A stretch of 64,000 nt of DNA, from assembly GCA_035654115.1 (NCBI GenBank), contig DASRXQ010000029.1:29187-93186 (forward strand), read 5' to 3'. The notes below the pieces were generated by a model. That model did no database searches, was not told the DNA's origin, and saw only the letters and a program-made list of their open reading frames with translations. The translations under genes and the position numbers were made by a program. How positions within the stretch are numbered: the first letter of the stretch is position 1; the number at the start of each line of letters is the position of its first letter. Below are positions 1 through 64,000 of this stretch, piece by piece. This DNA is from Saprospiraceae bacterium (GTDB lineage Bacteria > Bacteroidota > Bacteroidia > Chitinophagales > Saprospiraceae).

Positions 1-894
1 ATTGAAAGAGCAGGTGATGTGATCCCGTACATTGTAAAATCGCTTCCTGAACTAAGGACCGGAAAATTAAAAGCTGTTGTTTATCCGACAAATTGTCCAT
101 CCTGTAACACAAAGCTTGTTCGCGAAGAAGATGAAGCTGCATGGCGCTGCCCGAACCTGGATTGCGAAGCTCAGATCATCCAGAAATTAATATTCCATGT
201 ATCCAAAGATGCCATGGATATCGATGGTTTTGGTGAAAAATACATTCTTCGTTTTTATGAATTGGGATGGCTTAGAAATTTCGCAGATATCTACAACCTG
301 GATTATGATAAAATAGCAGCGCTTGAAGGTTTTGGAAAAAAATCTGCTGATAAGCTGAAAGCTTCTATCGAAAAAGCTAAAGGAAATCCGATCTCCCGCC
401 TTCTGCATAGCTTAAGCATTCACCATCTCGGACAACGTGCATCAAAGCTTATCGCAGAAAGGATTTCGCATGTGCTTGATCTGGAAAAATGGACACTTGC
501 TGATTACACCGCTATAAAAGATATAGGTCCGGTAGTTGCTGAAAAAGTGAATGCATGGTTCTCCGTCAAAAAAAATATCGATCTGCTGCACAAGATGGAA
601 GCGAATGGAGTCAATCTGCATCAAACTTCTCTTGACAAGCCAAAAGAATTGATCACGGATGGCGTCTTATCCGGAAAGACGATTCTCTTCACCGGCACCC
701 TTTCCAAAATGGGACGCAAGGAAGCACAGGATCTGGCTGAATCGCTTGGTGCAAAAAACATCAGCACTGTGAGTGGAAACCTTGATATCCTTGTTGTAGG
801 AGAAGATGCAGGATCGAAGCTGGATAAAGCAAAAAAAATCGGGACTGTGCAGATACTTACGGAAGATGAGTTTATTGGTTTGACTAACGAATAA
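1..894 (+). CDS. ligA: NAD+-dependent DNA ligase LigA, C-terminal part (5' end outside the window)
   Basis: Frame 1 is open from base 1 (IERAGDVIPYIV...). It has a Cys4 zinc finger (CPSC..C..C), an HhH region, and a C-terminal BRCT-like GKTILFTGTL...VVGEDAGSKLDKA. Confidence 0.9.
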   Translation: MERAGDVIPYIVKSLPELRTGKLKAVVYPTNCPSCNTKLVREEDEAAWRCPNLDCEAQIIQKLIFHVSKDAMDIDGFGEKYILRFYELGWLRNFADIYNLDYDKIAALEGFGKKSADKLKASIEKAKGNPISRLLHSLSIHHLGQRASKLIAERISHVLDLEKWTLADYTAIKDIGPVVAEKVNAWFSVKKNIDLLHKMEANGVNLHQTSLDKPKELITDGVLSGKTILFTGTLSKMGRKEAQDLAESLGAKNISTVSGNLDILVVGEDAGSKLDKAKKIGTVQILTEDEFIGLTNE

Positions 895-900
895 TAATTA

Positions 901-940
901 AAAAAGTACGGACAGGTCGCGACCTGTCCGTACTTTTTTT
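901..940. terminator. Bidirectional rho-independent terminator between convergent ligA and the NYN gene
   Basis: Perfect 28-nt palindrome gtacggacaggtc gc gacctgtccgtac (906-933), flanked by A5 on the left and T7 on the right. Confidence 0.75.
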
Positions 941-952
941 AAATGTTATTCA

Positions 953-1744
953 TTACGCCACAGGCGCTGTCTTATCAGGAATAAAATGTCTTGAATGCAA
1001 CAGCTGCATATGTGTGGCAAGAATTCCACCTTCCGATCTTCCCGATTCTTCAATCGTAAATTCGAAGACATCATCCAGGTTGACATAATGGCGCTCTGGT
1101 AGTTGTGAAAAGTGGAAGAAGATATCTCTCCATGTACGAAGATCAATATCCAGGTATTTCATAAAGCCATATCCATCCTGTACTGAATAACAATACCCTC
1201 TGGTACGGCAACCAATGGCACCCCAATCTTCAACACGCTGATCTAATACAGGAAGCAAATTAGGTATCAGGTAACCGGAAAGGAATTTATCCCCTTCATT
1301 GACCAGGTCGCGGCTGATATATCTGAACGCGATGATCTCTACACGGATACCCATGTTTTGAATCGCCTGCACTACTTTTTTGAAATCTCCATCACCTGTC
1401 AGGAGGTAGATCGTATCTAAATGCTGGCTCTGAAGAAGAATATCTACAGCCATATCCAGATCAGCATTTGCCTTTCCTATACGTTGGCCATCTTCATCTT
1501 CAAACCATTTAATTGCTTTCGTGATTACTTTAAATCCATAAGACCTTACAATACTTAAGAATCCGTTTGTACGGTCCTTGTATTCATAATCAGTCTTCAT
1601 CCTGGCTTCGTCAATCGACATGTATGAGTTAAGCCTGATGGGATCACCATATAATGAAACATAATCTCTCAGGACATCATACCTGATGCCATAGCCACCG
1701 CTGCGCCTGATATTCTCAGCGTCAATAAATACACCAATTTTCAT
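953..1744 (-). CDS. NYN (LabA/DUF88-like) ribonuclease-domain protein with a C-terminal cold-shock-like domain
   Basis: The N-terminus reads MKIGVFIDAENI...LLTGDGDFKKVV...IRVEIIAF, typical of the NYN/LabA fold. The C-terminus carries GYGFM (RNP1-like) and DIFFHFSQL (RNP2-like) motifs that align with CspA. Confidence 0.7.
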   Translation of the reverse strand: MKIGVFIDAENIRRSGGYGIRYDVLRDYVSLYGDPIRLNSYMSIDEARMKTDYEYKDRTNGFLSIVRSYGFKVITKAIKWFEDEDGQRIGKANADLDMAVDILLQSQHLDTIYLLTGDGDFKKVVQAIQNMGIRVEIIAFRYISRDLVNEGDKFLSGYLIPNLLPVLDQRVEDWGAIGCRTRGYCYSVQDGYGFMKYLDIDLRTWRDIFFHFSQLPERHYVNLDDVFEFTIEESGRSEGGILATHMQLLHSRHFIPDKTAPVA

Positions 1745-1841
1745 CGTTTTTAGGTTTTACAATAGTTAAAAAATTACATAATGATTCCTTAATGCAAATA
1801 AGGAATCAACACATTTCTGCGCATCGCAATAAGGGGACTTG

Positions 1842-2321
1842 TTATTTATCCGTTCGCTTGAGTTGCCAGTAAAATTCAAATGAGGCAACCATTTGTCCAG
1901 CCTGATCATGAGCTGTAACGGGTAATGAAATGGTAAAAGTTTCTCCCGGACTATTCAGTGTTCTCAATTTACGTTCCACTTCCTGACCGGAATGGCAAAA
2001 ATAGAAACTTTTACCTCTTACTTTTTTTAAAAATTCACCTTTCACACCTGTTAAAATATATTTTATATTAGTACCTGATACATAGGCATGTATAAGAGCA
2101 CCAGTGCTTAATTCAGCCGCCATTCCCATCACTGCCCAGAATACTGACCCAAATGGGTTCCGGATCCAAAACCGGTCCTCCAGCACCACCTTGCATCCGT
2201 TTTCATCCAGGGATTCGATTTTCATACCCGATATCATCCCCATCGGAAGCCTCCTCAACATCCACAATCGCATCTTCCATGGATTGGTCAATTGACGGGC
2301 GATGTTTTTATTAAATGACAT
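1842..2321 (-). CDS. DUF4442 / hotdog-fold (PaaI-like thioesterase) family protein
   Basis: The sequence from MSFNKNIARQLTNPWKMRLWMLRRLPMGMISGMKIE onward resembles DUF4442. I place the start at ATG 2321, because the upstream 23 codons of the ORF track only translate a heptamer repeat array. Confidence 0.6.
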   Translation of the reverse strand: MSFNKNIARQLTNPWKMRLWMLRRLPMGMISGMKIESLDENGCKVVLEDRFWIRNPFGSVFWAVMGMAAELSTGALIHAYVSGTNIKYILTGVKGEFLKKVRGKSFYFCHSGQEVERKLRTLNSPGETFTISLPVTAHDQAGQMVASFEFYWQLKRTDK

Positions 2322-2337
2322 CAGTAGTGAATAATAA

Positions 2338-2400
2338 GTAACGAATAACGAATAACGGGTAACAAGTAACGAGCAACGAGCAACGAGCAACGAGCAACGC
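2338..2400. repeat. Degenerate 7-nt-period array, 9 units (GTAACGA/ATAACGA/GCAACGA)
   Basis: Read directly as gtaacga ataacga ataacgg gtaacaa gtaacga gcaacga x3 gcaacgc. It is the inverted partner of 2521-2574. Confidence 0.9.
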
Positions 2401-2520
2401 GATAATCGGTTGTAATGTTTAAAGATTAAAAGAAAAAACCGAGTTAATTAATAACATGATTTGAGATGGCTATTACAGCTAAGATTTGATGAAACTGATT
2501 TCATACTTTGCCTTCCAACT

Positions 2521-2574
2521 TCTACCTCTACTTCTGACTTCGATATTCGTTACTCGTTACTCGTTATTCATTAT
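2521..2574. repeat. Degenerate 6/7-nt-period array directly abutting the uvrB stop codon
   Basis: Reads tctacc tctact tctgac ... tcgttac tcgttac tcgttat tcattat. The uvrB stop (TAA, minus strand) is at 2575-2577. It is the reverse complement of the 2338-2400 array type. Confidence 0.9.
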
Positions 2575-4593
2575 TTATTTCAGTCTTTTCCTCAACGCCA
2601 TCATCTCATCCCTGTATTGCGCGGCAGTGATAAAATCCAGATCCTTTGCTGCATCTTTCATTTTTCGTTCTGTATCTGCTAACATCCGTTCTACCTGGTC
2701 ACGTGACATAAATGCAAGAACAGGATCTGCTGCCAGGGATGGCTCAAGCTCTCTATCCACATATGCTTTTTTGTTTCCTTCACGGACATCCAGGATGGAT
2801 TTCCTTGAAAGTATTTCTTCTCTTGTTCGTGTGATGGTTGTCGGGGTGATTCCATATTTTTCATTGTATGCCATCTGGATCGATCGTCTCCTGTTTGTTT
2901 CATCAATCGTCTTTTGCATGGACTCCGTGATCTTATCTGCATAGAAGATGACCATTCCATTTGAATTTCGGGCAGCCCTGCCTGCAGTTTGTGTAAGCGA
3001 ACGATCATTCCTCAGAAATCCTTCTTTATCTGCATCAAGTATTGCTACCAGTGAAACTTCGGGAAGGTCAAGACCTTCTCTCAGCAAATTCACTCCTACC
3101 AATACATCAAAATCACCAAGCCTGAGATCACGAAGTATTTCTACCCGTTCCATGGTCTCTACTTCAGAGTGAATGTATTTGCATTTGACATTCAGCTTGA
3201 TGAAATATTTGCTGAGCTCTTCAGCCATTCGTTTGGTAAGGGTAGTCACTAAAATTCGCTCACCCACTTTTACTCTTTCATTGACTTCATCCAGAAGATC
3301 ATCGATCTGGTTAAGGCTAGGGCGAATTTCAATTGGAGGATCGAGCAATCCCGTCGGCCGGACAATTTGTTCGACAAGCACGCCACCGGTTTGTTCCAAT
3401 TCATAATCTGCGGGTGTGGCACTGACATAAATGACCTGGTTGATCAACCCTGAAAATTCATCAAAATTTAATGGCCTGTTATCAATGGCTGAAGGAAGCC
3501 TGAACCCAAAATTGACAAGGTTCAGTTTTCTTGCCCGGTCCCCTCCCCACATGCCACGCACCTGTGGGAGTGTAACATGGCTTTCATCTACAATCATGAG
3601 ATAATCATCAGGAAAATAATCTAGCAGGCAAAATGGTCTTGTGCCCGGAGCTCTTCCATCAAAAAATCTGCTATAATTTTCCACACCGCTGCAATACCCC
3701 AGCTCACGGATCATTTCAAGATCAAAATGAGTTCGTTCATGTATTCGTTTGCCCTCAAGATATTTTCGCTCCCTTGTAAAATATTCTTCCTGCCTGAATA
3801 ATTCATCTTCAATATCGCGAATGATAAATTTGAGCCTGTCTCTAGGAGCGACGTAAAGATTAGCTGGAAAAATAGCTGCGTGCTTCAGTGGCTCCTGGCG
3901 CTGACCACTATGTACATCGATGATATCTATCTCTTCAATCTCATCTCCGTAAAACGTGACGCGATATCCATAATCTACATAAGGCAAATGAATATCCACG
4001 GTATCACCTTTCACCCTGAAATTAGCTCTTGCAAGCTGTCCTTCCGTGCGGCTGTACAAGCTTTCCACCAGGCGATACAGAAAATTGTTCCGCGATATTT
4101 TTTCGCCGGTCTGAATGCGTATGATACCTGCTTTGTAATCTTCAGGATTCCCCATACCATAGATACAGGATACAGAAGCCACTACGATAATATCACGACG
4201 CCCTGATAGCAGGGATGATGTCGCCCGCAGACGAAGCTTATCCACTTCTTCATTGATCGACAGATCTTTTTCTATGAAGGTATCTGAGACAGAGAGATAT
4301 GCTTCCGGTTGATAATAATCATAATAGGAAACAAAATATTCAACTGCATTATCAGGAAAGAATTCTTTAAATTCTCCGTAAAGCTGTGCAGTCAATGTTT
4401 TGTTATGCGTAAGGACCAGGATAGGCCGCTGCACTTCCTGGATAACATTTGCTACTGTAAATGTTTTTCCTGAACCGGTGACACCGAGCAACACCTGGCT
4501 GCGTTCGCCTTTGTTTATACTCTTTACAAGCTGACGTATAGCCTCGGGCTGATCACCTGTAGGTTGATATGTGGAAACAAGTTTAAATGACAT
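2575..4593 (-). CDS. uvrB: Excinuclease ABC subunit B
   Basis: 672 aa with Walker A GVTGSGKTFT, DESHVTLPQ, helicase motifs and a C-terminal UVR domain (AAQYRDEMMALRKRL). Confidence 0.96.
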   Translation of the reverse strand: MSFKLVSTYQPTGDQPEAIRQLVKSINKGERSQVLLGVTGSGKTFTVANVIQEVQRPILVLTHNKTLTAQLYGEFKEFFPDNAVEYFVSYYDYYQPEAYLSVSDTFIEKDLSINEEVDKLRLRATSSLLSGRRDIIVVASVSCIYGMGNPEDYKAGIIRIQTGEKISRNNFLYRLVESLYSRTEGQLARANFRVKGDTVDIHLPYVDYGYRVTFYGDEIEEIDIIDVHSGQRQEPLKHAAIFPANLYVAPRDRLKFIIRDIEDELFRQEEYFTRERKYLEGKRIHERTHFDLEMIRELGYCSGVENYSRFFDGRAPGTRPFCLLDYFPDDYLMIVDESHVTLPQVRGMWGGDRARKLNLVNFGFRLPSAIDNRPLNFDEFSGLINQVIYVSATPADYELEQTGGVLVEQIVRPTGLLDPPIEIRPSLNQIDDLLDEVNERVKVGERILVTTLTKRMAEELSKYFIKLNVKCKYIHSEVETMERVEILRDLRLGDFDVLVGVNLLREGLDLPEVSLVAILDADKEGFLRNDRSLTQTAGRAARNSNGMVIFYADKITESMQKTIDETNRRRSIQMAYNEKYGITPTTITRTREEILSRKSILDVREGNKKAYVDRELEPSLAADPVLAFMSRDQVERMLADTERKMKDAAKDLDFITAAQYRDEMMALRKRLK

Positions 4594-4600
4594 GGATTTG

Positions 4601-4608
4601 CAAAAATA
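4601..4608 (-). promoter_or_regulatory. Bacteroidota-type -7 promoter box (TATTTTTG) for uvrB
   Basis: The minus strand reads TATTTTTG, matching TAnnTTTG, 7 nt upstream of the uvrB ATG. This implies a very short leader. Confidence 0.5.
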
Positions 4609-4622
4609 GGGGTTTCTTCAGT

Positions 4623-4707
4623 CCCCTGGCTAAAGCCAGGGGCAATTCATAAATTCAGGGATAATAGAGTTTCCCTTTATCTTCCGGCTAAAGCCAGAAG
4701 CAATTCA
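4623..4707. repeat. Two copies of a GGCTAAAGCC-core hairpin followed by GCAATTCA
   Basis: Copy 1 is cccctggctaaagccagggg+caattca (4623-4649). Copy 2 is cttccggctaaagccagaag+caattca (4681-4707). Confidence 0.85.
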
Positions 4708-4755
4708 AAATCAAGGTGCAATTATAATTCAAGGGGCATCATCTAAACAAATAAT

Positions 4756-4786
4756 CTCACTCACTATTCACTACTCACTACTGACT
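4756..4786. repeat. 7-nt-period array (TCACTAT/TCACTAC) abutting the stop of the 4787-5458 gene
   Basis: Reads ctcac tcactat tcactac tcactac tgact. The minus-strand stop codon is at 4787-4789. Confidence 0.85.
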
Positions 4787-5458
4787 TCATTTGTTCCCAT
4801 TATAGAACAATAACGTCAATCCATACCTGATCCATTTATCCTTTCCTGCATCCATTTCGGTTTTCAACATTTCAGATAATGGACCCAGGTCATAATATTT
4901 TGTGGGTAACACCATATATGGTTGCATTGCAAAATCAATATTTGAGTTGCCACTAAATGTCAGCATCAGGTAAAATTTAAACGCCATCATATGCTGATTA
5001 TTTTTGAAAGTAGTTTTCGCCTCTTCATCAACATATTTCACTTTATAAAATTGATATTGAAGATCTGTGCCAAATCCCCAAAACCCATCTCCTGCCTGGT
5101 AACCTATAGCTCCGCTTTGTATTGAAAAACTTAGTTTGTCAGTATACTTATTTGCCGTTCCAGGAAATGATCCTGTTGCATGTAAGGACTTATTGGCTCC
5201 CTGGTATGTCAGCTCAAGTGCATGCATTCCAACCTTACCGCGGAGTCCTGCTTCAAATCCATGTGCCCATCGAAGATTACCGAATGGTTTGGTATAAGAT
5301 TGTGATGAATTGAAATCTGATATCAGCCGGTCCAGGGCCGGATTGGATAAAATGGAAAAATTGTAACCTGTCTTCAGGTTAAGCTGGGCATAAGCTGGTG
5401 AGGAGAGAAAACCAAAAAATGCCAAAAGCAAGATAGAAATTGCTCTCAGGCAGTCCAT
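4787..5458 (-). CDS. Hypothetical signal-peptide protein, outer-membrane beta-barrel-like
   Basis: It has the signal peptide LLLAFFGFLSSPAYAQ and alternating beta-strand-like, Gly/aromatic-rich sequence. I recognised no specific family. Confidence 0.5.
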   Translation of the reverse strand: MDCLRAISILLLAFFGFLSSPAYAQLNLKTGYNFSILSNPALDRLISDFNSSQSYTKPFGNLRWAHGFEAGLRGKVGMHALELTYQGANKSLHATGSFPGTANKYTDKLSFSIQSGAIGYQAGDGFWGFGTDLQYQFYKVKYVDEEAKTTFKNNQHMMAFKFYLMLTFSGNSNIDFAMQPYMVLPTKYYDLGPLSEMLKTEMDAGKDKWIRYGLTLLFYNGNK

Positions 5459-5507
5459 TCAAATTAGGGTTATACAGTTTGAAAGATAATCCTGTTTTTT
5501 CTGAATT

Positions 5508-5542
5508 CCAAATAACCTTAATATGCCAAATAACCTTAATAT
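5508..5542. repeat. Tandem direct repeat of 17 nt (ccaaataaccttaatat x2, 18-nt period) in a divergent promoter region
   Basis: Copies lie at 5508-5524 and 5526-5542, between the divergent genes 4787-5458(-) and 5621-7537(+). Confidence 0.85.
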
Positions 5543-5620
5543 CTATTGTACATATAATCACGTAAGCGGAAACATTTTGATATTTATCTCCAAATAAAAA
5601 CAAACTTATCTTTATCCGCC

Positions 5621-7537
5621 ATGGCGAAAACGACAATTAAGAAGAAACCGGGAAAAGTTAAAAGTAAAAACCCATCTTTCTCAAACCTGGATTTTACACC
5701 GGGATTCTGGAGGCGGCACTGGAAGGAAGCAATCATAATACCTGTCCTTGCCTTCGCATTGTACTGGATGTCCCTGCCTTATGGATATGTCCTTGATGAT
5801 CAGATTGTCATCACAGGAAATGACTATACAAAAAAAGGCTTTGGGGGTATTTGGGAAATTCTCAGTACAGAAAGTTTTTCCGGTTATTTTCATGGCCAGC
5901 AGGACCTTGTAGCGGGGGCACGTTACAGGCCGCTTTCCATTATTTCTTTTGCTGTTGAGCAATCCGTTTTTGGAGACAACCATATCGAACGGCATTTTGT
6001 AAACATCCTTCTTTACGGCATTCTTGGATTACTGATATTCAGGGTCCTGTGTATTCTCTTTCCTGAGAAAGAATCGAGGAATTGGCTTACTGCGATTCCC
6101 TTTCTGGCCATTGTTTTGTGGATGCTTCATCCGGTCCATTCAGAAGTTGTAGCCAATATTAAAGGGCGGGATGAGATCATGACCACTTTCGGAGCGATGG
6201 GTTCACTTTATTTCGTTCTCCGATACCTCTCATCCAAAAAAATGCTTTGGCTTATTTCAAGCGGTATCTGCATGTTCCTTGGATTGATGGCGAAAGAAAA
6301 TGCGATCACGTTCATGGCAGTCATTCCGATGACCATGTATTTTTTCACCAATGCAAAGACAAAAGATTATGTAGCTGCGCTTATTCCATCTCTCATCGCA
6401 GTGATTATCTACATGATCATACGTACCAATGTCATTGGTTATGTATTTGATAGTGGTAAAAAAATCGTTGACCTTATGAATGACCCTTTCATCGGGATGA
6501 ATTCCGGTGAACGATATGCAACTATTCTTTATACACTCGGTGAGTATATCCGGCTGTTGATTTTTCCGCATCCGCTCACCCATGATTATTATCCTTATCA
6601 TATCCCAATCATGAATTTTGGAAAACCAGGTACACTGATATCACTGGCGATATACCTTGGACTTGCGTTTGTATTTTTCAGGTTGTGGAAAAAGAAAAGT
6701 ATTTATGCCTGGGCCATTGGATTTTTTATTGCTACCGTTTCCATTGTTTCAAATTTATTTTTCCCGGTAGGTACATTCATGAATGAACGGTTCATCTTCA
6801 TTCCTTCGATTGCATTCTCTGTAGTATGTGCATGGGCTTTTGTAAAACATGGCTTAAGCTCATCAAATAAAGTAATCCGTACAGGATCAATTGTCTTCAT
6901 CATCGCATTGATAGGAGCTTATATATTCAAAACTTATGTTCGCGTTCCGGCATGGAAAGATTCACTCAGTCTCAATGGCCAGGCTGCGATGGTTTCTGTC
7001 AATAGTGCCAGGAATAATTGTTTCATGGGAACCGCTCTCTTTGAAGAAGCCCGTGAGGTGACAGATCCTGTGAAGAAAAAAGAATTGCAGGAACAGGCAG
7101 AATATTATGTAGACAAATCCCTGGCGATGTATCCGACTTACAATTCTGCTAATCAAATCAAATCGGGACTCGTGGCTGAGCGATATCTCAGGGATGGAGA
7201 TCTGCCAAGATTGCTTGATGATTTTATGAAAATCCTTGATGCGAAAGCACAGACTGAATATGTCCCGCAGTTTCTTGATTATCTCAATAAGCAGGCACCG
7301 AAAGAAACCATGGTGGATTTTTATTATAGGGCGGGATATGAACTCCTGACCAAAACGAAACATGAATATCCAGCAGCAGTTACAATTCTAAAGCTTGGAG
7401 AACAAATTGCCCCTGATGATCCAAGGATACTATATGGTCTTGGCAAGGCTTTTTATTTAGGCGGTGACCAGGTACAGGGCACGAAATATCTTGACCGGGC
7501 TTATCAGATCAATCCGGGATTGAGGAATGTACAATAG
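5621..7537 (+). CDS. Multi-pass membrane protein with C-terminal TPR repeats (GT-C / PMT-TMTC-like putative glycosyltransferase)
   Basis: The N-terminal roughly 430 aa hold many TM helices, with an early loop motif YVLDDQIVI. The C-terminal roughly 180 aa are TPR-like (YGLGKAFYLGGDQVQGTKYLDRAYQINP). Confidence 0.6.
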   Translation: MAKTTIKKKPGKVKSKNPSFSNLDFTPGFWRRHWKEAIIIPVLAFALYWMSLPYGYVLDDQIVITGNDYTKKGFGGIWEILSTESFSGYFHGQQDLVAGARYRPLSIISFAVEQSVFGDNHIERHFVNILLYGILGLLIFRVLCILFPEKESRNWLTAIPFLAIVLWMLHPVHSEVVANIKGRDEIMTTFGAMGSLYFVLRYLSSKKMLWLISSGICMFLGLMAKENAITFMAVIPMTMYFFTNAKTKDYVAALIPSLIAVIIYMIIRTNVIGYVFDSGKKIVDLMNDPFIGMNSGERYATILYTLGEYIRLLIFPHPLTHDYYPYHIPIMNFGKPGTLISLAIYLGLAFVFFRLWKKKSIYAWAIGFFIATVSIVSNLFFPVGTFMNERFIFIPSIAFSVVCAWAFVKHGLSSSNKVIRTGSIVFIIALIGAYIFKTYVRVPAWKDSLSLNGQAAMVSVNSARNNCFMGTALFEEAREVTDPVKKKELQEQAEYYVDKSLAMYPTYNSANQIKSGLVAERYLRDGDLPRLLDDFMKILDAKAQTEYVPQFLDYLNKQAPKETMVDFYYRAGYELLTKTKHEYPAAVTILKLGEQIAPDDPRILYGLGKAFYLGGDQVQGTKYLDRAYQINPGLRNVQ

Positions 7538-7579
7538 GCAATTGGCAATAGGCAATTGGCAAAAAATCAAAAGGCAATT
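7537..7579. repeat. 7-nt-period array GGCAATT/GGCAATA starting at the G of the TAG stop codon
   Basis: Reads (ta)g gcaatt ggcaata ggcaatt ggcaaaa ... ggcaatt. Confidence 0.85.
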
Positions 7580-7616
7580 AGAAGTAGTATTAAAACGGAT
7601 TGCTGAAGGCAAACAA

Positions 7617-7666
7617 CAATGATCCTGAAGGGATTAGACATTATTAGCCATGGGTGAAATCCATGA
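7617..7666. repeat. Two-hairpin module (atcc-tgaa-ggat, then catgg-gtgaaat-ccatg), copy 1
   Basis: caatgatcctgaagggattagacattattagccatgggtgaaatccatg is homologous to 10126-10176. Confidence 0.75.
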
Positions 7667-7700
7667 AAAACATGCAATAGGCAATATCAAAAAAAGCAAT

Positions 7701-7751
7701 AAAAAAAAGAAGTTGTCCGTAGTTTGAAACTATGGCAACTTCTTTTTTTTT
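7701..7751. terminator. Bidirectional terminator, member of the TAGTTTGAAACTA-core palindrome family
   Basis: An A8 run, then gaagttgtccgtagttt ga aaactatggcaacttc, then a T9 run. It lies between the TPR membrane protein gene and dprA. Confidence 0.7.
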
Positions 7752-7767
7752 GAATTCCTTTTTTCCT

Positions 7768-7775
7768 TAAATTTG
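7768..7775 (+). promoter_or_regulatory. -7 promoter box TAAATTTG for dprA
   Basis: Matches TAnnTTTG, 10 nt upstream of the ATG at 7786. Confidence 0.5.
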
Positions 7776-7785
7776 GTAATACCAA

Positions 7786-8895
7786 ATGAAAACAAGGAAA
7801 ACAAAAATAGAGGAGATCGCCTTTACGATGATCCCTTTAGTCGGACCCATCATAGCACGGCAGCTCATAGCTTATTGTGGCAGCATTGAAGGTGTATTCG
7901 GAGAGCAAAAAAGATTTCTCAAATCTATCCCGGGTGTAGGTGAAGAGATCGCTTCACAAGTGATCAATAGCAAGTCATGGTTCCTCGCTGCAGAGGAGGA
8001 ATTGAAGATCATGGAGAAACAAGGTATCGAGTATTCATTTTATACAGATGATACATATCCTTCCAGATTAAAGCATTTTGCAGATTCACCGGTATTATTA
8101 TTTACAAAGGGAAATATGGATCTGAATCCTGAACGTTGTGTAGCGATTGTAGGAACACGAAAACCGACAGTGTATGGAAAGACAGTGACTGAGGAGATCA
8201 TTGATGCATTAGCTCCGTATGATGTGAGCATTATCAGCGGTCTTGCATATGGTATTGATATCGCAGCTCATCGTCATTGTGTATCTAAAGATATTCCTAC
8301 GATCGGTGTGATGGGAAGTGGCATGGGTGTCATCTATCCGGATGCTCACGTACCGGTTGCACAAAAGATGATGAATAAAGGAGGTATTGTGACTGAATTC
8401 AATTATGAAACAGGTCCTGATGCAGTGAATTTTCCTATGCGTAACAGGATCGTAGCCGGGCTTTGCGATGTACTTGTGGTTATCGAATCCGGAGTGACAG
8501 GTGGGTCTATGATCACTGCTGCTATTGCTAATGATTATAATAAAGATGTTGCTGCAATTCCCGGGCGCAAAATTGATAAAAGTTCGGCCGGTTGTAATCA
8601 TCTCATTAAAAATCAGCAGGCTCATCTTATCGAAACAGGTGAAGACCTTATCCATCTCATGTCCTGGGATCGAAAAACGAAACAACAGGCATACCAGGCA
8701 GATTTATTTACAGAGATGGATGAAAATGAACGAAAAATTTACGGCCTGATCGTGGACCTTGGGGAAAAAGATATTGATACCTTAGCCTTTGAATCAAAAT
8801 CGACACCGGGTGAGCTTGCAGCGATATTACTTAATCTTGAATTTAAAGGCGCCATCAGATCCCTGCCGGGCAAAAAATATGCAGCGGTGGGTTAA
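7786..8895 (+). CDS. dprA: DNA-processing protein DprA (Smf)
   Basis: 369 aa with a Rossmann-like core: VAIVGTRKPT, SGLAYGIDIAAHR, GVMGSGMGVIYP, RNRIVAGL. Confidence 0.88.
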   Translation: MKTRKTKIEEIAFTMIPLVGPIIARQLIAYCGSIEGVFGEQKRFLKSIPGVGEEIASQVINSKSWFLAAEEELKIMEKQGIEYSFYTDDTYPSRLKHFADSPVLLFTKGNMDLNPERCVAIVGTRKPTVYGKTVTEEIIDALAPYDVSIISGLAYGIDIAAHRHCVSKDIPTIGVMGSGMGVIYPDAHVPVAQKMMNKGGIVTEFNYETGPDAVNFPMRNRIVAGLCDVLVVIESGVTGGSMITAAIANDYNKDVAAIPGRKIDKSSAGCNHLIKNQQAHLIETGEDLIHLMSWDRKTKQQAYQADLFTEMDENERKIYGLIVDLGEKDIDTLAFESKSTPGELAAILLNLEFKGAIRSLPGKKYAAVG

Positions 8896-10009
8896 AGGTT
8901 TGTTTTTTCCTTCTTTCATCTTACTTCTTGTATGCTTCTCTTCCTGTGATACTACGCACCAGGTTGGAAAAACGAACACCGTCGGGAATGAGGCTATGGG
9001 TGCAAAGCCCAAAAATGTCATCTTCCTGATAGGTGATGGAATGGGACTGCCTCAGATCACTGGTGCAATGTATATGAATGGTAATAAAACCATATTCGAG
9101 CATTTCAAAAATGTAGGTTTTCATAAATCTCATTCTGCCGATAACCTGGTGACAGATAGCGCTGCAGGTGCAGCAGCATTTGCTTCAGGTGTAAAAACAA
9201 ATAATGGTTACCTGGGTGTGGATGCGCATAAAAAATCAGTACCCACGATCCTTGAAATGGCGGAGAATAAGGGACTGGCTACAGGCATGGTGGTAACGTG
9301 CTCTATGACACATGCAACTCCTGCAGCTTTTATTGCTCATATCGCAGGTCGCCAGGATAAAGAAGCGATTGCTTTACAATTTCTGAATACACCTATAGAT
9401 CTTTTTATTGGTGGTGGAGAAAAAGCATTTACACAAAGGGCAGATGGACGTGATCTGGTCAGTGAGCTTACCACAAAAGGATATGTCATAAATGATCTTG
9501 CACATTTACCCATTGAAAATTTGGATATCAATACGAAAAAAAATATCGGCTTCTTCACTTCAGATGACGAACCTGGTAGTTTTTCCGGAGGAAGGAACTA
9601 TGATCTTACTGCAACACAAAAAGCACTTCGTTTTTTAAATGAAAGATCTCCTGCAGGTTTTTTCCTGATGATCGAAGGATCACAGATCGATTGGGGCGGT
9701 CATGACAATGATGCAAATTATGTGGTGACAGAACTGCATGCATTTGAAAAAATGATCGCAGAAGCACTTGATTTCGCTGCAAAGGATGGTAACACATTAG
9801 TCATCGTGACAGCAGATCATGAAACCGGTGGCTTCGCAGTTAACCCGGGTTCAAAACTTGATCATATTGAAGTTGCATTTACTACAAAGAGTCATACGGC
9901 CATGATGATCCCTGTATTTGCAGAAGGACCTGGTGCAGAATTATTCAGGGGTATTTATGAGAATACGGATATCTTTTTCAAGCTGAAGTCTTTGATGAGC
10001 CTGGAGTGA
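8879..10009 (+). CDS. Alkaline phosphatase (PhoA family) lipoprotein
   Basis: It has IGDGMG, the Ser-nucleophile motif TDSAAGAAAFASG, ADHETGG and a lipoprotein-type signal LLLVCFSSC. I start it at ATG 8879, not at the ORF-track start 8789. It overlaps the end of dprA by 17 nt. Confidence 0.85.
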   Translation: MQRWVKGLFFPSFILLLVCFSSCDTTHQVGKTNTVGNEAMGAKPKNVIFLIGDGMGLPQITGAMYMNGNKTIFEHFKNVGFHKSHSADNLVTDSAAGAAAFASGVKTNNGYLGVDAHKKSVPTILEMAENKGLATGMVVTCSMTHATPAAFIAHIAGRQDKEAIALQFLNTPIDLFIGGGEKAFTQRADGRDLVSELTTKGYVINDLAHLPIENLDINTKKNIGFFTSDDEPGSFSGGRNYDLTATQKALRFLNERSPAGFFLMIEGSQIDWGGHDNDANYVVTELHAFEKMIAEALDFAAKDGNTLVIVTADHETGGFAVNPGSKLDHIEVAFTTKSHTAMMIPVFAEGPGAELFRGIYENTDIFFKLKSLMSLE

Positions 10010-10027
10010 ATCGTCTTTACCCCCCGG

Positions 10028-10215
10028 CCCCCTGAAAAAGGGGGAGTTGTTTTGATTTTGTAAATGATATTGATCCTGAAAGAAAATTCACATTTTATTT
10101 TGATCCCTAAGGGATCTTTATAGCAAAATGATCCCGAAGGGATCACATATCAATGGCCCGGGGTGGAACCCCGGGAAGGAGTGCGAAGCGCAATTTTCGA
10201 CCCTGAAGGGGTCGA
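10028..10215. repeat. Cluster of five mini-hairpins; the first probably acts as the phosphatase terminator
   Basis: The hairpins are ccccc-tgaaaaa-ggggg (10028-10044, followed by T-rich sequence), gatccc-taa-gggatc (10102-10116), gatccc-gaa-gggatc (10130-10144), cccgggg-tggaa-ccccggg (10157-10175) and tcgaccc-tgaa-ggggtcga (10197-10215). Confidence 0.8.
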
Positions 10216-10245
10216 ATAAAAATCTTCCTCTACATTCGTATCAAT

Positions 10246-11433
10246 ATGTCAATACGATCTTCATTCCTCCGTCACATAGCACAAACATCTTCTGATCCTG
10301 ATGGATTTGAGGTGGTAAGAGGTGAGGGAATTTTCCTTTATAACAAAGACGGAAATGCCTTCATCGATTGTATCTCCGGCATTTCGGTATCCTCTCTCGG
10401 ACACAATCATCCAAAAATCATCGATGCCATCCGTCATCAGCTGGACCTTCATCTCCACACGCATGTCTATGGCGAGCATATCACCATTCCACAAGTTGCA
10501 TTAGGAGAAAAATTAGCAGAACTTCTTCCACCATCACTCCGCACATCTTATTTCACAAACTCCGGAGCAGAAGCTGTCGAAGGTGCATTAAAGCTTGCCA
10601 GGAAATACACAGAACGGTATGACATCATCGCATGCCGGCATGCATATCATGGCAGTACAGCAGGAGCAGAGAGTTTGAGAAGTGATATTGCTCATACATC
10701 TTCTTTCAGGCCGATGGTACCCGGCATTCATCATATCAATTTCAATTCATTCGATGATATCAATACCATCACTGAGAAAATCGCAGCCGTCATCATCGAA
10801 CCTATCCAGGGAGAAGCGGGTGTGATCATTCCTGTTGATGGTTATCTCGCAGCTTTAAAAAAGAAATGCAAGGAGATGGGTGTACTGCTCATCTTTGATG
10901 AAATACAAACTGGCATGGGCCGCACAGGCAGCATGTGGGCATTCGAACAGGAAGATGTGATCCCGGATATTCTTCTTTTAGCAAAATCATTCGGAGGCGG
11001 GCTGCCATTAGGAGCATTTATTTCGAGTGAAGAAATCATGCATGTGCTTTCACATGATCCACCACTTGGCCACTTAACTACTTTCGGAGGAAATGCATTG
11101 AGCTGTGCCGCGAGCCTTGCAGCTATACAAATCATCACAGAAGAAAATCTTCCTGGAAAAGCAATTGCCTTAGGTAAAAAAATAAGAGACTCCTTAATCC
11201 ATCATCCGGTTATCCGTGAGATCAGAAACCGTGGATTGATGATGGCCATCGAACTTAAAAATCCTGATCATTTGCATGCAGCAGTCAAAGCCTGTAAAGA
11301 AGAAGGATTGCTGGTGGATTGGTTTTTGTTCAATAACCGGTCGATAAGACTAGCGCCGCCACTTGTCATTAATGAAGATGAAATTGATATAATGTGTGAA
11401 AAGATGTGGAAAGCACTTGATACAATTCATTAA
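10246..11433 (+). CDS. Class-III (acetylornithine/ornithine-type) PLP aminotransferase
   Basis: 395 aa with SGAEAVEGALKLARK, FDEIQTGMGRTG and the PLP-lysine context LLAKSFGGGLPLGAF. Confidence 0.85.
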   Translation: MSIRSSFLRHIAQTSSDPDGFEVVRGEGIFLYNKDGNAFIDCISGISVSSLGHNHPKIIDAIRHQLDLHLHTHVYGEHITIPQVALGEKLAELLPPSLRTSYFTNSGAEAVEGALKLARKYTERYDIIACRHAYHGSTAGAESLRSDIAHTSSFRPMVPGIHHINFNSFDDINTITEKIAAVIIEPIQGEAGVIIPVDGYLAALKKKCKEMGVLLIFDEIQTGMGRTGSMWAFEQEDVIPDILLLAKSFGGGLPLGAFISSEEIMHVLSHDPPLGHLTTFGGNALSCAASLAAIQIITEENLPGKAIALGKKIRDSLIHHPVIREIRNRGLMMAIELKNPDHLHAAVKACKEEGLLVDWFLFNNRSIRLAPPLVINEDEIDIMCEKMWKALDTIH

Positions 11434-11562
11434 AAGAGAGATAGCGTTAAACCTTAACCAAATCATAAAGGTCATAAAAACCTACTTGACAAATTAATTC
11501 CAATAATAGAGGGCATGCAACAGCATACCATTGCATGCCTTCTATAATATTATACTTAAATT

Positions 11563-12204
11563 ATGAAATATCTGATTTTATTAGCATTAATGGTTTACGC
11601 ACCAAATATTATATTGTTTAGTCAAACATATATCTCGCCTGTAATTGGTTTGGCCTTTTCTAAGGTTCAAAGCAGGGATTTTCTAGCAACGGGTTATGAA
11701 AATATAATACCATTAGAAAAAGGTTATGCTAATGCAAGCCCACAAATTGGGCTGAGGGTTAAGCAACGATTTTTTAAAAAGGCTGATCTAGAATTGACAA
11801 GTAAATTCTCTCATAATCAAATCCCAGCTGAAATTAATAGTATAGTTGATATTGAAGGGTTTGAATTCAATTACTTTCAGACTGATTTCACAGTTCAATA
11901 TTATATTTTACCTGGCATGTATATAGGGAGTGGATTTAGTTATAATCAACTTCGAAAAGTCAAGAGTATTGTTAAATTAAACAGAGATTTATATAGAATC
12001 AATGAATCCGGATTTATTTTTTCAATAGGAAAGATGTTCAAAAATTTTAATTTGGAATTATATTATTATAAAGGATTATCAAAAATTGAAATCAGAGATT
12101 TTGATTTGTATTTAAAGCCAATATCAACTTTTGGCATTAGCTTAAGCTATGATATTAAAGTATTTAATAAAATTTGGAGAAAGGTAGATTGTCCTAAATT
12201 TTAA
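11563..12204 (+). CDS. Hypothetical signal-peptide protein, beta-barrel-like, in an AT-rich gene
   Basis: It has an N-terminal hydrophobic signal and alternating aromatic/Gly strands. I recognised no family. Confidence 0.4.
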   Translation: MKYLILLALMVYAPNIILFSQTYISPVIGLAFSKVQSRDFLATGYENIIPLEKGYANASPQIGLRVKQRFFKKADLELTSKFSHNQIPAEINSIVDIEGFEFNYFQTDFTVQYYILPGMYIGSGFSYNQLRKVKSIVKLNRDLYRINESGFIFSIGKMFKNFNLELYYYKGLSKIEIRDFDLYLKPISTFGISLSYDIKVFNKIWRKVDCPKF

Positions 12205-12310
12205 TCCTTTTATACAGCTTTTCGTTTGCGTGAAGAGATCTGCCAGGTTAATCAAAAACATTAATTAATTTTTCAGAAGGAGATGATCTTGAAGAATCTC
12301 ATAATATTAG

Positions 12311-13807
12311 CTACAACTCCTTCCTCAACCTCGCCACAGGAATATTCAGCTGCTCCCGGTATTTTGCAACTGTACGTCGCGCTATGCTATAGCCTTTGTG
12401 TTCCAGCATCTGCCTGAGCTTTTCATCAGACAATGGTTTCCTTTTATGTTCACCTGCTATGATCTCACCCAGGATCGATTTAACTTCCTGCGTAGAAACT
12501 TCATCACCTTCTACATTGACAATGGATTCGGAAAAGAAATCTTTCAAACGTTTCGTTCCAAATTCTGTCTGAACAAACTTACTACTGGCTACACGTGATA
12601 CTGTAGAAATATCAAGACTCGTCAACTCTGCAATATCCCGTAAGATCATTGGCTTGAGCTTCGTCGAATCACCTGTCAGGAAAAACTCTTTCTGAAACTG
12701 CATGATGGCATACATTGTCTGTTTCAGGGTATGCTGTCGTTGCTTGATCGCATCAATAAACCATTTTGCAGAATCAATCTTCTGCTTTATAAAAATGATA
12801 GCTTCTTTATTTTCCTTTTTGACGGTATTAGCTTCACGTTTTGTCTGATATGATTTCAGCATATCTACATATTGATCATTGATTCGCAGGTCAGGTGCGT
12901 TTCTTAAGTCCATGGTCAACTCCAATTCACCGTCACGATTTGTGACCATGAAATCAGGAATGATCGTCTGTGTCTGTGTATCAAACTGGCTGGTATAGCC
13001 ACTTGCAGGTTTGGGATTCAGTTTCAGGATTTCATCAAGAGCTCCTTTCAATTGTGCTTCTGATATCTCCAGTTGCCGTTGAAGCCTTGAAAAATGTTTT
13101 TTGGAAAAGGCTTCAAAATATTTGGTCAGGATAAGCTGTGCGAGCTTTAATGTCTGAACCAATTGTTCTTCTTCCATAGCCTCAGCCAGGTTCAACCGTT
13201 GCTGCAATTGTATCATCAACGTCTCCCGAAGATCACGCGCACCTACTCCCGGGGGATCAAAACGCTGGATCATCGCCAGCACTTCCACTACTTGCTTTGT
13301 AGTCACTTCAATATTGAACGCAAACAGGATATCATCGATGAGCGATGGAATATCACGCCTGAGATAACCTGTATCATCAATGCTGCCGATGATCTGCTGC
13401 GCAATGATGCGATGCACTTCAGAGTCGAGATTGAGAAGGCCTAATTGCTGATCGAGATAATCATGAAATGTGCTGGAAACGACCGCGGGTAAATTCTTTT
13501 CCCTTTGTTCAGTTGGTGTTTCCATAGTATGATAGCTTACGGGGTCATCTTCAATGTAATCATTGAGATAATCGTCGAGCTCATAGTCTTCGTCTTTTTC
13601 TTTTTCCGCGGCATCACTTTTCTCATCCTGGGAGTCGGAGGCAGATTCATTGTAGTTATCCGGCTCTTCTAAGGCCGGATTCGCTTCCAGTTCCTCCTTG
13701 ATCCGCTGCTCGAGTGATACGGTAGGGATCTGCAGCAGTTTCATCAACTGGATCTGCTGAGGGGAGAGTTTCTGTAGAAGCTTCTGTGAAAGTTGTTGTC
13801 TGATCAT
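12311..13807 (-). CDS. rpoN: RNA polymerase sigma-54 factor
   Basis: 498 aa with an N-terminal Gln/Leu-rich region I, an acidic linker, an HTH, and the RpoN box ARRTVAKYREQLNIP. Confidence 0.94.
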   Translation of the reverse strand: MIRQQLSQKLLQKLSPQQIQLMKLLQIPTVSLEQRIKEELEANPALEEPDNYNESASDSQDEKSDAAEKEKDEDYELDDYLNDYIEDDPVSYHTMETPTEQREKNLPAVVSSTFHDYLDQQLGLLNLDSEVHRIIAQQIIGSIDDTGYLRRDIPSLIDDILFAFNIEVTTKQVVEVLAMIQRFDPPGVGARDLRETLMIQLQQRLNLAEAMEEEQLVQTLKLAQLILTKYFEAFSKKHFSRLQRQLEISEAQLKGALDEILKLNPKPASGYTSQFDTQTQTIIPDFMVTNRDGELELTMDLRNAPDLRINDQYVDMLKSYQTKREANTVKKENKEAIIFIKQKIDSAKWFIDAIKQRQHTLKQTMYAIMQFQKEFFLTGDSTKLKPMILRDIAELTSLDISTVSRVASSKFVQTEFGTKRLKDFFSESIVNVEGDEVSTQEVKSILGEIIAGEHKRKPLSDEKLRQMLEHKGYSIARRTVAKYREQLNIPVARLRKEL

Positions 13808-13830
13808 AGTGACACTGAGGGTGCTATACG

Positions 13831-13838
13831 CAAATATA
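13831..13838 (-). promoter_or_regulatory. -7 promoter box TATATTTG for rpoN
   Basis: The minus strand matches TAnnTTTG, 23 nt upstream of the ATG at 13807. Confidence 0.5.
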
Positions 13839-14049
13839 GTATTCCATATTCATATTACGAAAATATTTAATTTGAATTAGGTTATAAGGTATTGGTTATT
13901 AGCAGTAAGACAGGTCATTGGGGTAAAGAAATTAGTTTTTAGCCATGTGTAAAAGGACAGATTATAAGGTTTTAGGCAATCCCCATAACCAACAACCTAT
14001 ACCTGGTCTTATATCCTTCAACCAAAAACCTTAGCCCATGTTTAATGAC

Positions 14050-14057
14050 TAATTTTG
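14050..14057 (+). promoter_or_regulatory. -7 promoter box TAATTTTG for the cyclase gene
   Basis: Matches TAnnTTTG, 28 nt upstream of the GTG start at 14086. Confidence 0.45.
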
Positions 14058-14085
14058 CCCTTCGATTTGAATTCTAACCATCATC

Positions 14086-15216
14086 GTGAATACCAGGCAC
14101 CCGGATACTCCTGATTCACCTCCTATATTGGAGGTTTTCAGATCCAGAAACGAATTGGATAAAATACTTTGGATCACAGGGATCTGGGTATTCTTTTCCA
14201 TCTGCCAGTCTGTGTACGATTACCTGGTCCTCCTGTCCCAGCATGTGGATTTATCCGGATACGATTTTCTGACATCTCTGATGGTCAATGCGATCGCAAC
14301 TTTTATAGCCGGGATGATCGGAGGCGCTATCCTGGTAGCATATCTGCAACGATGGGTCAGGAATCATCCCTACGGACAAGCCATTGGATTTATCCTGATC
14401 GCCTTTACGTTCATCATCTGTTTTGTTACTGTGCTTGCTTTTCTTACACGTGTCACACTGACTGGTGATGAGACTCTTGGTAAGAAAGATATTTTATCCC
14501 AGCTGGGACATCACATTCGCAGTTTATCCTTTGCTAAAGATTATTTCCTGTGGCTCTTCATCGTGCTAGCAACGATAGCAGGCCTTCTCATCAATGATAA
14601 ATATGGCCCGGGAAACCTCAAGAGCTTTTTTATGGGAAGGTATTTCAGGCCAAAACGTGAAGAGCATATTTTCATGTTTCTTGATCTTAGAGCATCCACT
14701 TACATCGCCCAGATCCTGGGTGAAGTGCAATATTTCAATTTCATCAAAGATGTGATCCGTGATGTGACACCTGTGATCCTGCGGTTCAAGGGAAATATAT
14801 ACCAATATGTAGGAGATGAAGTCACTGTAAGCTGGTGGATGAAACCCGGATTGAATAAGCTCAATTGCATCCGTTGCCCGATTGAAGTCAGGAAAATTTT
14901 TAATCACCGGTCATCTTATTACATGGCGCAATATGGTGTGACACCTGACTTTAAAGCAGGCCTTCATTGCGGCCCTGTGATGGTAGGTGAAATCGGTGTC
15001 GTCAAACGTGACATTGCATTTTCCGGCGAAGTGGTCGGCACAGCTGCACGCATTCAAAACCGCTGTAACCATCTTGAAGTCAATCTTCTGATCTCCCACG
15101 ATCTGAAGGAGCTTCTTCCATGGGAAGGATCAAAGCTTAAACCGGAGCATAAAGGTGATCTGCTGATCAAGGGGAAGATGGAGAATCTGCCTCTTTACAC
15201 AGTTATCTCTGAATAA
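14086..15216 (+). CDS. Membrane-anchored class III adenylate/guanylate cyclase
   Basis: It has about 5 N-terminal TM helices and a C-terminal cyclase homology domain (FMFLDLRASTYI, YVGDEVTVSW, HCGPVMVGEIG, FSGEVVGTAARIQ). Confidence 0.78.
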   Translation: MNTRHPDTPDSPPILEVFRSRNELDKILWITGIWVFFSICQSVYDYLVLLSQHVDLSGYDFLTSLMVNAIATFIAGMIGGAILVAYLQRWVRNHPYGQAIGFILIAFTFIICFVTVLAFLTRVTLTGDETLGKKDILSQLGHHIRSLSFAKDYFLWLFIVLATIAGLLINDKYGPGNLKSFFMGRYFRPKREEHIFMFLDLRASTYIAQILGEVQYFNFIKDVIRDVTPVILRFKGNIYQYVGDEVTVSWWMKPGLNKLNCIRCPIEVRKIFNHRSSYYMAQYGVTPDFKAGLHCGPVMVGEIGVVKRDIAFSGEVVGTAARIQNRCNHLEVNLLISHDLKELLPWEGSKLKPEHKGDLLIKGKMENLPLYTVISE

Positions 15217-15229
15217 AATAGAAGTTAAG

Positions 15230-15367
15230 CGTCGGTTGACCGACGTTTTGGTGAGTTCAAATTTTAATTTGAATAAAAAGTTTTCATCACGCAAAGCGCA
15301 GCTTTGCAGACACCAAGACGTCGGTCAACCGACGCCTAGCGATGTAGTTGGTCAACTAACGCCTAGC
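15230..15367. repeat. Three copies of a GTCGGTCAACCGAC-type palindrome; the first is terminator-like
   Basis: The copies are cgtcggttgaccgacg+tttt (15230-15249), acgtcggtcaaccgacgcctagc (15318-15340) and tagttggtcaactaacgcctagc (15345-15367, 27-nt period). A gcaaagc-gca-gctttgc hairpin lies at about 15289-15308. Confidence 0.8.
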
Positions 15368-15372
15368 ACATT

Positions 15373-16506
15373 TCAATCCACGATCTTCTTCTTCCCTAAC
15401 TGGGCTAGCTCTATCCTTAATCCCAAATGCTTCGATGAACCGGCCTGGTGATAAACTGCAAAACCATAATCAAGAATAAACGCCTTGAGATTAACACCAA
15501 CGCCTGCTGAAAATCCTGCGAGGCTGCGAAGATTAATCACTGAAAGCTCTCTCCTGCGCTGATGATTGTAACCGATGCGCAACATTAAACTTTCTTTCTT
15601 GCCAATAAGAAATTCTCCGCCGAAGGTCAGATGCCTGAATGTATTGTCAACACTTTGTCCAAATTTACTTGGTGGCTTTGGCTCCTCACCTCCGAGATCA
15701 AGACCGTTTTGTTCGTCAAGAGGACTATCGTATCGAAGATCCCAACGATTGAGATCATGAGCCAATATCGAAAGCCTGAAGGGTACATATTGCAATCGCT
15801 TGGAATATCCTAACTGAAAATCCACCGGCATGCGACCTCTTTCCTGATCAGGAAAATATTTTGAAAATTGTACACCCGTTCCTCGCAGCACTACAGCGTA
15901 ATAATTATAACCATCTTCGCTTCTATACGTAATGCCTGCATCTACAGCAAGTCCATTCGAACGATACGTTTCTAATGAGGATTGAATATACTGCACCAGC
16001 AATCCGCCTGTCATTCGTTCATTCAGTTGCTTCGAGATACCGACATGTACCGCTAAATCTTTTGCTTTGAATTCACCAGTCACATTTCCCAATTCATCCG
16101 CAGCAGTAAAAGTACCATAGGACAAATAGTGAACACCGGCATGCAACGTTGATTTTAAGCCGGAAAAATATTTTGCATACCCTGCATAACCATTATTGAT
16201 GCCGACGAAATGAAAATTATTCTGAAAGACAAGACTTCCATTCATCGACTCATTCAGCATCGCGGGATTTCCACCTACGAGGTTGTAGTCGTCTGATATC
16301 ACAGCGATCTGACTTCCACCAAGCGCAGTGGACCGGGCTGAAGTTGTAAGATTTATGAATTCAAATATGCGTTCTCCTCCGCGCTGGCTCCATAAGGAAG
16401 GTGACCAGCTAAGAAAGAGAAGTATAAGCCAGTTATATCTTTTGCCAGGTTGTAACACATCTCCCACTGTCGCAAAGCATTGTTTTGTATAACGTTCCTG
16501 ATTCAT
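15373..16506 (-). CDS. Outer-membrane beta-barrel protein, PorQ-like T9SS component (tentative; start uncertain)
   Basis: The N-terminal motif FEFINLTTSARSTALGGSQIAV...GGNPAML resembles the PorQ-family signature as I recall it. The rest is Gly/aromatic-rich beta-barrel sequence. The ORF-track start overlaps the upstream gene by 74 nt. Confidence 0.5.
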   Translation of the reverse strand: MNQERYTKQCFATVGDVLQPGKRYNWLILLFLSWSPSLWSQRGGERIFEFINLTTSARSTALGGSQIAVISDDYNLVGGNPAMLNESMNGSLVFQNNFHFVGINNGYAGYAKYFSGLKSTLHAGVHYLSYGTFTAADELGNVTGEFKAKDLAVHVGISKQLNERMTGGLLVQYIQSSLETYRSNGLAVDAGITYRSEDGYNYYAVVLRGTGVQFSKYFPDQERGRMPVDFQLGYSKRLQYVPFRLSILAHDLNRWDLRYDSPLDEQNGLDLGGEEPKPPSKFGQSVDNTFRHLTFGGEFLIGKKESLMLRIGYNHQRRRELSVINLRSLAGFSAGVGVNLKAFILDYGFAVYHQAGSSKHLGLRIELAQLGKKKIVD

Positions 16507-17026
16507 CGTAAAGATTTAGTATTCCGTCTTCATTCGGGCCGTGAAGATAAGTGCCCTTCGTCTGCAATGTACCATCGGGATAATATTCCGTGAAAGGACC
16601 CATCTCTTCGTTCTGCACCATCATCACTTCTTCAAGCAGCTTTCCCTGTTCATTATATTTTCGCCAGACACCGTACATAGCACCATCGACATATTCTCCC
16701 TGGAGCTCCAGCTGGCCACTCGGGAAAAAATATTCATACAGATCCGACATCTGCCCTTTTGTATAATGTTCGCGGACCTTGACTTTGCCATCCGGAAAAA
16801 AGATCTCCCGGACACCTTCCAGTTGGCCGGCTGCATACACACCTTTCTCAAGGATGGTGCCTGCTGAATCGACCTTTGTATAGGGACCTTCGTAGGATTG
16901 ATCTTTTGGATTAATCGTGTAGGTGGTCTTAAACCCGCTGGAAGGATCTGTTTCTTCCTTTGTGTTTTGAGCCTGGCAGCCCGCTAAGAAGACTGCGAGG
17001 ATGATGAGATTTCTGATAGGTAGCAT
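16433..17026 (-). CDS. MORN-variant repeat (YwqK-family-like) lipoprotein
   Basis: It has the lipobox ILAVFLAGC and repeated G.Y..G...G....F/Y.DG motifs (GVYAAGQLEGVREIFFPDGKV..., GEYVDGAMYGVWRKYNEQGKL...). Confidence 0.6.
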   Translation of the reverse strand: MLPIRNLIILAVFLAGCQAQNTKEETDPSSGFKTTYTINPKDQSYEGPYTKVDSAGTILEKGVYAAGQLEGVREIFFPDGKVKVREHYTKGQMSDLYEYFFPSGQLELQGEYVDGAMYGVWRKYNEQGKLLEEVMMVQNEEMGPFTEYYPDGTLQTKGTYLHGPNEDGILNLYDESGTLYKTMLCDSGRCVTTWQKI

Positions 17027-17056
17027 TAAAGATTTTAAACGAATAGCCTTACATGA

Positions 17057-17090
17057 AATTGCCCGGCCTGGTAACCCCGGCCGGGCAATT
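17057..17090. terminator. GC-rich hairpin downstream of the PpiD-like gene
   Basis: aaattgcccggc ... gccgggcaattt. The flanking T runs are weak. Confidence 0.4.
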
Positions 17091-17114
17091 TTATATTTCC
17101 AAAGATTCCAGGTC

Positions 17115-19223
17115 CTAGTAAAAGGTATACCTGTTGTCTTTTATCTTGGCTTTGTCCTTTAAAACTTCCATCAAACGGCTATCTACGCTTCCACGTGCTA
17201 CCATCAGGGACTGGCTCTTAAACGAGCTCAGATCAGTCGGAACATCCGGTTGTCCTTCGTTTATTACTTCGACAACAAAGGTTCCTGAATTTCCTACTAT
17301 GGGTTTCGAAGTCTCTCCTACTTTCATGATAGAAACTCTACCGATCAATCCTGCTTCACCTCCGATCCCATCGAGATAGCTCATGTTGAAATTGACACTC
17401 TTAAAAGTATCGATCGGAACATGAAATTCATTTGAAATCGCCTGGAGATCTGAGCTTGTAATTTTCGCTGCGATCATTTCAGCCTGTTTCTTGTCCAATA
17501 CTTTTTGTTTGAATTTCTCCTTGACCTCAGCCAGGCTATATGTACCTGGTTTTAAAATTGTCTTTAAGCCAGGTATAACATAATGAGAGTTGTAGAACAA
17601 TGTAGGTTCATCATACACAAATACCTCAGCTGATACTGTTCCAGGTTTGGTGTCACTATTAAAAGCCCATTTTACAATATCCCTTGATGTGCCACCGCCA
17701 CCAAGATTTGCAAACTGAAATCCATTTGCTGTCAATCCTTCTGCAGTTTCAATGCTCAGTTCAGGTTTGCTTTCAACAGCTTTTTTCAATGCATCCAATG
17801 TCCTGTTTTGACCGCTGAATTCTATAGCATCATCATATATGGACGATTGTGTTGCTTCTGATGGGATAATGGGTTCTATGAGGTATGCCAGCTTAACACC
17901 TTCTTTATTCTTGATAAATTTCCGTCCTGTGATTTCTACCAGGTGAACTCCGAATTGAGAAACCACAACTTGCAGCTTTCCTTGTTCGCCAGAATAAAAC
18001 AATGCATCATTAAATGGCTTCACCATCCGGCCATTGGCTGAATAGCCCAGGTCACCACCTTTCGGTCCGCTTCCATCCTGACTGATCCTCATCGCCAGTG
18101 AATCAAATCTTTCTTTTCCTGACTCAATCAATGTCTTGAGGCTGTCTATCGTTTTGCGGGCTGTCACAACTGCACCGGGATTATCAGCCCTGATCAGGAT
18201 GTGACGAGATCCAACGGAATCGGGGAGCACTTTTTTGTCAAGGATCTTGACTGCCTTCATTTCCACACCGTCGATATAGGGTCCGTATACAGAGCCTACC
18301 GGAAGATCAAAAACAGTATCTGCTATGATTTCAGAGAGGTCATCTTTTTGGTAATAGATGACATCGATAGTGCCGTAATTATTCTCTACGAAAGCAGAAT
18401 CGTTAGTAGCGTCACGGAATAATGGAATCCGTTCTGCAATCGCATTGCGCACTGTAGCAGAATCTTCTGCTGTGGGAACGACATTGAAGACAACGAATTC
18501 AACTGTTCTGAATTCTTCTTTCTTTTTCATGAGGCCTTCATTGTCTTTCATGAAAGCTTTGTAGTCATCATCTGTGAGCTTGATATCGGCAGATGCCGTA
18601 CTATCCAGCGGGATTTTGACGTATTTAAAATCCAGTGATGTGCCTTGTTCGGCCTGTAATTGCTGAGCCAGCCAGGTAGGTGTATAAAGACCTTTCTTTA
18701 CGATATTAGCAAGCTTGCGCTGGATGCGTTCTTTTTTGATTTCACCGTTTTGGTATCCCCAGTATTCTTCAAGTTGAGGTTGAAGTTTTCCGGTGCCCAG
18801 GTTGGCTTTGATCTGATCAAGATTATTCTTGTCGACCTGGCCTGTATTAGGGTCACGGAAATTACGCTGGATGATCGGGCTGAGGCGTGTTCCATACTGG
18901 AGATCTTCAAGTTCTTCTTCTCCTACATTGAGGCCGAGGTCTTCGGCTTCATCTCTCAGGAGGCGTTCTTCTACCATGTAGTTCCAGAGATAGTTACGCT
19001 GGCCGTATACATCACCTGTGGAGTTGGGATATAATATCCGTTCAGCGTTTTGGAATTCAGGCCATTCTATTTTTTGCCCGTTTACAGAGCCTACGGTGTA
19101 GCTGCTGCCGCTGCCTTTGGAGGCCTTGGTGACCATGTCCATCATCACGAAACCACCCATACCCAGTGCGATGAGGATGATCAGCAACCAACTTTTCTTA
19201 CGAATCTCACTAATTAAAGCCAT
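17115..19223 (-). CDS. PpiD/SurA-like periplasmic peptidyl-prolyl isomerase chaperone
   Basis: 702 aa with an N-terminal TM anchor and a parvulin domain (RHILIR...GGDLGY...MVKPFNDALF...GVHLVEI). Confidence 0.8.
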   Translation of the reverse strand: MALISEIRKKSWLLIILIALGMGGFVMMDMVTKASKGSGSSYTVGSVNGQKIEWPEFQNAERILYPNSTGDVYGQRNYLWNYMVEERLLRDEAEDLGLNVGEEELEDLQYGTRLSPIIQRNFRDPNTGQVDKNNLDQIKANLGTGKLQPQLEEYWGYQNGEIKKERIQRKLANIVKKGLYTPTWLAQQLQAEQGTSLDFKYVKIPLDSTASADIKLTDDDYKAFMKDNEGLMKKKEEFRTVEFVVFNVVPTAEDSATVRNAIAERIPLFRDATNDSAFVENNYGTIDVIYYQKDDLSEIIADTVFDLPVGSVYGPYIDGVEMKAVKILDKKVLPDSVGSRHILIRADNPGAVVTARKTIDSLKTLIESGKERFDSLAMRISQDGSGPKGGDLGYSANGRMVKPFNDALFYSGEQGKLQVVVSQFGVHLVEITGRKFIKNKEGVKLAYLIEPIIPSEATQSSIYDDAIEFSGQNRTLDALKKAVESKPELSIETAEGLTANGFQFANLGGGGTSRDIVKWAFNSDTKPGTVSAEVFVYDEPTLFYNSHYVIPGLKTILKPGTYSLAEVKEKFKQKVLDKKQAEMIAAKITSSDLQAISNEFHVPIDTFKSVNFNMSYLDGIGGEAGLIGRVSIMKVGETSKPIVGNSGTFVVEVINEGQPDVPTDLSSFKSQSLMVARGSVDSRLMEVLKDKAKIKDNRYTFY

Positions 19224-19413
19224 AATTAATATATATATACCTCTTTGTTTATCAAAATACTATACCATTTTTTGGGAATCTTTTTCAGGCAAAAGCTCAG
19301 GACCCTTTCTGAAAAAGCCCTGCAAAAGTACTTTCTTTAAGATGGATTATCAAATGATCCGGCAATTAGGGGCATTTCAGGAGTATGAATCACCGGTTCC
19401 AGGTAGGATTTTT

Positions 19414-19543
19414 GGATGCTGGATAAAAGGATGCCGGATGCCGGACTCATGACGCAATAGGGTCGAACCTGTAGTTATGAAGCTCTTAAAGCGTCCCTTG
19501 TGATTCTAGAGTCCAGCATCCGGCATCCCTAAATCCGGCATCC
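19414..19543. repeat. MITE-like element: 35-nt imperfect inverted repeats built from GGATGCC heptamers, flanking 60 nt
   Basis: The left arm is ggatgctggataaaaggatgccggatgccggactc (19414-19448). The right arm is gagtccagcatccggcatccctaaatccggcatcc (19509-19543). Confidence 0.8.
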
Positions 19544-19591
19544 ATCTGTCATCGCCACGCTTACTGTTTCACTGATTATTACCTTCGCCTC

Positions 19592-20830
19592 ATGCAATCA
19601 AACCGTAAAGCAGCCATAAAATTCATATTCGTCACCCTGCTGATCGACGTCATCGGATGGGGTATCATCATCCCGGTGATGCCGAGCCTGCTCAAGCAAA
19701 TCGAGCATATCGACACGGGTCATGCCTCCAGTCTGAATGGATGGCTATTGTTTGCTTTTTCTGCTACACAATTTCTTTTTGCACCGATCATCGGGAATCT
19801 CAGTGACAAATTTGGACGCCGTCCGATCCTGTTGATGTCGTTGTTTGGTTTCGGTCTGGACTATATCCTGCTGAGCTGGGCACCGACTATAGAATGGATA
19901 TTCCTTGGAAGGGTCATTGCGGGGATCACCGGTGCGAGCTTTACAACGGCTGCTGCTTATATCGCGGATATCAGTGATGATAAAAACCGTGCACAAAATT
20001 TTGGCATGATCGGGGCTGCGTTTGGAATGGGTTTTATTATTGGTCCTGTGATCGGAGGATTGTTAGGTGGGTTTGGGCCGAGGGTTCCATTTATTGCTGC
20101 AGCGGCATTATGTTTCCTCAATTTCATGTGGGGATATTTCATCTTACCTGAATCGTTGAGTAAAGATCACCGTCGTGAGTTTGATTGGAGGAGGGCTAAT
20201 CCTGTAGGTGCATTGTTGCATTTGAAAAAATATCCTGACTTAGGGTATTTGTTAGTTGCAACTTTTCTGGTTTACCTGGCTGCGCATGCTATTCAGAGCA
20301 ACTGGTCATTTTATACTATTGAGAAATTTGGCTGGACACCTACGCAGATCGGTATATCGCTTGGTGTGGTGGGTGCGTTGGTGGGTGTGGTACAAGGTCT
20401 TCTTACAAGAGTAGTCAATCCGTGGCTTGGTAATCACAGAAGCATTTACATCGGCCTTATACTTTATACGATCGGCATGTTTTTATTTGGTATTGCGTCT
20501 GCAGGATGGATGATGCTTGTATTTCTTGTTCCGTATTGTCTTGGTGGAATTGCGGGTCCTGCATTGCAGGCTACGATTACAAGCCAGGTGAATGTGCGTG
20601 AGCAGGGTGAATTGCAGGGAGCGCTTACCAGTTTGATGAGTGCTACTTCAGTCATTGGTCCGCCGGTGATGACGAATTTATTTGCGTATTCGATCAGTCC
20701 GAATAGTCCGATCTATATGCCGGGTGCACCGTTTTTTCTTGGCGCCATTTTATTGCTGGGAAGTGCGGTGTTTGCGTTTATTGCGTTCAGGCATTCGGAG
20801 GAGAAGAAAAAATCACTTAAAGTAAATTAA
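19592..20830 (+). CDS. MFS transporter, TetA/TCR-like efflux family
   Basis: 412 aa, 12 TM helices, and MFS motif A GNLSDKFGRRPILL. Confidence 0.85.
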   Translation: MQSNRKAAIKFIFVTLLIDVIGWGIIIPVMPSLLKQIEHIDTGHASSLNGWLLFAFSATQFLFAPIIGNLSDKFGRRPILLMSLFGFGLDYILLSWAPTIEWIFLGRVIAGITGASFTTAAAYIADISDDKNRAQNFGMIGAAFGMGFIIGPVIGGLLGGFGPRVPFIAAAALCFLNFMWGYFILPESLSKDHRREFDWRRANPVGALLHLKKYPDLGYLLVATFLVYLAAHAIQSNWSFYTIEKFGWTPTQIGISLGVVGALVGVVQGLLTRVVNPWLGNHRSIYIGLILYTIGMFLFGIASAGWMMLVFLVPYCLGGIAGPALQATITSQVNVREQGELQGALTSLMSATSVIGPPVMTNLFAYSISPNSPIYMPGAPFFLGAILLLGSAVFAFIAFRHSEEKKKSLKVN

Positions 20831-21066
20831 TTGCAAGTTATTTATCATAATTATAAATGTGGAGTTCGACATCCGGGAAAGTATTGTACATTGGTTGCAA
20901 GAACTTTTTGAAAATAATGAATTATTAGTTGCAAAGCGTAGATTTTTGTTGCATCACCCAAGTGAATTTTTGTCTTCTAAGGTTTTATTTTTTCACTTAT
21001 AATTTTAGCTATTATGAATGTTTTATTTTTCAAAAAACCAGGCTACTCTAAATCTGGATTAGCTAT

Positions 21067-21076
21067 GGGGGGGGGG
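21067..21076 (+). repeat. Homopolymeric G10 tract at the 5' end of the lipoprotein gene
   Basis: Read directly: agctatGGGGGGGGGGtatt. Confidence 0.95.
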
Positions 21077-21188
21077 TATTTTACTACTTCTCTTAGGAAT
21101 TTTTTTCTACAGTTGCCAGAAATCATTTGACATTGGCACGCCAAAAGAAAGCCGCCTTAAATTCAGAGATGGGCTCCTACCTTGTACC

Positions 21189-22424
21189 TTGTCTAATGGG
21201 ATGTTGAAGTTTGATGACATGGATGCTGTTGATGAATATCTGGATCTTGTTCAGATTAACAGAGAAGCTCATGAAAGCGACGATGACAGTGATCAGCTAC
21301 TCAGCGATGTTGACCCTGGTGTTAACGAATTTGAAGATCAATTAGAGTTTTTGTGTATTTCATCCTTGTATGACAGCTTAGAATACCTTGATGATGAATT
21401 TAGAAGTTCTCCCAGAAGTACCGTTGACATTTATATTGGAGATCCGGAATTGCAGCTTCTATTAAACAGGGAACATGAAGTTTGGATTGAGGATACCATC
21501 TACAAAGTTGTGGCAGATTTTAAATACTATAAAATTGCAGATGCCGATTTAGATGTATTAAATTCACTTCGGTCTGATCCAGAAGAGCCTACAGTTAATG
21601 AAAATACAACATTGGTGTATTTTAGTGGTAATGTTCCACCGGTTGCTTTTCTTCCTGAGTGCCATGCTTTTTTACAATTTTTAGTTCCTCCATTAACATC
21701 AGGATTAGAAATTCCTGTCACAGTTCAGCTTTTCATAGTAAATTCTGTTGGGGTGGTAAGTCTATGTATCGGAGGGGGAACTGTAACTATAGATTGGGGG
21801 GATGGAAGTACTCCAGATGAAGTCCCTAATAATTTTTCAGGAACTCATACATACTTGAATTTAGAACCTGATGAAAAATATACATTTATTATCGAAGCAT
21901 CACTGGATGTAGAAAATTCACAAGCTTGTGGTGGATGCGATCAAGGGATATATACTGCTAGTACATCCATCACTATCACAAATACTTTCTGCAGAAATTC
22001 TGGAATCAATCATGAAATATTACATGATCAATTCTTTTCAGCGGGTGGACATGATTGGAAGGTTTCCGGGACTGCTGGCTATCAATCAATTGGTCATTTT
22101 TTGGATCGAGCCAAAGTTTTTGGAGAATTGTTTCTATATCGTAAAAACGGAAACGGTAACTACGTTAGAAAAAAACCTACTCTTAGAGCTTCAACAAGAA
22201 CTTATGGTAGCGTCTTTAATTACACTAATTGTACCGAAAATGAAGATGATTTTGATGAGACTAAATCAAAGCAGGATAATCGGGTTTATGTACATTATTC
22301 CAAGAATGGCAATCTTTCAGTACAGGATGAATTGACTGATGAACCCAGATTTGATTATAAAGTATATATTACTTCTTGGTCGATTCCAAATCAATCAAAT
22401 ACTGGACTTGAGTTATTTCCATAA
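21189..22424 (+). CDS. Hypothetical PKD-like-domain lipoprotein; the N-terminus is disrupted or phase-shifted at the G10 tract
   Basis: This frame is open back to 21063, where it encodes ILLLLLGIFFYSCQK, a signal-peptide h-region plus lipobox Cys. However, the only upstream ATGs (21014, 21065) are in a different frame. A PKD-like signature is present: VTIDWGDGSTPDEVPNNFSGTHTY. Confidence 0.6.
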   Translation: MSNGMLKFDDMDAVDEYLDLVQINREAHESDDDSDQLLSDVDPGVNEFEDQLEFLCISSLYDSLEYLDDEFRSSPRSTVDIYIGDPELQLLLNREHEVWIEDTIYKVVADFKYYKIADADLDVLNSLRSDPEEPTVNENTTLVYFSGNVPPVAFLPECHAFLQFLVPPLTSGLEIPVTVQLFIVNSVGVVSLCIGGGTVTIDWGDGSTPDEVPNNFSGTHTYLNLEPDEKYTFIIEASLDVENSQACGGCDQGIYTASTSITITNTFCRNSGINHEILHDQFFSAGGHDWKVSGTAGYQSIGHFLDRAKVFGELFLYRKNGNGNYVRKKPTLRASTRTYGSVFNYTNCTENEDDFDETKSKQDNRVYVHYSKNGNLSVQDELTDEPRFDYKVYITSWSIPNQSNTGLELFP

Positions 22425-22440
22425 TCCAACAAAACTAAAC

Positions 22441-22468
22441 AGGAGTAGTAGCAATTGTTACTACTCCT
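22441..22468 (+). other. Intercistronic hairpin (10-bp perfect stem)
   Basis: aggagtagta gcaattgt tactactcct with no T run. A diverged copy lies at 23434-23459. Confidence 0.6.
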
Positions 22469-22478
22469 TCCTTAATGT

Positions 22479-23276
22479 ATGAGAATTTCATTTATTCTAT
22501 TTTTACTATTTACCTGTCTTACATCTCACTCACAGTTAAATAAACTTGAGATTAGCGGAGGCTTCGGTTTTTCAGGGGCTGATAATCTGATTTATAATAA
22601 TGTGGAATTTGATAATATTATCCAGTATAATAAGAAAAAAAATGTGCTCGATAATAAAATAAAAAATGTGCTTTCGCATTCAGGTTCAATAAGGATTTCT
22701 ATTCCGATTCTTTCAAAAAAAATAAATGGACTTAAGGCTGGATTGACATTTAATGAATATCATTATAAAGATGTTTTTTACAAAGAAGATAAATTTGTTA
22801 TAGATGCAATTAATCCTCCTTATATAGAGGATACAATAAACACACCGAACTGGCTCGAAACCTCATATAAATTGCCTTATATAGAATTGGGAATTTCAAA
22901 AGAAATCTACGTTAATAAATTTTTGAGTGTCGAAATCACTGCATTTTATGGGATAGCACTTAATTTCCTTAATCATTATTCAACATCCTTTCGTCTGTGG
23001 AATAAATATTATGAAGGCTGGGAACGGAGCACGTTTGAATTTAACAATAGCATTAATAACGATCAATTTGACAAGTATAATTATGGCGTCCAAGGATCTT
23101 TATCACTTTTTAAAACACGATTTATTTTCCCAAAGATCATTTTTACACAAGGCTTAAATGATATAAGCAAAAGTAATTTTATCTTAAATAGACACGTCAA
23201 TTTATGGTCATTACAACTCGTACTGGCACACAATTTTGATAATAAATTGAATCAAAATAATCGAAAACGTAAATGA
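22479..23276 (+). CDS. Hypothetical secreted beta-rich protein (paralog 1)
   Basis: It has the signal peptide FILFLLFTCLTSHSQ and is about half identical by eye to 23465-24256. The gene is AT-rich. Confidence 0.55.
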   Translation: MRISFILFLLFTCLTSHSQLNKLEISGGFGFSGADNLIYNNVEFDNIIQYNKKKNVLDNKIKNVLSHSGSIRISIPILSKKINGLKAGLTFNEYHYKDVFYKEDKFVIDAINPPYIEDTINTPNWLETSYKLPYIELGISKEIYVNKFLSVEITAFYGIALNFLNHYSTSFRLWNKYYEGWERSTFEFNNSINNDQFDKYNYGVQGSLSLFKTRFIFPKIIFTQGLNDISKSNFILNRHVNLWSLQLVLAHNFDNKLNQNNRKRK

Positions 23277-23277
23277 G

Positions 23278-23418
23278 GTATATGTTCATTACTCCAAAAA
23301 TGGTGCTCTTTCAGTTCAGGATGAATTACCTGATGAACCAAAATTTGATTATAAGGTTTTTATCACTTCATGGACTGTACCCAATCAATCCAATACTGCT
23401 GTTGAGTTATTTCCATAA
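23278..23418 (+). pseudogene. 46-codon 3' remnant of the 21189-22424 lipoprotein gene
   Basis: It translates to VYVHYSKNGALSVQDELPDEPKFDYKVFITSWTVPNQSNTAVELFP*, compared with RVYVHYSKNGNLSVQDELTDEPRFDYKVYITSWSIPNQSNTGLELFP* at the end of the full gene. There is no start codon, and an in-frame stop lies at 23248-23250. Confidence 0.85.
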
Positions 23419-23464
23419 TCCATAAACCTAAATAGGAATAGCAGGTAGTTGCTACTCCTTCTTT

Positions 23465-24256
23465 TTGACTATGAAAATTAGACTATTAATCATAATCCTA
23501 TTTAATTCTACCTTATCATATTCGCAATTCAAAAATATTGAAATTAGCGCAGGACTCGGAATTTCCGGAGTTAATGCGCTTTTTAAGAATGATATAGAGC
23601 CGGGCAATAAAGTTCTAAATAATATTAAATATAATACGCTGGATAATAAATTTAAAAATGTACCGTCACATTGCGGATATATTGGTGTTGCGACTCCGAT
23701 TATACCTAATTTAATATCCGGAGTAAAGGCTAATTTAACGTTCATTGAATACAATTTTAAAGAAGTTTACTTTAAAGAAGAAGAATTTTTATTTGGTGAC
23801 GGTGGGGACACAATTAATACTCCAAATTGGTTGATACCCTCTAATTCCATTCCATATTTAGAATTTGGAATTTCAAAAGAAATTAATTTTAACCAAAATT
23901 TTATTATTGAAATTAGTGCGTATTATGGAATAGCCCTTAAGATTCCTTTTATTCATTATTCGAGTTCAATAAATTTATGGGATCAACAATATTCAAAATG
24001 GGGGATTTCAAAAAATAAATTTTACGGATCTACTACAAATGATGAATTTGATAAAATTAATTATGGGGTAAGGGCATCATTTTCATTTTTTACTACAAAA
24101 TTTATTTTCCCCAAGATTATTTTTTCTCAGGGATTGAATGATATAAGCAAACAAAATTTTAATCTCAATCAGCACGCTAATATTTGGTCACTGCAAATTG
24201 CATTGACACACAAATTTGTGAAAAAATCAAATGAGAAAAAAAGCAACCATAAATGA
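23465..24256 (+). CDS. Hypothetical secreted beta-rich protein (paralog 2)
   Basis: It has the signal LLIIILFNSTLSYSQ and shares motifs with paralog 1 (DTINTPNWL, FIFPKIIF.QGLNDISK.NF.LN.H.N.WSLQ). Confidence 0.55.
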   Translation: MTMKIRLLIIILFNSTLSYSQFKNIEISAGLGISGVNALFKNDIEPGNKVLNNIKYNTLDNKFKNVPSHCGYIGVATPIIPNLISGVKANLTFIEYNFKEVYFKEEEFLFGDGGDTINTPNWLIPSNSIPYLEFGISKEINFNQNFIIEISAYYGIALKIPFIHYSSSINLWDQQYSKWGISKNKFYGSTTNDEFDKINYGVRASFSFFTTKFIFPKIIFSQGLNDISKQNFNLNQHANIWSLQIALTHKFVKKSNEKKSNHK

Positions 24257-24990
24257 TACTGAAATTTATCAAGGCTCTCTTTTCAATAATTATTATTTGC
24301 CTGACAAACTCGGTTTGTTCACAAGCTAATTGGTCTTTTTCTCCCAATTATATATATAGTTTGAAATGGCACCGGGGATCATACTACAGCTACTATTTTG
24401 ATGTGCCTCGTAATCATACCGGATCTATCCAGGGAGATGTCCTATTCGACGTTTTAAATGCTTTTCTATCTAAATCCTCAATTAATGACAAACTCAGTCT
24501 TGGATTTTCTTCAGAAGTTATATACCTACCCTACTCAGGTCTCCATTATGTAGATTTTGAATATCTGGGAAATATCGATGGGCTTGATCAATGGCTCCAT
24601 CATTATGATCATGACCGGTATCGCCTTGTGTATTTGTTCGGGGGTATCAAAGCTAAATATGAAATAAAAAACCTGGGTTATGTGAGCTTTCAGAAAGCTT
24701 ACCCGATCACCTTATACAAATCAGGCCAGACACAGGACTTATATCTGAATAATAAAACGGGTGCCTACAGTTATGGCCCCTGGGAAGAAAGAGCAGTGGA
24801 TCGTGTGAGAAATCCCCATATTATCACAGAACTCTTGATCGGTCTTGAAATGACTAAAAACCAATACTTCACTTTAGGATTTCAATGGTTCAGCAGATCT
24901 TCGGTTGATCTCAATTTCACACAGTATGTAATCGATGCCCGAGAACAGGCTTTCCGAAATGTAAAAATCGGCTGGCAGATTTCTCTATAA
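24253..24990 (+). CDS. Hypothetical signal-peptide protein, beta-barrel-like
   Basis: It shares an ATGA overlap with the upstream gene, has the signal IIIICLTNSVCSQA, and ends in VKIGWQISL. Confidence 0.5.
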   Translation: MILKFIKALFSIIIICLTNSVCSQANWSFSPNYIYSLKWHRGSYYSYYFDVPRNHTGSIQGDVLFDVLNAFLSKSSINDKLSLGFSSEVIYLPYSGLHYVDFEYLGNIDGLDQWLHHYDHDRYRLVYLFGGIKAKYEIKNLGYVSFQKAYPITLYKSGQTQDLYLNNKTGAYSYGPWEERAVDRVRNPHIITELLIGLEMTKNQYFTLGFQWFSRSSVDLNFTQYVIDAREQAFRNVKIGWQISL

Positions 24991-25101
24991 TATTTTCTAT
25001 TTCCTCTTTCCCCATTCATCCAGCTTTAGCCTCTAAAAAAAATCTTCTTATCTTGAAGTAGTTCTTCATCTATTCTCCGGTTATAATCCATTATCCAGCT
25101 A

Positions 25102-27114
25102 ATGAAAACATTGCTCCCTCTCATTATCATTTTCTGTACGTCATTTACTTTTTCCTACAGCCAGGACACCAAAGTCAAATACGGAAAAGTATCCCCCGCA
25201 GACCTCGCCATGAAAGTCTATACCCCTGATACAGAAGCGGTAGCTGTGGTACTTTCTAAAATAGGATATATGCGGTATGATGTCCTCCAGGAAACATATA
25301 CCGTCACCGAAGACAGGCACGTCGTCATCAAAATACTGACCGAAGCCGGCATCGATGAATTCGGAAACATAGAAATTCCATACTATGCTCATAACAATTA
25401 CTCCAAAGTGGGCAATATCAAAGGAATCGTCCATCTCCCGGATGGAACTGACATCAAGGTGGACAACAGCCAGATCTTCGATGAGGAAACCAACGATTAC
25501 TGGTCAGCAAAAAAAATAGCTTTCCCCGGCCTGGTGAAAGGCGCCATCATCGAATACCAATACACGTACAACCAGAGCAGCATGTTCCAGCCGGTAGACT
25601 GGTTTTTTCAGAGTCACATCCCTATCCGGTATGCAGAGTTGAAAACAAAATTTCCGGATTGGTTCGAATATGTCATTCTTACACAAGGTCTGCCCCTTGA
25701 TAAAAGAGACCGGGATGAAAATCTTGAAACCATCAACTTTACCACTACTACAAGAAGTGAAGGCCTTTCTGTCAGCAATCAAATCAATAATAATTCCGTC
25801 AATGTAAATTTTATCACGAATACGTATGTCAACCAGGCTGTGCCTGCATTGAAGGAAGAATGTTGCATCACCACGATGGAAGATTACTACAGCAGGATTC
25901 GCTACCAGTTGCAATCTATCCAGTATCCAAATCGGGCGAGAGAACCTGTATTGAATTCGTGGGAAAAATTAGCTGCCGAATTATACCAGGTTCCTGAATG
26001 GGGAGAGCAGTTTAAAAATAAACGTCCGGGTTCTTTGGTGCTGGAAGCTGCAGGCATCACCGTCGATACATCTGTCAATCAATTGGTGACCGCACAAAAG
26101 ATCTATGACTATATCAATGCCAACATTCAGTGGAACGACATGCAAAGTTATGGCGCAAGAAAAGATATCGCCTCCATTCTGAAAGCAAAATCCGGTAACA
26201 GCGGCGACCTCAATAAGCTGATGTGCGCAGCATTGACCCAGGCCGGCATCGATGCACAACCCGTATTGGTCAGTACACGTGACAATGGTAAGCCACAGGA
26301 ACTCTATCCATTCATCGATCAGTTCAATCATATGGTAGTCGTCGCCAATATAGAAGGCAAGGATATGTGGTTTGATCTCGGTGATGAACATCTTCCCATA
26401 GGCTTGTTGAGATCAGACGTATTAAATGCAAGAGGCTGGCTCGTAGATGAAAAAGATCCTGTGTGGCTTGACATCATACCACCTACAAGCAATTCAACAT
26501 ACCTGATCAATGGTACTCTCGATAAAGAAGGCAACATAGTCGGGTCCATTGAATCCAGGCATACCGGCTATCATGCGGCAGAACAAAGGACCGACGTGGA
26601 AAATCAGAAAGAAATGTTCGGACAACACCTGTTGATGACGGGTACCACACCTGTAAAGCTTTCAGATTTTGAAATGACAAATAAAAAAGAAACTTCGAAG
26701 CCATTCCAGGTAAAAGCTACTATCAGTAACCAATCGATAGCAACAGCGACCCCGGATAAAATATATCTGAACCCCATTTTTCCAAATGGCCTGGATGAAA
26801 TTCCATTTAAGCTTGTGGAAAGAACGTATCCCATTGAGATGAACTATCCTGAGGAAATCACAATGATCATAAACCTGACACTACCTGAAGGTTATAAAGT
26901 TGAATCTACTCCGGAGCCTATAAAATTTGTCACTGCAAATAACGGGATACTGGCTTCATACAATTCTTCACAAACACCGGGCAAAATAAATGTTACGATG
27001 AAATATGTGCTTAAGCAATTACTTTTTAATCCGGAAGAATATATTGCATTGAAAAACTTCTATATCCAACGCCATCAAAAATTTAATGAACAAATTGTGT
27101 TAACGAAAATCTGA
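25102..27114 (+). CDS. DUF3857 / transglutaminase-like / DUF3858 protein (core Cys replaced by Leu)
   Basis: 670 aa. The N-terminal block is KVKYGKVSPADLAMKVYTPDTEAVAVVL. The central core SGDLNKLMCAAL...FNHMVVV has L where the transglutaminase Cys is expected. Confidence 0.7.
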   Translation: MKTLLPLIIIFCTSFTFSYSQDTKVKYGKVSPADLAMKVYTPDTEAVAVVLSKIGYMRYDVLQETYTVTEDRHVVIKILTEAGIDEFGNIEIPYYAHNNYSKVGNIKGIVHLPDGTDIKVDNSQIFDEETNDYWSAKKIAFPGLVKGAIIEYQYTYNQSSMFQPVDWFFQSHIPIRYAELKTKFPDWFEYVILTQGLPLDKRDRDENLETINFTTTTRSEGLSVSNQINNNSVNVNFITNTYVNQAVPALKEECCITTMEDYYSRIRYQLQSIQYPNRAREPVLNSWEKLAAELYQVPEWGEQFKNKRPGSLVLEAAGITVDTSVNQLVTAQKIYDYINANIQWNDMQSYGARKDIASILKAKSGNSGDLNKLMCAALTQAGIDAQPVLVSTRDNGKPQELYPFIDQFNHMVVVANIEGKDMWFDLGDEHLPIGLLRSDVLNARGWLVDEKDPVWLDIIPPTSNSTYLINGTLDKEGNIVGSIESRHTGYHAAEQRTDVENQKEMFGQHLLMTGTTPVKLSDFEMTNKKETSKPFQVKATISNQSIATATPDKIYLNPIFPNGLDEIPFKLVERTYPIEMNYPEEITMIINLTLPEGYKVESTPEPIKFVTANNGILASYNSSQTPGKINVTMKYVLKQLLFNPEEYIALKNFYIQRHQKFNEQIVLTKI

Positions 27115-29069
27115 TGCGCTTCATGAAATTCGCCCTTGCTGTTTTGATATGCTTCATGACTATTATATTCTCCTTCAGTCAGAATACAAAAGTTAAGTTT
27201 GGAGTCGTGACGCCTGAAGATCTCGCCATGAAGGTGTACACTCCTGATACGGAAGCTGTAGCTGTCATCCTCGCAAAAACAGGATATATCGAATATGACC
27301 CGCTTGCCGGGGCATATCCGCTGACTGAAGAAAAACATTACATCATCAAGATCCTCAAAGAAGCGGGTATCAATAAGTATGGCAACGTAGAGATTAATTA
27401 TTATTCCTACAATAAACGAACTGATGTTTCAGGCATTAAAGCGATGGTCCATCTTCCCGATGGTACTGAAATCAAAATCAGCAATGACCAGGTATTCGAT
27501 GAAAAGAAAAGCGAATTCTGGTCTTCTAAAAAATTTGCTTTTCCAAAACTGATCACCGGGGCTGTCATTGAATATCAATACACCATCCACTCCTATGACA
27601 GATTCCATCCTGTAGATTGGTTTTTCCAGGCCGAGATCCCTATCGTGTATGCAGAACTGGAAACAAAAATTCCGGAAACCTATGATTACGTGGTTTTGAC
27701 CCAGGGCACACTGGTGGATAAAAAAGAAGATGGCGCCAAACCGGGACCCGCAGGTATAAAAAAGCAGGGAATAAAAGTATATATCAATGAAGACGTGCCT
27801 GCATTAAAAAAAGAAAGCTACATCACGACCATGGAAGACTATTATACCCGTATACGCTATCAGCTTCAGTCTGTCCAGTATCCTGGATCACACAGGGAGC
27901 AGATATTGGATACATGGGATAAGCTTGCTCAAGGACTATATGAAATCCCGGAATGGGGAGGACAATTCAAAAATAAACGGCCCGGCGAACTGGTATTGAA
28001 AGCTGCCAATATCACACCCGGAACCGATACCTCTCAAATGGAAACTGCGCAAAAATTATATGATTACATTAATCAGAATTTTCAATGGAATGGAAAATAT
28101 AATATTAGTACGCAAAAAGATATCGTCGCGATACTAAAAGCAATGTCCGGTTCCAGCGGTGATCTCAACAAATTGATGTGTGCCGCCTTGCAGCAAAGTG
28201 GCATCGTTGCAAAACCTGTTCTGATCAGTACGCGGGACCACGGCAAGCCACTGGAATTATATCCGTTCACAGACCAGTTTAATCACATGGCGGTCCTTGC
28301 AACTATTGATGAAAAGGATTACTGGCTGGATATGGGTGATAAAAATCTTCCTCTGGGTGCTTTAAGAAAAAATGCATTGAATACGAGAGGATGGATAGCA
28401 GATGAAAAAAATCCTTCATGGACTGATATCGTTCCTGTCAACAGCAAATCCGTTTTCGTCATCAAAGGAAGCCTGGATGAAAATGGTAATCTCAATGGTG
28501 CCATCGAAACACGCTTCACCGGGTATCACGCAATGGATAAAAGAAATATGCTGGATGAGAAAAAAGAATTTGGCGACCACCTTATGGTTAGCGGTTCGTC
28601 TCCGATAAAAGTATCAGGCCTGGAAATCATCCATGCAAATGATGTCTCACAGCCTCTTCAGATAAAGGCAAATGTTGTGGATCAATCCATCGGAACTGCA
28701 ACACCTGACAAAATATACCTGAATCCAATATTTCCGGAAGGTCTTGATGAAATTCCTTTCAGGCTTGAGAAAAGGACATATCCTATAGAGATGAACTACC
28801 CTTCTGAAGTTTCCATGATGTTAAATGTAGCTTTACCGGAAGGATATACTATAGAATCCCTGCCATCACCAATTCGGTTTGCGAACAGTACCGGTGGCAT
28901 CCATGTAATTTATGATGCCGCTCTTGTGGCTGATAAATTAAATATCACCATTAAATACGTAGTCAAGCAAACTTATTTCGAACCCGAAGAGTATACAACA
29001 TTGAAATCTATTTTTAATAAACGAAAGGAAAAGTTTAATGAGCAAATCGTATTGACAAAAACCAAATGA
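27114..29069 (+). CDS. DUF3857 / transglutaminase-like / DUF3858 protein, close paralog (core Cys replaced by Leu)
   Basis: It shares a TGATG stop/start overlap with the upstream gene. It is colinear with and highly similar to 25102-27114. The core is SGDLNKLMCAAL...FNHMAVL. Confidence 0.7.
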   Translation: MRFMKFALAVLICFMTIIFSFSQNTKVKFGVVTPEDLAMKVYTPDTEAVAVILAKTGYIEYDPLAGAYPLTEEKHYIIKILKEAGINKYGNVEINYYSYNKRTDVSGIKAMVHLPDGTEIKISNDQVFDEKKSEFWSSKKFAFPKLITGAVIEYQYTIHSYDRFHPVDWFFQAEIPIVYAELETKIPETYDYVVLTQGTLVDKKEDGAKPGPAGIKKQGIKVYINEDVPALKKESYITTMEDYYTRIRYQLQSVQYPGSHREQILDTWDKLAQGLYEIPEWGGQFKNKRPGELVLKAANITPGTDTSQMETAQKLYDYINQNFQWNGKYNISTQKDIVAILKAMSGSSGDLNKLMCAALQQSGIVAKPVLISTRDHGKPLELYPFTDQFNHMAVLATIDEKDYWLDMGDKNLPLGALRKNALNTRGWIADEKNPSWTDIVPVNSKSVFVIKGSLDENGNLNGAIETRFTGYHAMDKRNMLDEKKEFGDHLMVSGSSPIKVSGLEIIHANDVSQPLQIKANVVDQSIGTATPDKIYLNPIFPEGLDEIPFRLEKRTYPIEMNYPSEVSMMLNVALPEGYTIESLPSPIRFANSTGGIHVIYDAALVADKLNITIKYVVKQTYFEPEEYTTLKSIFNKRKEKFNEQIVLTKTK

Positions 29070-30967
29070 CAAGCTACATTAAAAAATATTTTTGGCTCAT
29101 TGCTATATGCTGGCCTGTAGTGATATGGAGCCAGGACAAGCCCCAGTATTCAGTATTGCTGATCGATACTGCATTGCTTAAAAATGCGCAGGCAGTCATA
29201 CGTTTCGAAGAAACACATTATATCATAGAATCTCCACGGGAATATATACAGCAAGGTTTCACAGCGGTAAGTATTTTCAATGAAGATGCAAGTGCTTCTT
29301 ACATCAGCATTCCATATGATAAATACAATAAAGCTGAACTAACCAATATCGTCTTATATGATGCATGGGGCAATGTGCTGAGAAAAGTAAAAAAATCAGA
29401 GCTAACTGATCATGCCAGGTATAGCGATATCACTTTTCTGAGTGATGACCGGTTTATAGGATTCAGATCATTTGGAGGTCAGCTCCCTTATACGTTAGAA
29501 TATGAATGGAAAATAACCCATGCGCAAACGATGACCTATCCTGCCTGGAGACCACTGAGTAATGGTGAATCTGTAGAAAAATCCATTTTCGTACTTGAAA
29601 CACCGTCCGATCTTGTCGTCCATACAAAAATATTGAATAATGCTTTTGAATATGTTGAAACATTCCGGGAAGGAATACGATTGCAAACATGGACATTACT
29701 AAAGAAGGGTGCACTTCAACGTGAAGCCTCAGGACCGTCGGCGTATGATTTATTTCCCATGCTGCTGATGACGCCATCTACATTCCAGGTAGAAGATTAT
29801 TCGGGCAGCATGACTGACTGGAAATCATTTGGTGCATTTCTTTACACCTTAAATAAGGATAAGGAAAAGATGCCCCCGGAGATGATTGATCTTATCCATC
29901 AGATGACTGCACATTTCGATACGCCGAAAGAAAAGATTGACACACTCTATCATTGGCTTCAGAAAAATATGAGATATGTAAGTGTGCAGCTGGGTGTAGG
30001 TGGCTGGCAATCTTTTGATGCCGCTTATGTTGAAAAAAACAGGTATGGGGATTGCAAGGCATTATCGACTTTCATGAAAGGTATGCTTAGGGAAATTGGA
30101 ATTGAATCATTCCAGGTAATCATCAAATGGGATGAAGAAGAGGCTTTATTTGCGGATGATTTTATGTACTCTGATTTCAATCACATGATGGTGCATATCC
30201 CATCAGAAAATATGTGGCTGGAATGTACCAGCAATTACCTGCCAACAGGTTTTATTGACAGGGATGAAGAGAATAAAAAAGTTTTACTGATCACTCCCGA
30301 AGGTGGAAAAATAAGCCGAACTCCTTCCTCACCTGATTCTCTAAACAGGATAACTACTACTGACACTATTTTCACAGGCCAGCCGGTTATATTAAAAGGA
30401 AGAGCAGAATATCGTGGAAACCTTCAGCGAAGAATTAGAAGCTTATTTTATTATTCGTCGCAAGAAGAGCAACGAAAATCTTTCCTTGAACATTTTCATT
30501 TACAAATTCAGAAGCTTGATCATTTACATATTTCTTCTTCAACATCAGGCTTATCGTCGGCGATGGATTACAATGCCACGCTTAGTCAATTTGGTTCTGC
30601 ATCGGGTATCCGGTATTTCATTCCTGTAAATTCGATTCAGCCTCCTCGAAACTCCTGTACCGGGAATACGGATCGAAAAACAGATTTTATTTCAAGGGAT
30701 GATTTCACAGAAACAAATGATATTTATATTTCTATACCTCCAGGCTATGAGATAGAATATTTGCCTGCAAAATCTGCATTTGAATTCCGGGGCAATCAAT
30801 ATGCGGTGGAATTAATGGTAGAGAATAAATTCATCCATGTCCATCATCAGGTCACAGAATCCCCGATGCGATTAACCCCGGCGGAATACATGGGTTTGTG
30901 TAATTATTATACATCAGTTGCAAAATCGAATGGCCAGATGATTGTTTTGAAAAAATCGAAGACGTAG
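29066..30967 (+). CDS. DUF3857 / transglutaminase-like / DUF3858 protein, diverged paralog that keeps the GDC core
   Basis: It shares an ATGA overlap with the upstream gene. The core is RYGDCKALSTFMKGMLREIGIE...FNHMMVHI...WLE. Confidence 0.7.
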   Translation: MTSYIKKYFWLIAICWPVVIWSQDKPQYSVLLIDTALLKNAQAVIRFEETHYIIESPREYIQQGFTAVSIFNEDASASYISIPYDKYNKAELTNIVLYDAWGNVLRKVKKSELTDHARYSDITFLSDDRFIGFRSFGGQLPYTLEYEWKITHAQTMTYPAWRPLSNGESVEKSIFVLETPSDLVVHTKILNNAFEYVETFREGIRLQTWTLLKKGALQREASGPSAYDLFPMLLMTPSTFQVEDYSGSMTDWKSFGAFLYTLNKDKEKMPPEMIDLIHQMTAHFDTPKEKIDTLYHWLQKNMRYVSVQLGVGGWQSFDAAYVEKNRYGDCKALSTFMKGMLREIGIESFQVIIKWDEEEALFADDFMYSDFNHMMVHIPSENMWLECTSNYLPTGFIDRDEENKKVLLITPEGGKISRTPSSPDSLNRITTTDTIFTGQPVILKGRAEYRGNLQRRIRSLFYYSSQEEQRKSFLEHFHLQIQKLDHLHISSSTSGLSSAMDYNATLSQFGSASGIRYFIPVNSIQPPRNSCTGNTDRKTDFISRDDFTETNDIYISIPPGYEIEYLPAKSAFEFRGNQYAVELMVENKFIHVHHQVTESPMRLTPAEYMGLCNYYTSVAKSNGQMIVLKKSKT

Positions 30968-31114
30968 CGCTGTTTTGCCCCTTTATCCCCTAAAGGGGAA
31001 CTTGAAAAATTACCCTGAGCGCTTAGATATTACAACAGGAGATTGATTTTTAATTGCGACCACCTCGCTTCGCATTGGCGTCGCCACAAAAAAAGGTGGG
31101 GAGACATTTGCTTT

Positions 31115-31356
31115 CTACAGAGATTTCGCTCCTAAGGAGCTTTGAACACACTTCCTGAAAAATATCCTTGTTCATTTTTGTTTCTGCGAATACAAAGCTC
31201 ACAATTTGAATGTAACAATAGTCGATAAAGCTCCGTAGGAGCGGAATATCTGTAGAAACAGAATGAGCAAATAGTTTTTTTGAGCTCCATCGGAGCGGAA
31301 TATCTGTAACAACGAATCACGAAGGGAATGTTGAGCTCCATCGGAGCGGAATATTC
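31115..31356. repeat. REP-like array: four copies of a GCTCC-N3-GGAGC hairpin plus GGAATATCTGTA tail (one inverted, three direct at a 51-54-nt period)
   Basis: The copies are ctacagagatttcgctcctaaggagcttt (31115-31143, inverted), aaagctccgtaggagcggaatatctgtag (31228-31256), gagctccatcggagcggaatatctgtaac (31282-31310) and gagctccatcggagcggaatattc (31333-31356). Confidence 0.85.
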
Positions 31357-31364
31357 AAGCACAC

Positions 31365-32660
31365 CTATATCCTTGAATAAAATTTCCTCAAAGGCAAAAC
31401 AACATTATACCTGTTCTCCCGGAAATGAAAGTATGCCACCATCATCAGAGATATAAACATAAACAAGCTTACAAGGTAAGGACCAAAAGAAAATATATCT
31501 TTTAATTTAAACCAATCTCCCCCGCTATAAATTATTATCGCTATCACCAATAAAAACCGTATCACTTCCGCCATAAACGCATAAGGTGCTTTATCCAATA
31601 ATGATGTAATACTGAATACCGATACCATTAAAAATAATCCATAGATTAACACTCCAGGGAATCCTATCGATGCAAAATCCATGAATAAATACATTGTAAA
31701 TACGAGCAATGCAATAAGCTGGAACCATGCATATGACAATAATTTCTTAGAAATAAATGTGTCATACTTAGTTAACCTGTATACATCTTCCACTACCTGG
31801 ACCGGGTGCGTAACTTTTACATCCTCAGGCCTCCAGCCAGTGGGCATAAACCATATCCTGATCTTATCCCACCAACGTGATGTATGCCATGCATCATTCA
31901 GGATAAGCCAGTTGTGCCTGAAATTGATCAGGAACGGATTCCATGTTTGCACAGGTCGTTTCACACCATACACGGCAGGTACTTCTTCCAGCTCAGGTTG
32001 AAATGTGCCGAACATCTTATCCCAGATGATGAATATCTGGCTGAAATTTTTATCCATATACTCCGGATTGATCGCATGATGAACGCGGTGATGCGAAGGT
32101 GTCACGATGATGTATTCCAGGATCCCCATCTTATGGATCAGGCGGGTATGATACCAGAACTGAGCAAACAGTTGAATGGGTGCGATGACAGCAATCACTT
32201 CCGTTGGTACACCAAGTAAAGCAGCAGGCAGAAGAAATAAGGAAACAAAAGAAAACACTTCCGAGATGCTTTGCCGCAATGCGCATGACAGATTATATTC
32301 TTCGCTGCTGTGGTGGATGATATGGCGGTTCCACATAAAATTGATTGTATGTTCCAACCGATGGATCCAGTACCCGGCGAAATCTTTTGCCACAAACGCA
32401 ATGACATAGACATACCATACATTGCTGATATGAAATATGGCAACCTTGTTGACCAGCCATGCATAACTCACGATGGCAATCGACAAGCCAAGGACATCTT
32501 TCACAATATTGGTAATCCCGGAACCCAGGCTTGAGATTATATCCGCACCTCGATTGATCTTAATTCCCATGCGCCAGGATATCAAAGCTTCAATCCCTAT
32601 CAGGGCAAGAAAAATCGGGATGGCATAGGTAAGTGCGAGGGCGTAGGCTTCCATGATCAA
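31365..32660 (-). CDS. Fatty acid hydroxylase / sterol desaturase superfamily membrane protein with an extra C-terminal multi-TM region
   Basis: It has the His boxes HRLEH, HIIHHSSEEYN and HHRVHH, and about 150 C-terminal residues with further TM helices. Confidence 0.75.
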   Translation of the reverse strand: MIMEAYALALTYAIPIFLALIGIEALISWRMGIKINRGADIISSLGSGITNIVKDVLGLSIAIVSYAWLVNKVAIFHISNVWYVYVIAFVAKDFAGYWIHRLEHTINFMWNRHIIHHSSEEYNLSCALRQSISEVFSFVSLFLLPAALLGVPTEVIAVIAPIQLFAQFWYHTRLIHKMGILEYIIVTPSHHRVHHAINPEYMDKNFSQIFIIWDKMFGTFQPELEEVPAVYGVKRPVQTWNPFLINFRHNWLILNDAWHTSRWWDKIRIWFMPTGWRPEDVKVTHPVQVVEDVYRLTKYDTFISKKLLSYAWFQLIALLVFTMYLFMDFASIGFPGVLIYGLFLMVSVFSITSLLDKAPYAFMAEVIRFLLVIAIIIYSGGDWFKLKDIFSFGPYLVSLFMFISLMMVAYFHFRENRYNVVLPLRKFYSRI

Positions 32661-32673
32661 TAAAGATAAAAAA

Positions 32674-32867
32674 GGATGCTGGATTAAAGGATGCCGGATT
32701 CCGGACTCTAGACGTAGACGATTTTAGATGGTTGCTTAGCTGTAGCACGAGGATGAGTGAAGCAGGTCAAAGCATTCGATTTATTTTTTCGCAATTAAGG
32801 AGACGCGATGCTTCGACTTGCTAATTCACTGCCTTGGGCTACAGCTCAGCAACAAAATCGACGTCTC
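32674..32867. repeat. Second copy of the GGATGCC-heptamer arm, followed by a nested imperfect hairpin of about 150 nt
   Basis: ggatgctggattaaaggatgccggattccggactc (32674-32708) closely matches 19414-19448. gacgattttagatggttgcttagctgtagc (32717-32746) pairs with gctacagctcagcaacaaaatcgacgtc (32838-32865). The inner pair is agcaggtcaaagcat (32761-32775) with atgcttcgacttgct (32808-32822). Confidence 0.75.
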
Positions 32868-32884
32868 AACAACCAATCAATTAT

Positions 32885-32933
32885 TACTCACGTTTCACGC
32901 CTCACGCCTCACGTTTTCACCACTCACTATTCA
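32885..32933. repeat. 7-nt-period array (CTCACGY/TTCACGC/TCACTAT) abutting the gltA stop codon
   Basis: The sense (minus) strand reads TAG tgaatag tgagtgg tgaaaac gtgaggc gtgaggc gtgaaac gtgagta. Confidence 0.85.
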
Positions 32934-34259
32934 CTATTTGTCTTTTCTCGCTTCCACCCAGTTTTTCATCCATTCATACGTGAGTGACTTGGGTCGTTCA
33001 AGAGGCAGACTAAGGATGCGGCTCCAGCAAGTGGAAGCTAATACTCCGAGTGCACGGGAGACAGCGAAGAGTACTGTGTAATAATTATGTTCCTTCAATC
33101 CATAATGGACGAGGATGGCTCCTGAATGTGCATCTACATTGGGCCATGGGTTTGCAACTTTACCAAGAGAGCCAAGGATTTTAGGTGCGACTTCAAAAAC
33201 TTTCCAGACAATATTTACAATATCATCATCGGGCATATGTTGTTGCGCAAATGCCTGTTGTGCAAGAAACCTGGGATCCGGTTTGCGCAAAACAGCATGA
33301 CCATATCCGGGGATCACTTTGCCTTGTGCGAGGGTTTCGTTGATGTATTGGCCTATTTGTTCAGTGGTTGGTTTTGATGTGCCCAGGTGATCGACCATTT
33401 CAAAGATCCATTTGATCACTTCCTGGTTAGCCAATCCATGTAGAGGGCCGGCAAGTGCATTTACGCCTGATACAAAAGAATAATATACATCGCTCAGTGT
33501 CGAACTGGCCAGGTGTACTGCATGTGCACTTGCATTTCCTCCTTCGTGATCGGCATGAAGTGTCATGTAGAGACGCATCAGACTTTCAAAGTTGGGGTCA
33601 TCGGTGACACCCAGCATGTGTGCATAGTTAGCTGACCAGTCAAGGTTATCATCCGGGGAGATATGTTCATTATTCTTAAATGTCCGCCGATAGATGTATG
33701 CTGCAACCTGTGGAAGACACGCGATGAGATTCATAGAGTCTTCATATGTGGCATCCCAGTAATCACGTTTATTCATCCCTTCAGAATATCGCCGTGAAAA
33801 CTCGCTTTTAGCCTGCAGGGATAAAACAGCGATCCCCAATTGTGTCATTGGGTGGGTGTCGGGATCAAGACTGTCGAGAACCTTCCAGGTTCCTTCGGGA
33901 ATCTGTCGTCTCCGCTCCCATTCGTTGCTGAGCCAGTTGACTTCTTCTTCAGTAGGTATATCGTCGGTAAGCATTAGCCAGAACAGGCCTTCTGGCAATG
34001 GTTCGCCTCCACGGGAGGGTAGTTTTGTTTTAAGTTCCGGGATTGAATAGCCCCTGAACCGGATGCCTTCATTTGAATCCAGTAAGGAGGTTTCCCAGAG
34101 CATGCTTTTGATGCCTCTCATTCCGCCGAAGACCTGGCCGATCGTGACCTGATCGATGATGGTTTCATCATGCTCTTTCATGAATGGCTTCATTTCCGCG
34201 ATGGAAGCCATGGCTTTCTCGTAAAATTTTGATTTCAGTCTGTCCATGGGAGTGGTCAA
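32934..34259 (-). CDS. gltA: Citrate synthase
   Basis: 441 aa with the signature GYGHAVLRKPDPR and conserved His/Asp context (LHADHEGGN). Confidence 0.93.
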   Translation of the reverse strand: MTTPMDRLKSKFYEKAMASIAEMKPFMKEHDETIIDQVTIGQVFGGMRGIKSMLWETSLLDSNEGIRFRGYSIPELKTKLPSRGGEPLPEGLFWLMLTDDIPTEEEVNWLSNEWERRRQIPEGTWKVLDSLDPDTHPMTQLGIAVLSLQAKSEFSRRYSEGMNKRDYWDATYEDSMNLIACLPQVAAYIYRRTFKNNEHISPDDNLDWSANYAHMLGVTDDPNFESLMRLYMTLHADHEGGNASAHAVHLASSTLSDVYYSFVSGVNALAGPLHGLANQEVIKWIFEMVDHLGTSKPTTEQIGQYINETLAQGKVIPGYGHAVLRKPDPRFLAQQAFAQQHMPDDDIVNIVWKVFEVAPKILGSLGKVANPWPNVDAHSGAILVHYGLKEHNYYTVLFAVSRALGVLASTCWSRILSLPLERPKSLTYEWMKNWVEARKDK

Positions 34260-34295
34260 GAGTAATGTAAAATTCTGTTTCGCTAAGGTAGTACT

Positions 34296-34330
34296 GATTT
34301 TGGATTTAAGATTTTAGATTTTGGATAGAA
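34296..34330. repeat. 7-nt-period array GATTTTG/GATTTAA/GATTTTA upstream of gltA
   Basis: Reads gattttg gatttaa gatttta gattttg gatagaa. Confidence 0.8.
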
Positions 34331-34529
34331 AAGGGCATTTAAAGTCATGAAAACAGGGATTATTTTTTCTGAAATAATTGGAAGAATCTAATAACCAAGG
34401 CGTTTTTAAGCATTTCATTTAGGCAAAATGCGAAATGATTTTTCACTCAGAGCTGATGACTCCTTCAAGGGATTTTCTTCCATAATCCCCAATAAGTTGT
34501 AAGTCGGCATTCATGAATACCTTTGTATC

Positions 34530-35105
34530 ATGATTGCTATTGATGATGTCCTGTTAAGTGATGAAGTGGTGACAGCCAAATTTGTCTGTGATCTTGACGC
34601 CTGTCATGGAGCCTGTTGCTGGGAAGGAGAGTGGGGAGCTCCGCTTTTAGAAGAAGAGCTTGCTATCATTGAATCCGTTTGGGAGAAAGTTGCTCCCTTA
34701 TTGAGTGAAGAAAGCCGGAAAGCCGTGGCAAAGAAAGGATTCGGGACACACTATGGGGATGAAGGAGAAGTCCTGGGCACTCCGTTGATCAAAAACGGAG
34801 CCTGTGCATATCTTATCTGGGACGGAAAAGGCATCGGGAAATGTGCGTTTGAGCAGGCATATGAAAAAGGAATGATCGATTGGCCAAAACCGATTTCATG
34901 CCACTTATATCCGATCAGGGTGAAATATCTGAAAAATGGAACAGAAGCCTGGAATTACAACAAATGGAAGATATGTGCTCCCGCCTGCAAGAATGGAAAG
35001 AAACATGATGTGCCACTTTATAAATTCTTGAAAGGTGCAATTGTTCGTGCTAAGGGTGAAGCGTTTTATGAAATGCTTGATGCTTGTGCACAGGGAGTTG
35101 AGTAG
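34530..35105 (+). CDS. DUF3109 family Cys-rich protein
   Basis: The N-terminus IDDVLLSDEVVTAKFVCDLDACHGACCWEGEWGAPL is typical of DUF3109. Confidence 0.7.
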   Translation: MIAIDDVLLSDEVVTAKFVCDLDACHGACCWEGEWGAPLLEEELAIIESVWEKVAPLLSEESRKAVAKKGFGTHYGDEGEVLGTPLIKNGACAYLIWDGKGIGKCAFEQAYEKGMIDWPKPISCHLYPIRVKYLKNGTEAWNYNKWKICAPACKNGKKHDVPLYKFLKGAIVRAKGEAFYEMLDACAQGVE

Positions 35106-35174
35106 TGAGCCGTGAGCTGTGAGTAGTAAGAAGTAAGAAGTAAGAAGTGAGCCGTGAGTAGTGAGTAGTGAGCA
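35105..35174. repeat. 7-nt-period array, 10 exact-phase units GTRAGNN, starting at the G of the TAG stop
   Basis: Reads gtgagcc gtgagct gtgagta gtaagaa gtaagaa gtaagaa gtgagcc gtgagta gtgagta gtgagca. Confidence 0.92.
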
Positions 35175-35280
35175 AAAAACTAAACTCTCTAAACTTATGA
35201 TGCCGAAGGCAACATATTTAAACTCACTAAACACTCTCTCTTGGACAAGCTTTCAAAATAAAATGATCACCGAATACTGA

Positions 35281-36948
35281 TTACTCTTTTATTTCTCTCA
35301 ATTCCCGGCGCAGGATCTTTCCCACATTCGATTTCGGCAATGAATCCCTGAATTCTATTTCTTTGGGCATCTTATACGCCGTCAGGTTTTCTTTACAATA
35401 TTCAAGCAATTCGTTTTTGGATAGGCTTTTATCTTTTTTCACCACGAATAATTTCAATACTTCCCCACTCTTCTCATTGGGAATACCTACAGCTGCACAT
35501 TCCTTGATCTTTGGATGCGCACATACTACTTCTTCAATTTCATTCGGGAATACTTTGAATCCGGATACAATGATCATGTCCTTTTTGCGATCCACGATGC
35601 TTAAAAATCCATCTTCATCCACAATACCGATATCACCTGTGCATAACCAACCATCACGAATTGTATTGGCAGTCTCAACAGGCTTGTTGTAATAACCCGC
35701 CATCACCTGCGGGCCTTTCACCTGCACCTCTCCACGCTGTCCTGTAAGCTGAACGATCCCATTGTCATCCACAATGCGAATATCCGTCGAAGGAACAGGC
35801 AATCCAACTGTGCCGATGCGCGCCGTACCATCAATCGGATTGACAGATACTACCGGTGACGCTTCCGTCATGCCATACCCTTCGATCAGGTCGCTGCCGG
35901 TCACAACTTTCCATCGATCATTCACTGATTTCTGAACAGCCATGGCACCACCCACAGCAAATTTAAACTGGCTGAAATCAAGAGCAGCAAATTCTTTTAC
36001 ATTGAGCATGGCATTGTAAAGTGAATTCACTCCTGTCATTACAGTGATCCGGTGATTCTTAAATTCCTTGATTACTGATTTGATGTCACGCGCATTCGTC
36101 ACCAAAACATTCATTGAACCATAAGACATCATTGCCAGGCAATTGACGATGAATGCAAAAATATGATACATCGGTAGAGGGCACAACGTGATTTCTTCAC
36201 CTTCCTTAAGCCTGGTATCAAGACAACCTTTGATCTGAAGCATATTAGCTACAATGTTACGGTTCGTCAGCATTGCTCCTTTTGCTACACCTGTCGTCCC
36301 ACCCGTATATTGGTGAGCAATTACCTTATCAGGTTCATCCTCGAAAGGTTTGATGGTAAAATTTTTACCCTGTGCAATAGCTTCTTTAAAGGTTACTGTG
36401 TTAGCGATTGAAAATTTCGGAACCATCCGTTTCACATTCCGGACTACAAAATTGACAATGCTTCCTTTGACAGGCCCGAGAAGTTCGCCGATGCTGGTCA
36501 GAATGACCGTTTCAACCTGGGTCTCCCCGATCACTTCCTGAAGATGGGATGCAAAATTTTCAACGATGATAATTCCGCGGACACCACTGTCTTTTAACTG
36601 GAACAGCAATTCGCGTGGTGTATAAAGCGGATTCGTATTGACTACTACAAGACCAGCCCTGATACAGCCGAATAATGCAATCGGGTATTGTAAGAGGTTA
36701 GGCATCATGATCGCCACCCTGTCACCCGGTTTCAGGCCTCGCGACTGAAGATATCCGGCAAGCTGCCTTGAAGCCCTGTCCATCTCTCCATAGGTGATAG
36801 TTTTACCCATGCAATAGAATGCAGTTTTGTCTGCAAACTTTTCCATCGCTTCGTTTAAAAAGCTATTGAGGTTTGGATATTGGTCTACATCAATATTGGC
36901 AGGAAGACCTTTAGGATAATGCTTTAGCCAGGGGCGCGAATCAGTCAT
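35281..36948 (-). CDS. fadD: Long-chain fatty acid-CoA ligase (AMP-binding family)
   Basis: 555 aa with the AMP-binding motif YTGGTTGVAKGAMLTNRN, plus GYGMTE and GWLCTGDIG. Confidence 0.88.
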   Translation of the reverse strand: MTDSRPWLKHYPKGLPANIDVDQYPNLNSFLNEAMEKFADKTAFYCMGKTITYGEMDRASRQLAGYLQSRGLKPGDRVAIMMPNLLQYPIALFGCIRAGLVVVNTNPLYTPRELLFQLKDSGVRGIIIVENFASHLQEVIGETQVETVILTSIGELLGPVKGSIVNFVVRNVKRMVPKFSIANTVTFKEAIAQGKNFTIKPFEDEPDKVIAHQYTGGTTGVAKGAMLTNRNIVANMLQIKGCLDTRLKEGEEITLCPLPMYHIFAFIVNCLAMMSYGSMNVLVTNARDIKSVIKEFKNHRITVMTGVNSLYNAMLNVKEFAALDFSQFKFAVGGAMAVQKSVNDRWKVVTGSDLIEGYGMTEASPVVSVNPIDGTARIGTVGLPVPSTDIRIVDDNGIVQLTGQRGEVQVKGPQVMAGYYNKPVETANTIRDGWLCTGDIGIVDEDGFLSIVDRKKDMIIVSGFKVFPNEIEEVVCAHPKIKECAAVGIPNEKSGEVLKLFVVKKDKSLSKNELLEYCKENLTAYKMPKEIEFRDSLPKSNVGKILRRELREIKE

Positions 36949-37040
36949 AAGTGCATCAGGATTGAGTGATGATGCAAGATAAAACTCTTTACATAAGCGT
37001 TATCGAATAATCAGATAGCGGATTCCGGGATATTTCATTT

Positions 37041-37082
37041 AAAAAAAAAGGACCTGTCTCTTTATGCTAAAGAAACAGGCCC
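37041..37082 (-). terminator. Orphan minus-strand rho-independent terminator
   Basis: The minus strand reads gggcctgtttcttt agcat aaagagacaggtcc followed by T9. It lies about 270 nt downstream of the response-regulator stop and after that operon's own terminator. Confidence 0.6.
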
Positions 37083-37269
37083 TGGGTCAATTATGGGGTA
37101 TTGGGCAATGATTAAAAGGGGTATATGTAATCTACTTTTTAAACTAAATCTAATCTTGATTCAATATTCAAAAACTCCAGCCATAAAAGTAGAAAGACTT
37201 ACAAATAAATTGTTTTAGGTGGAAAACATCATTTTATGGGGGTTTCCCCTAGATGGGACATAAAAATGG

Positions 37270-37332
37270 AAAATGTTGAAGAAAAAGTTATCCTTAGTTT
37301 GAAACTAAGGATAACTTTTTCTTCAACATTTT
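37270..37332. terminator. Very long perfect palindrome (31-nt arms) terminating the two-component operon
   Basis: aaaatgttgaagaaaaagttatccttagttt g aaactaaggataactttttcttcaacatttt, 18 nt downstream of the stop at 37351. It shares the TAGTTTGAAACTA core with 7709-7742. Confidence 0.75.
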
Positions 37333-37350
37333 ATTTAGACCCGTCTTACT

Positions 37351-37983
37351 TTATAGGTTATCCTTATTCTCCATCGCCCATTTAAAAAGACTGTTATGCC
37401 TTCCATCCAGGTTGAGCTTCCTGCAGATATTACTCCGATGATTCTCAATGGTTTTATTTGAGACAAACAGGAGCTCTGCGATTCCCTGGCTACTCATCCC
37501 TTTGCTGATCAGCACTACGATTTTCTTTTCAGTATCTGTAAGAGAATCCGTAGGACTGGCAATATTCGCTTTTAATAACTCCTGGATCGCATGTGAAATA
37601 TATTGCTTCCCATGCCTGACGTACTCAAGGCATTCAGTGATTTCTACAGAAGAATCTTCTTTCAACAGATAACCCATCACACCCAGCTCCAGCGCTTTCT
37701 TTGCCATCGCTATCTCTTTATGGAAAGTGAGGATGATAAACCGTGTTTCAAGCCTGGATTGCTTCGCAGATTTGATCACTTCGAGACCGTCCATTAGGGG
37801 CATGTCAACATCAAGAATAGCGATATCCGGTTTGAATACATTGATGAAATGAAGTGCCTCAGCTCCATTTTGTGCCGTTTTCACAATCTCAACGAATGGG
37901 ATCTTTGCAAGGAGGCCGGTGATGGCCTGCAGCATTAAGGGATGGTCATCGGCAACTAATACCGTAGTTTGCTTTGTACTCAT
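37351..37983 (-). CDS. Response regulator, NarL/LuxR family
   Basis: It has a REC domain (VLVADDHPLM...ILDVDMP) and a LuxR HTH (LTDTEKKIVVLISKGMSSQGIAELLFVSNKTIENHR). Confidence 0.9.
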   Translation of the reverse strand: MSTKQTTVLVADDHPLMLQAITGLLAKIPFVEIVKTAQNGAEALHFINVFKPDIAILDVDMPLMDGLEVIKSAKQSRLETRFIILTFHKEIAMAKKALELGVMGYLLKEDSSVEITECLEYVRHGKQYISHAIQELLKANIASPTDSLTDTEKKIVVLISKGMSSQGIAELLFVSNKTIENHRSNICRKLNLDGRHNSLFKWAMENKDNL

Positions 37984-39824
37984 ACAGCCGGGAATGAAAA
38001 TGAAAATCGCGATCCTTTGCCCTCAGCAGACTCGATCTCGAGTTTTCCTTTTAGTGATTGTATTCTGTCCTTCATCGTCATCAGGCCAAGACTCTTAGTA
38101 TTATTCATCTGCGCTTTCGTATCAAAACCACTTCCATTGTCCTGCACGGTCAACTGCATATCATCCCCGGTACGATGCAATGTGATACGTGCAGAACGTG
38201 CCCGCGAATGTTTGATAAGGTTGTTGAGACATTCCTGGACGATCCGGTATACCTGCAAAGAACGATCCCTGTCTGCAAATTCATTCAATGGATCCAGCTC
38301 ATAGGTAAGAAGAATATCTGTCAGTGACTCAGTTGTTGTGATCAGATCTTTGAGTGCGGCATCAAGCCCGAGCTTTTCAATCTGCCATGGATATAATTCC
38401 CGGGATACGCGCCGGATGTCGGATAATACTTCCTGCGTGAGCTGTTTGGATTTGTTGATGTCACCGGTCATAAGCGACTGGTTTAATAACACCAGGTTTT
38501 GACCGACATGATCATGCAATTCCCGTGACAGTCCTTTCCGTTCATCTTCCCGTGAAAAAAGGATTCCCGCTGTGTATTCTTCGCGTCTTCTTTTTTCTCT
38601 CTGCATTTCTCTCACGGATCTGTTCAAATATAGAGCCAGAAAAAAGAGCAACACCCCTAAGGAAATAAATATAAAACGAGTCTGTGTCAATTTCTTATTC
38701 CTGTCCATGATTTCAATATCTGAGGAAAGTTTCTGGAGCTCGAGATCCTTTTGTGCGGTTTTATATTTCGTTTCTATTTCCGTGATCCTTGCCATGTGAT
38801 CAGCATCGAAAATACTGTCTTTGTATACGATATACATTTCATGTTGTGCCAAAGCTTCCGCCATGTTGCCACTGGCTTTAGCATTCTGGTATAAGATTTC
38901 ATGACCATATTTTATATCCTCTATAAAATTTTCCTTTGTGGCCATATCCACTACTCTATTGCCATATTCCTCAGCAAGCTTAAATCGTTTTGTGGCAATG
39001 TAAACTTCTGCAAGGTGATAATAGATTTTGACCAGGGATTCCGGTACATATTGTTCCTCCGCCAGTTTCACTGCCCTTACTAAGTTCTCTTCTGCTTTTC
39101 CATATTCCTTCATCATGAAATAGGTGGCGCCCATATTGGAAGCTGCGCGTTGTACATCAATCATGTTATTTAGCTTTTCAGCAATATCGAGTGAGTGTTT
39201 AATATAGATGATGGCGCTGTCATATTGTTTCTTTTCCCGGTAATAACTGCTGAGGCCGTTGTATAAATAAAAAAGACCAAGACTGTCTTTATGCAATGCA
39301 TATTTTACACCAATAAGGAATTCGTCACGGGCTTTTTGTCCCTGGCCAACGTCCGCGAATATGTTGCCGATATTGTTGTAAGATTTAATGATACCTGTAG
39401 TATCCTTCAATATTAATGCCTGCTCCCTGACTTTCACGAAATATTGGATCGCACTGTCAAACTGTGCGGCTTTCCAGTAATAAAGGCCATAGAGATTATT
39501 GATGGTTACTTCAGCCTTTTTGTCATTAACAATGGCATTGAGGCTATCACAAATCCTGATCCCGTCAATGAGCTCCTCATTTAACCCGAGGAACCTGAAT
39601 CCATCCATCCTCGTCAGCATGACCTGCAGCTGGAGAGAATCATTCGGATGGCTCTTCAATATCGTGAGGGCCTGGGAAGTATAAATCAGGTTACTGTCAG
39701 GATCAGATCGTTTGATTCTGTCTGCTTTGGCTTGCAATTGCTCTGCAGTCTGAGCGAAAGAGTTTTGAAAAATGAACAGGCTAAAGATCAGCATGAGATA
39801 ACGTAAATCGTACAAAGGTGTCAT
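37980..39824 (-). CDS. TPR-repeat sensor histidine kinase (HisKA_3 / HATPase_c)
   Basis: It has a signal, TPR repeats, one TM helix, the H-box LSRELHDHVGQNL and the G-box QDNGSGF. It shares a 4-nt overlap with the regulator gene. Confidence 0.88.
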   Translation of the reverse strand: MTPLYDLRYLMLIFSLFIFQNSFAQTAEQLQAKADRIKRSDPDSNLIYTSQALTILKSHPNDSLQLQVMLTRMDGFRFLGLNEELIDGIRICDSLNAIVNDKKAEVTINNLYGLYYWKAAQFDSAIQYFVKVREQALILKDTTGIIKSYNNIGNIFADVGQGQKARDEFLIGVKYALHKDSLGLFYLYNGLSSYYREKKQYDSAIIYIKHSLDIAEKLNNMIDVQRAASNMGATYFMMKEYGKAEENLVRAVKLAEEQYVPESLVKIYYHLAEVYIATKRFKLAEEYGNRVVDMATKENFIEDIKYGHEILYQNAKASGNMAEALAQHEMYIVYKDSIFDADHMARITEIETKYKTAQKDLELQKLSSDIEIMDRNKKLTQTRFIFISLGVLLFFLALYLNRSVREMQREKRRREEYTAGILFSREDERKGLSRELHDHVGQNLVLLNQSLMTGDINKSKQLTQEVLSDIRRVSRELYPWQIEKLGLDAALKDLITTTESLTDILLTYELDPLNEFADRDRSLQVYRIVQECLNNLIKHSRARSARITLHRTGDDMQLTVQDNGSGFDTKAQMNNTKSLGLMTMKDRIQSLKGKLEIESAEGKGSRFSFSFPAV

Positions 39825-39947
39825 CAGGTGATGATTAATGAATCAATGGAATAGTCCCGGTCAGCATATTCTGACCGTCTAAAAATATGACATTTCAACT
39901 CCTGTCTCTAAATCTAAATTATCCTCGGTGAAGTAGCGGAAATGTTT

Positions 39948-39955
39948 TAACTTTG
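39948..39955 (+). promoter_or_regulatory. -7 promoter box TAACTTTG for rpsA
   Basis: Matches TAnnTTTG, about 80 nt upstream of the ATG at 40037. Confidence 0.45.
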
Positions 39956-40036
39956 CGGTCCGAATTTATTAGATTCTTTAACCTCCATTCCTGATAATCA
40001 ACCATTTAGGAATGTACAAACAACCCAATCTCTGAG

Positions 40037-42589
40037 ATGTCAGAAGAAATAATCAATCCAGAGGAGTCCCAGGAGACTCCAACCCAGGAAACCCCTGAAG
40101 TTTCTACAGTCGATGTAGAAACCCCCGAAGCTCCTAAAAATGAGCCCAAAATCACCACCGGACCTGAAGTATCCACCGCACATGATGATTTCGATTGGTC
40201 AATCTCTAACCGCCACCAGCATGTCTATGCAAAAGACGAGTTCGAGCGACTGGAAGCCCTTTATGAAAAAACATTAGGCGCTGTCAATGAAAACGAAGTC
40301 ATCAAGGCTCGTGTATCCCAGATTACAGGTGGAGATGCAGTATTAGACATCAATTTCAAATCAGACGGCCTCGTGTCCGTTTCTGAATTTAAAGACATCG
40401 ATGGTTTTAAGATCGGTGATGAAGTAGATGTATATGTAGAACGCCAGGAAGATGAAAGAGGCCAGCTGGTACTCTCCCGTCGCAAAGCCAAATTGCTTAA
40501 AGCATGGGAACGTCTCGTGGACTCATTCAACAACGGTACGATCATCAACGGTACTGTCATCAGCAAAACGAAAGGCGGTCTTATCGTGGATGCAGGCGGT
40601 CTTGAAACTTTCCTTCCCGGATCACAGATCGATATCAAACAGATCATCGACTACGATCAGTTTGTCGGAAAGACAATGGAATTCAAAGTCGTCAAGATCA
40701 ATGAGAATATTAAAAATGCAGTTGTTTCGCATAAGGCACTGATCGAAAGCGATCTTGCCGAACAACGCGAAGCCATCATCTCCGGTCTTGAGAAAGGCCA
40801 GGTGCTTGAAGGTGTAGTGAAAAACATCACCGACTTCGGAGCCTTTATGGATCTGGGAGGTGTTGACGGTCTTCTGTATATCACAGATATCAGCTGGGGC
40901 CGTATCAACCATCCGTCTGAAGTGCTTGAGATCAATCAGAAGGTACACGTCGTGGTACTTGATTTTGATGAAAACAAGAAGAGAATATCTCTTGGTCTCA
41001 AACAACTGCAACCACATCCATGGGATGTCGTCAGTGACACAATCAAAGAAGGCAGCATCGTCAAAGGTAAGATTGTCAATGTCGAAGATTACGGAGCTTT
41101 CCTTGAGATCACTCCGGGCGTAGAAGGTTTGATACACGTTTCAGAAGTAAGCTGGAGCAATCAGCCAATTCACGCAAGGGATTACTTTACCGTAGGACAG
41201 GAATATGAAACAAAGGTGGTGACCATCGATCGCGAAGAGCGCAAGATGTCGTTGTCTCTGAAACAGCTTACACCTGATCCATGGGGAGAGATCGAGAAAA
41301 AATATCCTATCGGAAGCAAACATACAGGTCGTGTACAGAACCTCACGCCATATGGTGTATTCGTAGAGTTACAGGATGGAATAGGCGGAATGGTTCATAT
41401 CTCAGACTTATCATGGACAAAACGATTTGCACATCCTTCTGAATTTACGAAGGTGGGCGCTGATCTTCCGATCATGATCCTGGATATCGATCGTGAAAAC
41501 CGTAAGCTTTCATTAGGACATAAGCATGTGGAAGAAAATCCATGGGATACATTCGAGAATGTGTTCCCTGTAGGATCTTATCACGAAGCAACTGTAATGA
41601 AGCGTGATGATAAGGGTGCTATTGTACAATTGCCTTATGGTCTTGAAGCATTCGCTCCATCGCGTCATCTTCGCAAAGAAAATGGCAAGCTTGCTGAAGT
41701 GGACGAAACATTGACATTCAAAGTAATTGAATTCAATCGTGATGACAAACGCATCATGGTGTCACATCTCCGTTATCTTGAGGATATCCAGCGTGAAGCA
41801 GAGGAAGTCGTAAAAGATGATCGTCGCAAACAGGGACAGGAAATAAAACAAGCCGTCAAAGAGCAGCAAGGCAAATATGAGCCCACTACGCTTGGAGACA
41901 TGGCTATGTTTTCACAGTTGAAAGAACAACTCGCAGATGCAAAAGGTAAAAAAGCTGCAAAGGATGCTAAAGATGCTGAAGCTGTAGCTGAAGAAGCTGC
42001 TTCTAATGAATCTGCATCTGATGTTGCGGATGAAACCACATCCCAGGTTGCTGACACTAAACCTGTTGCGGTAGAAACCGCTCCTGGTGAAGACATGGGA
42101 GATACTTCTCTAGAGGAAGAAGTAGCTGTTGAAGCTTCAAAGGAAGCTGATGATGCTACCGAAGCATCAGAGCCTGAGAAAAAAGAAGTGAAAGCTCCAA
42201 AAGCTAAGGCTGCAAAAGAAGAAGTTGTTTCAGATGAGGAAACAACTGAAACACCTGCTGGTGAAGAATCAACTGAATCTCCTGCTGAAGAGGAAACCAA
42301 AGCACCAAAAGCTAAAGCGGCAAAAGCTAAAAGCGGTGGTGACGATCTCAAGATCATAGAAGGCATAGGTCCTAAGATCGAAGAGATACTTCATGGCGCA
42401 GGGATTGATAGCTATGCTACGCTTGCTTCAAAAACTGCTGATGAAATCCGGGAGATTCTTCTTGCCCAGGGTAGCCGCTTCAAAATGTTTGATCCTGCTA
42501 CGTGGCCTGAACAATCCGCTCTTGCAGCTGCAGGAAAGATGGATGAATTACAAACACTGAAAGATTCATTGCAGGGAGGAAAGAAATAA
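40037..42589 (+). CDS. rpsA: 30S ribosomal protein S1 with a C-terminal extension of about 250 aa (acidic/Ala-Lys low-complexity linker plus an HhH-like module)
   Basis: It has six S1/OB repeats (e.g. GKIVNVEDYGAFLEITPGVEGLIHVSE). These are followed by an A/E/K-rich region with a repeated APKAKAAK, and then DDLKIIEGIGPKIEEILHGAGIDSYATLA. Confidence 0.92.
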   Translation: MSEEIINPEESQETPTQETPEVSTVDVETPEAPKNEPKITTGPEVSTAHDDFDWSISNRHQHVYAKDEFERLEALYEKTLGAVNENEVIKARVSQITGGDAVLDINFKSDGLVSVSEFKDIDGFKIGDEVDVYVERQEDERGQLVLSRRKAKLLKAWERLVDSFNNGTIINGTVISKTKGGLIVDAGGLETFLPGSQIDIKQIIDYDQFVGKTMEFKVVKINENIKNAVVSHKALIESDLAEQREAIISGLEKGQVLEGVVKNITDFGAFMDLGGVDGLLYITDISWGRINHPSEVLEINQKVHVVVLDFDENKKRISLGLKQLQPHPWDVVSDTIKEGSIVKGKIVNVEDYGAFLEITPGVEGLIHVSEVSWSNQPIHARDYFTVGQEYETKVVTIDREERKMSLSLKQLTPDPWGEIEKKYPIGSKHTGRVQNLTPYGVFVELQDGIGGMVHISDLSWTKRFAHPSEFTKVGADLPIMILDIDRENRKLSLGHKHVEENPWDTFENVFPVGSYHEATVMKRDDKGAIVQLPYGLEAFAPSRHLRKENGKLAEVDETLTFKVIEFNRDDKRIMVSHLRYLEDIQREAEEVVKDDRRKQGQEIKQAVKEQQGKYEPTTLGDMAMFSQLKEQLADAKGKKAAKDAKDAEAVAEEAASNESASDVADETTSQVADTKPVAVETAPGEDMGDTSLEEEVAVEASKEADDATEASEPEKKEVKAPKAKAAKEEVVSDEETTETPAGEESTESPAEEETKAPKAKAAKAKSGGDDLKIIEGIGPKIEEILHGAGIDSYATLASKTADEIREILLAQGSRFKMFDPATWPEQSALAAAGKMDELQTLKDSLQGGKK

Positions 42590-42618
42590 TTTCTTCTTTG
42601 AAATGGAATGATAAAAAA

Positions 42619-42645
42619 ACGCTCTGCATATGCAGGGCGTTTTTT
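42619..42645 (+). terminator. rho-independent terminator of rpsA
   Basis: acgctctgca ta tgcagggcgt followed by TTTTT. Confidence 0.8.
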
Positions 42646-42722
42646 ATTTTAATTACGCAGCAATAATGGTAATATTACTTTATTCTAATTTACAGGAATC
42701 ATTCGATACACTTGTTTGACGT

Positions 42723-44258
42723 ATGTCAGAAAAAAAAATTCCCCTTTTTGTACTCTTCTTTTTTATCCTGGTATGGGTAGCTTTTAAATGGAACTCTTTA
42801 TACCTGCCCTATTTTTGGGATGAAGCCTGGTCTTACGTCCCTGCAATTTCTGAAATGGCAGGACGCCGGCCATGTCTGATTCCCGGTTGCATCAATACTG
42901 AGTTATATCGTGGTCATCCATTGCTATTTTATTTCTTATCAGCGGGTTGGATGAAATGGATTGGTGGATCTCTCTGGTCGATGCACTTTTTTGCAATGCT
43001 CATATCCATAGCTGCTGTTATCTCATTTTACAGATTGTTATCATTGGTATTGACTTCTTACCAGGCACTATTTGGAGCAGGGCTACTGATTCTGCAGGAA
43101 GCATTTTATGTTCAGTCCTCTTTTGTTTTGCCGGAAGTATTTATCCTGCTGCTGACTTTAGAAAGTATAAGAAGCTATGTGAATGGCCAAAAATATTACT
43201 TCCTGATAGTTGCAGGTTTGCTAGGCGTCACAAAGGAAACCGGGGTGGTGGTTATCATATCATTTGCGCTCTATCATCTATTTACAGAACGAGGATTCAG
43301 GCTAAAGTCGTGTTGGGTCTATGGAGCGATGCTGCCTGCTGTCATTTATTTTGTTTTGCAAAAAATCATGCTTGGATGGTTTTTCTACCCTCTCCATCTG
43401 GATCTGATGGACATGTCATTACCTGCATTATGCAACAAAGCAGAATTAATATTAAAATTTATCTTCTTTGATCAGGGACGAAAATTAATATTGATCATCC
43501 CGGGGATTGTTCTGATTGCACTTCAATTCCTACGCAACAGAAGGAAATACCTATTAGCCTTCATTGCAGTTTTAGTTTTATCCATTTTCACATATATCCA
43601 TGAAAGTATATTTTCAATATTTATTTTCATTTTCTTAATCTATTATTATGCCAGGAGATTAGAGGGTTTTACCAGTTTGGAAAGATTGTTATTTAAGTTA
43701 ATTGGAATTCTGTTCACAAGCTGTTTTGCTTTTAGTGTTTTCAATTTTTTAATGGTGAGATATATGCTCATGGCACTACCCTTACTGATCCTGGTTTTCT
43801 CCATTATTATGCAAAAAGCAACACTTCATCCTCCGTTTTATTTTCCTGCTCTTTGCATTATTTTATTATTAAATTTTTCATGGTCATTTTATTATAATGA
43901 CAATATAAAGGAATGGCATGATGATGCCAGCATCAATTATATCCACATCGTGAAGGTCCATCAGCAGGTAGTCGCATACTGTGAGGAGGAGAAATGGTTT
44001 GAAAGGGAAATATATACCCATTTTCTATTACAGCAGGATTTAACAAACCTTGCTGCAGGATATCTTTCTTCACCCGTCACTTTTATTAAAGTTAACTACC
44101 AGGGGAATGTAGAACCTGAAGATGAGATCATTATTTTCTCCAGCATCGAATTTGAGGAATGGAAATATAAGTCCGTTAAGGACAACTCAAAATATCGTTT
44201 GGCAAAACGATTTGAAATAAATAAAGCGTGGGCAGAAATTTATACGTTGAATGAATAA
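42723..44258 (+). CDS. Polytopic membrane protein, GT-C/ArnT-PMT (GT39/83)-like putative glycosyltransferase
   Basis: 511 aa with about 12 TM helices, an early acidic loop (YFWDEAWSY), and a soluble C-terminal domain of about 120 aa. The family call is tentative. Confidence 0.5.
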   Translation: MSEKKIPLFVLFFFILVWVAFKWNSLYLPYFWDEAWSYVPAISEMAGRRPCLIPGCINTELYRGHPLLFYFLSAGWMKWIGGSLWSMHFFAMLISIAAVISFYRLLSLVLTSYQALFGAGLLILQEAFYVQSSFVLPEVFILLLTLESIRSYVNGQKYYFLIVAGLLGVTKETGVVVIISFALYHLFTERGFRLKSCWVYGAMLPAVIYFVLQKIMLGWFFYPLHLDLMDMSLPALCNKAELILKFIFFDQGRKLILIIPGIVLIALQFLRNRRKYLLAFIAVLVLSIFTYIHESIFSIFIFIFLIYYYARRLEGFTSLERLLFKLIGILFTSCFAFSVFNFLMVRYMLMALPLLILVFSIIMQKATLHPPFYFPALCIILLLNFSWSFYYNDNIKEWHDDASINYIHIVKVHQQVVAYCEEEKWFEREIYTHFLLQQDLTNLAAGYLSSPVTFIKVNYQGNVEPEDEIIIFSSIEFEEWKYKSVKDNSKYRLAKRFEINKAWAEIYTLNE

Positions 44259-44274
44259 ATGCCGGAGCTGAAAA

Positions 44275-47200
44275 TTATCTAACCAGTGTCACATCCCCAT
44301 TTACAATGATGTTGTGTTCCACCACTTTGTCAAAATAACTCATTTCAATTCGATACACATACACCCCGGGATTAAGTTCCTCACCATTAAAATCACCATG
44401 CCACTCGATGGGAATGGTTTCGGAGTGAAAAACTAAATTTCCCCACCGGTCATAAATACTGGCATCCATAGAATGCAATTCAATTTCATCATGGAGCTGT
44501 ATGGTGAATATATCATTGATGTTATCACCATTAGGTGAAAATACATTTGGAATGTAAAATGAATTTACAGCGTGACATGAATCGGATAGCATTGCTTCGG
44601 TTTCTCCTTGAGCATCAGCACAAAGAGTTTGAATAGAAACTGAATAGTTACCTGGTTGATCAATGACAAGTAAAGGAAGAGTCGATCCGGTGCTCCATAT
44701 ATAATTCGCCGGAAAAGGTTGCGTCACATTCAGTTCCACCTGATCATCGGGACATATGAAGGTAACAGGAGGTAATGAGACTTCCGGAATGCGGTCATCA
44801 TACGTGAGAACCAATTCATCATTCACTGCTCCGCATTCATTCGATAATTCAAGCGAATACGTCTGTGCCTGATCTGCAACCATCGAAGGGCTATTGCTTC
44901 CATCCTGCCATTTGAGGGTAGAAAAAGTTATTGGGGCATTTAGAAGAATAAATTCACCGGGACAAAGTATTGTATCCGGACCTAAATCAAATGCTAAAGG
45001 TGCATCGAGATAATCAATTGTTATCGTATCCGTATGATCTCCACAGTGATTGGTTTCCTGTATTGAATATGTACCCGGGAAGTTTACTAAAAATGTCGGC
45101 AATGACGTTCCATCCTGCCATTCAACGAGAGTTTCAATATCGGATGTTGAAGCAAGTATCATTGTCGTACCTGTACATAAAGTTGTATCAGGACCTAATT
45201 CTGTCGAAGGAAGTGTTCCATGAATATCCACATCAATGGTATCTCTATCCACCCCGCAATTATTGCTGACCTCAAGAATAAAAGTTCCTGATGCAGTTGT
45301 TGAAAAGGATGAACCCGTCGAACTATCCTGCCAATGAAAATCCACTCCGGAAATATCTGATGCCACTGTAACTACATCTCCCTCACAAGCCAATATATCC
45401 GGACCAAGATTGACATCAGGTCCATCGGTGCTGATCGTGATCTCAAGTGTGTCCGTATCCGTTCCACATGAATTCGTAACTATTAGAATGACCGTATCAG
45501 CCTCGGTTGCACTATATGTAGTAGCCATGGATCCATCCTGCCAGAGATAAGTTGCATTCTCTACTTCCGGATCAAGTGTAATGACTTCTCCCGGGCACAG
45601 AGATTGATCGTTTCCTAAATTAAGAACAGGAGCATCTGGTAAGATTCCGATATCGATTGTATCCGCATTTGATCCGCATGCATTTGAAATAGTTGCATAG
45701 TACTTACCCGGATCATCAATCTGGAATCCTGCATGGGTTGAACCATCAGACCATTCAATGTCGACATTCGGAGTGTTGATGGATAATATCAATGAGGCTC
45801 CGGGACAAAGTGAGGTATCATGGCCGAGATCAATCGGCGGAGTATCCGGCAGCAAAGCTGAAATCAGGGTGTCAAACGCACTGCCACAAACATTAGAAAC
45901 TTCCACGGTTACAATTTCATTACCGGTTAAGTTGTATGAAGCAAGATGTGATCCATCATTCCATAACCAATTGTCTACATCAGAAAATACAGGTAGTAGC
46001 GTAACAACATCACCAGAACAAAGTGAAACATCGATACCAAGAGCTACCGATGGCTTTGGACCAGCATCCAATATAATAACTGTATCAACATCAGTTCCAC
46101 AAGTATTGCTCACGGTCAGGCTGTATGATCCAAGAGAGAAAACTTCAAGTGAATCAACTTGCGAATTATCATTCCACAAATAGGAAACCCCACTGATACC
46201 TGCGTATAGCGTAAGACTTTCACCCTGGCAGAGATTTAATTGCTGAGGAAGATCAACTTGTGGAGGCTGATCATTTATCATAATCTCTATCGTATCAGCA
46301 GCCGATGTACATTGATCCGACACCTGTACATAATAAATACCCGCTGAATTGATCAGCAAGGTATCCGCAGTGCTCATATCCTGCCACAAATAAGCCACTC
46401 CTGAAATATTTGGTGTCAATATGATTTGTTCTCCAGGGCATAAAGCTACATCAGGACCAAGATCAGGCTGAGGAAGAGGTGATACGTAACTAATCTCAAT
46501 GTTATCACTGCCGGTTCCGCAAGCAGTGGTGACTGTCAATGTGTATGTACCTGGTGCATTCACAAGTAATGTATCTGCTGTTGAATTGTCCTGCCATAAA
46601 TAATTTCCACTATCACCCGTATTGGTAATTACAAAAGTCTGACCCTGACATAAAATCTGATCCGCAGGCAGGACGACATTAGTTACAGGATTTTGAATGG
46701 TCACTACAATCTCATCAGATACATCATAACATGAATTTGAAACGGTAACGCTATACGTTCCTCCCGATGTGACTTCGTATTGGTCACCGGCGGAGCCATC
46801 CTGCCATTGGAACGTGACCTGGGATAGTCCGCTCAGATCGAGTAAAACAGGTAGTTGTGCTGTACACACTTCAATGTCATCTCCTAAATCAAATACGGGT
46901 TCAATGCTTGCAAAAACTTCTATATTATCAGTGACGGATTCACATTGATTTGTGATCGTCAGAGAATAATATCCGGGTGTAGAAATAGTATAGAAAGCCT
47001 CATCACTTCCATCCTGCCATAGAAAATCGCCTAATGCAGGGTCAAGATCGATTTCATATGCATCCCCTTCACAAAGAAAATAATCATCAGGGCCAATATC
47101 GATCTGAAGAGCCTCAACATAGTCTACAATAATTTCATCTGTGAATAATCCACATATGCTGGATATAGTAAGTGCGTATGTACCGGGATCGTCGATAGTA

Positions 47201-48435
47201 AAATAAGAAAAATGAGATCCGTTCTGCCACGTAAAATCGCCTAATGCGGGATCGAAATCATAATCAATGTCATCACCGGGACAAAGCAACATGTCCTGAC
47301 CGAGAAAAAAAGGATCAGGAGAACTGACCACATTGACATTGACAAAATCACTCGTGGGGATACATCCATCATCCAGGGTCACCTCGTAAATTCCGGAAGT
47401 TGTGATTTCGTATTCAGTATCGTGAGAACCATCCTGCCAGGTATATGTCCCCAGTGACGGGTCAAGTGATACTGTATAATTATCTCCTTCACAAAGTTCA
47501 ACAAGAGGTTCTCCTATATCTATGGCTATAGGGGGTATGATAGTGACTTCCACTGAATCTATTCCAAATGCGCAACCATCGCTGATTGTTAAAGCATAGG
47601 TTCCGGACTCCGTGACAGTGAGTGTAGGATAAATGGATCCATCTTCCCAATGATAGTGAAAGGAGGTAGAGTAATTTGGATCGATTTCATATGACCCACA
47701 GGCAATGACAGGATCTCCCAGATCTATATCGATTATTCCTGGTGGGCCTAAAGCCATAACAGTTACATCATCCACATAGTAATAACTCTGAACAGGATTC
47801 TGGGCGCATGTAGGATCCAAAGGCGTATCCTCATCACTGAAGAAATTCCCAATAGTGATATATTCCTCACCTCCCACCGCAGGAAAACAGCCTGAAATCA
47901 GTGTCCAGTTTATTTTATCTGTCAATAAACCCAGGTTAGAAGAAACCTGGGGATCAACATTAATAGGTACGATGCCTGTATTAGGGGGAGGGATTGCAGA
48001 AAAATAAACGCCCATCTTGTCTGTTCCACAATTATTATCCGCCAGGCTCACATAAAAACTAATTTCATAGGCTGTATTAGGCATGAGAGGTTCTGTCAAT
48101 TGGACAGTCAGATATTCCCGATAAAGAAATCCGACAAACCACGTCCCTATACCGGCGTAAGCCACACCTGAATGTGGGCCCTGAGATCCAAAAAGATTAT
48201 TTGGGACATCCGCTCCCGGACCACCGCACACATTGAAATAATCAGAAGATGCATCGGTAGGATGATACCATGGAAGACATTCTAACGGCCCGCCCTGATT
48301 GACATTTGGAGGACAGACTGTGAAAGATTCAAAGTCGGGATTGGGTACGAGGTTTTGTGACCATGCATTTATGCCTGATAAAAGGAAAATCGATCCAATA
48401 ACAAACAGCTTAACGTGGTCTGATATCATTTTCAA
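44275..48435 (-). CDS. Giant T9SS type B cargo, adhesin-like, with 15 'W(Q/E/N)DGS' repeats
   Basis: It has a signal peptide and an N-terminal beta-sandwich-like domain (QNLVPNPDFE...CP...SDYFN). 15 tandem repeats of about 75 aa follow. The C-terminus is a gliding-motility/CHU_C-type domain (FYIPNVFSPNGDNINDIF...DRWGNLVF...GVYVYRI). Confidence 0.85.
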   Translation of the reverse strand: MKMISDHVKLFVIGSIFLLSGINAWSQNLVPNPDFESFTVCPPNVNQGGPLECLPWYHPTDASSDYFNVCGGPGADVPNNLFGSQGPHSGVAYAGIGTWFVGFLYREYLTVQLTEPLMPNTAYEISFYVSLADNNCGTDKMGVYFSAIPPPNTGIVPINVDPQVSSNLGLLTDKINWTLISGCFPAVGGEEYITIGNFFSDEDTPLDPTCAQNPVQSYYYVDDVTVMALGPPGIIDIDLGDPVIACGSYEIDPNYSTSFHYHWEDGSIYPTLTVTESGTYALTISDGCAFGIDSVEVTIIPPIAIDIGEPLVELCEGDNYTVSLDPSLGTYTWQDGSHDTEYEITTSGIYEVTLDDGCIPTSDFVNVNVVSSPDPFFLGQDMLLCPGDDIDYDFDPALGDFTWQNGSHFSYFTIDDPGTYALTISSICGLFTDEIIVDYVEALQIDIGPDDYFLCEGDAYEIDLDPALGDFLWQDGSDEAFYTISTPGYYSLTITNQCESVTDNIEVFASIEPVFDLGDDIEVCTAQLPVLLDLSGLSQVTFQWQDGSAGDQYEVTSGGTYSVTVSNSCYDVSDEIVVTIQNPVTNVVLPADQILCQGQTFVITNTGDSGNYLWQDNSTADTLLVNAPGTYTLTVTTACGTGSDNIEISYVSPLPQPDLGPDVALCPGEQIILTPNISGVAYLWQDMSTADTLLINSAGIYYVQVSDQCTSAADTIEIMINDQPPQVDLPQQLNLCQGESLTLYAGISGVSYLWNDNSQVDSLEVFSLGSYSLTVSNTCGTDVDTVIILDAGPKPSVALGIDVSLCSGDVVTLLPVFSDVDNWLWNDGSHLASYNLTGNEIVTVEVSNVCGSAFDTLISALLPDTPPIDLGHDTSLCPGASLILSINTPNVDIEWSDGSTHAGFQIDDPGKYYATISNACGSNADTIDIGILPDAPVLNLGNDQSLCPGEVITLDPEVENATYLWQDGSMATTYSATEADTVILIVTNSCGTDTDTLEITISTDGPDVNLGPDILACEGDVVTVASDISGVDFHWQDSSTGSSFSTTASGTFILEVSNNCGVDRDTIDVDIHGTLPSTELGPDTTLCTGTTMILASTSDIETLVEWQDGTSLPTFLVNFPGTYSIQETNHCGDHTDTITIDYLDAPLAFDLGPDTILCPGEFILLNAPITFSTLKWQDGSNSPSMVADQAQTYSLELSNECGAVNDELVLTYDDRIPEVSLPPVTFICPDDQVELNVTQPFPANYIWSTGSTLPLLVIDQPGNYSVSIQTLCADAQGETEAMLSDSCHAVNSFYIPNVFSPNGDNINDIFTIQLHDEIELHSMDASIYDRWGNLVFHSETIPIEWHGDFNGEELNPGVYVYRIEMSYFDKVVEHNIIVNGDVTLVR

Positions 48436-48475
48436 TTTTCATTTTTTATATGTGGCTCATAATAAGAGAAATGAA

Positions 48476-51400
48476 CTAGCGAATCAGGGTTACATCACCC
48501 TGCACCATGACATCCCGCTCCACGACTTTATCAAAATATGTCATTTGAATTCTATACACATACACGCCAGGGCTTAGTTTCTCTCCATTAAAATCACCAT
48601 GCCATTCGATAGGAATAGTTTCGGAATGAAAAACTAAATTTCCCCACCTGTCATAAATGCTGACCTCCATTGAATGCAGTTCAATTTCATCATGGAGCTT
48701 TATGGTGAAGATATCATTGATGTCATCCCCATTAGGCGAAAATATATTTGGTATGTAGAATGAATTTACAGCGTGACATGAATCAGATATCATGGCTTCA
48801 GTTTCTCCTTCTGCACCTCCGCACAAGGTTTGAATGGAAACTGAATAATTACCTGGATGATCAATGACGATTACAGGAAGAGTTGATCCGGTGCTCCATA
48901 TATAATTCGCCGGAAAAGGTTGTGTCACATTCAGCTCCACCTGATCATCGGGACATATAAATGTAACAGGAGGCAATGTAATTTCCGGAATGCGATCATC
49001 ATACGAGAGAATCAATTCATCGTTTACCAATCCACAATCATTCGATATTTCAAGTGAATAGGTTTGTGACTTATCTGCAATGAATGAAGGAATATTACTT
49101 CCATCCTGCCACCTGATCGTGGAAGAAGTGATTGGCGCATTAAGAATAATGAATTCACCGGGACATAGTATTGTATCCGAACCTAAATCAAATGCTGAAG
49201 GTGCATCGAGAAAATCAATGGTGATCGTATCAGCATGATCCCCGCAGTGATTTGATTCCAATAATGAATATGTACCGGCACTATTCACCAAAAGTGTTGG
49301 TGCTGACGTTCCATCCTGCCATTCAATAGTGGTTTCAACATCAAAATTCGAAATAAGTATTAATGATGATCCCGTACACAATGTTGTATCGGCACCTAAC
49401 TCAGTTGAAGGAGGTGTTCCATGAATATCTACATCGATCGTATCTTTATCAGCACCACAGGTATTGCTGACTTCAAGAATAAATGAACCGGAAACAGATG
49501 TTGAATAATCCGCAGTGGTAGATCCATCCTGCCAGAGATAATTTACTCCGGATACTCCGGCTGTCAATGTAACTACATCTCCCTCACAAGCCAGGATATC
49601 CGGACCAAGATTGACAATAGGCGCATCTGCACTAAACATGATTTCAATCGAATCAATATGGACACCGCAATGATTTGATTCAGATAAAATATACGTACCC
49701 GGAGATTCAACAAGAAACGTGGGAAGAGAAGACCCATCCTGCCAGACTAATATAGTTCCGGGATCAGATGTAGAAGAAAGTAACAAGCTGGATCCGTTAC
49801 ATAAGATCGTATCGGGGCCAAGATCAGTTTGCGGAATAGTGCCACTGATCACCACATCGACTGTATCCTTATCGACACCACAATTATTACTGACCTGCAG
49901 AATATATGTTCCTGATGCTGCTGTTGAAAAAGATGCGTTTGATGAACCATCCTGCCAGAGATATGAAACACCGCCGATATCCGATATCAGTGTAACTATA
50001 TCTCCTTCACAGGCCAGGATATCAGAACCCAGATTGACATCAGGTCCATCCGTGCTGATCGTGATTTCAAGTGTATCTGTATCCGCACCACATGCATTCA
50101 TCACTGTCAGTATAACTGTGTCTGCATCAGTTGCACTATAGGTTACTGCCGAAGATCCATCCTGCCACAGATAAGTTACATTTTGTATTCCCGGATCAAG
50201 TGTGATGACTTCACCGGGACAAAGCATCTGGTCTATCCCCAGGTGTAAGTCCGGTGCCGCAGGCAAATTTCCAACTTCGATTGTATCTGAATTAACTCCG
50301 CATAAGTTAGAAATAGTAGCAAAATATGAACCGGGAGTATTCGCAACATATTGTGGATTGACAGAACCATCGAACCATTGAATATTGACATTTGGTGTAG
50401 TGATGTTCAATATAAATGAGTTGCCCGGGCAGAGTGCTGTATCTGCTCCAAGATCAAGAGATGGAGTTTCAGGCAGAAGTGTTGCTATAAGTGTATCCAC
50501 CGCAAACCCACAAGTATTCGACACCTGAACACTGACGATTTCATTACCGGTTACTACATAAGCAGGCAAAGCAGATCCATCATTCCACAACCAATTATTT
50601 ACAGAAGAAAAAACAGGCATGATATGAATTGTATCTCCGGCACAAAGTGATACATCACTACCCAAATTAATAGAAGGTGAAGGGCCGCCATCCAAAACAA
50701 TAACAGTATCAGCATCTGTTCCGCAAGCATTGGAGATCGTCAGGCTATATGTTCCGGCAGTTGTCACATTGAGAGAATCCGCCTGAGACTGATCATTCCA
50801 TAAATATGAAACTCCACCAATACCTGCTTCAATGGTGAGACTTAGACCCTGACATAAGCTCAATGTAGAATCAAGTGATAATTGTGGGGGTTGATTATTT
50901 ACAAAAACCTCTATCGTGTCAGATGAAAATGTACATTGATCTGAGATCTGCACATAATAGGTCCCGGGCGTATTCACTACAAAATGATTTGACGTACTCA
51001 TATCCTGCCATAAATATTGTACTCCCGGAATATTCGGTGCCAGGTTGATTTGTTCGCCAGGACATAAAAACAAATCAGGACCCAGATTTGGAACAGGCAC
51101 GGGCGGTTTGTAATTGATGACGACAGCATCACTTCCTGATCCACATATAGTCGATACAGTCAGTGTGTATGTTCCGGGTGAATCAACAAATAAAGAATCT
51201 TCAGTGGAATTATCCTGCCACAAATAATTACCAACATCACCTGAATTTGTAATTACAAAACTTTCGCCTTCACACAAAAACTGATCGACAGGTAATATGA
51301 CATTTGGAACCGTATTGTCTACAGTCACAACGATCTCATCAACGACCGTAAAACATGCATTGGAAACTGTAACATTGTAAGTGCCTTCACCTGTCACGAG

Positions 51401-53047
51401 GAATTGATTAAATGCAGACCCGTCCTGCCACATATACTGAGCCTGTGGAATAATACCAAGGTTAAGCAAAATGGGAAACTGCGGGTCACAAACTGTAGTA
51501 TCATTACCCAGGTCGATTACGGGTGCAACCGTTGGAAAAACATTAATGGTACTACTTTCTATAAAACATCCATTGTCCACAATGACAGAATAGAATCCGG
51601 GTGTTGAAATCGTATAAAAATTATCCGTACTTCCATCCTGCCATAGGAAATCACCCAGATCAGGATCAAGTACAATATCATGCTCTTCGCCCTGACAGAG
51701 ATAAAAATCGGGACCGAGATCTACCTGGAAAGGTTGTGGATAAGTTACATCTATGCTGTCTGTAAACACACCACATATATTGGTTATGGTGAGTGCATAC
51801 AATCCTTCATGCATGATCGTGTATGAGGAAACACCAAATCCATTTTGCCAATGAAAAGTCGTGAAAGCAGGATCGAAACTATAATGGATGGTTTGGCCAG
51901 GACATAAAATGGTATCTGATCCCAGAAAATTTGGAGGTGGAGCAGCAACCGTATTGACAACGACAAAATCAGTTGTCGGAAAACATCCATCATCCAGGGT
52001 TACCTGGTAAGTTCCGGATGTGGTGATGGGATAACTGGTAACGTGTGAGCCATTCTGCCATGTGTACGTTCCAAGCGTAGGATCAAGTGAAATCAAATAT
52101 GTGTCGCCTTCACACATCAGGTGAGAGGATGGTCCGATTTCAACGGTTTCACCCGGAATGATATTCACTTCCAATGAATCTATTCCAAAAGCGCAGCCAT
52201 CGCTGATCGTTACTGCATAGATACCGGATTCGGTGACAGTAAGGGTTGGATAAATAGACCCGTCTTCCCAATGATAATGAAAGCTTGTAGAATAATTAGG
52301 ATCAATCGTATAGGATCCACATGAGCTGACAGGGCCTCCCAGCTCAATACTCAGGTCTCCTGGTATACCCATGGCATAAAGTGATACATCATCCACATAA
52401 TAAGCGCTTGCAATTGGAAAACCGGTACAAGGATCAATGGGTGTATCGGCATCACTAAAGAAATTTCCGATGGTCAGATATTGTTCGCCTCCTTCGGCTA
52501 CAATACAACCGCTGATTAAAGTCCAGTTTGTGTTGTCAGTGATGATCCCGAGGTTGGAAGAAAACTGTGGGTCAACATTTATAGGCAGCATGCCTGTATT
52601 AGGAGGAGGTGCTGCAGAAAAGTAAGCCCCTATCTTATCTGTTCCGCACCAATCATCTTCAAGGCTTACATAAAAACTGATTTCATAGGCTATACCGGGT
52701 AGCAAAGGTTGAGTTAATTGAACACACAGGTATTCCCTCGAAACAAAACCGACAAACCACATACCTATGCCTGTGTAGCCGACTCCGGAGTGAGCAAACT
52801 GATTACCAAAGGCATTTATAGGTACTCCTGCATTTGGTCCGGCACATGCATTGAAATAATCAGAAGATCCATCTGTGGGGTGGAACCAATTCGTGCATTC
52901 CATTGGTCCGCCCTGATTGACATTGGTAGGACATAAGGTAAATGTTTCAAAATCGGGATTAGGGACGAGATTTTGAGACATTCCACTGGCACTAGCTAAG
53001 ATGAGACAGTAACTAATAATAAATAGTCTGAAATAGCTGGATATCAT
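48476..53047 (-). CDS. Giant T9SS type B cargo, adhesin-like, with 17 'W(Q/E/N)DGS' repeats (tandem paralog)
   Basis: The architecture is the same as 44275-48435. I start it at ATG 53047 (MISSYFRLFIISYCLILASASGMSQ) rather than at the ORF-track start 53197. It contains an extra duplicated two-repeat unit. Confidence 0.85.
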   Translation of the reverse strand: MISSYFRLFIISYCLILASASGMSQNLVPNPDFETFTLCPTNVNQGGPMECTNWFHPTDGSSDYFNACAGPNAGVPINAFGNQFAHSGVGYTGIGMWFVGFVSREYLCVQLTQPLLPGIAYEISFYVSLEDDWCGTDKIGAYFSAAPPPNTGMLPINVDPQFSSNLGIITDNTNWTLISGCIVAEGGEQYLTIGNFFSDADTPIDPCTGFPIASAYYVDDVSLYAMGIPGDLSIELGGPVSSCGSYTIDPNYSTSFHYHWEDGSIYPTLTVTESGIYAVTISDGCAFGIDSLEVNIIPGETVEIGPSSHLMCEGDTYLISLDPTLGTYTWQNGSHVTSYPITTSGTYQVTLDDGCFPTTDFVVVNTVAAPPPNFLGSDTILCPGQTIHYSFDPAFTTFHWQNGFGVSSYTIMHEGLYALTITNICGVFTDSIDVTYPQPFQVDLGPDFYLCQGEEHDIVLDPDLGDFLWQDGSTDNFYTISTPGFYSVIVDNGCFIESSTINVFPTVAPVIDLGNDTTVCDPQFPILLNLGIIPQAQYMWQDGSAFNQFLVTGEGTYNVTVSNACFTVVDEIVVTVDNTVPNVILPVDQFLCEGESFVITNSGDVGNYLWQDNSTEDSLFVDSPGTYTLTVSTICGSGSDAVVINYKPPVPVPNLGPDLFLCPGEQINLAPNIPGVQYLWQDMSTSNHFVVNTPGTYYVQISDQCTFSSDTIEVFVNNQPPQLSLDSTLSLCQGLSLTIEAGIGGVSYLWNDQSQADSLNVTTAGTYSLTISNACGTDADTVIVLDGGPSPSINLGSDVSLCAGDTIHIMPVFSSVNNWLWNDGSALPAYVVTGNEIVSVQVSNTCGFAVDTLIATLLPETPSLDLGADTALCPGNSFILNITTPNVNIQWFDGSVNPQYVANTPGSYFATISNLCGVNSDTIEVGNLPAAPDLHLGIDQMLCPGEVITLDPGIQNVTYLWQDGSSAVTYSATDADTVILTVMNACGADTDTLEITISTDGPDVNLGSDILACEGDIVTLISDIGGVSYLWQDGSSNASFSTAASGTYILQVSNNCGVDKDTVDVVISGTIPQTDLGPDTILCNGSSLLLSSTSDPGTILVWQDGSSLPTFLVESPGTYILSESNHCGVHIDSIEIMFSADAPIVNLGPDILACEGDVVTLTAGVSGVNYLWQDGSTTADYSTSVSGSFILEVSNTCGADKDTIDVDIHGTPPSTELGADTTLCTGSSLILISNFDVETTIEWQDGTSAPTLLVNSAGTYSLLESNHCGDHADTITIDFLDAPSAFDLGSDTILCPGEFIILNAPITSSTIRWQDGSNIPSFIADKSQTYSLEISNDCGLVNDELILSYDDRIPEITLPPVTFICPDDQVELNVTQPFPANYIWSTGSTLPVIVIDHPGNYSVSIQTLCGGAEGETEAMISDSCHAVNSFYIPNIFSPNGDDINDIFTIKLHDEIELHSMEVSIYDRWGNLVFHSETIPIEWHGDFNGEKLSPGVYVYRIQMTYFDKVVERDVMVQGDVTLIR

Positions 53048-53228
53048 GTACAGTTCTCGTTTTTCATCCACAAAAGTTCTTAGGAGGATTGAAAGTACAA
53101 AGTATCCCCGAAATCCTGAGTAAGGCTGCCTTTGAACCTTAAACCTTGTGTGCCAACAAGCCGGGAATAAAAGGAATAGATCCATGACAAGCCGCATTCC
53201 ATAGAATTTTAGTCTCTTTGAGGCAATT

Positions 53229-56200
53229 ATGATCCGAATGCCCTACCACATTACTTCACGATTGATCCGAATATACTTCATATCTGGCTTGTGCTTATCT
53301 GCATTTTTTACATCAGGTCAGAATCTGGTTCCAAATCCTGACTTTGAAACTTACACAACATGTCCATCAAATATTGGCACAGGGGGTTTCTTTCAGGCAG
53401 TGCCATGGGATAATGGGAATCTTGGTACAAGTGATTATTTTAATGCCTGTGATTTAACCAATACTGTTGGTGTACCTGCAAATGTTTTCGGTAACCAGCC
53501 GGCCCATTCCGGGAATGGATATGCCGGCTTATATGTTCGCAGTCAGACTTTGATCTATTATGAATACATCCAGGCCCCGCTTTTGGAAAGCCTGGTCAGT
53601 GGTGAAACGTACCACGTAAGTTTTTATGTCAGTCTAAGCGATGGACTCTGTGGCACCGGACATATAGGAGCATATTTTTCTTTTCTTCCTCCTCCTACAA
53701 TTAGCAGTAATCGTTTAGACGTAGTACCGCAAATCGATTATGCCATGAATGGTTATTTATCCAGCCATGATGACTGGATGTTTGTATCCGGATGTTTTAC
53801 AGCCCAGGGTGGCGAATCTTACATAACGATTGGAAATTTTCATATTGCGGCAGATACTCCTGTAGACCCGGGTTGTCCGCTTTCAGCGAATGAATCTTAT
53901 TATTATATCGATGACGTTGTCGTTGAAGAAGGACCTGACCCGGGTATTATTCCACTTGATCTTGGGGGTCCGATTACGATCTGCAATGCATACCTGGTTG
54001 ATCCTGGTATAGATAGTGTTTCATATCATTGGGAAGATGGCACTACAGCTGATACACTGAACATCACTACATCGGGAAATTATGCATTAACCATTTCCGA
54101 TGGATGTAATATTGGAATAGACAGTATTGATGTTACTATTGAAGGAAATCCTCAGTCAGTAGAAATCGGGACCGATTCAATAACGATTTGCAATGGAGAT
54201 CATTTTGATATTTCACTTGACCCCAATTGGAATTATGTGTGGAGTGATGGAACTACATCTCCGGATATTTCTCTTTCCTCCTCTGGTAATTATTCCGTTA
54301 CGCTTGACGATGGATGTGACATCTCCGCAGATACGATTTACCTCAATGTGCTATCTCCTCCGGCCCCATTCTCCCTGGGTATTGACACGGCTATTTGTCA
54401 GGGCTCAATCATATCTTATAATTTCGATCCTTCATTAGGAGAATTTATTTGGCAGGATGGCATTATTGGCGCAGAATATGAAATCAGTGATCCGGGCACC
54501 TACGCTCTGACGATTTCAAATATTTGTGGGAGTGCAACTGATGACATTGTGATTTCTGATCTTCCTGTTCCGGATGTTGAACTGGGTAGTCAAATTTTTT
54601 CACTGTGTACAGGCAGTACTCTTCTTATCAATCTGGATACACTTATTGCAAATTTTATCTGGCAGGACGGTTCTCTTAATTCATCCTACCTGGTTACGTC
54701 TGAAGGAACTTATGCGGTTACAGTTTCAAATGCATGCGGATCTGATAGTGATACAATTGTTGTGCATGAAGTATTATTTCCCTCAGTGGACCTGGGAACT
54801 GATATTACAATTTGTTTTGCGCAGCTTCCATACCAACTGGATATCTCAGGCTTGATGAGCGCAACGGGTTTTATCTGGCAGGATGGAAGCACAAATCCTG
54901 TATACAATATCTTGTCTTCAGGTGATTACAGCGTTACGGCTTCAAATGTTTGTTTTTCTGATGTTGATACCCTACAAGTTGAGGTAACTAATGAGGTACC
55001 ACAAGTTATATTACCCGCCGATCAATCTCTTTGTATTGGTGATACGCTTGTGCTGACTAATGCGGGTTCGTCAGGTACATATGAATGGAGTGATCAATCC
55101 TCCAACACATCATACATGGTCACAGAAGCAGGAACTTATTCCCTTACTGTCACAAATATTTGTGGTGCAGGAGCGGATACGATAAAAATTGATGCGGTTT
55201 CATCACCTTCCATTCCGGATTTAGGTCCTGATGTTTCCTTGTGCATTGGCCAAACTATTCTCCTGGTCCCGATGATATCAGATGTTTCTTTCGTATGGCA
55301 GGATGGAAGTACTGCCGATACATTATTAGTAAATTCTTCCGGTATCTATTCCGTACAGGCAGACAATATATGTGGATCATCTAAAGATACAATTGTCATC
55401 TCGGAGACTACAGATGCACCTGATGTTGATCTTGGTCCGGATGTGAGAGGCTGCATAGGAGATGTCGTGACACTTGTATCCAATATTTCAGGTGTTGATT
55501 TTGAATGGCAGGACGGATCTCAATTACCCGGATACACCACACCTGTTTCAGGACAGTTTATTCTGCATGTGAGCAATGGTTGTGGTTTTGATACGGATAC
55601 CATAGAAGTGGATATTCATGGCTCTGCTCCACAAGCTGATCTGGGTAACGATACATCATTGTGCACCGGAAATATTTTACAGCTGTCCATAACATCTGAT
55701 TCCGAAACACAGATTCAATGGCAGGATGGTTCTGTATTTTCAAATTTTACGGTGTCAGTACCAGGAACATATTCTGTTTTTGCATCCAATTATTGTGGGT
55801 CTGCTTCGGATACAATTGATGTTGGATTTTTAAACCCTCCTTCAGCATTTAATCTCGGTGCGGATACTATACTTTGTCCAGGGGAAAGTTTATTACTTCA
55901 GGCTCCTTTCACGAATGATGAGATTCAATGGCAGGACGGAAGCATGGATGACACATACCTGGCTGATCAATCACAAACCTATTCGCTGCTGCTATCCAAT
56001 CCGTGTGGAAGTGAGTCTGATGAATTAAATCTGATCATTGATGAGAATGTTCCGGTTATTCAACTGGATACACAGATAAGGATTTGCCAGGGTGATTTAA
56101 TTACACTCAATGTGACTCAATTGTTCCCGGCTGTTTATGAGTGGAATACAGGATCGACGGAACCCGTTTTTCAAATTATGGATCCGGGACAGTATTCAGT

Positions 56201-56564
56201 TTCGGTTAAAACACTTTGCGCAGAAACACATGCGGAAACAAATGTCGTTCTTTCCGATACTTGTTATGCTGAGAATTCATTCTATGTTCCCAATGTTTTT
56301 TCTCCGAATGACGACAACATTAATGATGACTTTGCTATAAAATGGGATCCGGAAATTGAAGTACATTCTATTTACACCAGCATATTTGACAGATGGGGAA
56401 ATATGGTTTTTAGTTCAAACGAAATTCCTGCAATATGGAATGGTGAATACAAAGGAAATATACTAAGCCCTGCTGTGTTTGTCTATCGGATAGAAATTGC
56501 GTATTTTGATAAATTGGCAGAAAGGACGTTGATTTTGCACGGAGATGTGACGCTGATCCGATAG
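53229..56564 (+). CDS. Giant T9SS type B cargo, adhesin-like, with 11 'W(Q/E/S)DG(S/T)' repeats (divergent paralog)
   Basis: It has the same N-terminal domain (QNLVPNPDFETYTTCPSN...), 11 repeats, and the type B CTD (FYVPNVFSPNDDNINDDF...DRWGNMVF...AVFVYRI). Confidence 0.85.
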   Translation: MIRMPYHITSRLIRIYFISGLCLSAFFTSGQNLVPNPDFETYTTCPSNIGTGGFFQAVPWDNGNLGTSDYFNACDLTNTVGVPANVFGNQPAHSGNGYAGLYVRSQTLIYYEYIQAPLLESLVSGETYHVSFYVSLSDGLCGTGHIGAYFSFLPPPTISSNRLDVVPQIDYAMNGYLSSHDDWMFVSGCFTAQGGESYITIGNFHIAADTPVDPGCPLSANESYYYIDDVVVEEGPDPGIIPLDLGGPITICNAYLVDPGIDSVSYHWEDGTTADTLNITTSGNYALTISDGCNIGIDSIDVTIEGNPQSVEIGTDSITICNGDHFDISLDPNWNYVWSDGTTSPDISLSSSGNYSVTLDDGCDISADTIYLNVLSPPAPFSLGIDTAICQGSIISYNFDPSLGEFIWQDGIIGAEYEISDPGTYALTISNICGSATDDIVISDLPVPDVELGSQIFSLCTGSTLLINLDTLIANFIWQDGSLNSSYLVTSEGTYAVTVSNACGSDSDTIVVHEVLFPSVDLGTDITICFAQLPYQLDISGLMSATGFIWQDGSTNPVYNILSSGDYSVTASNVCFSDVDTLQVEVTNEVPQVILPADQSLCIGDTLVLTNAGSSGTYEWSDQSSNTSYMVTEAGTYSLTVTNICGAGADTIKIDAVSSPSIPDLGPDVSLCIGQTILLVPMISDVSFVWQDGSTADTLLVNSSGIYSVQADNICGSSKDTIVISETTDAPDVDLGPDVRGCIGDVVTLVSNISGVDFEWQDGSQLPGYTTPVSGQFILHVSNGCGFDTDTIEVDIHGSAPQADLGNDTSLCTGNILQLSITSDSETQIQWQDGSVFSNFTVSVPGTYSVFASNYCGSASDTIDVGFLNPPSAFNLGADTILCPGESLLLQAPFTNDEIQWQDGSMDDTYLADQSQTYSLLLSNPCGSESDELNLIIDENVPVIQLDTQIRICQGDLITLNVTQLFPAVYEWNTGSTEPVFQIMDPGQYSVSVKTLCAETHAETNVVLSDTCYAENSFYVPNVFSPNDDNINDDFAIKWDPEIEVHSIYTSIFDRWGNMVFSSNEIPAIWNGEYKGNILSPAVFVYRIEIAYFDKLAERTLILHGDVTLIR

Positions 56565-56701
56565 GCATCAGGTTTTTTCAAATATAATTTACCAACTCAG
56601 GATGTTGTCCTATATGGAAATATTACACTGTTGAGATAATTCAGGAATAACCTGATCAACAAATTCACTCAATGGGTATTGATAAAATCTATCAAATACG
56701 C

Positions 56702-59700
56702 CTATCTCCTCACTACTTTATTAATCAATTGAGTTCCGTTGACCTCTGTCATGACAAAATAAATTCCAGCGTTCCATGAGGTTGTATTTATTGTAATGGT
56801 TTTTGATGATACAGTTTGTTGCAAAATTATTTTTCCAAATACATCTGCTACACTAACCGTTCCTGTATTTCCTTCTTCAATCCTTACCGTTAATATCTGA
56901 TCTACGGGATTTGGATATATAGACACGACTTCAGAAGATTGTACAGGATGCACACCCACCGGAATACAATCCGGATCATAAGGCCCACCGGGTGAACCAC
57001 CCAGACAACCTGCAAACCAATTGAACGGATCATTCAGATTTACATACGCATCACCAAGTTCAAGCGTATATCCATTTCCATCTGCTTCGGTGATCCAGGG
57101 AGCAATATCATCAAAACAAATACTCAGCTGCAATCTTCCACTTGCATCATAAAGACGAATTACATCTCCACCATTACCTAACCCAAAACCTAAATCTCCG
57201 AGCTTTTGAAAAACGGTAGGATGCACTTCAATAAAATCTGCTTCGTTTTCACACAGCACCAGGTATCCGCCGGCAGATATAATCCTTCCTGCCGGTATTG
57301 TAAAAATATGTGCATCATCATCGTCACGTACAGACCAACCAGAAAGGTCAACAGGAATATCAAGTTGATTTTTGATCTCAAACCAATCACCCGCATCCTC
57401 ATCATTTGAAGAATGATAATTGATTTCGCTCACGATCAGATCATCTGCACATGGCGAAAAAGAAGTTCCCGGGCTTCCACCCATGCAACCATCAAACCAG
57501 CTCTGAGGTTGGCCGGGATCATTTATACCTGGGTATCGTTCAAGTGTACGTCCAAATCCATCAGGCGTACATGGCCAGGGAAGTTCGTCAGCATATGCAG
57601 CCTGCATAACTGTGGTTCCTGACCGATCGATTACAAAAATTTCTTCTCCGTCATTATCCAGTCCGAATAGCGTGCTCCCTGCTTTATTAGATACTTCAGG
57701 ATGTATCACACTGAATTTCTCTTCATCCTTCACTACTACAATTCGCTCTCCAGGCTGAAGAATGGAACCTGCAGGCATAGAGAAAGCATTGAACCAATCC
57801 TTATCCTGCATTTTATAATCCGTCAGATCAATAGCGAAGTCAGCTGCATTTTTTATTTCAAACCAATCTCCATCATCCCTGGTATCATCCGGGTGATAAT
57901 TGACTTCTGTCAATTCCAGCAATGCGGGTTGCGATGTTCCGCTGAAATGAGCAGTAAATTCCGAGAATGGCTGAATGTTGATCGTAAATGAACCCGCAAG
58001 TGTATCAAGCGATAAATTATTTTCCCAGTGGTCAAATGAATAACCCGGGTTCGGAATAGCTGTAATGGTCACGGGTACATCATCAAAATAAATTCCAGCC
58101 CAGGGATATTCTTTCGGAATGACAGTACTGATCTTGATAACACCGGCTTCAGCCGGTTCTACGCGAAGAGCGATATCAACCTGCTCACCTAATTCAAAAT
58201 ATTCCTGTAACTGCTGTCGCTGAAAGACACGCCGGATATTATGGAACTCCTGGAGATCATAAACATTATTCAGCCAGCTAAGCGAGTCCGGGGATCCCCA
58301 ACGTGCGCTTTGACGGTTTATTTCCGAAGCGATTTCAGCTGCATTATTTTCGATTATAGCCAGTGCTTTCTCAGGTGTCCAGTATTCGTTCATCAAATCT
58401 GCAAACCGGTTGATGAAATATAGTTTGAATTCAGGATTTTGCAACAGGCTGTTCATCATATCTGTGTACAGGTTTTGTTGAGCGGGATGTGCAAGTGCTT
58501 CATCCAGGATATTGGTTGTCACTGAAACACCATTCCCCTGGGCATACGTCACATCAAAAATGATATATCTCCAGCGCAGATCTGGCGCTCTGTACATCCG
58601 TGTATTATTGAAATACATGCTCGAAAACCAATCCCCGTTAGCGAGATACATCTCTGCAGCAAAATAATCAACCCAGTTTTCCCAATCGACACGTTTCTTA
58701 GCCTCTGCAAAATTGTCCGGGTCATTCATATCATGCTGAATGAGAAAATCACTCATGGAAAAAAAATCATCACCTGTACCTTCGTCTACGAGATAATGTT
58801 CATCTTCAAAATAGGAGGATAGTATCTGATCGACCAGTTCCGGATCAGCACCATGGTTGTCACGGACATAATATTCATTCGTAACTTCCCTTCCGCCATA
58901 ATGTCCCCAATATTCTCCATTGATGAAGACCGCCATATGCTGATATCCTGTAGAAGCACAATGTGTAGGCAGCGTAAGTTGATTAGCCAATATGTCACGC
59001 ATTCGCGTGCTGTTCCAGTCATCATCCATATTCCGTACACGGAATTCACGATAGCTGGTGATGCCCGGTTTGTCTCTTAAGAAAATGGGATAATGCACTT
59101 CATCCAGAGCACCAAAATCTTCATCAAAAGAAAACTGCATTGACTTCTGGTCAAAAGCAATTGAATATCCGCCTACAGGACGCATGCTTGCATTTTCTGA
59201 AAAAGCAAGATTCTTGTATTTATCAAAATATTCAAGATGAACAGGCGCTTTGATTCCCTGACCATAATTATCATATGCAGCGAGACCACCACTTCCGTCA
59301 TTAAACAAATCACCTGGTGTTGCAGAAATACTTAGTACCGGCAGATCGCTTTTTTCTCCAATAAAATAAGTAGCACAAGCAGTCTGTCCGGCTAATCTTC
59401 CGGTTTCAAAGCTTCTCGCTTTTACTACCGTTGTACTGTTGATTGTAAACGGACCGGTATAAATTTCAGATTCATTTGTCGGTTCACTCCCATCCGTAGT
59501 ATACCGTACATCATTTCCTTCTATGATAACAGTCTGATCGGTCTGATAAAAACCTGCATCCGGAGAAATGACCGGTTTTTCTGAATACCCCGATAGACAA
59601 TTATTACCATTCGGTGCTGCTGCTGTAGAGCTGTCCGTAAGACACCAATCTCCTGTATCATCCATTCGCATGATAGAATTGCCGGGCAACAAATAAGGCA

Positions 59701-60679
59701 TCTCAATGCTATCAGTAACTACACCGACTGCATCAAACAACCTCACTGTCTCTCCGAAACCGATTTTAAAATTGGTATGATACAATGAGGTTATGATGTC
59801 ATTGAAAAAAGAAGGATTAGGACCGTAGAAAACATCAGGCGTATGAATGCCAAAATGCAGCCACGTTCTTCCGGAGAGATCGCTTGAAGCGGGTTCAATA
59901 TTGTGAACTTCAATAGCAAGCACATTTTGACCCGTGATGAGCAGTGATGCAAGTTCGGATTTTGAAATCGGGAACACATCCGGGCTTCCGCCGGTGTATA
60001 GTTGCGCCTCATGGTCAACAGTTGCCACAGTGGTATAATCAGGTGTGCCGTCCGGCATATTTGAACTGCGGAAAATTTCAATACCGTTGAGGTACGCTAT
60101 GAATGCATCGTCATAATCCATGCTTAGGATGGCGCTATCAAGTTTGGCCGGGTCTGCAACATTGAACCTGTGCCGGTAATAAAATGCAAGTGTAGAATCC
60201 GGTATGGTGGTCACATCATCGTCATCTCCGTATCCAAAACCACCTTGTGCATTATCCCATGCACTATCATCAAAGGTCAGCGATGTCCAATCAGCAGGAG
60301 GGTTTTCGGTTCCAATAAATAATCGCCAGAGATCTCCTTCATTCAGTGCGGTTTCCCAGTGGTCGATAGCAGATTGGCCCAGGCCTCCCCTGTTTTTGCC
60401 AGAGGCAAAGATGAGAATACGCTCGCCGGCTGGCAGGCTATGATCAGGAAAGGTCCATTTCGGATTTTTACTATCGCTGAGGCTGAAGCCGATGAGATTT
60501 TGATCCGTCGGGCCGGCATTGTAGACCTCTATCCAGTCCGGATATTCGTTGTTCTCATCTGCCAGCAGGTAAGCATTGGTCGGGGATACTTCGGATATAA
60601 CCAATTGGGCCTTAGCCTGGAATGGAATCAGGAATAAAATGGCTGAGATATAGAAAATGGTTTTCATGATGTGGATCAT
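56702..60679 (-). CDS. CotH-family protein with three lamin-tail domains, a chitobiase/hexosaminidase-C-like domain and a T9SS type A CTD
   Basis: The lamin-tail domains are LVISEVSPTN...DWIEVYN, LTEVNYHPDD...DWFEIKN and VSEINYHSSN...DWFEIKN. Other segments are RYTTDGSEPT...YTGPF and a CotH core (FRVRNMDDDWNSTRMRD...YQHMAVFINGEYWGHY). The C-terminus is IYPNPVDQILTV...GIYFV. The likely start is MKTIFY at 60667. Confidence 0.8.
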   Translation of the reverse strand: MIHIMKTIFYISAILFLIPFQAKAQLVISEVSPTNAYLLADENNEYPDWIEVYNAGPTDQNLIGFSLSDSKNPKWTFPDHSLPAGERILIFASGKNRGGLGQSAIDHWETALNEGDLWRLFIGTENPPADWTSLTFDDSAWDNAQGGFGYGDDDDVTTIPDSTLAFYYRHRFNVADPAKLDSAILSMDYDDAFIAYLNGIEIFRSSNMPDGTPDYTTVATVDHEAQLYTGGSPDVFPISKSELASLLITGQNVLAIEVHNIEPASSDLSGRTWLHFGIHTPDVFYGPNPSFFNDIITSLYHTNFKIGFGETVRLFDAVGVVTDSIEMPYLLPGNSIMRMDDTGDWCLTDSSTAAAPNGNNCLSGYSEKPVISPDAGFYQTDQTVIIEGNDVRYTTDGSEPTNESEIYTGPFTINSTTVVKARSFETGRLAGQTACATYFIGEKSDLPVLSISATPGDLFNDGSGGLAAYDNYGQGIKAPVHLEYFDKYKNLAFSENASMRPVGGYSIAFDQKSMQFSFDEDFGALDEVHYPIFLRDKPGITSYREFRVRNMDDDWNSTRMRDILANQLTLPTHCASTGYQHMAVFINGEYWGHYGGREVTNEYYVRDNHGADPELVDQILSSYFEDEHYLVDEGTGDDFFSMSDFLIQHDMNDPDNFAEAKKRVDWENWVDYFAAEMYLANGDWFSSMYFNNTRMYRAPDLRWRYIIFDVTYAQGNGVSVTTNILDEALAHPAQQNLYTDMMNSLLQNPEFKLYFINRFADLMNEYWTPEKALAIIENNAAEIASEINRQSARWGSPDSLSWLNNVYDLQEFHNIRRVFQRQQLQEYFELGEQVDIALRVEPAEAGVIKISTVIPKEYPWAGIYFDDVPVTITAIPNPGYSFDHWENNLSLDTLAGSFTINIQPFSEFTAHFSGTSQPALLELTEVNYHPDDTRDDGDWFEIKNAADFAIDLTDYKMQDKDWFNAFSMPAGSILQPGERIVVVKDEEKFSVIHPEVSNKAGSTLFGLDNDGEEIFVIDRSGTTVMQAAYADELPWPCTPDGFGRTLERYPGINDPGQPQSWFDGCMGGSPGTSFSPCADDLIVSEINYHSSNDEDAGDWFEIKNQLDIPVDLSGWSVRDDDDAHIFTIPAGRIISAGGYLVLCENEADFIEVHPTVFQKLGDLGFGLGNGGDVIRLYDASGRLQLSICFDDIAPWITEADGNGYTLELGDAYVNLNDPFNWFAGCLGGSPGGPYDPDCIPVGVHPVQSSEVVSIYPNPVDQILTVRIEEGNTGTVSVADVFGKIILQQTVSSKTITINTTSWNAGIYFVMTEVNGTQLINKVVRR

Positions 60680-60810
60680 TGAGGGAAATAAAGATAGAAA
60701 GTTGTGTCACGTGAGGACAGGGGTGAGGGTGTAAAGATGGTGAATTTTTGAAATAACAATTCATCCGTCAAATCCGACAATTCAGTCAACTGCATTGAGC
60801 CCACATCCTT

Positions 60811-61578
60811 ATGAGTTCGGCAAAACAAAGTGGTCAGGGGTACTTTTGCCGCATGATCAATTCAACGAATATTCAGCAAGGAGAAGCCTCAAAGGCCGGA
60901 CGTATTACGCTGCCTGATTTCATTGGCGACCTTCCGCATGCCATCTTTCATGTCGATCGGGGCATCCTGTTCAATTTCATCCAGCTTTTCAGGCGACCGG
61001 GTGCTTCTATTGAAGAGTATCTCGCCGGAAGACGCAAGGTATTTTTCCACCCTGCCAGCTACCTGGTGGTAGCATTACTTGTTAATTATCTCGTGGTGAA
61101 GCTGATCAACTTGCATTTCTATGATGCAGCAGAACTGACTACAATGACTCCGCTGGCAGCGCAGGCCATCCGGGATTATGATGCCATGCAATGGTGGTTT
61201 TTAGAGCATACCTATCTCTACATCCTGGTAGCTATTCCTGCATCTGCGGGTTTTCTTTTTACCATTTTCCGTTTGGCGAAAAGAAAATTGAATATTGCTG
61301 AAACAGCGATCATTGTCCTGTTTACAATTGCACAGGGTGTATTGATTCAAAGTCTCATCTACCTCAGCTTTGGCTGGATCCATGATGGTTCTTTCCGTCG
61401 TGGTATGGAGACGGTCAATATGTCGATCCTGATCCTGTATGCATCGTTTGTTGCCTATCAATTAATGCCCACGATAAAAAGTAAAGTGATCAGAATATTA
61501 TCATCGTTTTTATCTGGTGCAGGTCTTGCCATTGTGTGGATTGTATCTGCGTATGGATTGTATGTGGTGATGCAATAA
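60811..61578 (+). CDS. DUF3667-like membrane protein lacking the N-terminal zinc ribbon
   Basis: It has FHVDRGILFNFIQLFRRPGASIEEYLAGRRKVFFHPASYL followed by 4-5 TM helices. The start could instead be 60853. Confidence 0.5.
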   Translation: MSSAKQSGQGYFCRMINSTNIQQGEASKAGRITLPDFIGDLPHAIFHVDRGILFNFIQLFRRPGASIEEYLAGRRKVFFHPASYLVVALLVNYLVVKLINLHFYDAAELTTMTPLAAQAIRDYDAMQWWFLEHTYLYILVAIPASAGFLFTIFRLAKRKLNIAETAIIVLFTIAQGVLIQSLIYLSFGWIHDGSFRRGMETVNMSILILYASFVAYQLMPTIKSKVIRILSSFLSGAGLAIVWIVSAYGLYVVMQ

Positions 61579-61649
61579 GGTGGTCTTTCATGGTGCAATT
61601 CGTTTAGATCCCTGATCGTTATCTTCCCGGAGATAAATACAATAAAATT

Positions 61650-62273
61650 TTGCTTAAATATTTAAGAGGTCATATTGTGGAGGCAAAGTCATCCCACTGT
61701 GACATTTGGTACGTTCGATCCATTACAGTATTTCTGCTATTCTTGCTTGGTTTTCAGCTTATGTCATGCATGCCTGTGATTAAACTGGTATATGGTATCC
61801 ATAAACCAAGGTATGTTTCAGATTCAGCTGTTGTCAAATATTACAATCGTCTTGGGTTGCAGGGTGAAATTTACAGATTGAAAGATTACAACAGTGGTAA
61901 TCGTAAAAAATTTCGATACTTAGGGAATACAATGCCGGATGTTTTACTCTTTAATTCCAAAGGATATCTAACGAAATTTGATATTGATTGTAGCAAAGGT
62001 CTGGATTCAATAGTAAAACTGTCACTTCATGATATCGACAGTATGAGTTTAGAAGGAAAATCGATTCAGGATTTTATTGATGACACCTATGTAATTAATA
62101 ATTTAAACAATAAAGAAATCCATCATCTGAACATGCCTTTGTATGTAGTAAAATTTGCGGATTACGCAGGCAAATTGAATAAAGAGAATGTTCCGGCATT
62201 GATAGCACAACTAAACTTACGTTCAGATATTCATTATGTAATACTGAATATGGATTACTCGGTTCCTGAATAG
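61650..62273 (+). CDS. Hypothetical lipoprotein
   Basis: It has a hydrophobic signal with a Cys (LLGFQLMSC) and no recognisable family. The start is non-ATG per the ORF track. Confidence 0.35.
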   Translation: MLKYLRGHIVEAKSSHCDIWYVRSITVFLLFLLGFQLMSCMPVIKLVYGIHKPRYVSDSAVVKYYNRLGLQGEIYRLKDYNSGNRKKFRYLGNTMPDVLLFNSKGYLTKFDIDCSKGLDSIVKLSLHDIDSMSLEGKSIQDFIDDTYVINNLNNKEIHHLNMPLYVVKFADYAGKLNKENVPALIAQLNLRSDIHYVILNMDYSVPE

Positions 62274-62325
62274 ATGATTTATGACGCTGCCTCTCTCAAT
62301 GTCACTTACGAATTTATTTTTCCTA

Positions 62326-62619
62326 CTACCAAACCTTAAATATCTCCCGGCTGCCCGACACATACATCTCATTTACACCTTTCATCTTTTCGTTCATCTT
62401 CCGGTTTTCCTCTGAATCTTCCATATACTTCTCCCAGCTTTTCTCATACGCTGTGAGATTTTCAAATTGACTGACCATGATGACCCTGTGCCATTGTCCG
62501 GTCATGTCGGTCATGATATGAAGCATGTTTGATTGGCCGCCCATCACTTCTTTGAAAAGCTTTGCCATTTTTGAAGCATTTCCAGGTTTGCAGATAAAGG
62601 TGTCGTGTACGATGATCAT
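62326..62619 (-). CDS. Small hypothetical protein (97 aa)
   Basis: A clean ORF with no signal peptide. I could not assign a family. Confidence 0.4.
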   Translation of the reverse strand: MIIVHDTFICKPGNASKMAKLFKEVMGGQSNMLHIMTDMTGQWHRVIMVSQFENLTAYEKSWEKYMEDSEENRKMNEKMKGVNEMYVSGSREIFKVW

Positions 62620-62807
62620 GATTTTGGTTTTATTTTATAACAAGCCGTTACGCAGAAAGTTAATTATATATTTTTAGTTTAAAAAATTAACCTCTTGCTA
62701 AATTAATGATTAAATCCAAAGAAGAACCTTTCAAGATTCGAACGTCTCATTTTATACTGGATGATATTGTTGGAATTAAACCTATTAACAGTCAGACTCC
62801 ATCATAC

Positions 62808-63233
62808 TCAAATAAAGACAATATCACGGGATTCATTAAAAATCCTGATGGAAGGATTGCTTAGAAGTGTCAGGACCATGAAAGACAGGTTTGACTGGAA
62901 GAACTGATATATAATCAATTCTTTCCCGTTATGTTTATTTAGTAAAAGGTCTGACAGTTCTTTAATTTGATTGTTGTATTGTATAAGGCGCATCCAATCC
63001 ATTCTCTTTTCTTCTTCAGTAAAATTCCAATTACAAGTATCATGATTGGACAAATGTTTAGTTGAGTCTGAGTAAATCGAATCAATACATTGTTGTAACT
63101 CAGTATTTAGGCTTTGAGCCAATAATAAACTATGATTTTGATAACAGGATACAGAAAAAAGTAGAACAATGTATATTCTCAACATTGTTCTGCCTTTTGT
63201 ATTATGATATTGACAATATCCTATCATGGACAA
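62808..63233 (-). CDS. Hypothetical secreted protein
   Basis: It has an internal Met followed by the signal-like MLRIYIVLLFSVSCYQ. I could not assign a family. Confidence 0.3.
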   Translation of the reverse strand: MSMIGYCQYHNTKGRTMLRIYIVLLFSVSCYQNHSLLLAQSLNTELQQCIDSIYSDSTKHLSNHDTCNWNFTEEEKRMDWMRLIQYNNQIKELSDLLLNKHNGKELIIYQFFQSNLSFMVLTLLSNPSIRIFNESRDIVFI

Positions 63234-63331
63234 TCTAATCCAGATCCTAATGAAATATCAAATCCATTTGCAGCGAAAATAGCCGGTTGAAGAATCGCCG
63301 CGCTCCTCTGATTAAGGCATGGTGAAAAATT

Positions 63332-64000
63332 TCAATCCACTATAATTTTCCTCACCACTCTCCCTTTTTTCACCTCAACCACCAACTCATACATACCCGG
63401 CGGAATTTCAAGCAGAAGTGTTACATTTCCATTCCCGGCAACAGGTGTTAATACTTCGTGTCCCTGCAGATCAAATAATCGTAATGTCGCTGGTTCGTGA
63501 TGATTCCATACTACATTCATAACGCCCACTACCGGATTTAGTGTGAAACGAACATCCAGTTCTTCCTCAAGTGTTGATTGCACAGAGACGTTAAGACATG
63601 TCAGACCAAAAACTGTATCCTGAAAAAATGTGATCGTATCCACTATTGAACCACCAGGACAATCAATGGTGTATTCTACCTGTCCTTTAAAACTTCTCAC
63701 CAGCGCAGTTCCATTGGCATTCGTAGTAGCTGCAGTATCCGTCCACCATTGGTGATAAACGAGATCAATAAACGCCTGCCCTGATGGTTTGAGACTCCAG
63801 TCCTGACGAAACAGCGGTGCATTGTTAAACCAATGTGCTCCATCCCAAAATCCCCACATCAGGATCGCATCCACGCTGGGATGACTAAACGACATCGTAT
63901 AAAAATCACGCAGATATTTCGCAGCGAGATCTTCATTGATCAATGGATGCATATCAAATTCAGTGATCTTTGCTCTGATGCCAAACGTTGTGTAATAATC
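63332..64000 (-). CDS. Glycoside hydrolase family 10 (xylanase-like), C-terminal part, with a T9SS type A CTD (5' end outside the window)
   Basis: The frame stays open to base 64000, giving ...GIRAKITEFDM (the GH10 nucleophile motif ITELD-like). It continues with ILMWGFWDGAHW and a C-terminal Por-secretion-tail-like segment (LRLFDLQGHEV...GMYELVV). Confidence 0.7.
   Translation of the reverse strand, partial: DYYTTFGIRAKITEFDMHPLINEDLAAKYLRDFYTMSFSHPSVDAILMWGFWDGAHWFNNAPLFRQDWSLKPSGQAFIDLVYHQWWTDTAATTNANGTALVRSFKGQVEYTIDCPGGSIVDTITFFQDTVFGLTCLNVSVQSTLEEELDVRFTLNPVVGVMNVVWNHHEPATLRLFDLQGHEVLTPVAGNGNVTLLLEIPPGMYELVVEVKKGRVVRKIIVD

Follow-up and report, generated by a model that had tools for sequence, protein, structure and literature searches.

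Heptanucleotide tandem arrays at gene ends in a Saprospiraceae bacterium: stop-codon contact, strand polarity and possible origin

The DNA analyzed here (the window) is a 64-kb stretch of the genome of a Saprospiraceae bacterium from the Candidatus Opimibacter clade, Bacteroidota. Tandem arrays with a 7-nt period lie in it beside uvrB, gltA, a gene for a DUF3109 protein and a glycosyltransferase gene. The arrays were called with TRF and with a match-run period scan, and all those listed in a preliminary description of the window were recovered, in place or displaced by only a few bases. Ten period-7 arrays were observed, while 100 dinucleotide shuffles gave a mean of 0.17 and a maximum of 2. 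The match-run scan returned 9–11 hits at period 7 and 0–2 at each other period from 4 to 13. Six of the ten arrays abut or overlap a stop codon.

The focal array follows the DUF3109 gene (35099..35174, plus strand) and comprises, according to TRF, 10.9 copies of a 7-nt unit with 81% matches. Its units are TGAGNNG, GTGAGNN and GTAAGAA, and its sense strand is G-rich and C-poor. The periodicity begins 4 nt ahead of the TAG stop of the gene (35103-35105), which is one of two TAG stops that were described as sharing their G with an array and are indeed inside its periodicity. The other (7535-7537) ends the gene 5621-7537, and on it lies a GGCAATW array (7532..7579, plus strand) with 4.4 clean units (TRF 7532-7562) followed by degenerate remnants. 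The product of this gene had been labelled a TPR membrane protein, which is not borne out by its sole Pfam match, PMT_2.

Three further arrays detected by TRF follow genes of the minus strand. The gltA array (32885..32938; TRF 32887-32938) reads in the sense direction from TAGTGAA TAGTGAG to GTGAGGC GTGAGGC, overlaps the TAG stop of gltA and falls into one sub-array at 32888-32913 and another at 32917-32938. The gene 4787-5458 ends in a TGA stop that is followed, with a gap of 0, by an array of AGTGAGT type in the sense direction (4756..4786; TRF 4759-4786, 4.0 copies), and over the TAA stop of uvrB is one of GTAACGA type, also in the sense direction (2521..2579; TRF 2539-2575, 5.3 copies), whose distal third is degenerate. 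The period of these arrays was initially called strict; they are periodic, but a 1-nt shift of phase interrupts the gltA array at 32914-32916, and the uvrB array is degenerate at 2521-2538. As had been noted, four of the five stop-side arrays are rich in purines and U and poor in C on the sense strand.

Other repeats lie away from stop codons. A GTAACGA/GCAACGA array with a G-rich plus strand (2329..2400, plus strand; TRF 2339-2399) is located 17 nt upstream of the start of a DUF4442 gene (2321, minus strand), and a GATTTTR array (34296..34330, plus strand; TRF 34296-34326) occupies the divergent gltA/DUF3109 promoter region. There is also a palindromic element (19414..19545) with GGATGCC arms at 19414-19445 and 19510-19545, and a similar left arm is found at 32664-32712. 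The GGATGCC sequences at 19414 and 32674 had been grouped with the arrays for having the same period; they are palindrome arms of 2–2.4 tandem copies, and the kinship is in period only. The spurious ORF attributed to the arrays, containing LLTTHGSLLTSYFLLLTAHGSLL, is present.

The two-gene block gltA-DUF3109 (32934..35105) is inverted in the window genome. Eight relatives, compared by tblastx synteny (L005, L006, L046, L009, L014, L047 and L011) and through L134, share the order FA_hydroxylase - DUF3109 - gltA - AMP-ligase, relative to which the window carries a 2.2-kb inversion. The ends of the block are stop codons abutted by inverted GTGAG-type arrays. The focal array is at the right-hand breakpoint and the gltA array at the left-hand one, and they are mutually inverted copies, 32917-32934 matching 35154-35171. 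Inverted arrays of the same unit may form long hairpins and could serve, as a side effect, as recombination substrates. We infer that the inversion was mediated by the arrays, whose present homology is only 18 nt at 89%.

The arrays had been described as not being hairpin terminators by themselves. This holds for the focal array, whose region folds no better than shuffled sequences (z = 0.02), but about a third of the stop-abutting arrays can pair with an inverted partner, a significantly complementary array being found for 12 of 31. The uvrB array and the array at 2329..2400 are such partners. With some 140 nt of spacer between them they pair into a long hairpin, for which the RNA fold gave -63.2 kcal/mol (z = -4.28) and the duplex z = -9.0. 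No intrinsic terminator, in the sense of a compact G+C-rich hairpin with a U-tract, was found after uvrB, the gene 4787-5458 or the PMT_2 gene, and an Rfam scan of the whole window gave no match at the gathering threshold. Where a stop bears an array, strong local hairpins downstream of it are less frequent (median -8.2 vs -14.9 kcal/mol, p = 3e-4), while the same comparison made per region was not significant. A mutual exclusion of arrays and hairpin terminators, significant per stop and not per region, is only suggestive.

The arrays were then placed in a comparison set of about 1.8 Mb of loci related to the window. In 346 kb from the clade with gltA identity of at least 82% there are 103 arrays of period 7 and 39 of period 8; the corresponding numbers for 387 kb from more distant Saprospiraceae are 8 and 2, and a further 1.08 Mb contains 41 period-7 arrays and isolated rich loci with 8- or 9-nt units. 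Apart from this clade, only scattered lineages are rich in arrays. In the clade, 82 of the 103 period-7 arrays are intergenic, and the remaining ones, apparently within genes, are mostly in over-extended ORFs or in ORFs formed by the arrays themselves. Intergenic regions bearing arrays are 2–3 times longer than array-free ones. The initial view, which linked the family to stop codons, finds support in the enrichment given below and proved too narrow, since arrays occur in every intergenic type and are about equally frequent in divergent start-start regions (19/52) and in convergent ones (16/48). The different consensus units of the 152 arrays number more than 100 and have no motif in common, and unit variants grade along the arrays, as from AGTGAGC through ATAGAGC to ATAGGGC.

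The 3'-end enrichment and the strand bias suspected from the window hold on this larger scale. For 49 arrays a stop is no more than 10 nt away, where 20.9 were expected (z = 7.1), and the sense strand has more G than C in 42 arrays and the reverse in 4 (20 gene families vs 1). The polarity is also present in arrays clear of the stop (19:1). Within 100 nt of starts it is mirrored, the sense strand being G-poor in 36 arrays and not in 5, and arrays within 10 nt of starts are depleted (9 observed vs 14.8 expected). Of 28 stops overlapped by arrays, 22 are TAG or TGA, vs a background of 42% (p = 1e-4), with synonymous codon-pair shifts that fit the unit, caa-taa becoming cag-tga and gaa-taa becoming gag-tag. 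These counts show that array orientation is filtered, with a G-rich, C-poor sense strand beside stops and a G-poor one upstream of starts.

Several sources of this polarity were considered and rejected. Background composition accounts at most partly for the start side, as array-free intergenic DNA has zero G/C skew after stops and a skew of +0.2 to +0.3 upstream of starts, in the first 20 nt only. Seeding by the stop codon does not explain the G excess, which persists at out-of-register positions (G:C = 407:141; G>C in 39 arrays vs 6). A bias of ORF calling would hide pyrimidine-oriented arrays as C-terminal extensions; these were sought and essentially none was seen. Expansion by R-loops or outward transcription is contradicted by start-proximal arrays of tandem regions, which are C-rich in the direction of read-through. 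An insulator loading Rho on C-rich RNA was at first attractive, the C-rich strand facing inward at both gene ends, and is not supported, since divergent regions, into which no transcription runs, have arrays just as often, and since the rut-like arm lies beyond the spacer and would displace termination into the adjacent gene. To our knowledge Nostoc, which has the same heptamer polarity, has no Rho.

The arrays change rapidly between relatives. After gltA, an array is present in 10 of 14 clade genomes in which gltA is at least 86% identical, with at least four unrelated units, and the other four have a perfect 47-nt bidirectional hairpin terminator. Unrelated arrays also lie downstream of uvrB in the window, L049 and L050. 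Exact-protein look-ups for a strain-level comparison of copy number yielded only the window strain itself. In L134, the sole close relative recovered for the array comparison, the DUF3109 protein is 98.4% identical and the focal array is missing, with a hairpin in its place, while the GATTTTR array at 34296..34330 has the same length with 2 substitutions. As to free drift between close strains without positional conservation, named at first as a refuting outcome, units and copy numbers do drift or vanish between close relatives, but the position often persists. As to copy-number change by whole units, the comparison covered species-level relatives, which differ in array length, unit and presence. 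Four independent assemblies of the window strain show no copy-number differences, and the arrays are not hypermutable over short timescales. Nor do they qualify as phase-variable contingency loci, for they follow the stop, are identical in the four assemblies and have neighbours other than surface or virulence genes.

The arrays belong to an already described class, the bacterial intergenic heptamer microsatellites, here in Saprospiraceae. The STRR units of heterocystous cyanobacteria are CCCCAGT, TTGGTCA and CAACAGT, and tandem dimers of these or of TAACTGA are absent from the 1.8 Mb of loci, as are dimers of GGGAATC or GGGGAYT from every locus examined. The cyanobacterial STRR, in the account of Mazel et al. 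(1990) given in PMC4692102, are tandem heptanucleotide repeats dispersed in intergenic DNA, and to that extent resemble the present arrays. As summarized in PMC4679880 and PMC4692102, the survey of Mrázek, Guo and Shah (2007) found tandem 5–11-nt repeats beyond chance length in many bacteria, most abundantly heptamers; they favour intergenic DNA and are scattered across the phylogeny. The arrays described here share with that class head-to-tail units beyond chance length, a non-triplet period and concentration in non-coding DNA; the survey was made without this lineage, and these summaries of it mention neither stop abutment nor strand polarity.

The closest parallel is given by the G-rich heptamers GGGAATC of Xanthomonas and GGGGA(C/T)T of Nostoc (Rehm 2015, PLoS One, PMC4692102). 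Their G-rich strand is the coding strand at most 50 bp from or over a stop and the non-coding strand just upstream of ORFs, and both position and strand rules apply to the intergenic tandem 7-nt units described here. Inverted pairs (frequent convergent ones in that study), housekeeping gene neighbours, and recurrence at the same sites between genes of sister species, with much variation in length and sequence, are common to both. Unlike those heptamers, the present arrays have more than 100 coexisting units, lack G-tracts, so that no G-quadruplex is possible (the window arrays have no GGG in any unit, and a tract of at least 3 G is needed), are not depleted in divergent regions, occur in a Bacteroidota host and have 8- or 9-nt units in some relatives. 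The TAACTGA heptamers of Beggiatoaceae, Cyanobacteria and five Bacteroidetes (MacGregor 2015, PMC4679880) are also intergenic arrays, with long mixed-heptamer ones in Bacteroidetes, and close relatives whose gene neighbourhood is the same lack them. Insertions and deletions at them come in steps of 7 nt, contigs break at them, and a role in rearrangement was suggested. They have a single unit, mostly forward and a few nt upstream of starts, whereas here the stop codon is the dominant position.

Among the four roles entertained in the preliminary description, slippage-prone DNA gives the best fit. We consider it probable that the arrays are slippage-generated microsatellites in unconstrained gene-end DNA, their orientation being filtered by some constraint. 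Long heptanucleotide simple-sequence repeats of the Mrázek class would have proliferated in one Saprospiraceae lineage, arising and changing by replication slippage or by unequal exchange of 7-nt units (8–9-nt in some relatives); polymerase slippage was proposed as the origin of heptamer repeats before (PMC4692102; PMC4679880). Such arrays would have no sequence-specific function and would persist only in selection-free DNA, expanding until they meet a constraint. At the 3' end of a gene the limiting constraint would be the protein itself, which would lead to periodicity up to or over the stop codon and to synonymous changes in the last codon, and near starts the arrays would keep 15–100 nt off, outside promoter and leader. 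A strand polarity of 9:1 is not expected under pure neutrality, and the stop abutment requires the extra assumption of expansion until constrained. Retention of an array at one gene end despite complete unit turnover counts against slippage, as do the weaker hairpins after array-bearing stops, which would also fit a role in 3'-end formation, and the preference for 7 nt is not accounted for.

Such a role is the subject of a doubtful alternative, according to which G-rich, C-poor arrays are functional 3'-end elements that replace compact hairpin terminators. They would act as 'zipper' hairpins pairing in any 7-nt register, often with a C-rich inverted partner farther downstream, or as hairpin-less signals for pausing, termination or exonuclease blocking. 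The arrays are placed exactly at the hairpin-terminator sites of relatives, the hairpins after array-bearing stops are weaker, and convergent regions that are 70–90% array have no compact hairpin (L047 8357-8429, L009 11312-11567). In addition to the complementary partners, with the uvrB pair at z = -4.3, the succession of purine and pyrimidine arms parallels the A-tract, stem and T-tract of bidirectional terminators, and in Xanthomonas the starts or ends of transcripts fall on heptamer repeats more often than on controls (PMC4692102). Nevertheless, 19 of the 31 arrays, including the focal one, have neither partner nor structure, the hairpin difference is not significant per region, and the arrays are as common in divergent promoter regions, which need no terminator; close relatives do without them, and the unit is conserved nowhere.

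A derivation from small mobile palindromes of MITE- or REP-like type that insert at gene ends, whose arms or by-products the arrays would be, is quite improbable. Spacers flanked by inverted array pairs, the recurrence of the unit GTAACGA at several loci, the GGATGCC-armed palindromes at two loci and a dispersed element, GCTTCGAC...GCTACAGCTCAGCAAC, in or beside arrays of the window, L008, L014 and L039, would agree with that origin. Most arrays are solitary with unique units, however, core and termini are not conserved, the unit gradients point to local growth, and in L008 the dispersed element was inserted into a pre-existing CAATAGG array rather than being its carrier.

The proposal that the arrays were selected as all-frame translational stop buffers, catching read-through or frameshifted ribosomes, is very unlikely. 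TGA, TAG or TAA occurs in nearly every unit of the window, stop density is twofold higher in sense than in antisense (0.088 vs 0.046), and the real stop is often within the array periodicity. Three-frame closure, on the other hand, occurs in 24 of 51 arrays against 23.3 +/- 2.7 in composition-preserving unit-column shuffles, which is nothing beyond base composition, and this test largely refutes the proposal. Moreover, 21 of the 51 close 0 or 1 frame and 10 have no stop, a stop is in register with that of the gene in only 60 of 295 units, Xanthomonas GGGAATC has the same polarity and is stop-free in both orientations (PMC4692102), and translation does not explain the mirror polarity of upstream arrays. 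Multivalent platforms for an RNA- or DNA-binding protein with a 7-nt register (a HutP- or TRAP-like ring or a nucleoid protein), also among the roles first suggested, can hardly be credited: the period is strict and lineage-specific, 3 units make 2 helical turns with 21-nt super-periods in TRF, and the strand polarity hints that the arrays are read as RNA, but the more than 100 unrelated units have no motif common to all, orthologous sites show complete unit replacement and relatives have 8- or 9-nt periods.

The excess of intergenic heptamers in bacteria has been known since 2007 and their gene-end polarity since 2015. The present lineage is a natural experiment, in which hundreds of arrays with many units follow the same two rules. 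Neither G-quadruplexes nor stop codons nor any one binding motif can then be the cause. This narrows the question to the base skew of the sense strand, which is C-poor after stops and G-poor before starts, and to the period as such. The rules for these non-G-quadruplex units match those of single G-rich units in a gammaproteobacterium and a cyanobacterium, and might tentatively be taken as independent of unit sequence and host, pointing to a general process coupled to gene ends. If this is true, one option would be an orientation-dependent C-poor repeat RNA at mRNA 3' ends, serving in hairpin-less termination, in 3'-end protection or as a substitute for hairpin terminators; another would be a mutational mechanism by which arrays grow in one direction, starting from the boundaries of genes. 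The arrays also yield spurious ORFs and over-extended start calls and break short-read contigs, and they coincide with a micro-inversion, which makes them relevant to the annotation, assembly and synteny of Saprospiraceae metagenome-assembled genomes.

Period-7 arrays were located in the window by Tandem Repeats Finder at 2339–2399, 2539–2575, 4759–4786, 7532–7562, 32887–32938, 34296–34326 and, with 10.9 copies, at 35099–35174, the focal array at the DUF3109 stop codon. Together with sequence inspection, this confirmed the sites and sequences of the preliminary description. Pfam searches identified the adjoining genes as DUF4442 (1842–2321, minus), uvrB (2575–4593, minus), a PMT_2-family glycosyltransferase (5621–7537, plus; previously called a TPR membrane protein, for which there was no TPR match), citrate synthase gltA (32934–34247, minus), DUF3109 (34530–35105, plus) and an AMP-dependent ligase (35281–36948, minus), while the gene at 4787–5458 (minus) received no identity. 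Six of the window arrays touch a stop codon or run across it (gaps from −7 to 0), and the claimed sharing of a G between array and TAG stop was confirmed in both cases. The period of seven holds, but it is not strict throughout, since there is a phase slip of 1 nt within the gltA array and the distal part of the uvrB array is degenerate. A simple self-match scan gave 9–11 hits at period 7 versus 0–2 at each other period from 4 to 13, and a scoring detector found 10 period-7 arrays, versus 0.17 on average, and never more than 2, in 100 dinucleotide shuffles.

The window also contains repeats of other types. At 19414 and 32674, the GGATGCC units earlier noted as having the same period are short arms of palindromic elements and not long arrays. 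The element at 19414–19545, in the spacer between the rotamase gene and the gene at 19592, has a core of about 60 nt, and a near-identical copy of its left arm occurs at 32664–32712, upstream of the FA-hydroxylase gene. Just 3′ of the stop of that gene, at 31229–31354, is a 54-nt tandem repeat (2.4 copies, 81% identity) with a GCTCC-ATCG-GAGC hairpin in every copy. A dispersed palindromic element of about 50–170 nt, with arms GTTGCTTAGCTGTAGC and GCTACAGCTCAGCAAC and a GCTTCGAC box, lies at 32720–32870 and in related loci (L008, ~2750–2800; L014, ~3870–3960; L039, ~1800–1850). Its fold is very stable (region z = −4.4), it has no Rfam match, and in L008 it sits as an insertion within a CAATAGG array. 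Three tandem paralogous genes of 633–670 aa, with DUF3857 and transglutaminase-core domains, occupy 25102–30967.

The gltA-anchored loci of species-representative genomes identified the Candidatus Opimibacter clade (Saprospiraceae, Bacteroidota), represented by wastewater metagenome-assembled genomes, as the source lineage. The window and the 19 loci in which gltA identity was 82% or higher (346 kb together) contained 103 period-7 and 39 period-8 arrays, and 0–12 for each other period, versus eight and two, respectively, in 25 more distant Saprospiraceae loci (387 kb). In 80 uvrB-anchored metagenome loci (1.08 Mb, 61–90% identity) there were 41 period-7 arrays; most loci had none and a few were rich. 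The arrays are thus lineage-specific and recurrent. The favoured period also varies by lineage and is not seven everywhere, since octamer arrays (AAGGGCGG, CTATCAAC, TCTCACTT) stand beside heptamers in some relatives (L009–L015; e.g. L014 5745–5818 and L010 8948–9023), and the array-rich, distant uvrB-anchored locus L063 has 8- and 9-nt units (3029–3234; GGGTCATT). Two other distant loci, L068 and L069, carry a dispersed 9-nt unit, CAGGATTT(T/A), in short runs about 150 nt apart across several kb (e.g. L068 6886–11580); this interspersed repeat of another kind was left out of the statistics.

The arrays had been presented as a family that starts at stop codons. This does not stand, because convergent (16/48), divergent (19/52) and tandem (21/84) intergenic regions all host them. 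Regions with arrays have two to three times the length of those without. Within regions, however, placement is far from uniform. Enrichment at 3′ gene ends was borne out, with 49 of 137 array/stop-flank pairs within 10 nt of the stop where a uniform distribution predicts 20.9 (z = 7.1), while on start flanks nine arrays were this close versus 14.8 expected. Of the 46 stop-side arrays in the clade, 29 fall within ±10 nt, 22 of them overlapping the stop codon, and start-side arrays are scattered over 14–235 nt.

The sequences of these arrays turn over between relatives. Among 14 clade genomes with gltA at least 86% identical, ten have an array beginning at the gltA stop, built of unrelated units (GTGAGNN, GTATTCR, CAATAGG, AATTACG), and in the other four a 47-nt spacer holds a perfect bidirectional hairpin terminator and no array. 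The arrays 3′ of uvrB in the window, L049 and L050 are likewise mutually unrelated. The DUF3109 protein of L134 is 98.4% identical to that of the window; in this locus the upstream GATTTTR array keeps its length with two substitutions, and the focal array is missing, its place taken by a CCCCCTGAAAGGGG hairpin that ends in a T-rich tail. Unit variants grade along arrays, as expected of slippage plus mutation. Of 28 stops overlapped by the periodicity, 22 are TAG or TGA, versus 42% in other genes (p = 1e-4), and the last sense codon shifts synonymously to match the unit (caa-taa to cag-tga after gltA; gaa-taa to gag-tag after DUF3109), which argues that protein-coding constraint pins the array boundary. 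Arrays are identical in four independent assemblies of the strain, so there is no instability on short timescales. In independent short-read assemblies of it (L131–L133), contigs end at window ~7470–7605, in or just past the GGCAATW array (7532–7579), and at ~2370, inside the array-containing uvrB/DUF4442 intergenic region; assemblies therefore break at arrays.

The strand bias relative to the upstream gene was also upheld. On the sense strand, G exceeds C in 42 stop-adjoining arrays versus four with the opposite skew, and pooled composition is A 0.32, C 0.11, G 0.29 and T 0.27. The bias weakens with distance and is reversed beyond 100 nt; arrays up to 100 nt upstream of starts have the opposite skew (36 versus 5). 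Top-strand order in intergenic regions tends to run from a purine-rich to a pyrimidine-rich array. The polarity persists in distant loci alone (18:2), in arrays without stop overlap (19:1) and with one count per gene family (20:1, p = 2e-5). An ORF-calling artefact does not account for it, since no set of pyrimidine-oriented arrays was concealed as C-terminal extensions. Background composition was also rejected as its source: without arrays, the DNA after stops has no skew, and sense-strand G depletion is confined to the first 20 nt upstream of starts.

A role in mRNA 3′-end formation or protection appears unlikely to us. In keeping with the earlier statement that by themselves they are not hairpin terminators, the arrays do not form compact terminator hairpins, and the focal array has neither an inverted partner nor RNA structure (z = 0.02). 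A significantly complementary inverted partner accompanies 12 of 31 stop-abutting arrays, and in the window the uvrB (~2521–2579) and DUF4442 arrays pair as one long hairpin with a folding energy of −63.2 kcal/mol (z = −4.28). In a per-stop downstream scan the best local hairpin was weaker after array-bearing stops (median −8.2 versus −14.9 kcal/mol, p = 3e-4), but the per-region comparison gave no significant difference; replacement of terminators by arrays is suggestive only. Among true hairpins, a perfect bidirectional terminator, AAAAAAGTACGGACAGGTCGCGACCTGTCCGTACTTTTTT, lies at 900–939 between convergent genes, and the same stem serves as the gltA/AMP-ligase terminator, a different locus, in other species (L015 and L010, ~11312–11358), which suggests a dispersed terminator-hairpin family. 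Short 3′-flank hairpins with a CTGAAGG or CGAAGG loop (TTGCTGAAGGCAA, ATCCTGAAGGGAT, GCCGAAGGC, CCCCCTGAAGGGGG), at window 7600–7640 and 35196–35210 and downstream of DUF3109 in L010, L011, L015 and L134, may be a local terminator type. In L045 (11312–11510), the gltA terminator 3′ arm and T-tract occur in about four tandem duplicates of period ~24 (CCTGCCCCTACCTTTCTTTTTT), a further sign of slippage-prone intergenic DNA in the clade.

The proposed all-frame stop buffer fares worse. All three frames are closed in 24 of 51 stop-abutting arrays, versus 23.3 ± 2.7 when columns are permuted within the unit, preserving composition and periodicity; ten of the 51 are stop-free, only 60 of 295 units have a stop in the same register as the gene's own, and the G excess is equally strong at the remaining unit positions (407 G, 141 C). 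The stops are thus a by-product of C-poor composition. A binding platform is unlikely in view of more than 100 different consensus units among 152 arrays, with few recurring (e.g. GTAACGA) and no shared motif.

The gltA–DUF3109 block is inverted in the window relative to eight relatives (L005, L006, L046, L009, L014, L047, L011 and L134), with the flanking FA-hydroxylase and AMP-ligase genes unchanged in orientation. It runs from one stop codon to the other, each abutted by a GTGAG-type array (32885–32938 and 35099–35174), and the two arrays are inverted copies of one another (best current match 18 nt, 89%). GTGA-type arrays follow both genes in some relatives with the ancestral order, L014 among them. 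We infer recombination or template switching between inverted arrays as the simplest explanation.

According to Mrázek et al. (2007), as cited in PMC4679880 and PMC4692102, the over-representation of long simple sequence repeats is strongest for heptamers in many bacteria, with polymerase slippage as the proposed origin. MacGregor (2015; PMC4679880) described TAACTGA and mixed-heptamer arrays in Beggiatoaceae, Cyanobacteria and five Bacteroidetes, missing from close relatives and suspected of a role in rearrangement. For the units GGGAATC (Xanthomonas) and GGGGAYT (Nostoc), Rehm et al. (2015; PMC4692102) found the G-rich strand to be the coding one where an array overlaps the stop or lies no more than 50 bp from it, and the non-coding one just upstream of ORFs; they also described convergent inverted pairs, and sister species differing in sequence and length. 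The Saprospiraceae arrays follow exactly the same positional and strand rules. G-quadruplex formation is impossible for those of the window. The arrays thus belong to a known kind, whose odd polarity is already published, while the units TAACTGA, GGGAATC and GGGGAYT are themselves absent from the loci examined here.

Most likely, in our moderately confident reading, they are slippage-generated heptanucleotide microsatellites without sequence-specific function. They would arise by slippage, occupy DNA at gene ends that is free of constraint, as far as the coding boundary, and pass an orientation filter. Long hairpins, spurious ORFs and assembly breaks would be side effects, as, probably, would at least one array-flanked inversion. 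The unexplained polarity is the aspect that deserves follow-up. What is new here is that the rules hold whatever the sequence of the unit and apply in Saprospiraceae too.

Follow-up and report, generated by a model that had tools for sequence, protein, structure and literature searches.

Three T9SS cargo proteins with CBM-like heads and Ig-like stalks are candidate surface adhesins of an uncultured Saprospiraceae bacterium

Three neighboring genes in the metagenome-assembled genome (MAG) of an uncultured Saprospiraceae bacterium, here termed A, B, and C, encode proteins that are probably stalked, lectin-like surface adhesins. They are of an ordinary Bacteroidota adhesin kind, their family is large and unnamed, and they do not form a fast-recombining repeat locus. 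[quoted passage not shown] The trio accounts for 12,290 of the 64,000 bases of the window, i.e. the whole stretch of DNA analyzed, which corresponds to the predicted 19%. Activated sludge and aquatic particles harbor abundant Saprospiraceae, often attached to filaments or prey, and unnamed T9SS cargos are plentiful in the genomes of these bacteria. The family to which the trio belongs is among the largest of these, and the trio gives it a clean reference architecture; the trio may be used to improve annotation, as a source of candidate adhesins for floc formation and epibiosis, and as a tractable small relative for the study of GhpA-like stems.

An ORF check of the 64,000-nt window located the three ORFs at the positions given in the original prediction, the translations of which contain no stop codons. 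Gene A (44275–48435, minus strand) is a 1,386-residue ORF, the true start of which is probably the ATG at 48429, giving a protein of 1,384 residues. It encodes an N-terminal domain with six Cys residues (47731–48357, residues 27–235), a stalk of 15 units of 70 residues (44569–47730, residues 236–1,289; unit string 123456789abcdef), and the type B CTD, followed by the stop codon (44275–44568, residues 1,290–1,386). Gene B (48476–53197) is on the same strand, 46 nt upstream of A. Although its ORF extends to 1,573 residues, alignment of A with B, together with reading of the sequence, was used for the start calls of both genes, and indicates that B likely starts not at 53197 but at M51 (53047; 1,523 residues), which aligns with the start of A. 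In the numbering of the long ORF, the N-terminal domain of B spans residues 75–282 (52352–52975) and its stalk of 17 units residues 283–1,476 (48770–52351; unit string 123456789abcdcdef); the CTD and stop codon follow (48476–48769), all on the minus strand. Gene C (53229–56564, plus strand; 1,111 residues) is divergent from B and encodes, on the plus strand, the N-terminal domain (53319–53948, residues 31–240), a stalk of 11 units (53949–56270, residues 241–1,014), of which units 1–7 correspond to A1–7 and units 8–11 to A12–15, and the CTD and stop codon (56271–56564). If B starts at 53047, a spacer of ~180 bp (53048–53228) separates B from C and presumably holds the divergent promoters of both genes.

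The assignment of the C-terminal domains to type B, also made in the original prediction, is supported by profile matches in A, B, and C to TIGR04131 (50.8, 53.3, and 43.1 bits; cut-off 35) and PF13585 (64, 66.8, and 52.3 bits; cut-off 27). By eye, each protein has a Sec signal peptide with a basic n-region, a hydrophobic core, and small residues preceding the mature QNLVPNP sequence, and the SprA translocon is encoded on the same contig as the trio (2255 bits). We propose that the proteins would cross the inner membrane via the Sec signal peptide and the outer membrane via SprA, the latter step being directed by the type B CTD. No match to PorP/SprF (PF11751) was found anywhere on the contig that carries the trio (C29), and the genes neighboring the trio are unrelated. 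Since no PorP/SprF gene is adjacent, A, B, and C are “orphan” type B cargos in the sense defined for Flavobacterium johnsoniae (PMC12618676).

[quoted passage not shown] These three resemble the trio in having a type B CTD and no neighboring porP/sprF-like gene, and in being predicted adhesins, but their passenger domains are unrelated to those of A, B, and C. The scale also differs from that in F. johnsoniae: the genome studied here has at least 50 ORFs with a type B CTD versus nine PorP/SprF genes that pass the family cut-off (and one further weak match), most of which are not adjacent to a type B cargo gene, raising the question of how nine such shuttles could handle this many cargos. The F. 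johnsoniae case suggests, by analogy, that all three proteins would most likely be retained at the cell surface by one orphan PorP/SprF-like shuttle, the gene for which would lie elsewhere in the genome. A search for a common partner gene at three paralogous loci (C23, C20, and C2) revealed only other T9SS cargos in common. The PMT_2 glycosyltransferase gene beside gene A was also considered as a partner and rejected, as it is absent at the syntenic loci of two relatives.

The N-terminal domain begins with QNLVPNPDFE in all three proteins, as predicted, but is ~210 rather than ~230 residues long; the head of C is 47% identical to that of A or B. An AF2 model of the head of C is a CBM4/CBM16-like jelly roll (pLDDT 92, pTM 0.90). 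Foldseek matched this model to CBM4, CBM16, CBM61, a hyaluronan-binding module, the gingipain K1–K3 domains, and HpiC1 cyclases (E ~4e-6, TMq 0.45–0.58), as well as to the CBM of an endo-arabinanase; the carbohydrate-binding structures matched include CBM4-2 (1k42), the CBM4 of CelK (3p6b), a CBM16 (2zey), and a CBM61 (2xom), with E values of 6e-6 to 1e-4. The trio heads share the β-jelly-roll fold with CBM4, CBM16, CBM61, and the “cleaved adhesin” domains K1–K3 of the gingipains (Foldseek probability 1.00), the last of which are T9SS passengers too, and share an N-terminal N-x-x-F-E strand with CBM_4_9-like domains. However, identity to the CBM and gingipain domains is only 11–16%, and the trio heads differ from them in having five or six conserved Cys residues. 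At the sequence level, the heads score 13.5–20.5 bits against Pfam CBM_4_9 (PF02018), below its cut-off of 25.9, no Pfam or NCBIfam model covers the domain, and a search of PDB sequences gave nothing meaningful (best E 0.7, an aminopeptidase N). Since the likeness of fold is moderate (TM about 0.5–0.6) and includes the non-lectin Stig cyclases, carbohydrate binding by the head is putative.

The head, which has matches in ~9,200 protein clusters throughout Bacteroidota (50% identity level), constitutes a gap in current domain libraries. This genome contains at least eight members of the trio-type family, and in one relative the N-terminal domain has up to 27 matches. Most heads outside Saprospiraceae belong to proteins of 320–400 residues and are joined directly to a T9SS tail, an arrangement that makes the repeats look like an inserted spacer. 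In other Bacteroidota it is fused, judging by eye, to an apparent OmpA-type peptidoglycan-binding domain, which suggests that the ligand may, in some contexts, be periplasmic or part of the envelope.

Anchoring on the W-x-D-G-S motif gave 15, 17, and 11 repeats, the numbers first proposed, but with a spacing of 69–72 residues (mostly 70) instead of ~75. Alignment of all 43 units yielded the consensus VDLGPDTSLCEGDTITLNLDISSVNYLWQDGSTAPSYTVTSSGTYSVTVSNACGSASDTIEVTISDAPPA, with which the repeat pattern described in the original prediction agrees; C11, W28, and C53 occur in every unit and D58 in nearly all. Short Pro-rich linkers join the units. An AF2 model of units 6–8 of C (55005–55634, plus strand) shows an Ig-like sandwich of six strands per unit (pLDDT 94.3), and its pTM of 0.64 is consistent with a beads-on-a-string arrangement. 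The top Foldseek matches of this model are stem, neck, and base fragments of GhpA (E 3e-13 to 6e-12, ~20% identity), followed by the Ig arrays of titin and contactin, and the repeat profile matches GhpA among PDB sequences at E 3.9e-28, a value summed across many weak domains.

An Ig-like fold with a disulfide had been suggested; the models support the fold, and the disulfide stands as a prediction. Because both Cys residues are invariant and given the Ig topology, a single disulfide probably links C11, where strand A begins, to C53, at the tip of the F-G hairpin, within each unit. One extra Cys residue is present after the last unit. It prompted us to consider a shifted pairing, from C53 of one unit to C11 of the next, which was tentatively rejected because, in the Ig topology, the F-G hairpin and the beginning of strand A share one pole of the domain, so a shifted bond would have to span a whole domain.

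The original prediction could not name a family for the repeat, and none fits cleanly, with no real repeat reaching the Pfam gathering score. The further view that it is neither PKD nor SprB-type stands for the SprB repeat (PF13573), which matched only one of the 43 units (E 0.066), but is too strong with respect to PKD (PF00801; cut-off 23.5 bits), which the repeat consensus matches at 25.1 bits (E 1.8e-5) over model positions 9–79 of 80; of the 43 real units, only three give any match (best E 0.0044). Ig_7 (PF19081; gathering score 27.3 bits) is reached by none of the 43 units, four of which match weakly (best 17.8 bits, E 0.0043), and precomputed PF19081 matches are present in some homologues. 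With both families the repeat has in common an E-set β-sandwich of 70–85 residues, a loop resembling W-x-x-G-D-G-S, and a G-T-Y-x-V-T-V hairpin, its W-Q-D-G-S motif looking like the PKD “WDFGDGS” loop in shortened form; according to its Pfam description, Ig_7 (“Ig-like domain CHU_C associated”) moreover occurs together with CHU_C tails. The repeat differs in having a loop two residues shorter and two invariant Cys residues, at positions 11 and 53. Judged by these matches, the repeat appears to be a divergent PKD/Ig_7-like E-set domain, and this Cys-framed stalk unit is a second gap in the domain libraries.

The sequon D-(S/T)-(A/I/L/V/M/T) occurs 14, 22, and 16 times in A, B, and C, versus 9.4, 9.3, and 7.3 times in shuffled sequences; it lies at unit position 58 in 27/43 units and is absent from both the head and the CTD. 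In light of the glycosylated Ig domains of GhpA, this distribution is suggestive of Bacteroidota O-glycosylation of the stalk units. D58 could just as well have a structural role or bind Ca2+, and on our reading of the repeat-profile match the one glycan site named for GhpA, Thr-3075, does not fall at unit position 58.

In the adhesin model, the 11–17 Ig-like units would form a semi-rigid stalk of roughly 40–70 nm, assuming about 4 nm per Ig domain, which would present the distal head to a glycan or other polymer on particles or neighboring cells, a role suggested by its fold. The paralogues vary in head sequence and in stalk length, so they probably vary in ligand and in reach. Across 123 relatives, a unit is 45–58% identical to the same-numbered unit of other proteins versus ~27% to other units; unit number ranges from 10 to 17, and the strings start with “12” in 121/123 proteins and end with “ef” in 119/123.

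The solved precedent for a head, an Ig stem, and a T9SS tail is GhpA of Aureispira sp. CCB-QB1 (PDB 9flp and others), a heptameric protein of 5,898 residues with 52 repeats of about 83 residues and a hook module of ~1,400 residues, encoded upstream of the PorP/PorE homologues ghpB/C (bioRxiv 10.1101/2024.01.29.577165). GhpA resembles the trio in carrying a Sec signal and a binding module at its N-terminus, in continuing as a long series of Cys-containing Ig-like repeats, and in having a sorting domain for the T9SS at its C-terminus; among the sequence and structure matches to the trio repeat, those to the Ig-like repeats of GhpA rank first, and the source organism of GhpA is from the same broad lineage. 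The trio proteins could be imagined as miniature grappling-hook-like appendages, in which protomers align in register in a rigid bundle, as in the GhpA heptamer, and a ring of CBM-like heads catches prey, filaments, host cells, or floc polymers in predation or epibiosis. That GhpA, whose stem domains are closest to the repeat among solved structures, comes from a member of the same family-level lineage, and that Saprospiraceae include ixotrophic and epiphytic forms, is in keeping with this idea. In-register lateral packing would moreover demand that each of the ~15 unit positions keep its identity and order across the family, as observed in the 123 relatives, although old duplications without homogenization could also yield position-specific identity. 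At 1,100–1,520 residues, with 70-residue units, the trio proteins are, however, four to five times shorter than GhpA; their 210-residue CBM-like head shows no sequence relationship to any portion of GhpA, its profile having no match in the full GhpA chain at E values up to 10, and the ~1,400-residue hook module is lacking; and no ghpB/ghpC-like PorP or PorE genes lie downstream. We consider it unlikely that the trio represents a short, widespread class of Saprospiraceae grappling-hook-like appendages; if it did, the GhpA-type architecture would be a general adhesion device, tunable by unit number (10–17), and not a one-off.

The type B CTD is also that of SprB, relatives of the trio are publicly annotated as [quoted passage not shown], and the authors of the GhpA study liken GhpA to SprB. 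A role as mobile adhesins of the SprB/RemA type, moved over the cell surface by the gliding machinery, nevertheless appears improbable, given the near absence of SprB repeat matches, the lack of an adjoining sprF-like gene, and the far smaller size of the trio proteins compared with SprB; furthermore, the number of paralogues in this genome and of N-domain matches in the relative would be more expected of diverse adhesins than of a core component of the motility apparatus. Release from the cell, with the head acting as a soluble binding or catalytic module, e.g. in polymer capture or with Stig-cyclase-like activity, is similarly doubtful. Some T9SS cargos are released, and the matches to the HpiC1/Stig cyclases and the endo-arabinanase CBM fit such a role, but a stalk of 11–17 domains is of no obvious use to a soluble protein, and no catalytic family was matched by A, B, or C in Pfam/NCBIfam profiles.

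The original prediction envisaged many registers for unequal recombination, citing “dozens” of copies of the 11-mer TGGCAGGATGG. The excess is real, with 17 exact copies and 23 in the genes at ≤1 mismatch versus 1.4 expected, albeit smaller than that wording implies, and simply reflects the codons for W-Q-D-G. RecA-type recombination requires identity over some 25 bp or more, whereas exact direct repeats within a gene are at most 15–17 nt long and the units are 63–79% identical in DNA; these values, together with the conserved order of units, led us to reject a recombination hot spot. Orthologues at 60–73% identity retain unit count and order, e.g. an orthologue of C at 73% identity has the same 11 units in the same order. 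Of the two observations named as refuting the original prediction, a stable copy number is thus seen between orthologues, but a clean match of the repeat to a characterized Pfam domain is not. B contains a two-unit tandem duplication (49193–50038, minus strand; units 12–13 versus 14–15, 66% and 56% amino acid identity), which is shared with a syntenic orthologue in another genome (P0020, ~60% identity) and is thus ancient. A contingency locus, in which repeat number shifts fast to give length or antigenic variation within a population, is accordingly very improbable on these data, despite the recurring 11-mer, the variation in unit number within the family, and the duplication in B. Instead, the comparisons indicate repeats that are old and position-specific, with a unit number that shifts slowly through gain and loss of whole units.

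A recent duplication giving rise to A and B was likewise rejected: the two are 69% identical in amino acid and 71% in nucleotide sequence, with synonymous differences all along their length. The final ~230 residues alone reach 80–93% identity, which may reflect gene conversion or constraint on an extended type B signal.

The three neighbouring genes A, B and C at 44275–56564, proposed from sequence to encode large T9SS cargo proteins, were borne out with small corrections: all three ORFs are intact and combine an N-terminal domain (the head), tandem units (the stalk) and a type B T9SS C-terminal sorting domain (CTD). Gene A (44275–48435, minus strand, 1386-aa ORF), gene B (48476–53197, minus strand, 1573-aa ORF) and gene C (53229–56564, plus strand, 1111 aa) translate cleanly and together occupy 19% of the window, as had been estimated. 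Because the A/B alignment begins at B residue 49, and from the DNA read at the junction, the true start of A is probably the ATG at 48429, and that of B probably M51 at 53047. B and A lie on the same strand, 46 nt apart; ~180 bp separate the start of B from that of gene C, which is oriented divergently. Signal peptides were assigned by eye; the mature N-domain begins with QNLVPNPDFE in all three proteins, as predicted, but is ~210 rather than ~230 aa long, and the C-terminal type B domain (TIGR04131/PF13585) scores above curated cut-offs in each. Counting on the W-x-D-G-S anchor returned the expected 15, 17 and 11 units, in a tandem array with a spacing of 69–72 aa (mostly 70), not ~75 aa.

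Alignment of the 43 units, delimited by the same anchor, revealed C11, W28 and C53 (numbered in the 70-aa unit) to be invariant and D58 near-invariant, with a consensus that agrees with the pattern originally described. The recurrent DNA motif is real, but the 11-mer TGGCAGGATGG occurs in 17 exact copies (23 within the genes with one mismatch; 1.4 expected) rather than dozens, and its recurrence simply reflects the W-Q-D-G codons. None of the 43 units reached a Pfam gathering score, consistent with a repeat without a named family; weak matches were to Ig_7 (four units), PKD (three) and SprB (one, in keeping with the view that this is not an SprB-type repeat). The exclusion of PKD went too far, since the unit consensus passes the Pfam PKD cut-off over nearly the full length (25.1 bits; cut-off 23.5; E 1.8e-5). 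The C-terminal half of the unit (G-T-Y-S-V-T-V-S-N-x-C-G-...-V) could be aligned to the F-G hairpin of I-set domains from titin. Among all PDB sequences, the 43-unit profile matched one strongly, GhpA, the grappling-hook protein of Aureispira sp. CCB-QB1 (E 3.9e-28, as the sum over dozens of weak domain matches). An AlphaFold2 model of units 6–8 of protein C, with an alignment of 37 triplets taken from the window, has six strands per unit (pLDDT 94.3) and a pTM of 0.64, as would be expected for domains joined flexibly. The top Foldseek matches of this model in the PDB were fragments of GhpA from its neck, stem and base (E 3e-13 to 6e-12, ~20% identity), followed by Ig arrays of contactin, titin and Robo. 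The consensus score, titin alignment, GhpA profile match, model and Foldseek results together support the Ig-like fold that the original prediction had raised as a question, and we assign the unit as a predicted Ig-like E-set domain, a divergent relative of PKD/Ig_7. The model puts C11 where the first strand ends and C53 in the turn that joins the final two strands. Because strand A begins at the same pole of an Ig domain as the F-G loop, one intradomain disulfide per unit (C11–C53) is likely.

Pfam and NCBIfam searches gave the head no family assignment, with sub-threshold matches only (CBM_4_9, HpiC1-like, DUF642), and no sequence match was found in the PDB. Its AlphaFold2 model, from 37 sequences, is all-beta (pLDDT 92, pTM 0.90), and Foldseek places it among beta-jelly rolls (E ~4e-6 to 1e-4, TMq 0.45–0.58), including CBM4, CBM16, CBM61, a hyaluronan-binding module, the gingipain K1–K3 adhesin domains, the Stig/HpiC1 cyclases and the CBM of an endo-arabinanase. 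A profile from three sequences, searched against representatives of 50%-identity clusters, recovered 12,204 representatives at E ≤1e-3 and 9,187 at E ≤1e-10, about 240 to 3,800 aa in length. Protein records P0125–P0158 and P0258 (1,300–3,800 aa) carry 2–4 head copies in tandem, a multi-headed form absent from the window. Of 24 genomes sampled from the genus, 23 contain the head (1–27 matches per genome), which in reference genomes spans Bacteroidota (Saprospiraceae, Flavobacteriales, Chitinophagales, rumen Bacteroidales, Cyclobacteriaceae and Arenibacter troitsensis). Outside Saprospiraceae the typical head protein has 320–400 aa, and the head is followed immediately by a T9SS tail or, as judged by eye, an OmpA-like domain; by adding the long stalk, Saprospiraceae have therefore elaborated on a common short protein. 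In A. troitsensis DSM 19835 and a rumen Bacteroidales MAG, an OmpA-type peptidoglycan-binding-like domain (…NRRVEF…, by eye) replaces the T9SS tail, and the head may thus act in the periplasm or envelope in some lineages.

Within one protein, unit identity averages ~27% (best 24–44%, B's internal duplication excepted); same-numbered units of A and B are 50–89% identical. Units C1–7 correspond to A1–7 and C8–11 to A12–15, and B has an extra copy of units 12–13. When the units of 123 family proteins were each labelled by the A unit that they match best (1–9, then a–f), 60 proteins had 14 units (the commonest form, in 29, without unit 5), 34 had 15 (exactly 123456789abcdef in 20), 10 had 16, with local tandem duplications, nine had 17, with duplications such as cdcd, 8989, 2323 and 444, six had 10, three had 11 (C-type, without units 8–b) and one, a 663-aa partial record, had six. 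The strings begin with '12' in 121/123 proteins and end with 'ef' in 119/123.

Published work has established that type B substrates rely on PorP/SprF-like shuttles, and GhpA provides an example of a surface appendage assembled from a binding module at the N-terminus, a stem of Ig-like domains and a T9SS tail (bioRxiv 10.1101/2024.01.29.577165). On these grounds A, B and C, for which the analyses establish the secretion signal, folds and family pattern, are read by analogy as stalked, lectin-like surface adhesins: they would be anchored at the cell surface, with stalks of perhaps about 40–70 nm bearing a lectin-like head that would bind a ligand. The most interesting alternative is a GhpA-like, in-register oligomer, which would account for the position-specific unit identities, although the head, the size and the absence of ghpB/C neighbours speak against membership of the GhpA family. 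Compared with stalked adhesins, a gliding role like that of SprB and release of the proteins are both less likely. The family is real, well defined and of an established kind, and is useful chiefly for annotation and as a GhpA relative of small size.

A contingency locus with changing repeat number is contradicted by the DNA, where, contrary to the many registers for unequal recombination originally envisaged, the longest exact direct repeat within a gene is 15–17 nt and units share 63–79% identity. Nor did unit number vary in the orthologues surveyed: that of C in GCA_016722045.1 (73% identity, at the syntenic site beside the S1 gene) keeps 11 units in unchanged order, and the syntenic orthologue of B (P0020, ~60% identity, also beside S1) keeps 17, including the same cdcd duplication. 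The short direct repeats, conserved strings and unchanged counts indicate that whole units are gained or lost only rarely, over long periods, rather than by ongoing slippage. Gene content at the locus does differ, with three genes here versus one in each of two relatives. A and B are most alike over their last ~230 aa (44275–44990 versus 48476–49190; units 14–15 and CTD), where DNA identity is 80–93% versus about 55–75% elsewhere and a 35-codon stretch has three synonymous differences only. Local gene conversion and strong constraint on an extended secretion signal are the two candidate causes: the latter agrees with the reported requirement for an extended type B signal, while the former would account for the similarity just as well.

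The source MAG (5.7 Mb, 31 contigs) encodes the T9SS translocon SprA on the same contig, DASRXQ010000029.1 (C29:375–7700; 2509-aa ORF, 2255 bits), ~21 kb before the window start. TIGR04131 has 52 matches in the genome (50 above cut-off); PorP/SprF genes number nine above cut-off plus one weak match, with none found on contig C29, and by coordinates only two (C20:271664 and C13:208874) immediately follow a type B cargo gene. In contrast to F. johnsoniae, where type B cargo and shuttle genes are mostly paired, this genome has many cargos and few shuttles. At least eight long-stalk paralogues are present (three on contig C29 and others on contigs C2, C23, C20, C8 and C21), and comparison of three paralogous loci (on C23, C20 and C2) revealed no conserved neighbours apart from other T9SS cargo genes. 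Contigs start or end inside family members (C2:22–1035, C21:22–1035, C8:4–3390, C22:2511–3113); these genes are probably points at which the assembly breaks or collapses, and because several paralogues lie at contig ends they may be more numerous than counted.

A PMT_2-family (ArnT/PMT-like) membrane glycosyltransferase gene (42723–44258, plus strand) is convergent with gene A, whose end is 16 nt away; since two relatives lack it at their syntenic loci, we claim no link to the adhesins. On the other side, 56702–60679 (minus strand) encodes a 1325-aa secreted protein with three lamin-tail domains, a CotH kinase-like core, a chitobiase C-terminal Ig domain and a type A T9SS tail, and this lamin-tail/CotH gene also occurs near the syntenic locus in GCA_016722045.1. 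A 206-aa ORF at 63332–63952 (minus strand), with a weak match to a type A T9SS tail (19.9 bits, below cut-off), is possibly another T9SS cargo in this cargo-rich stretch.
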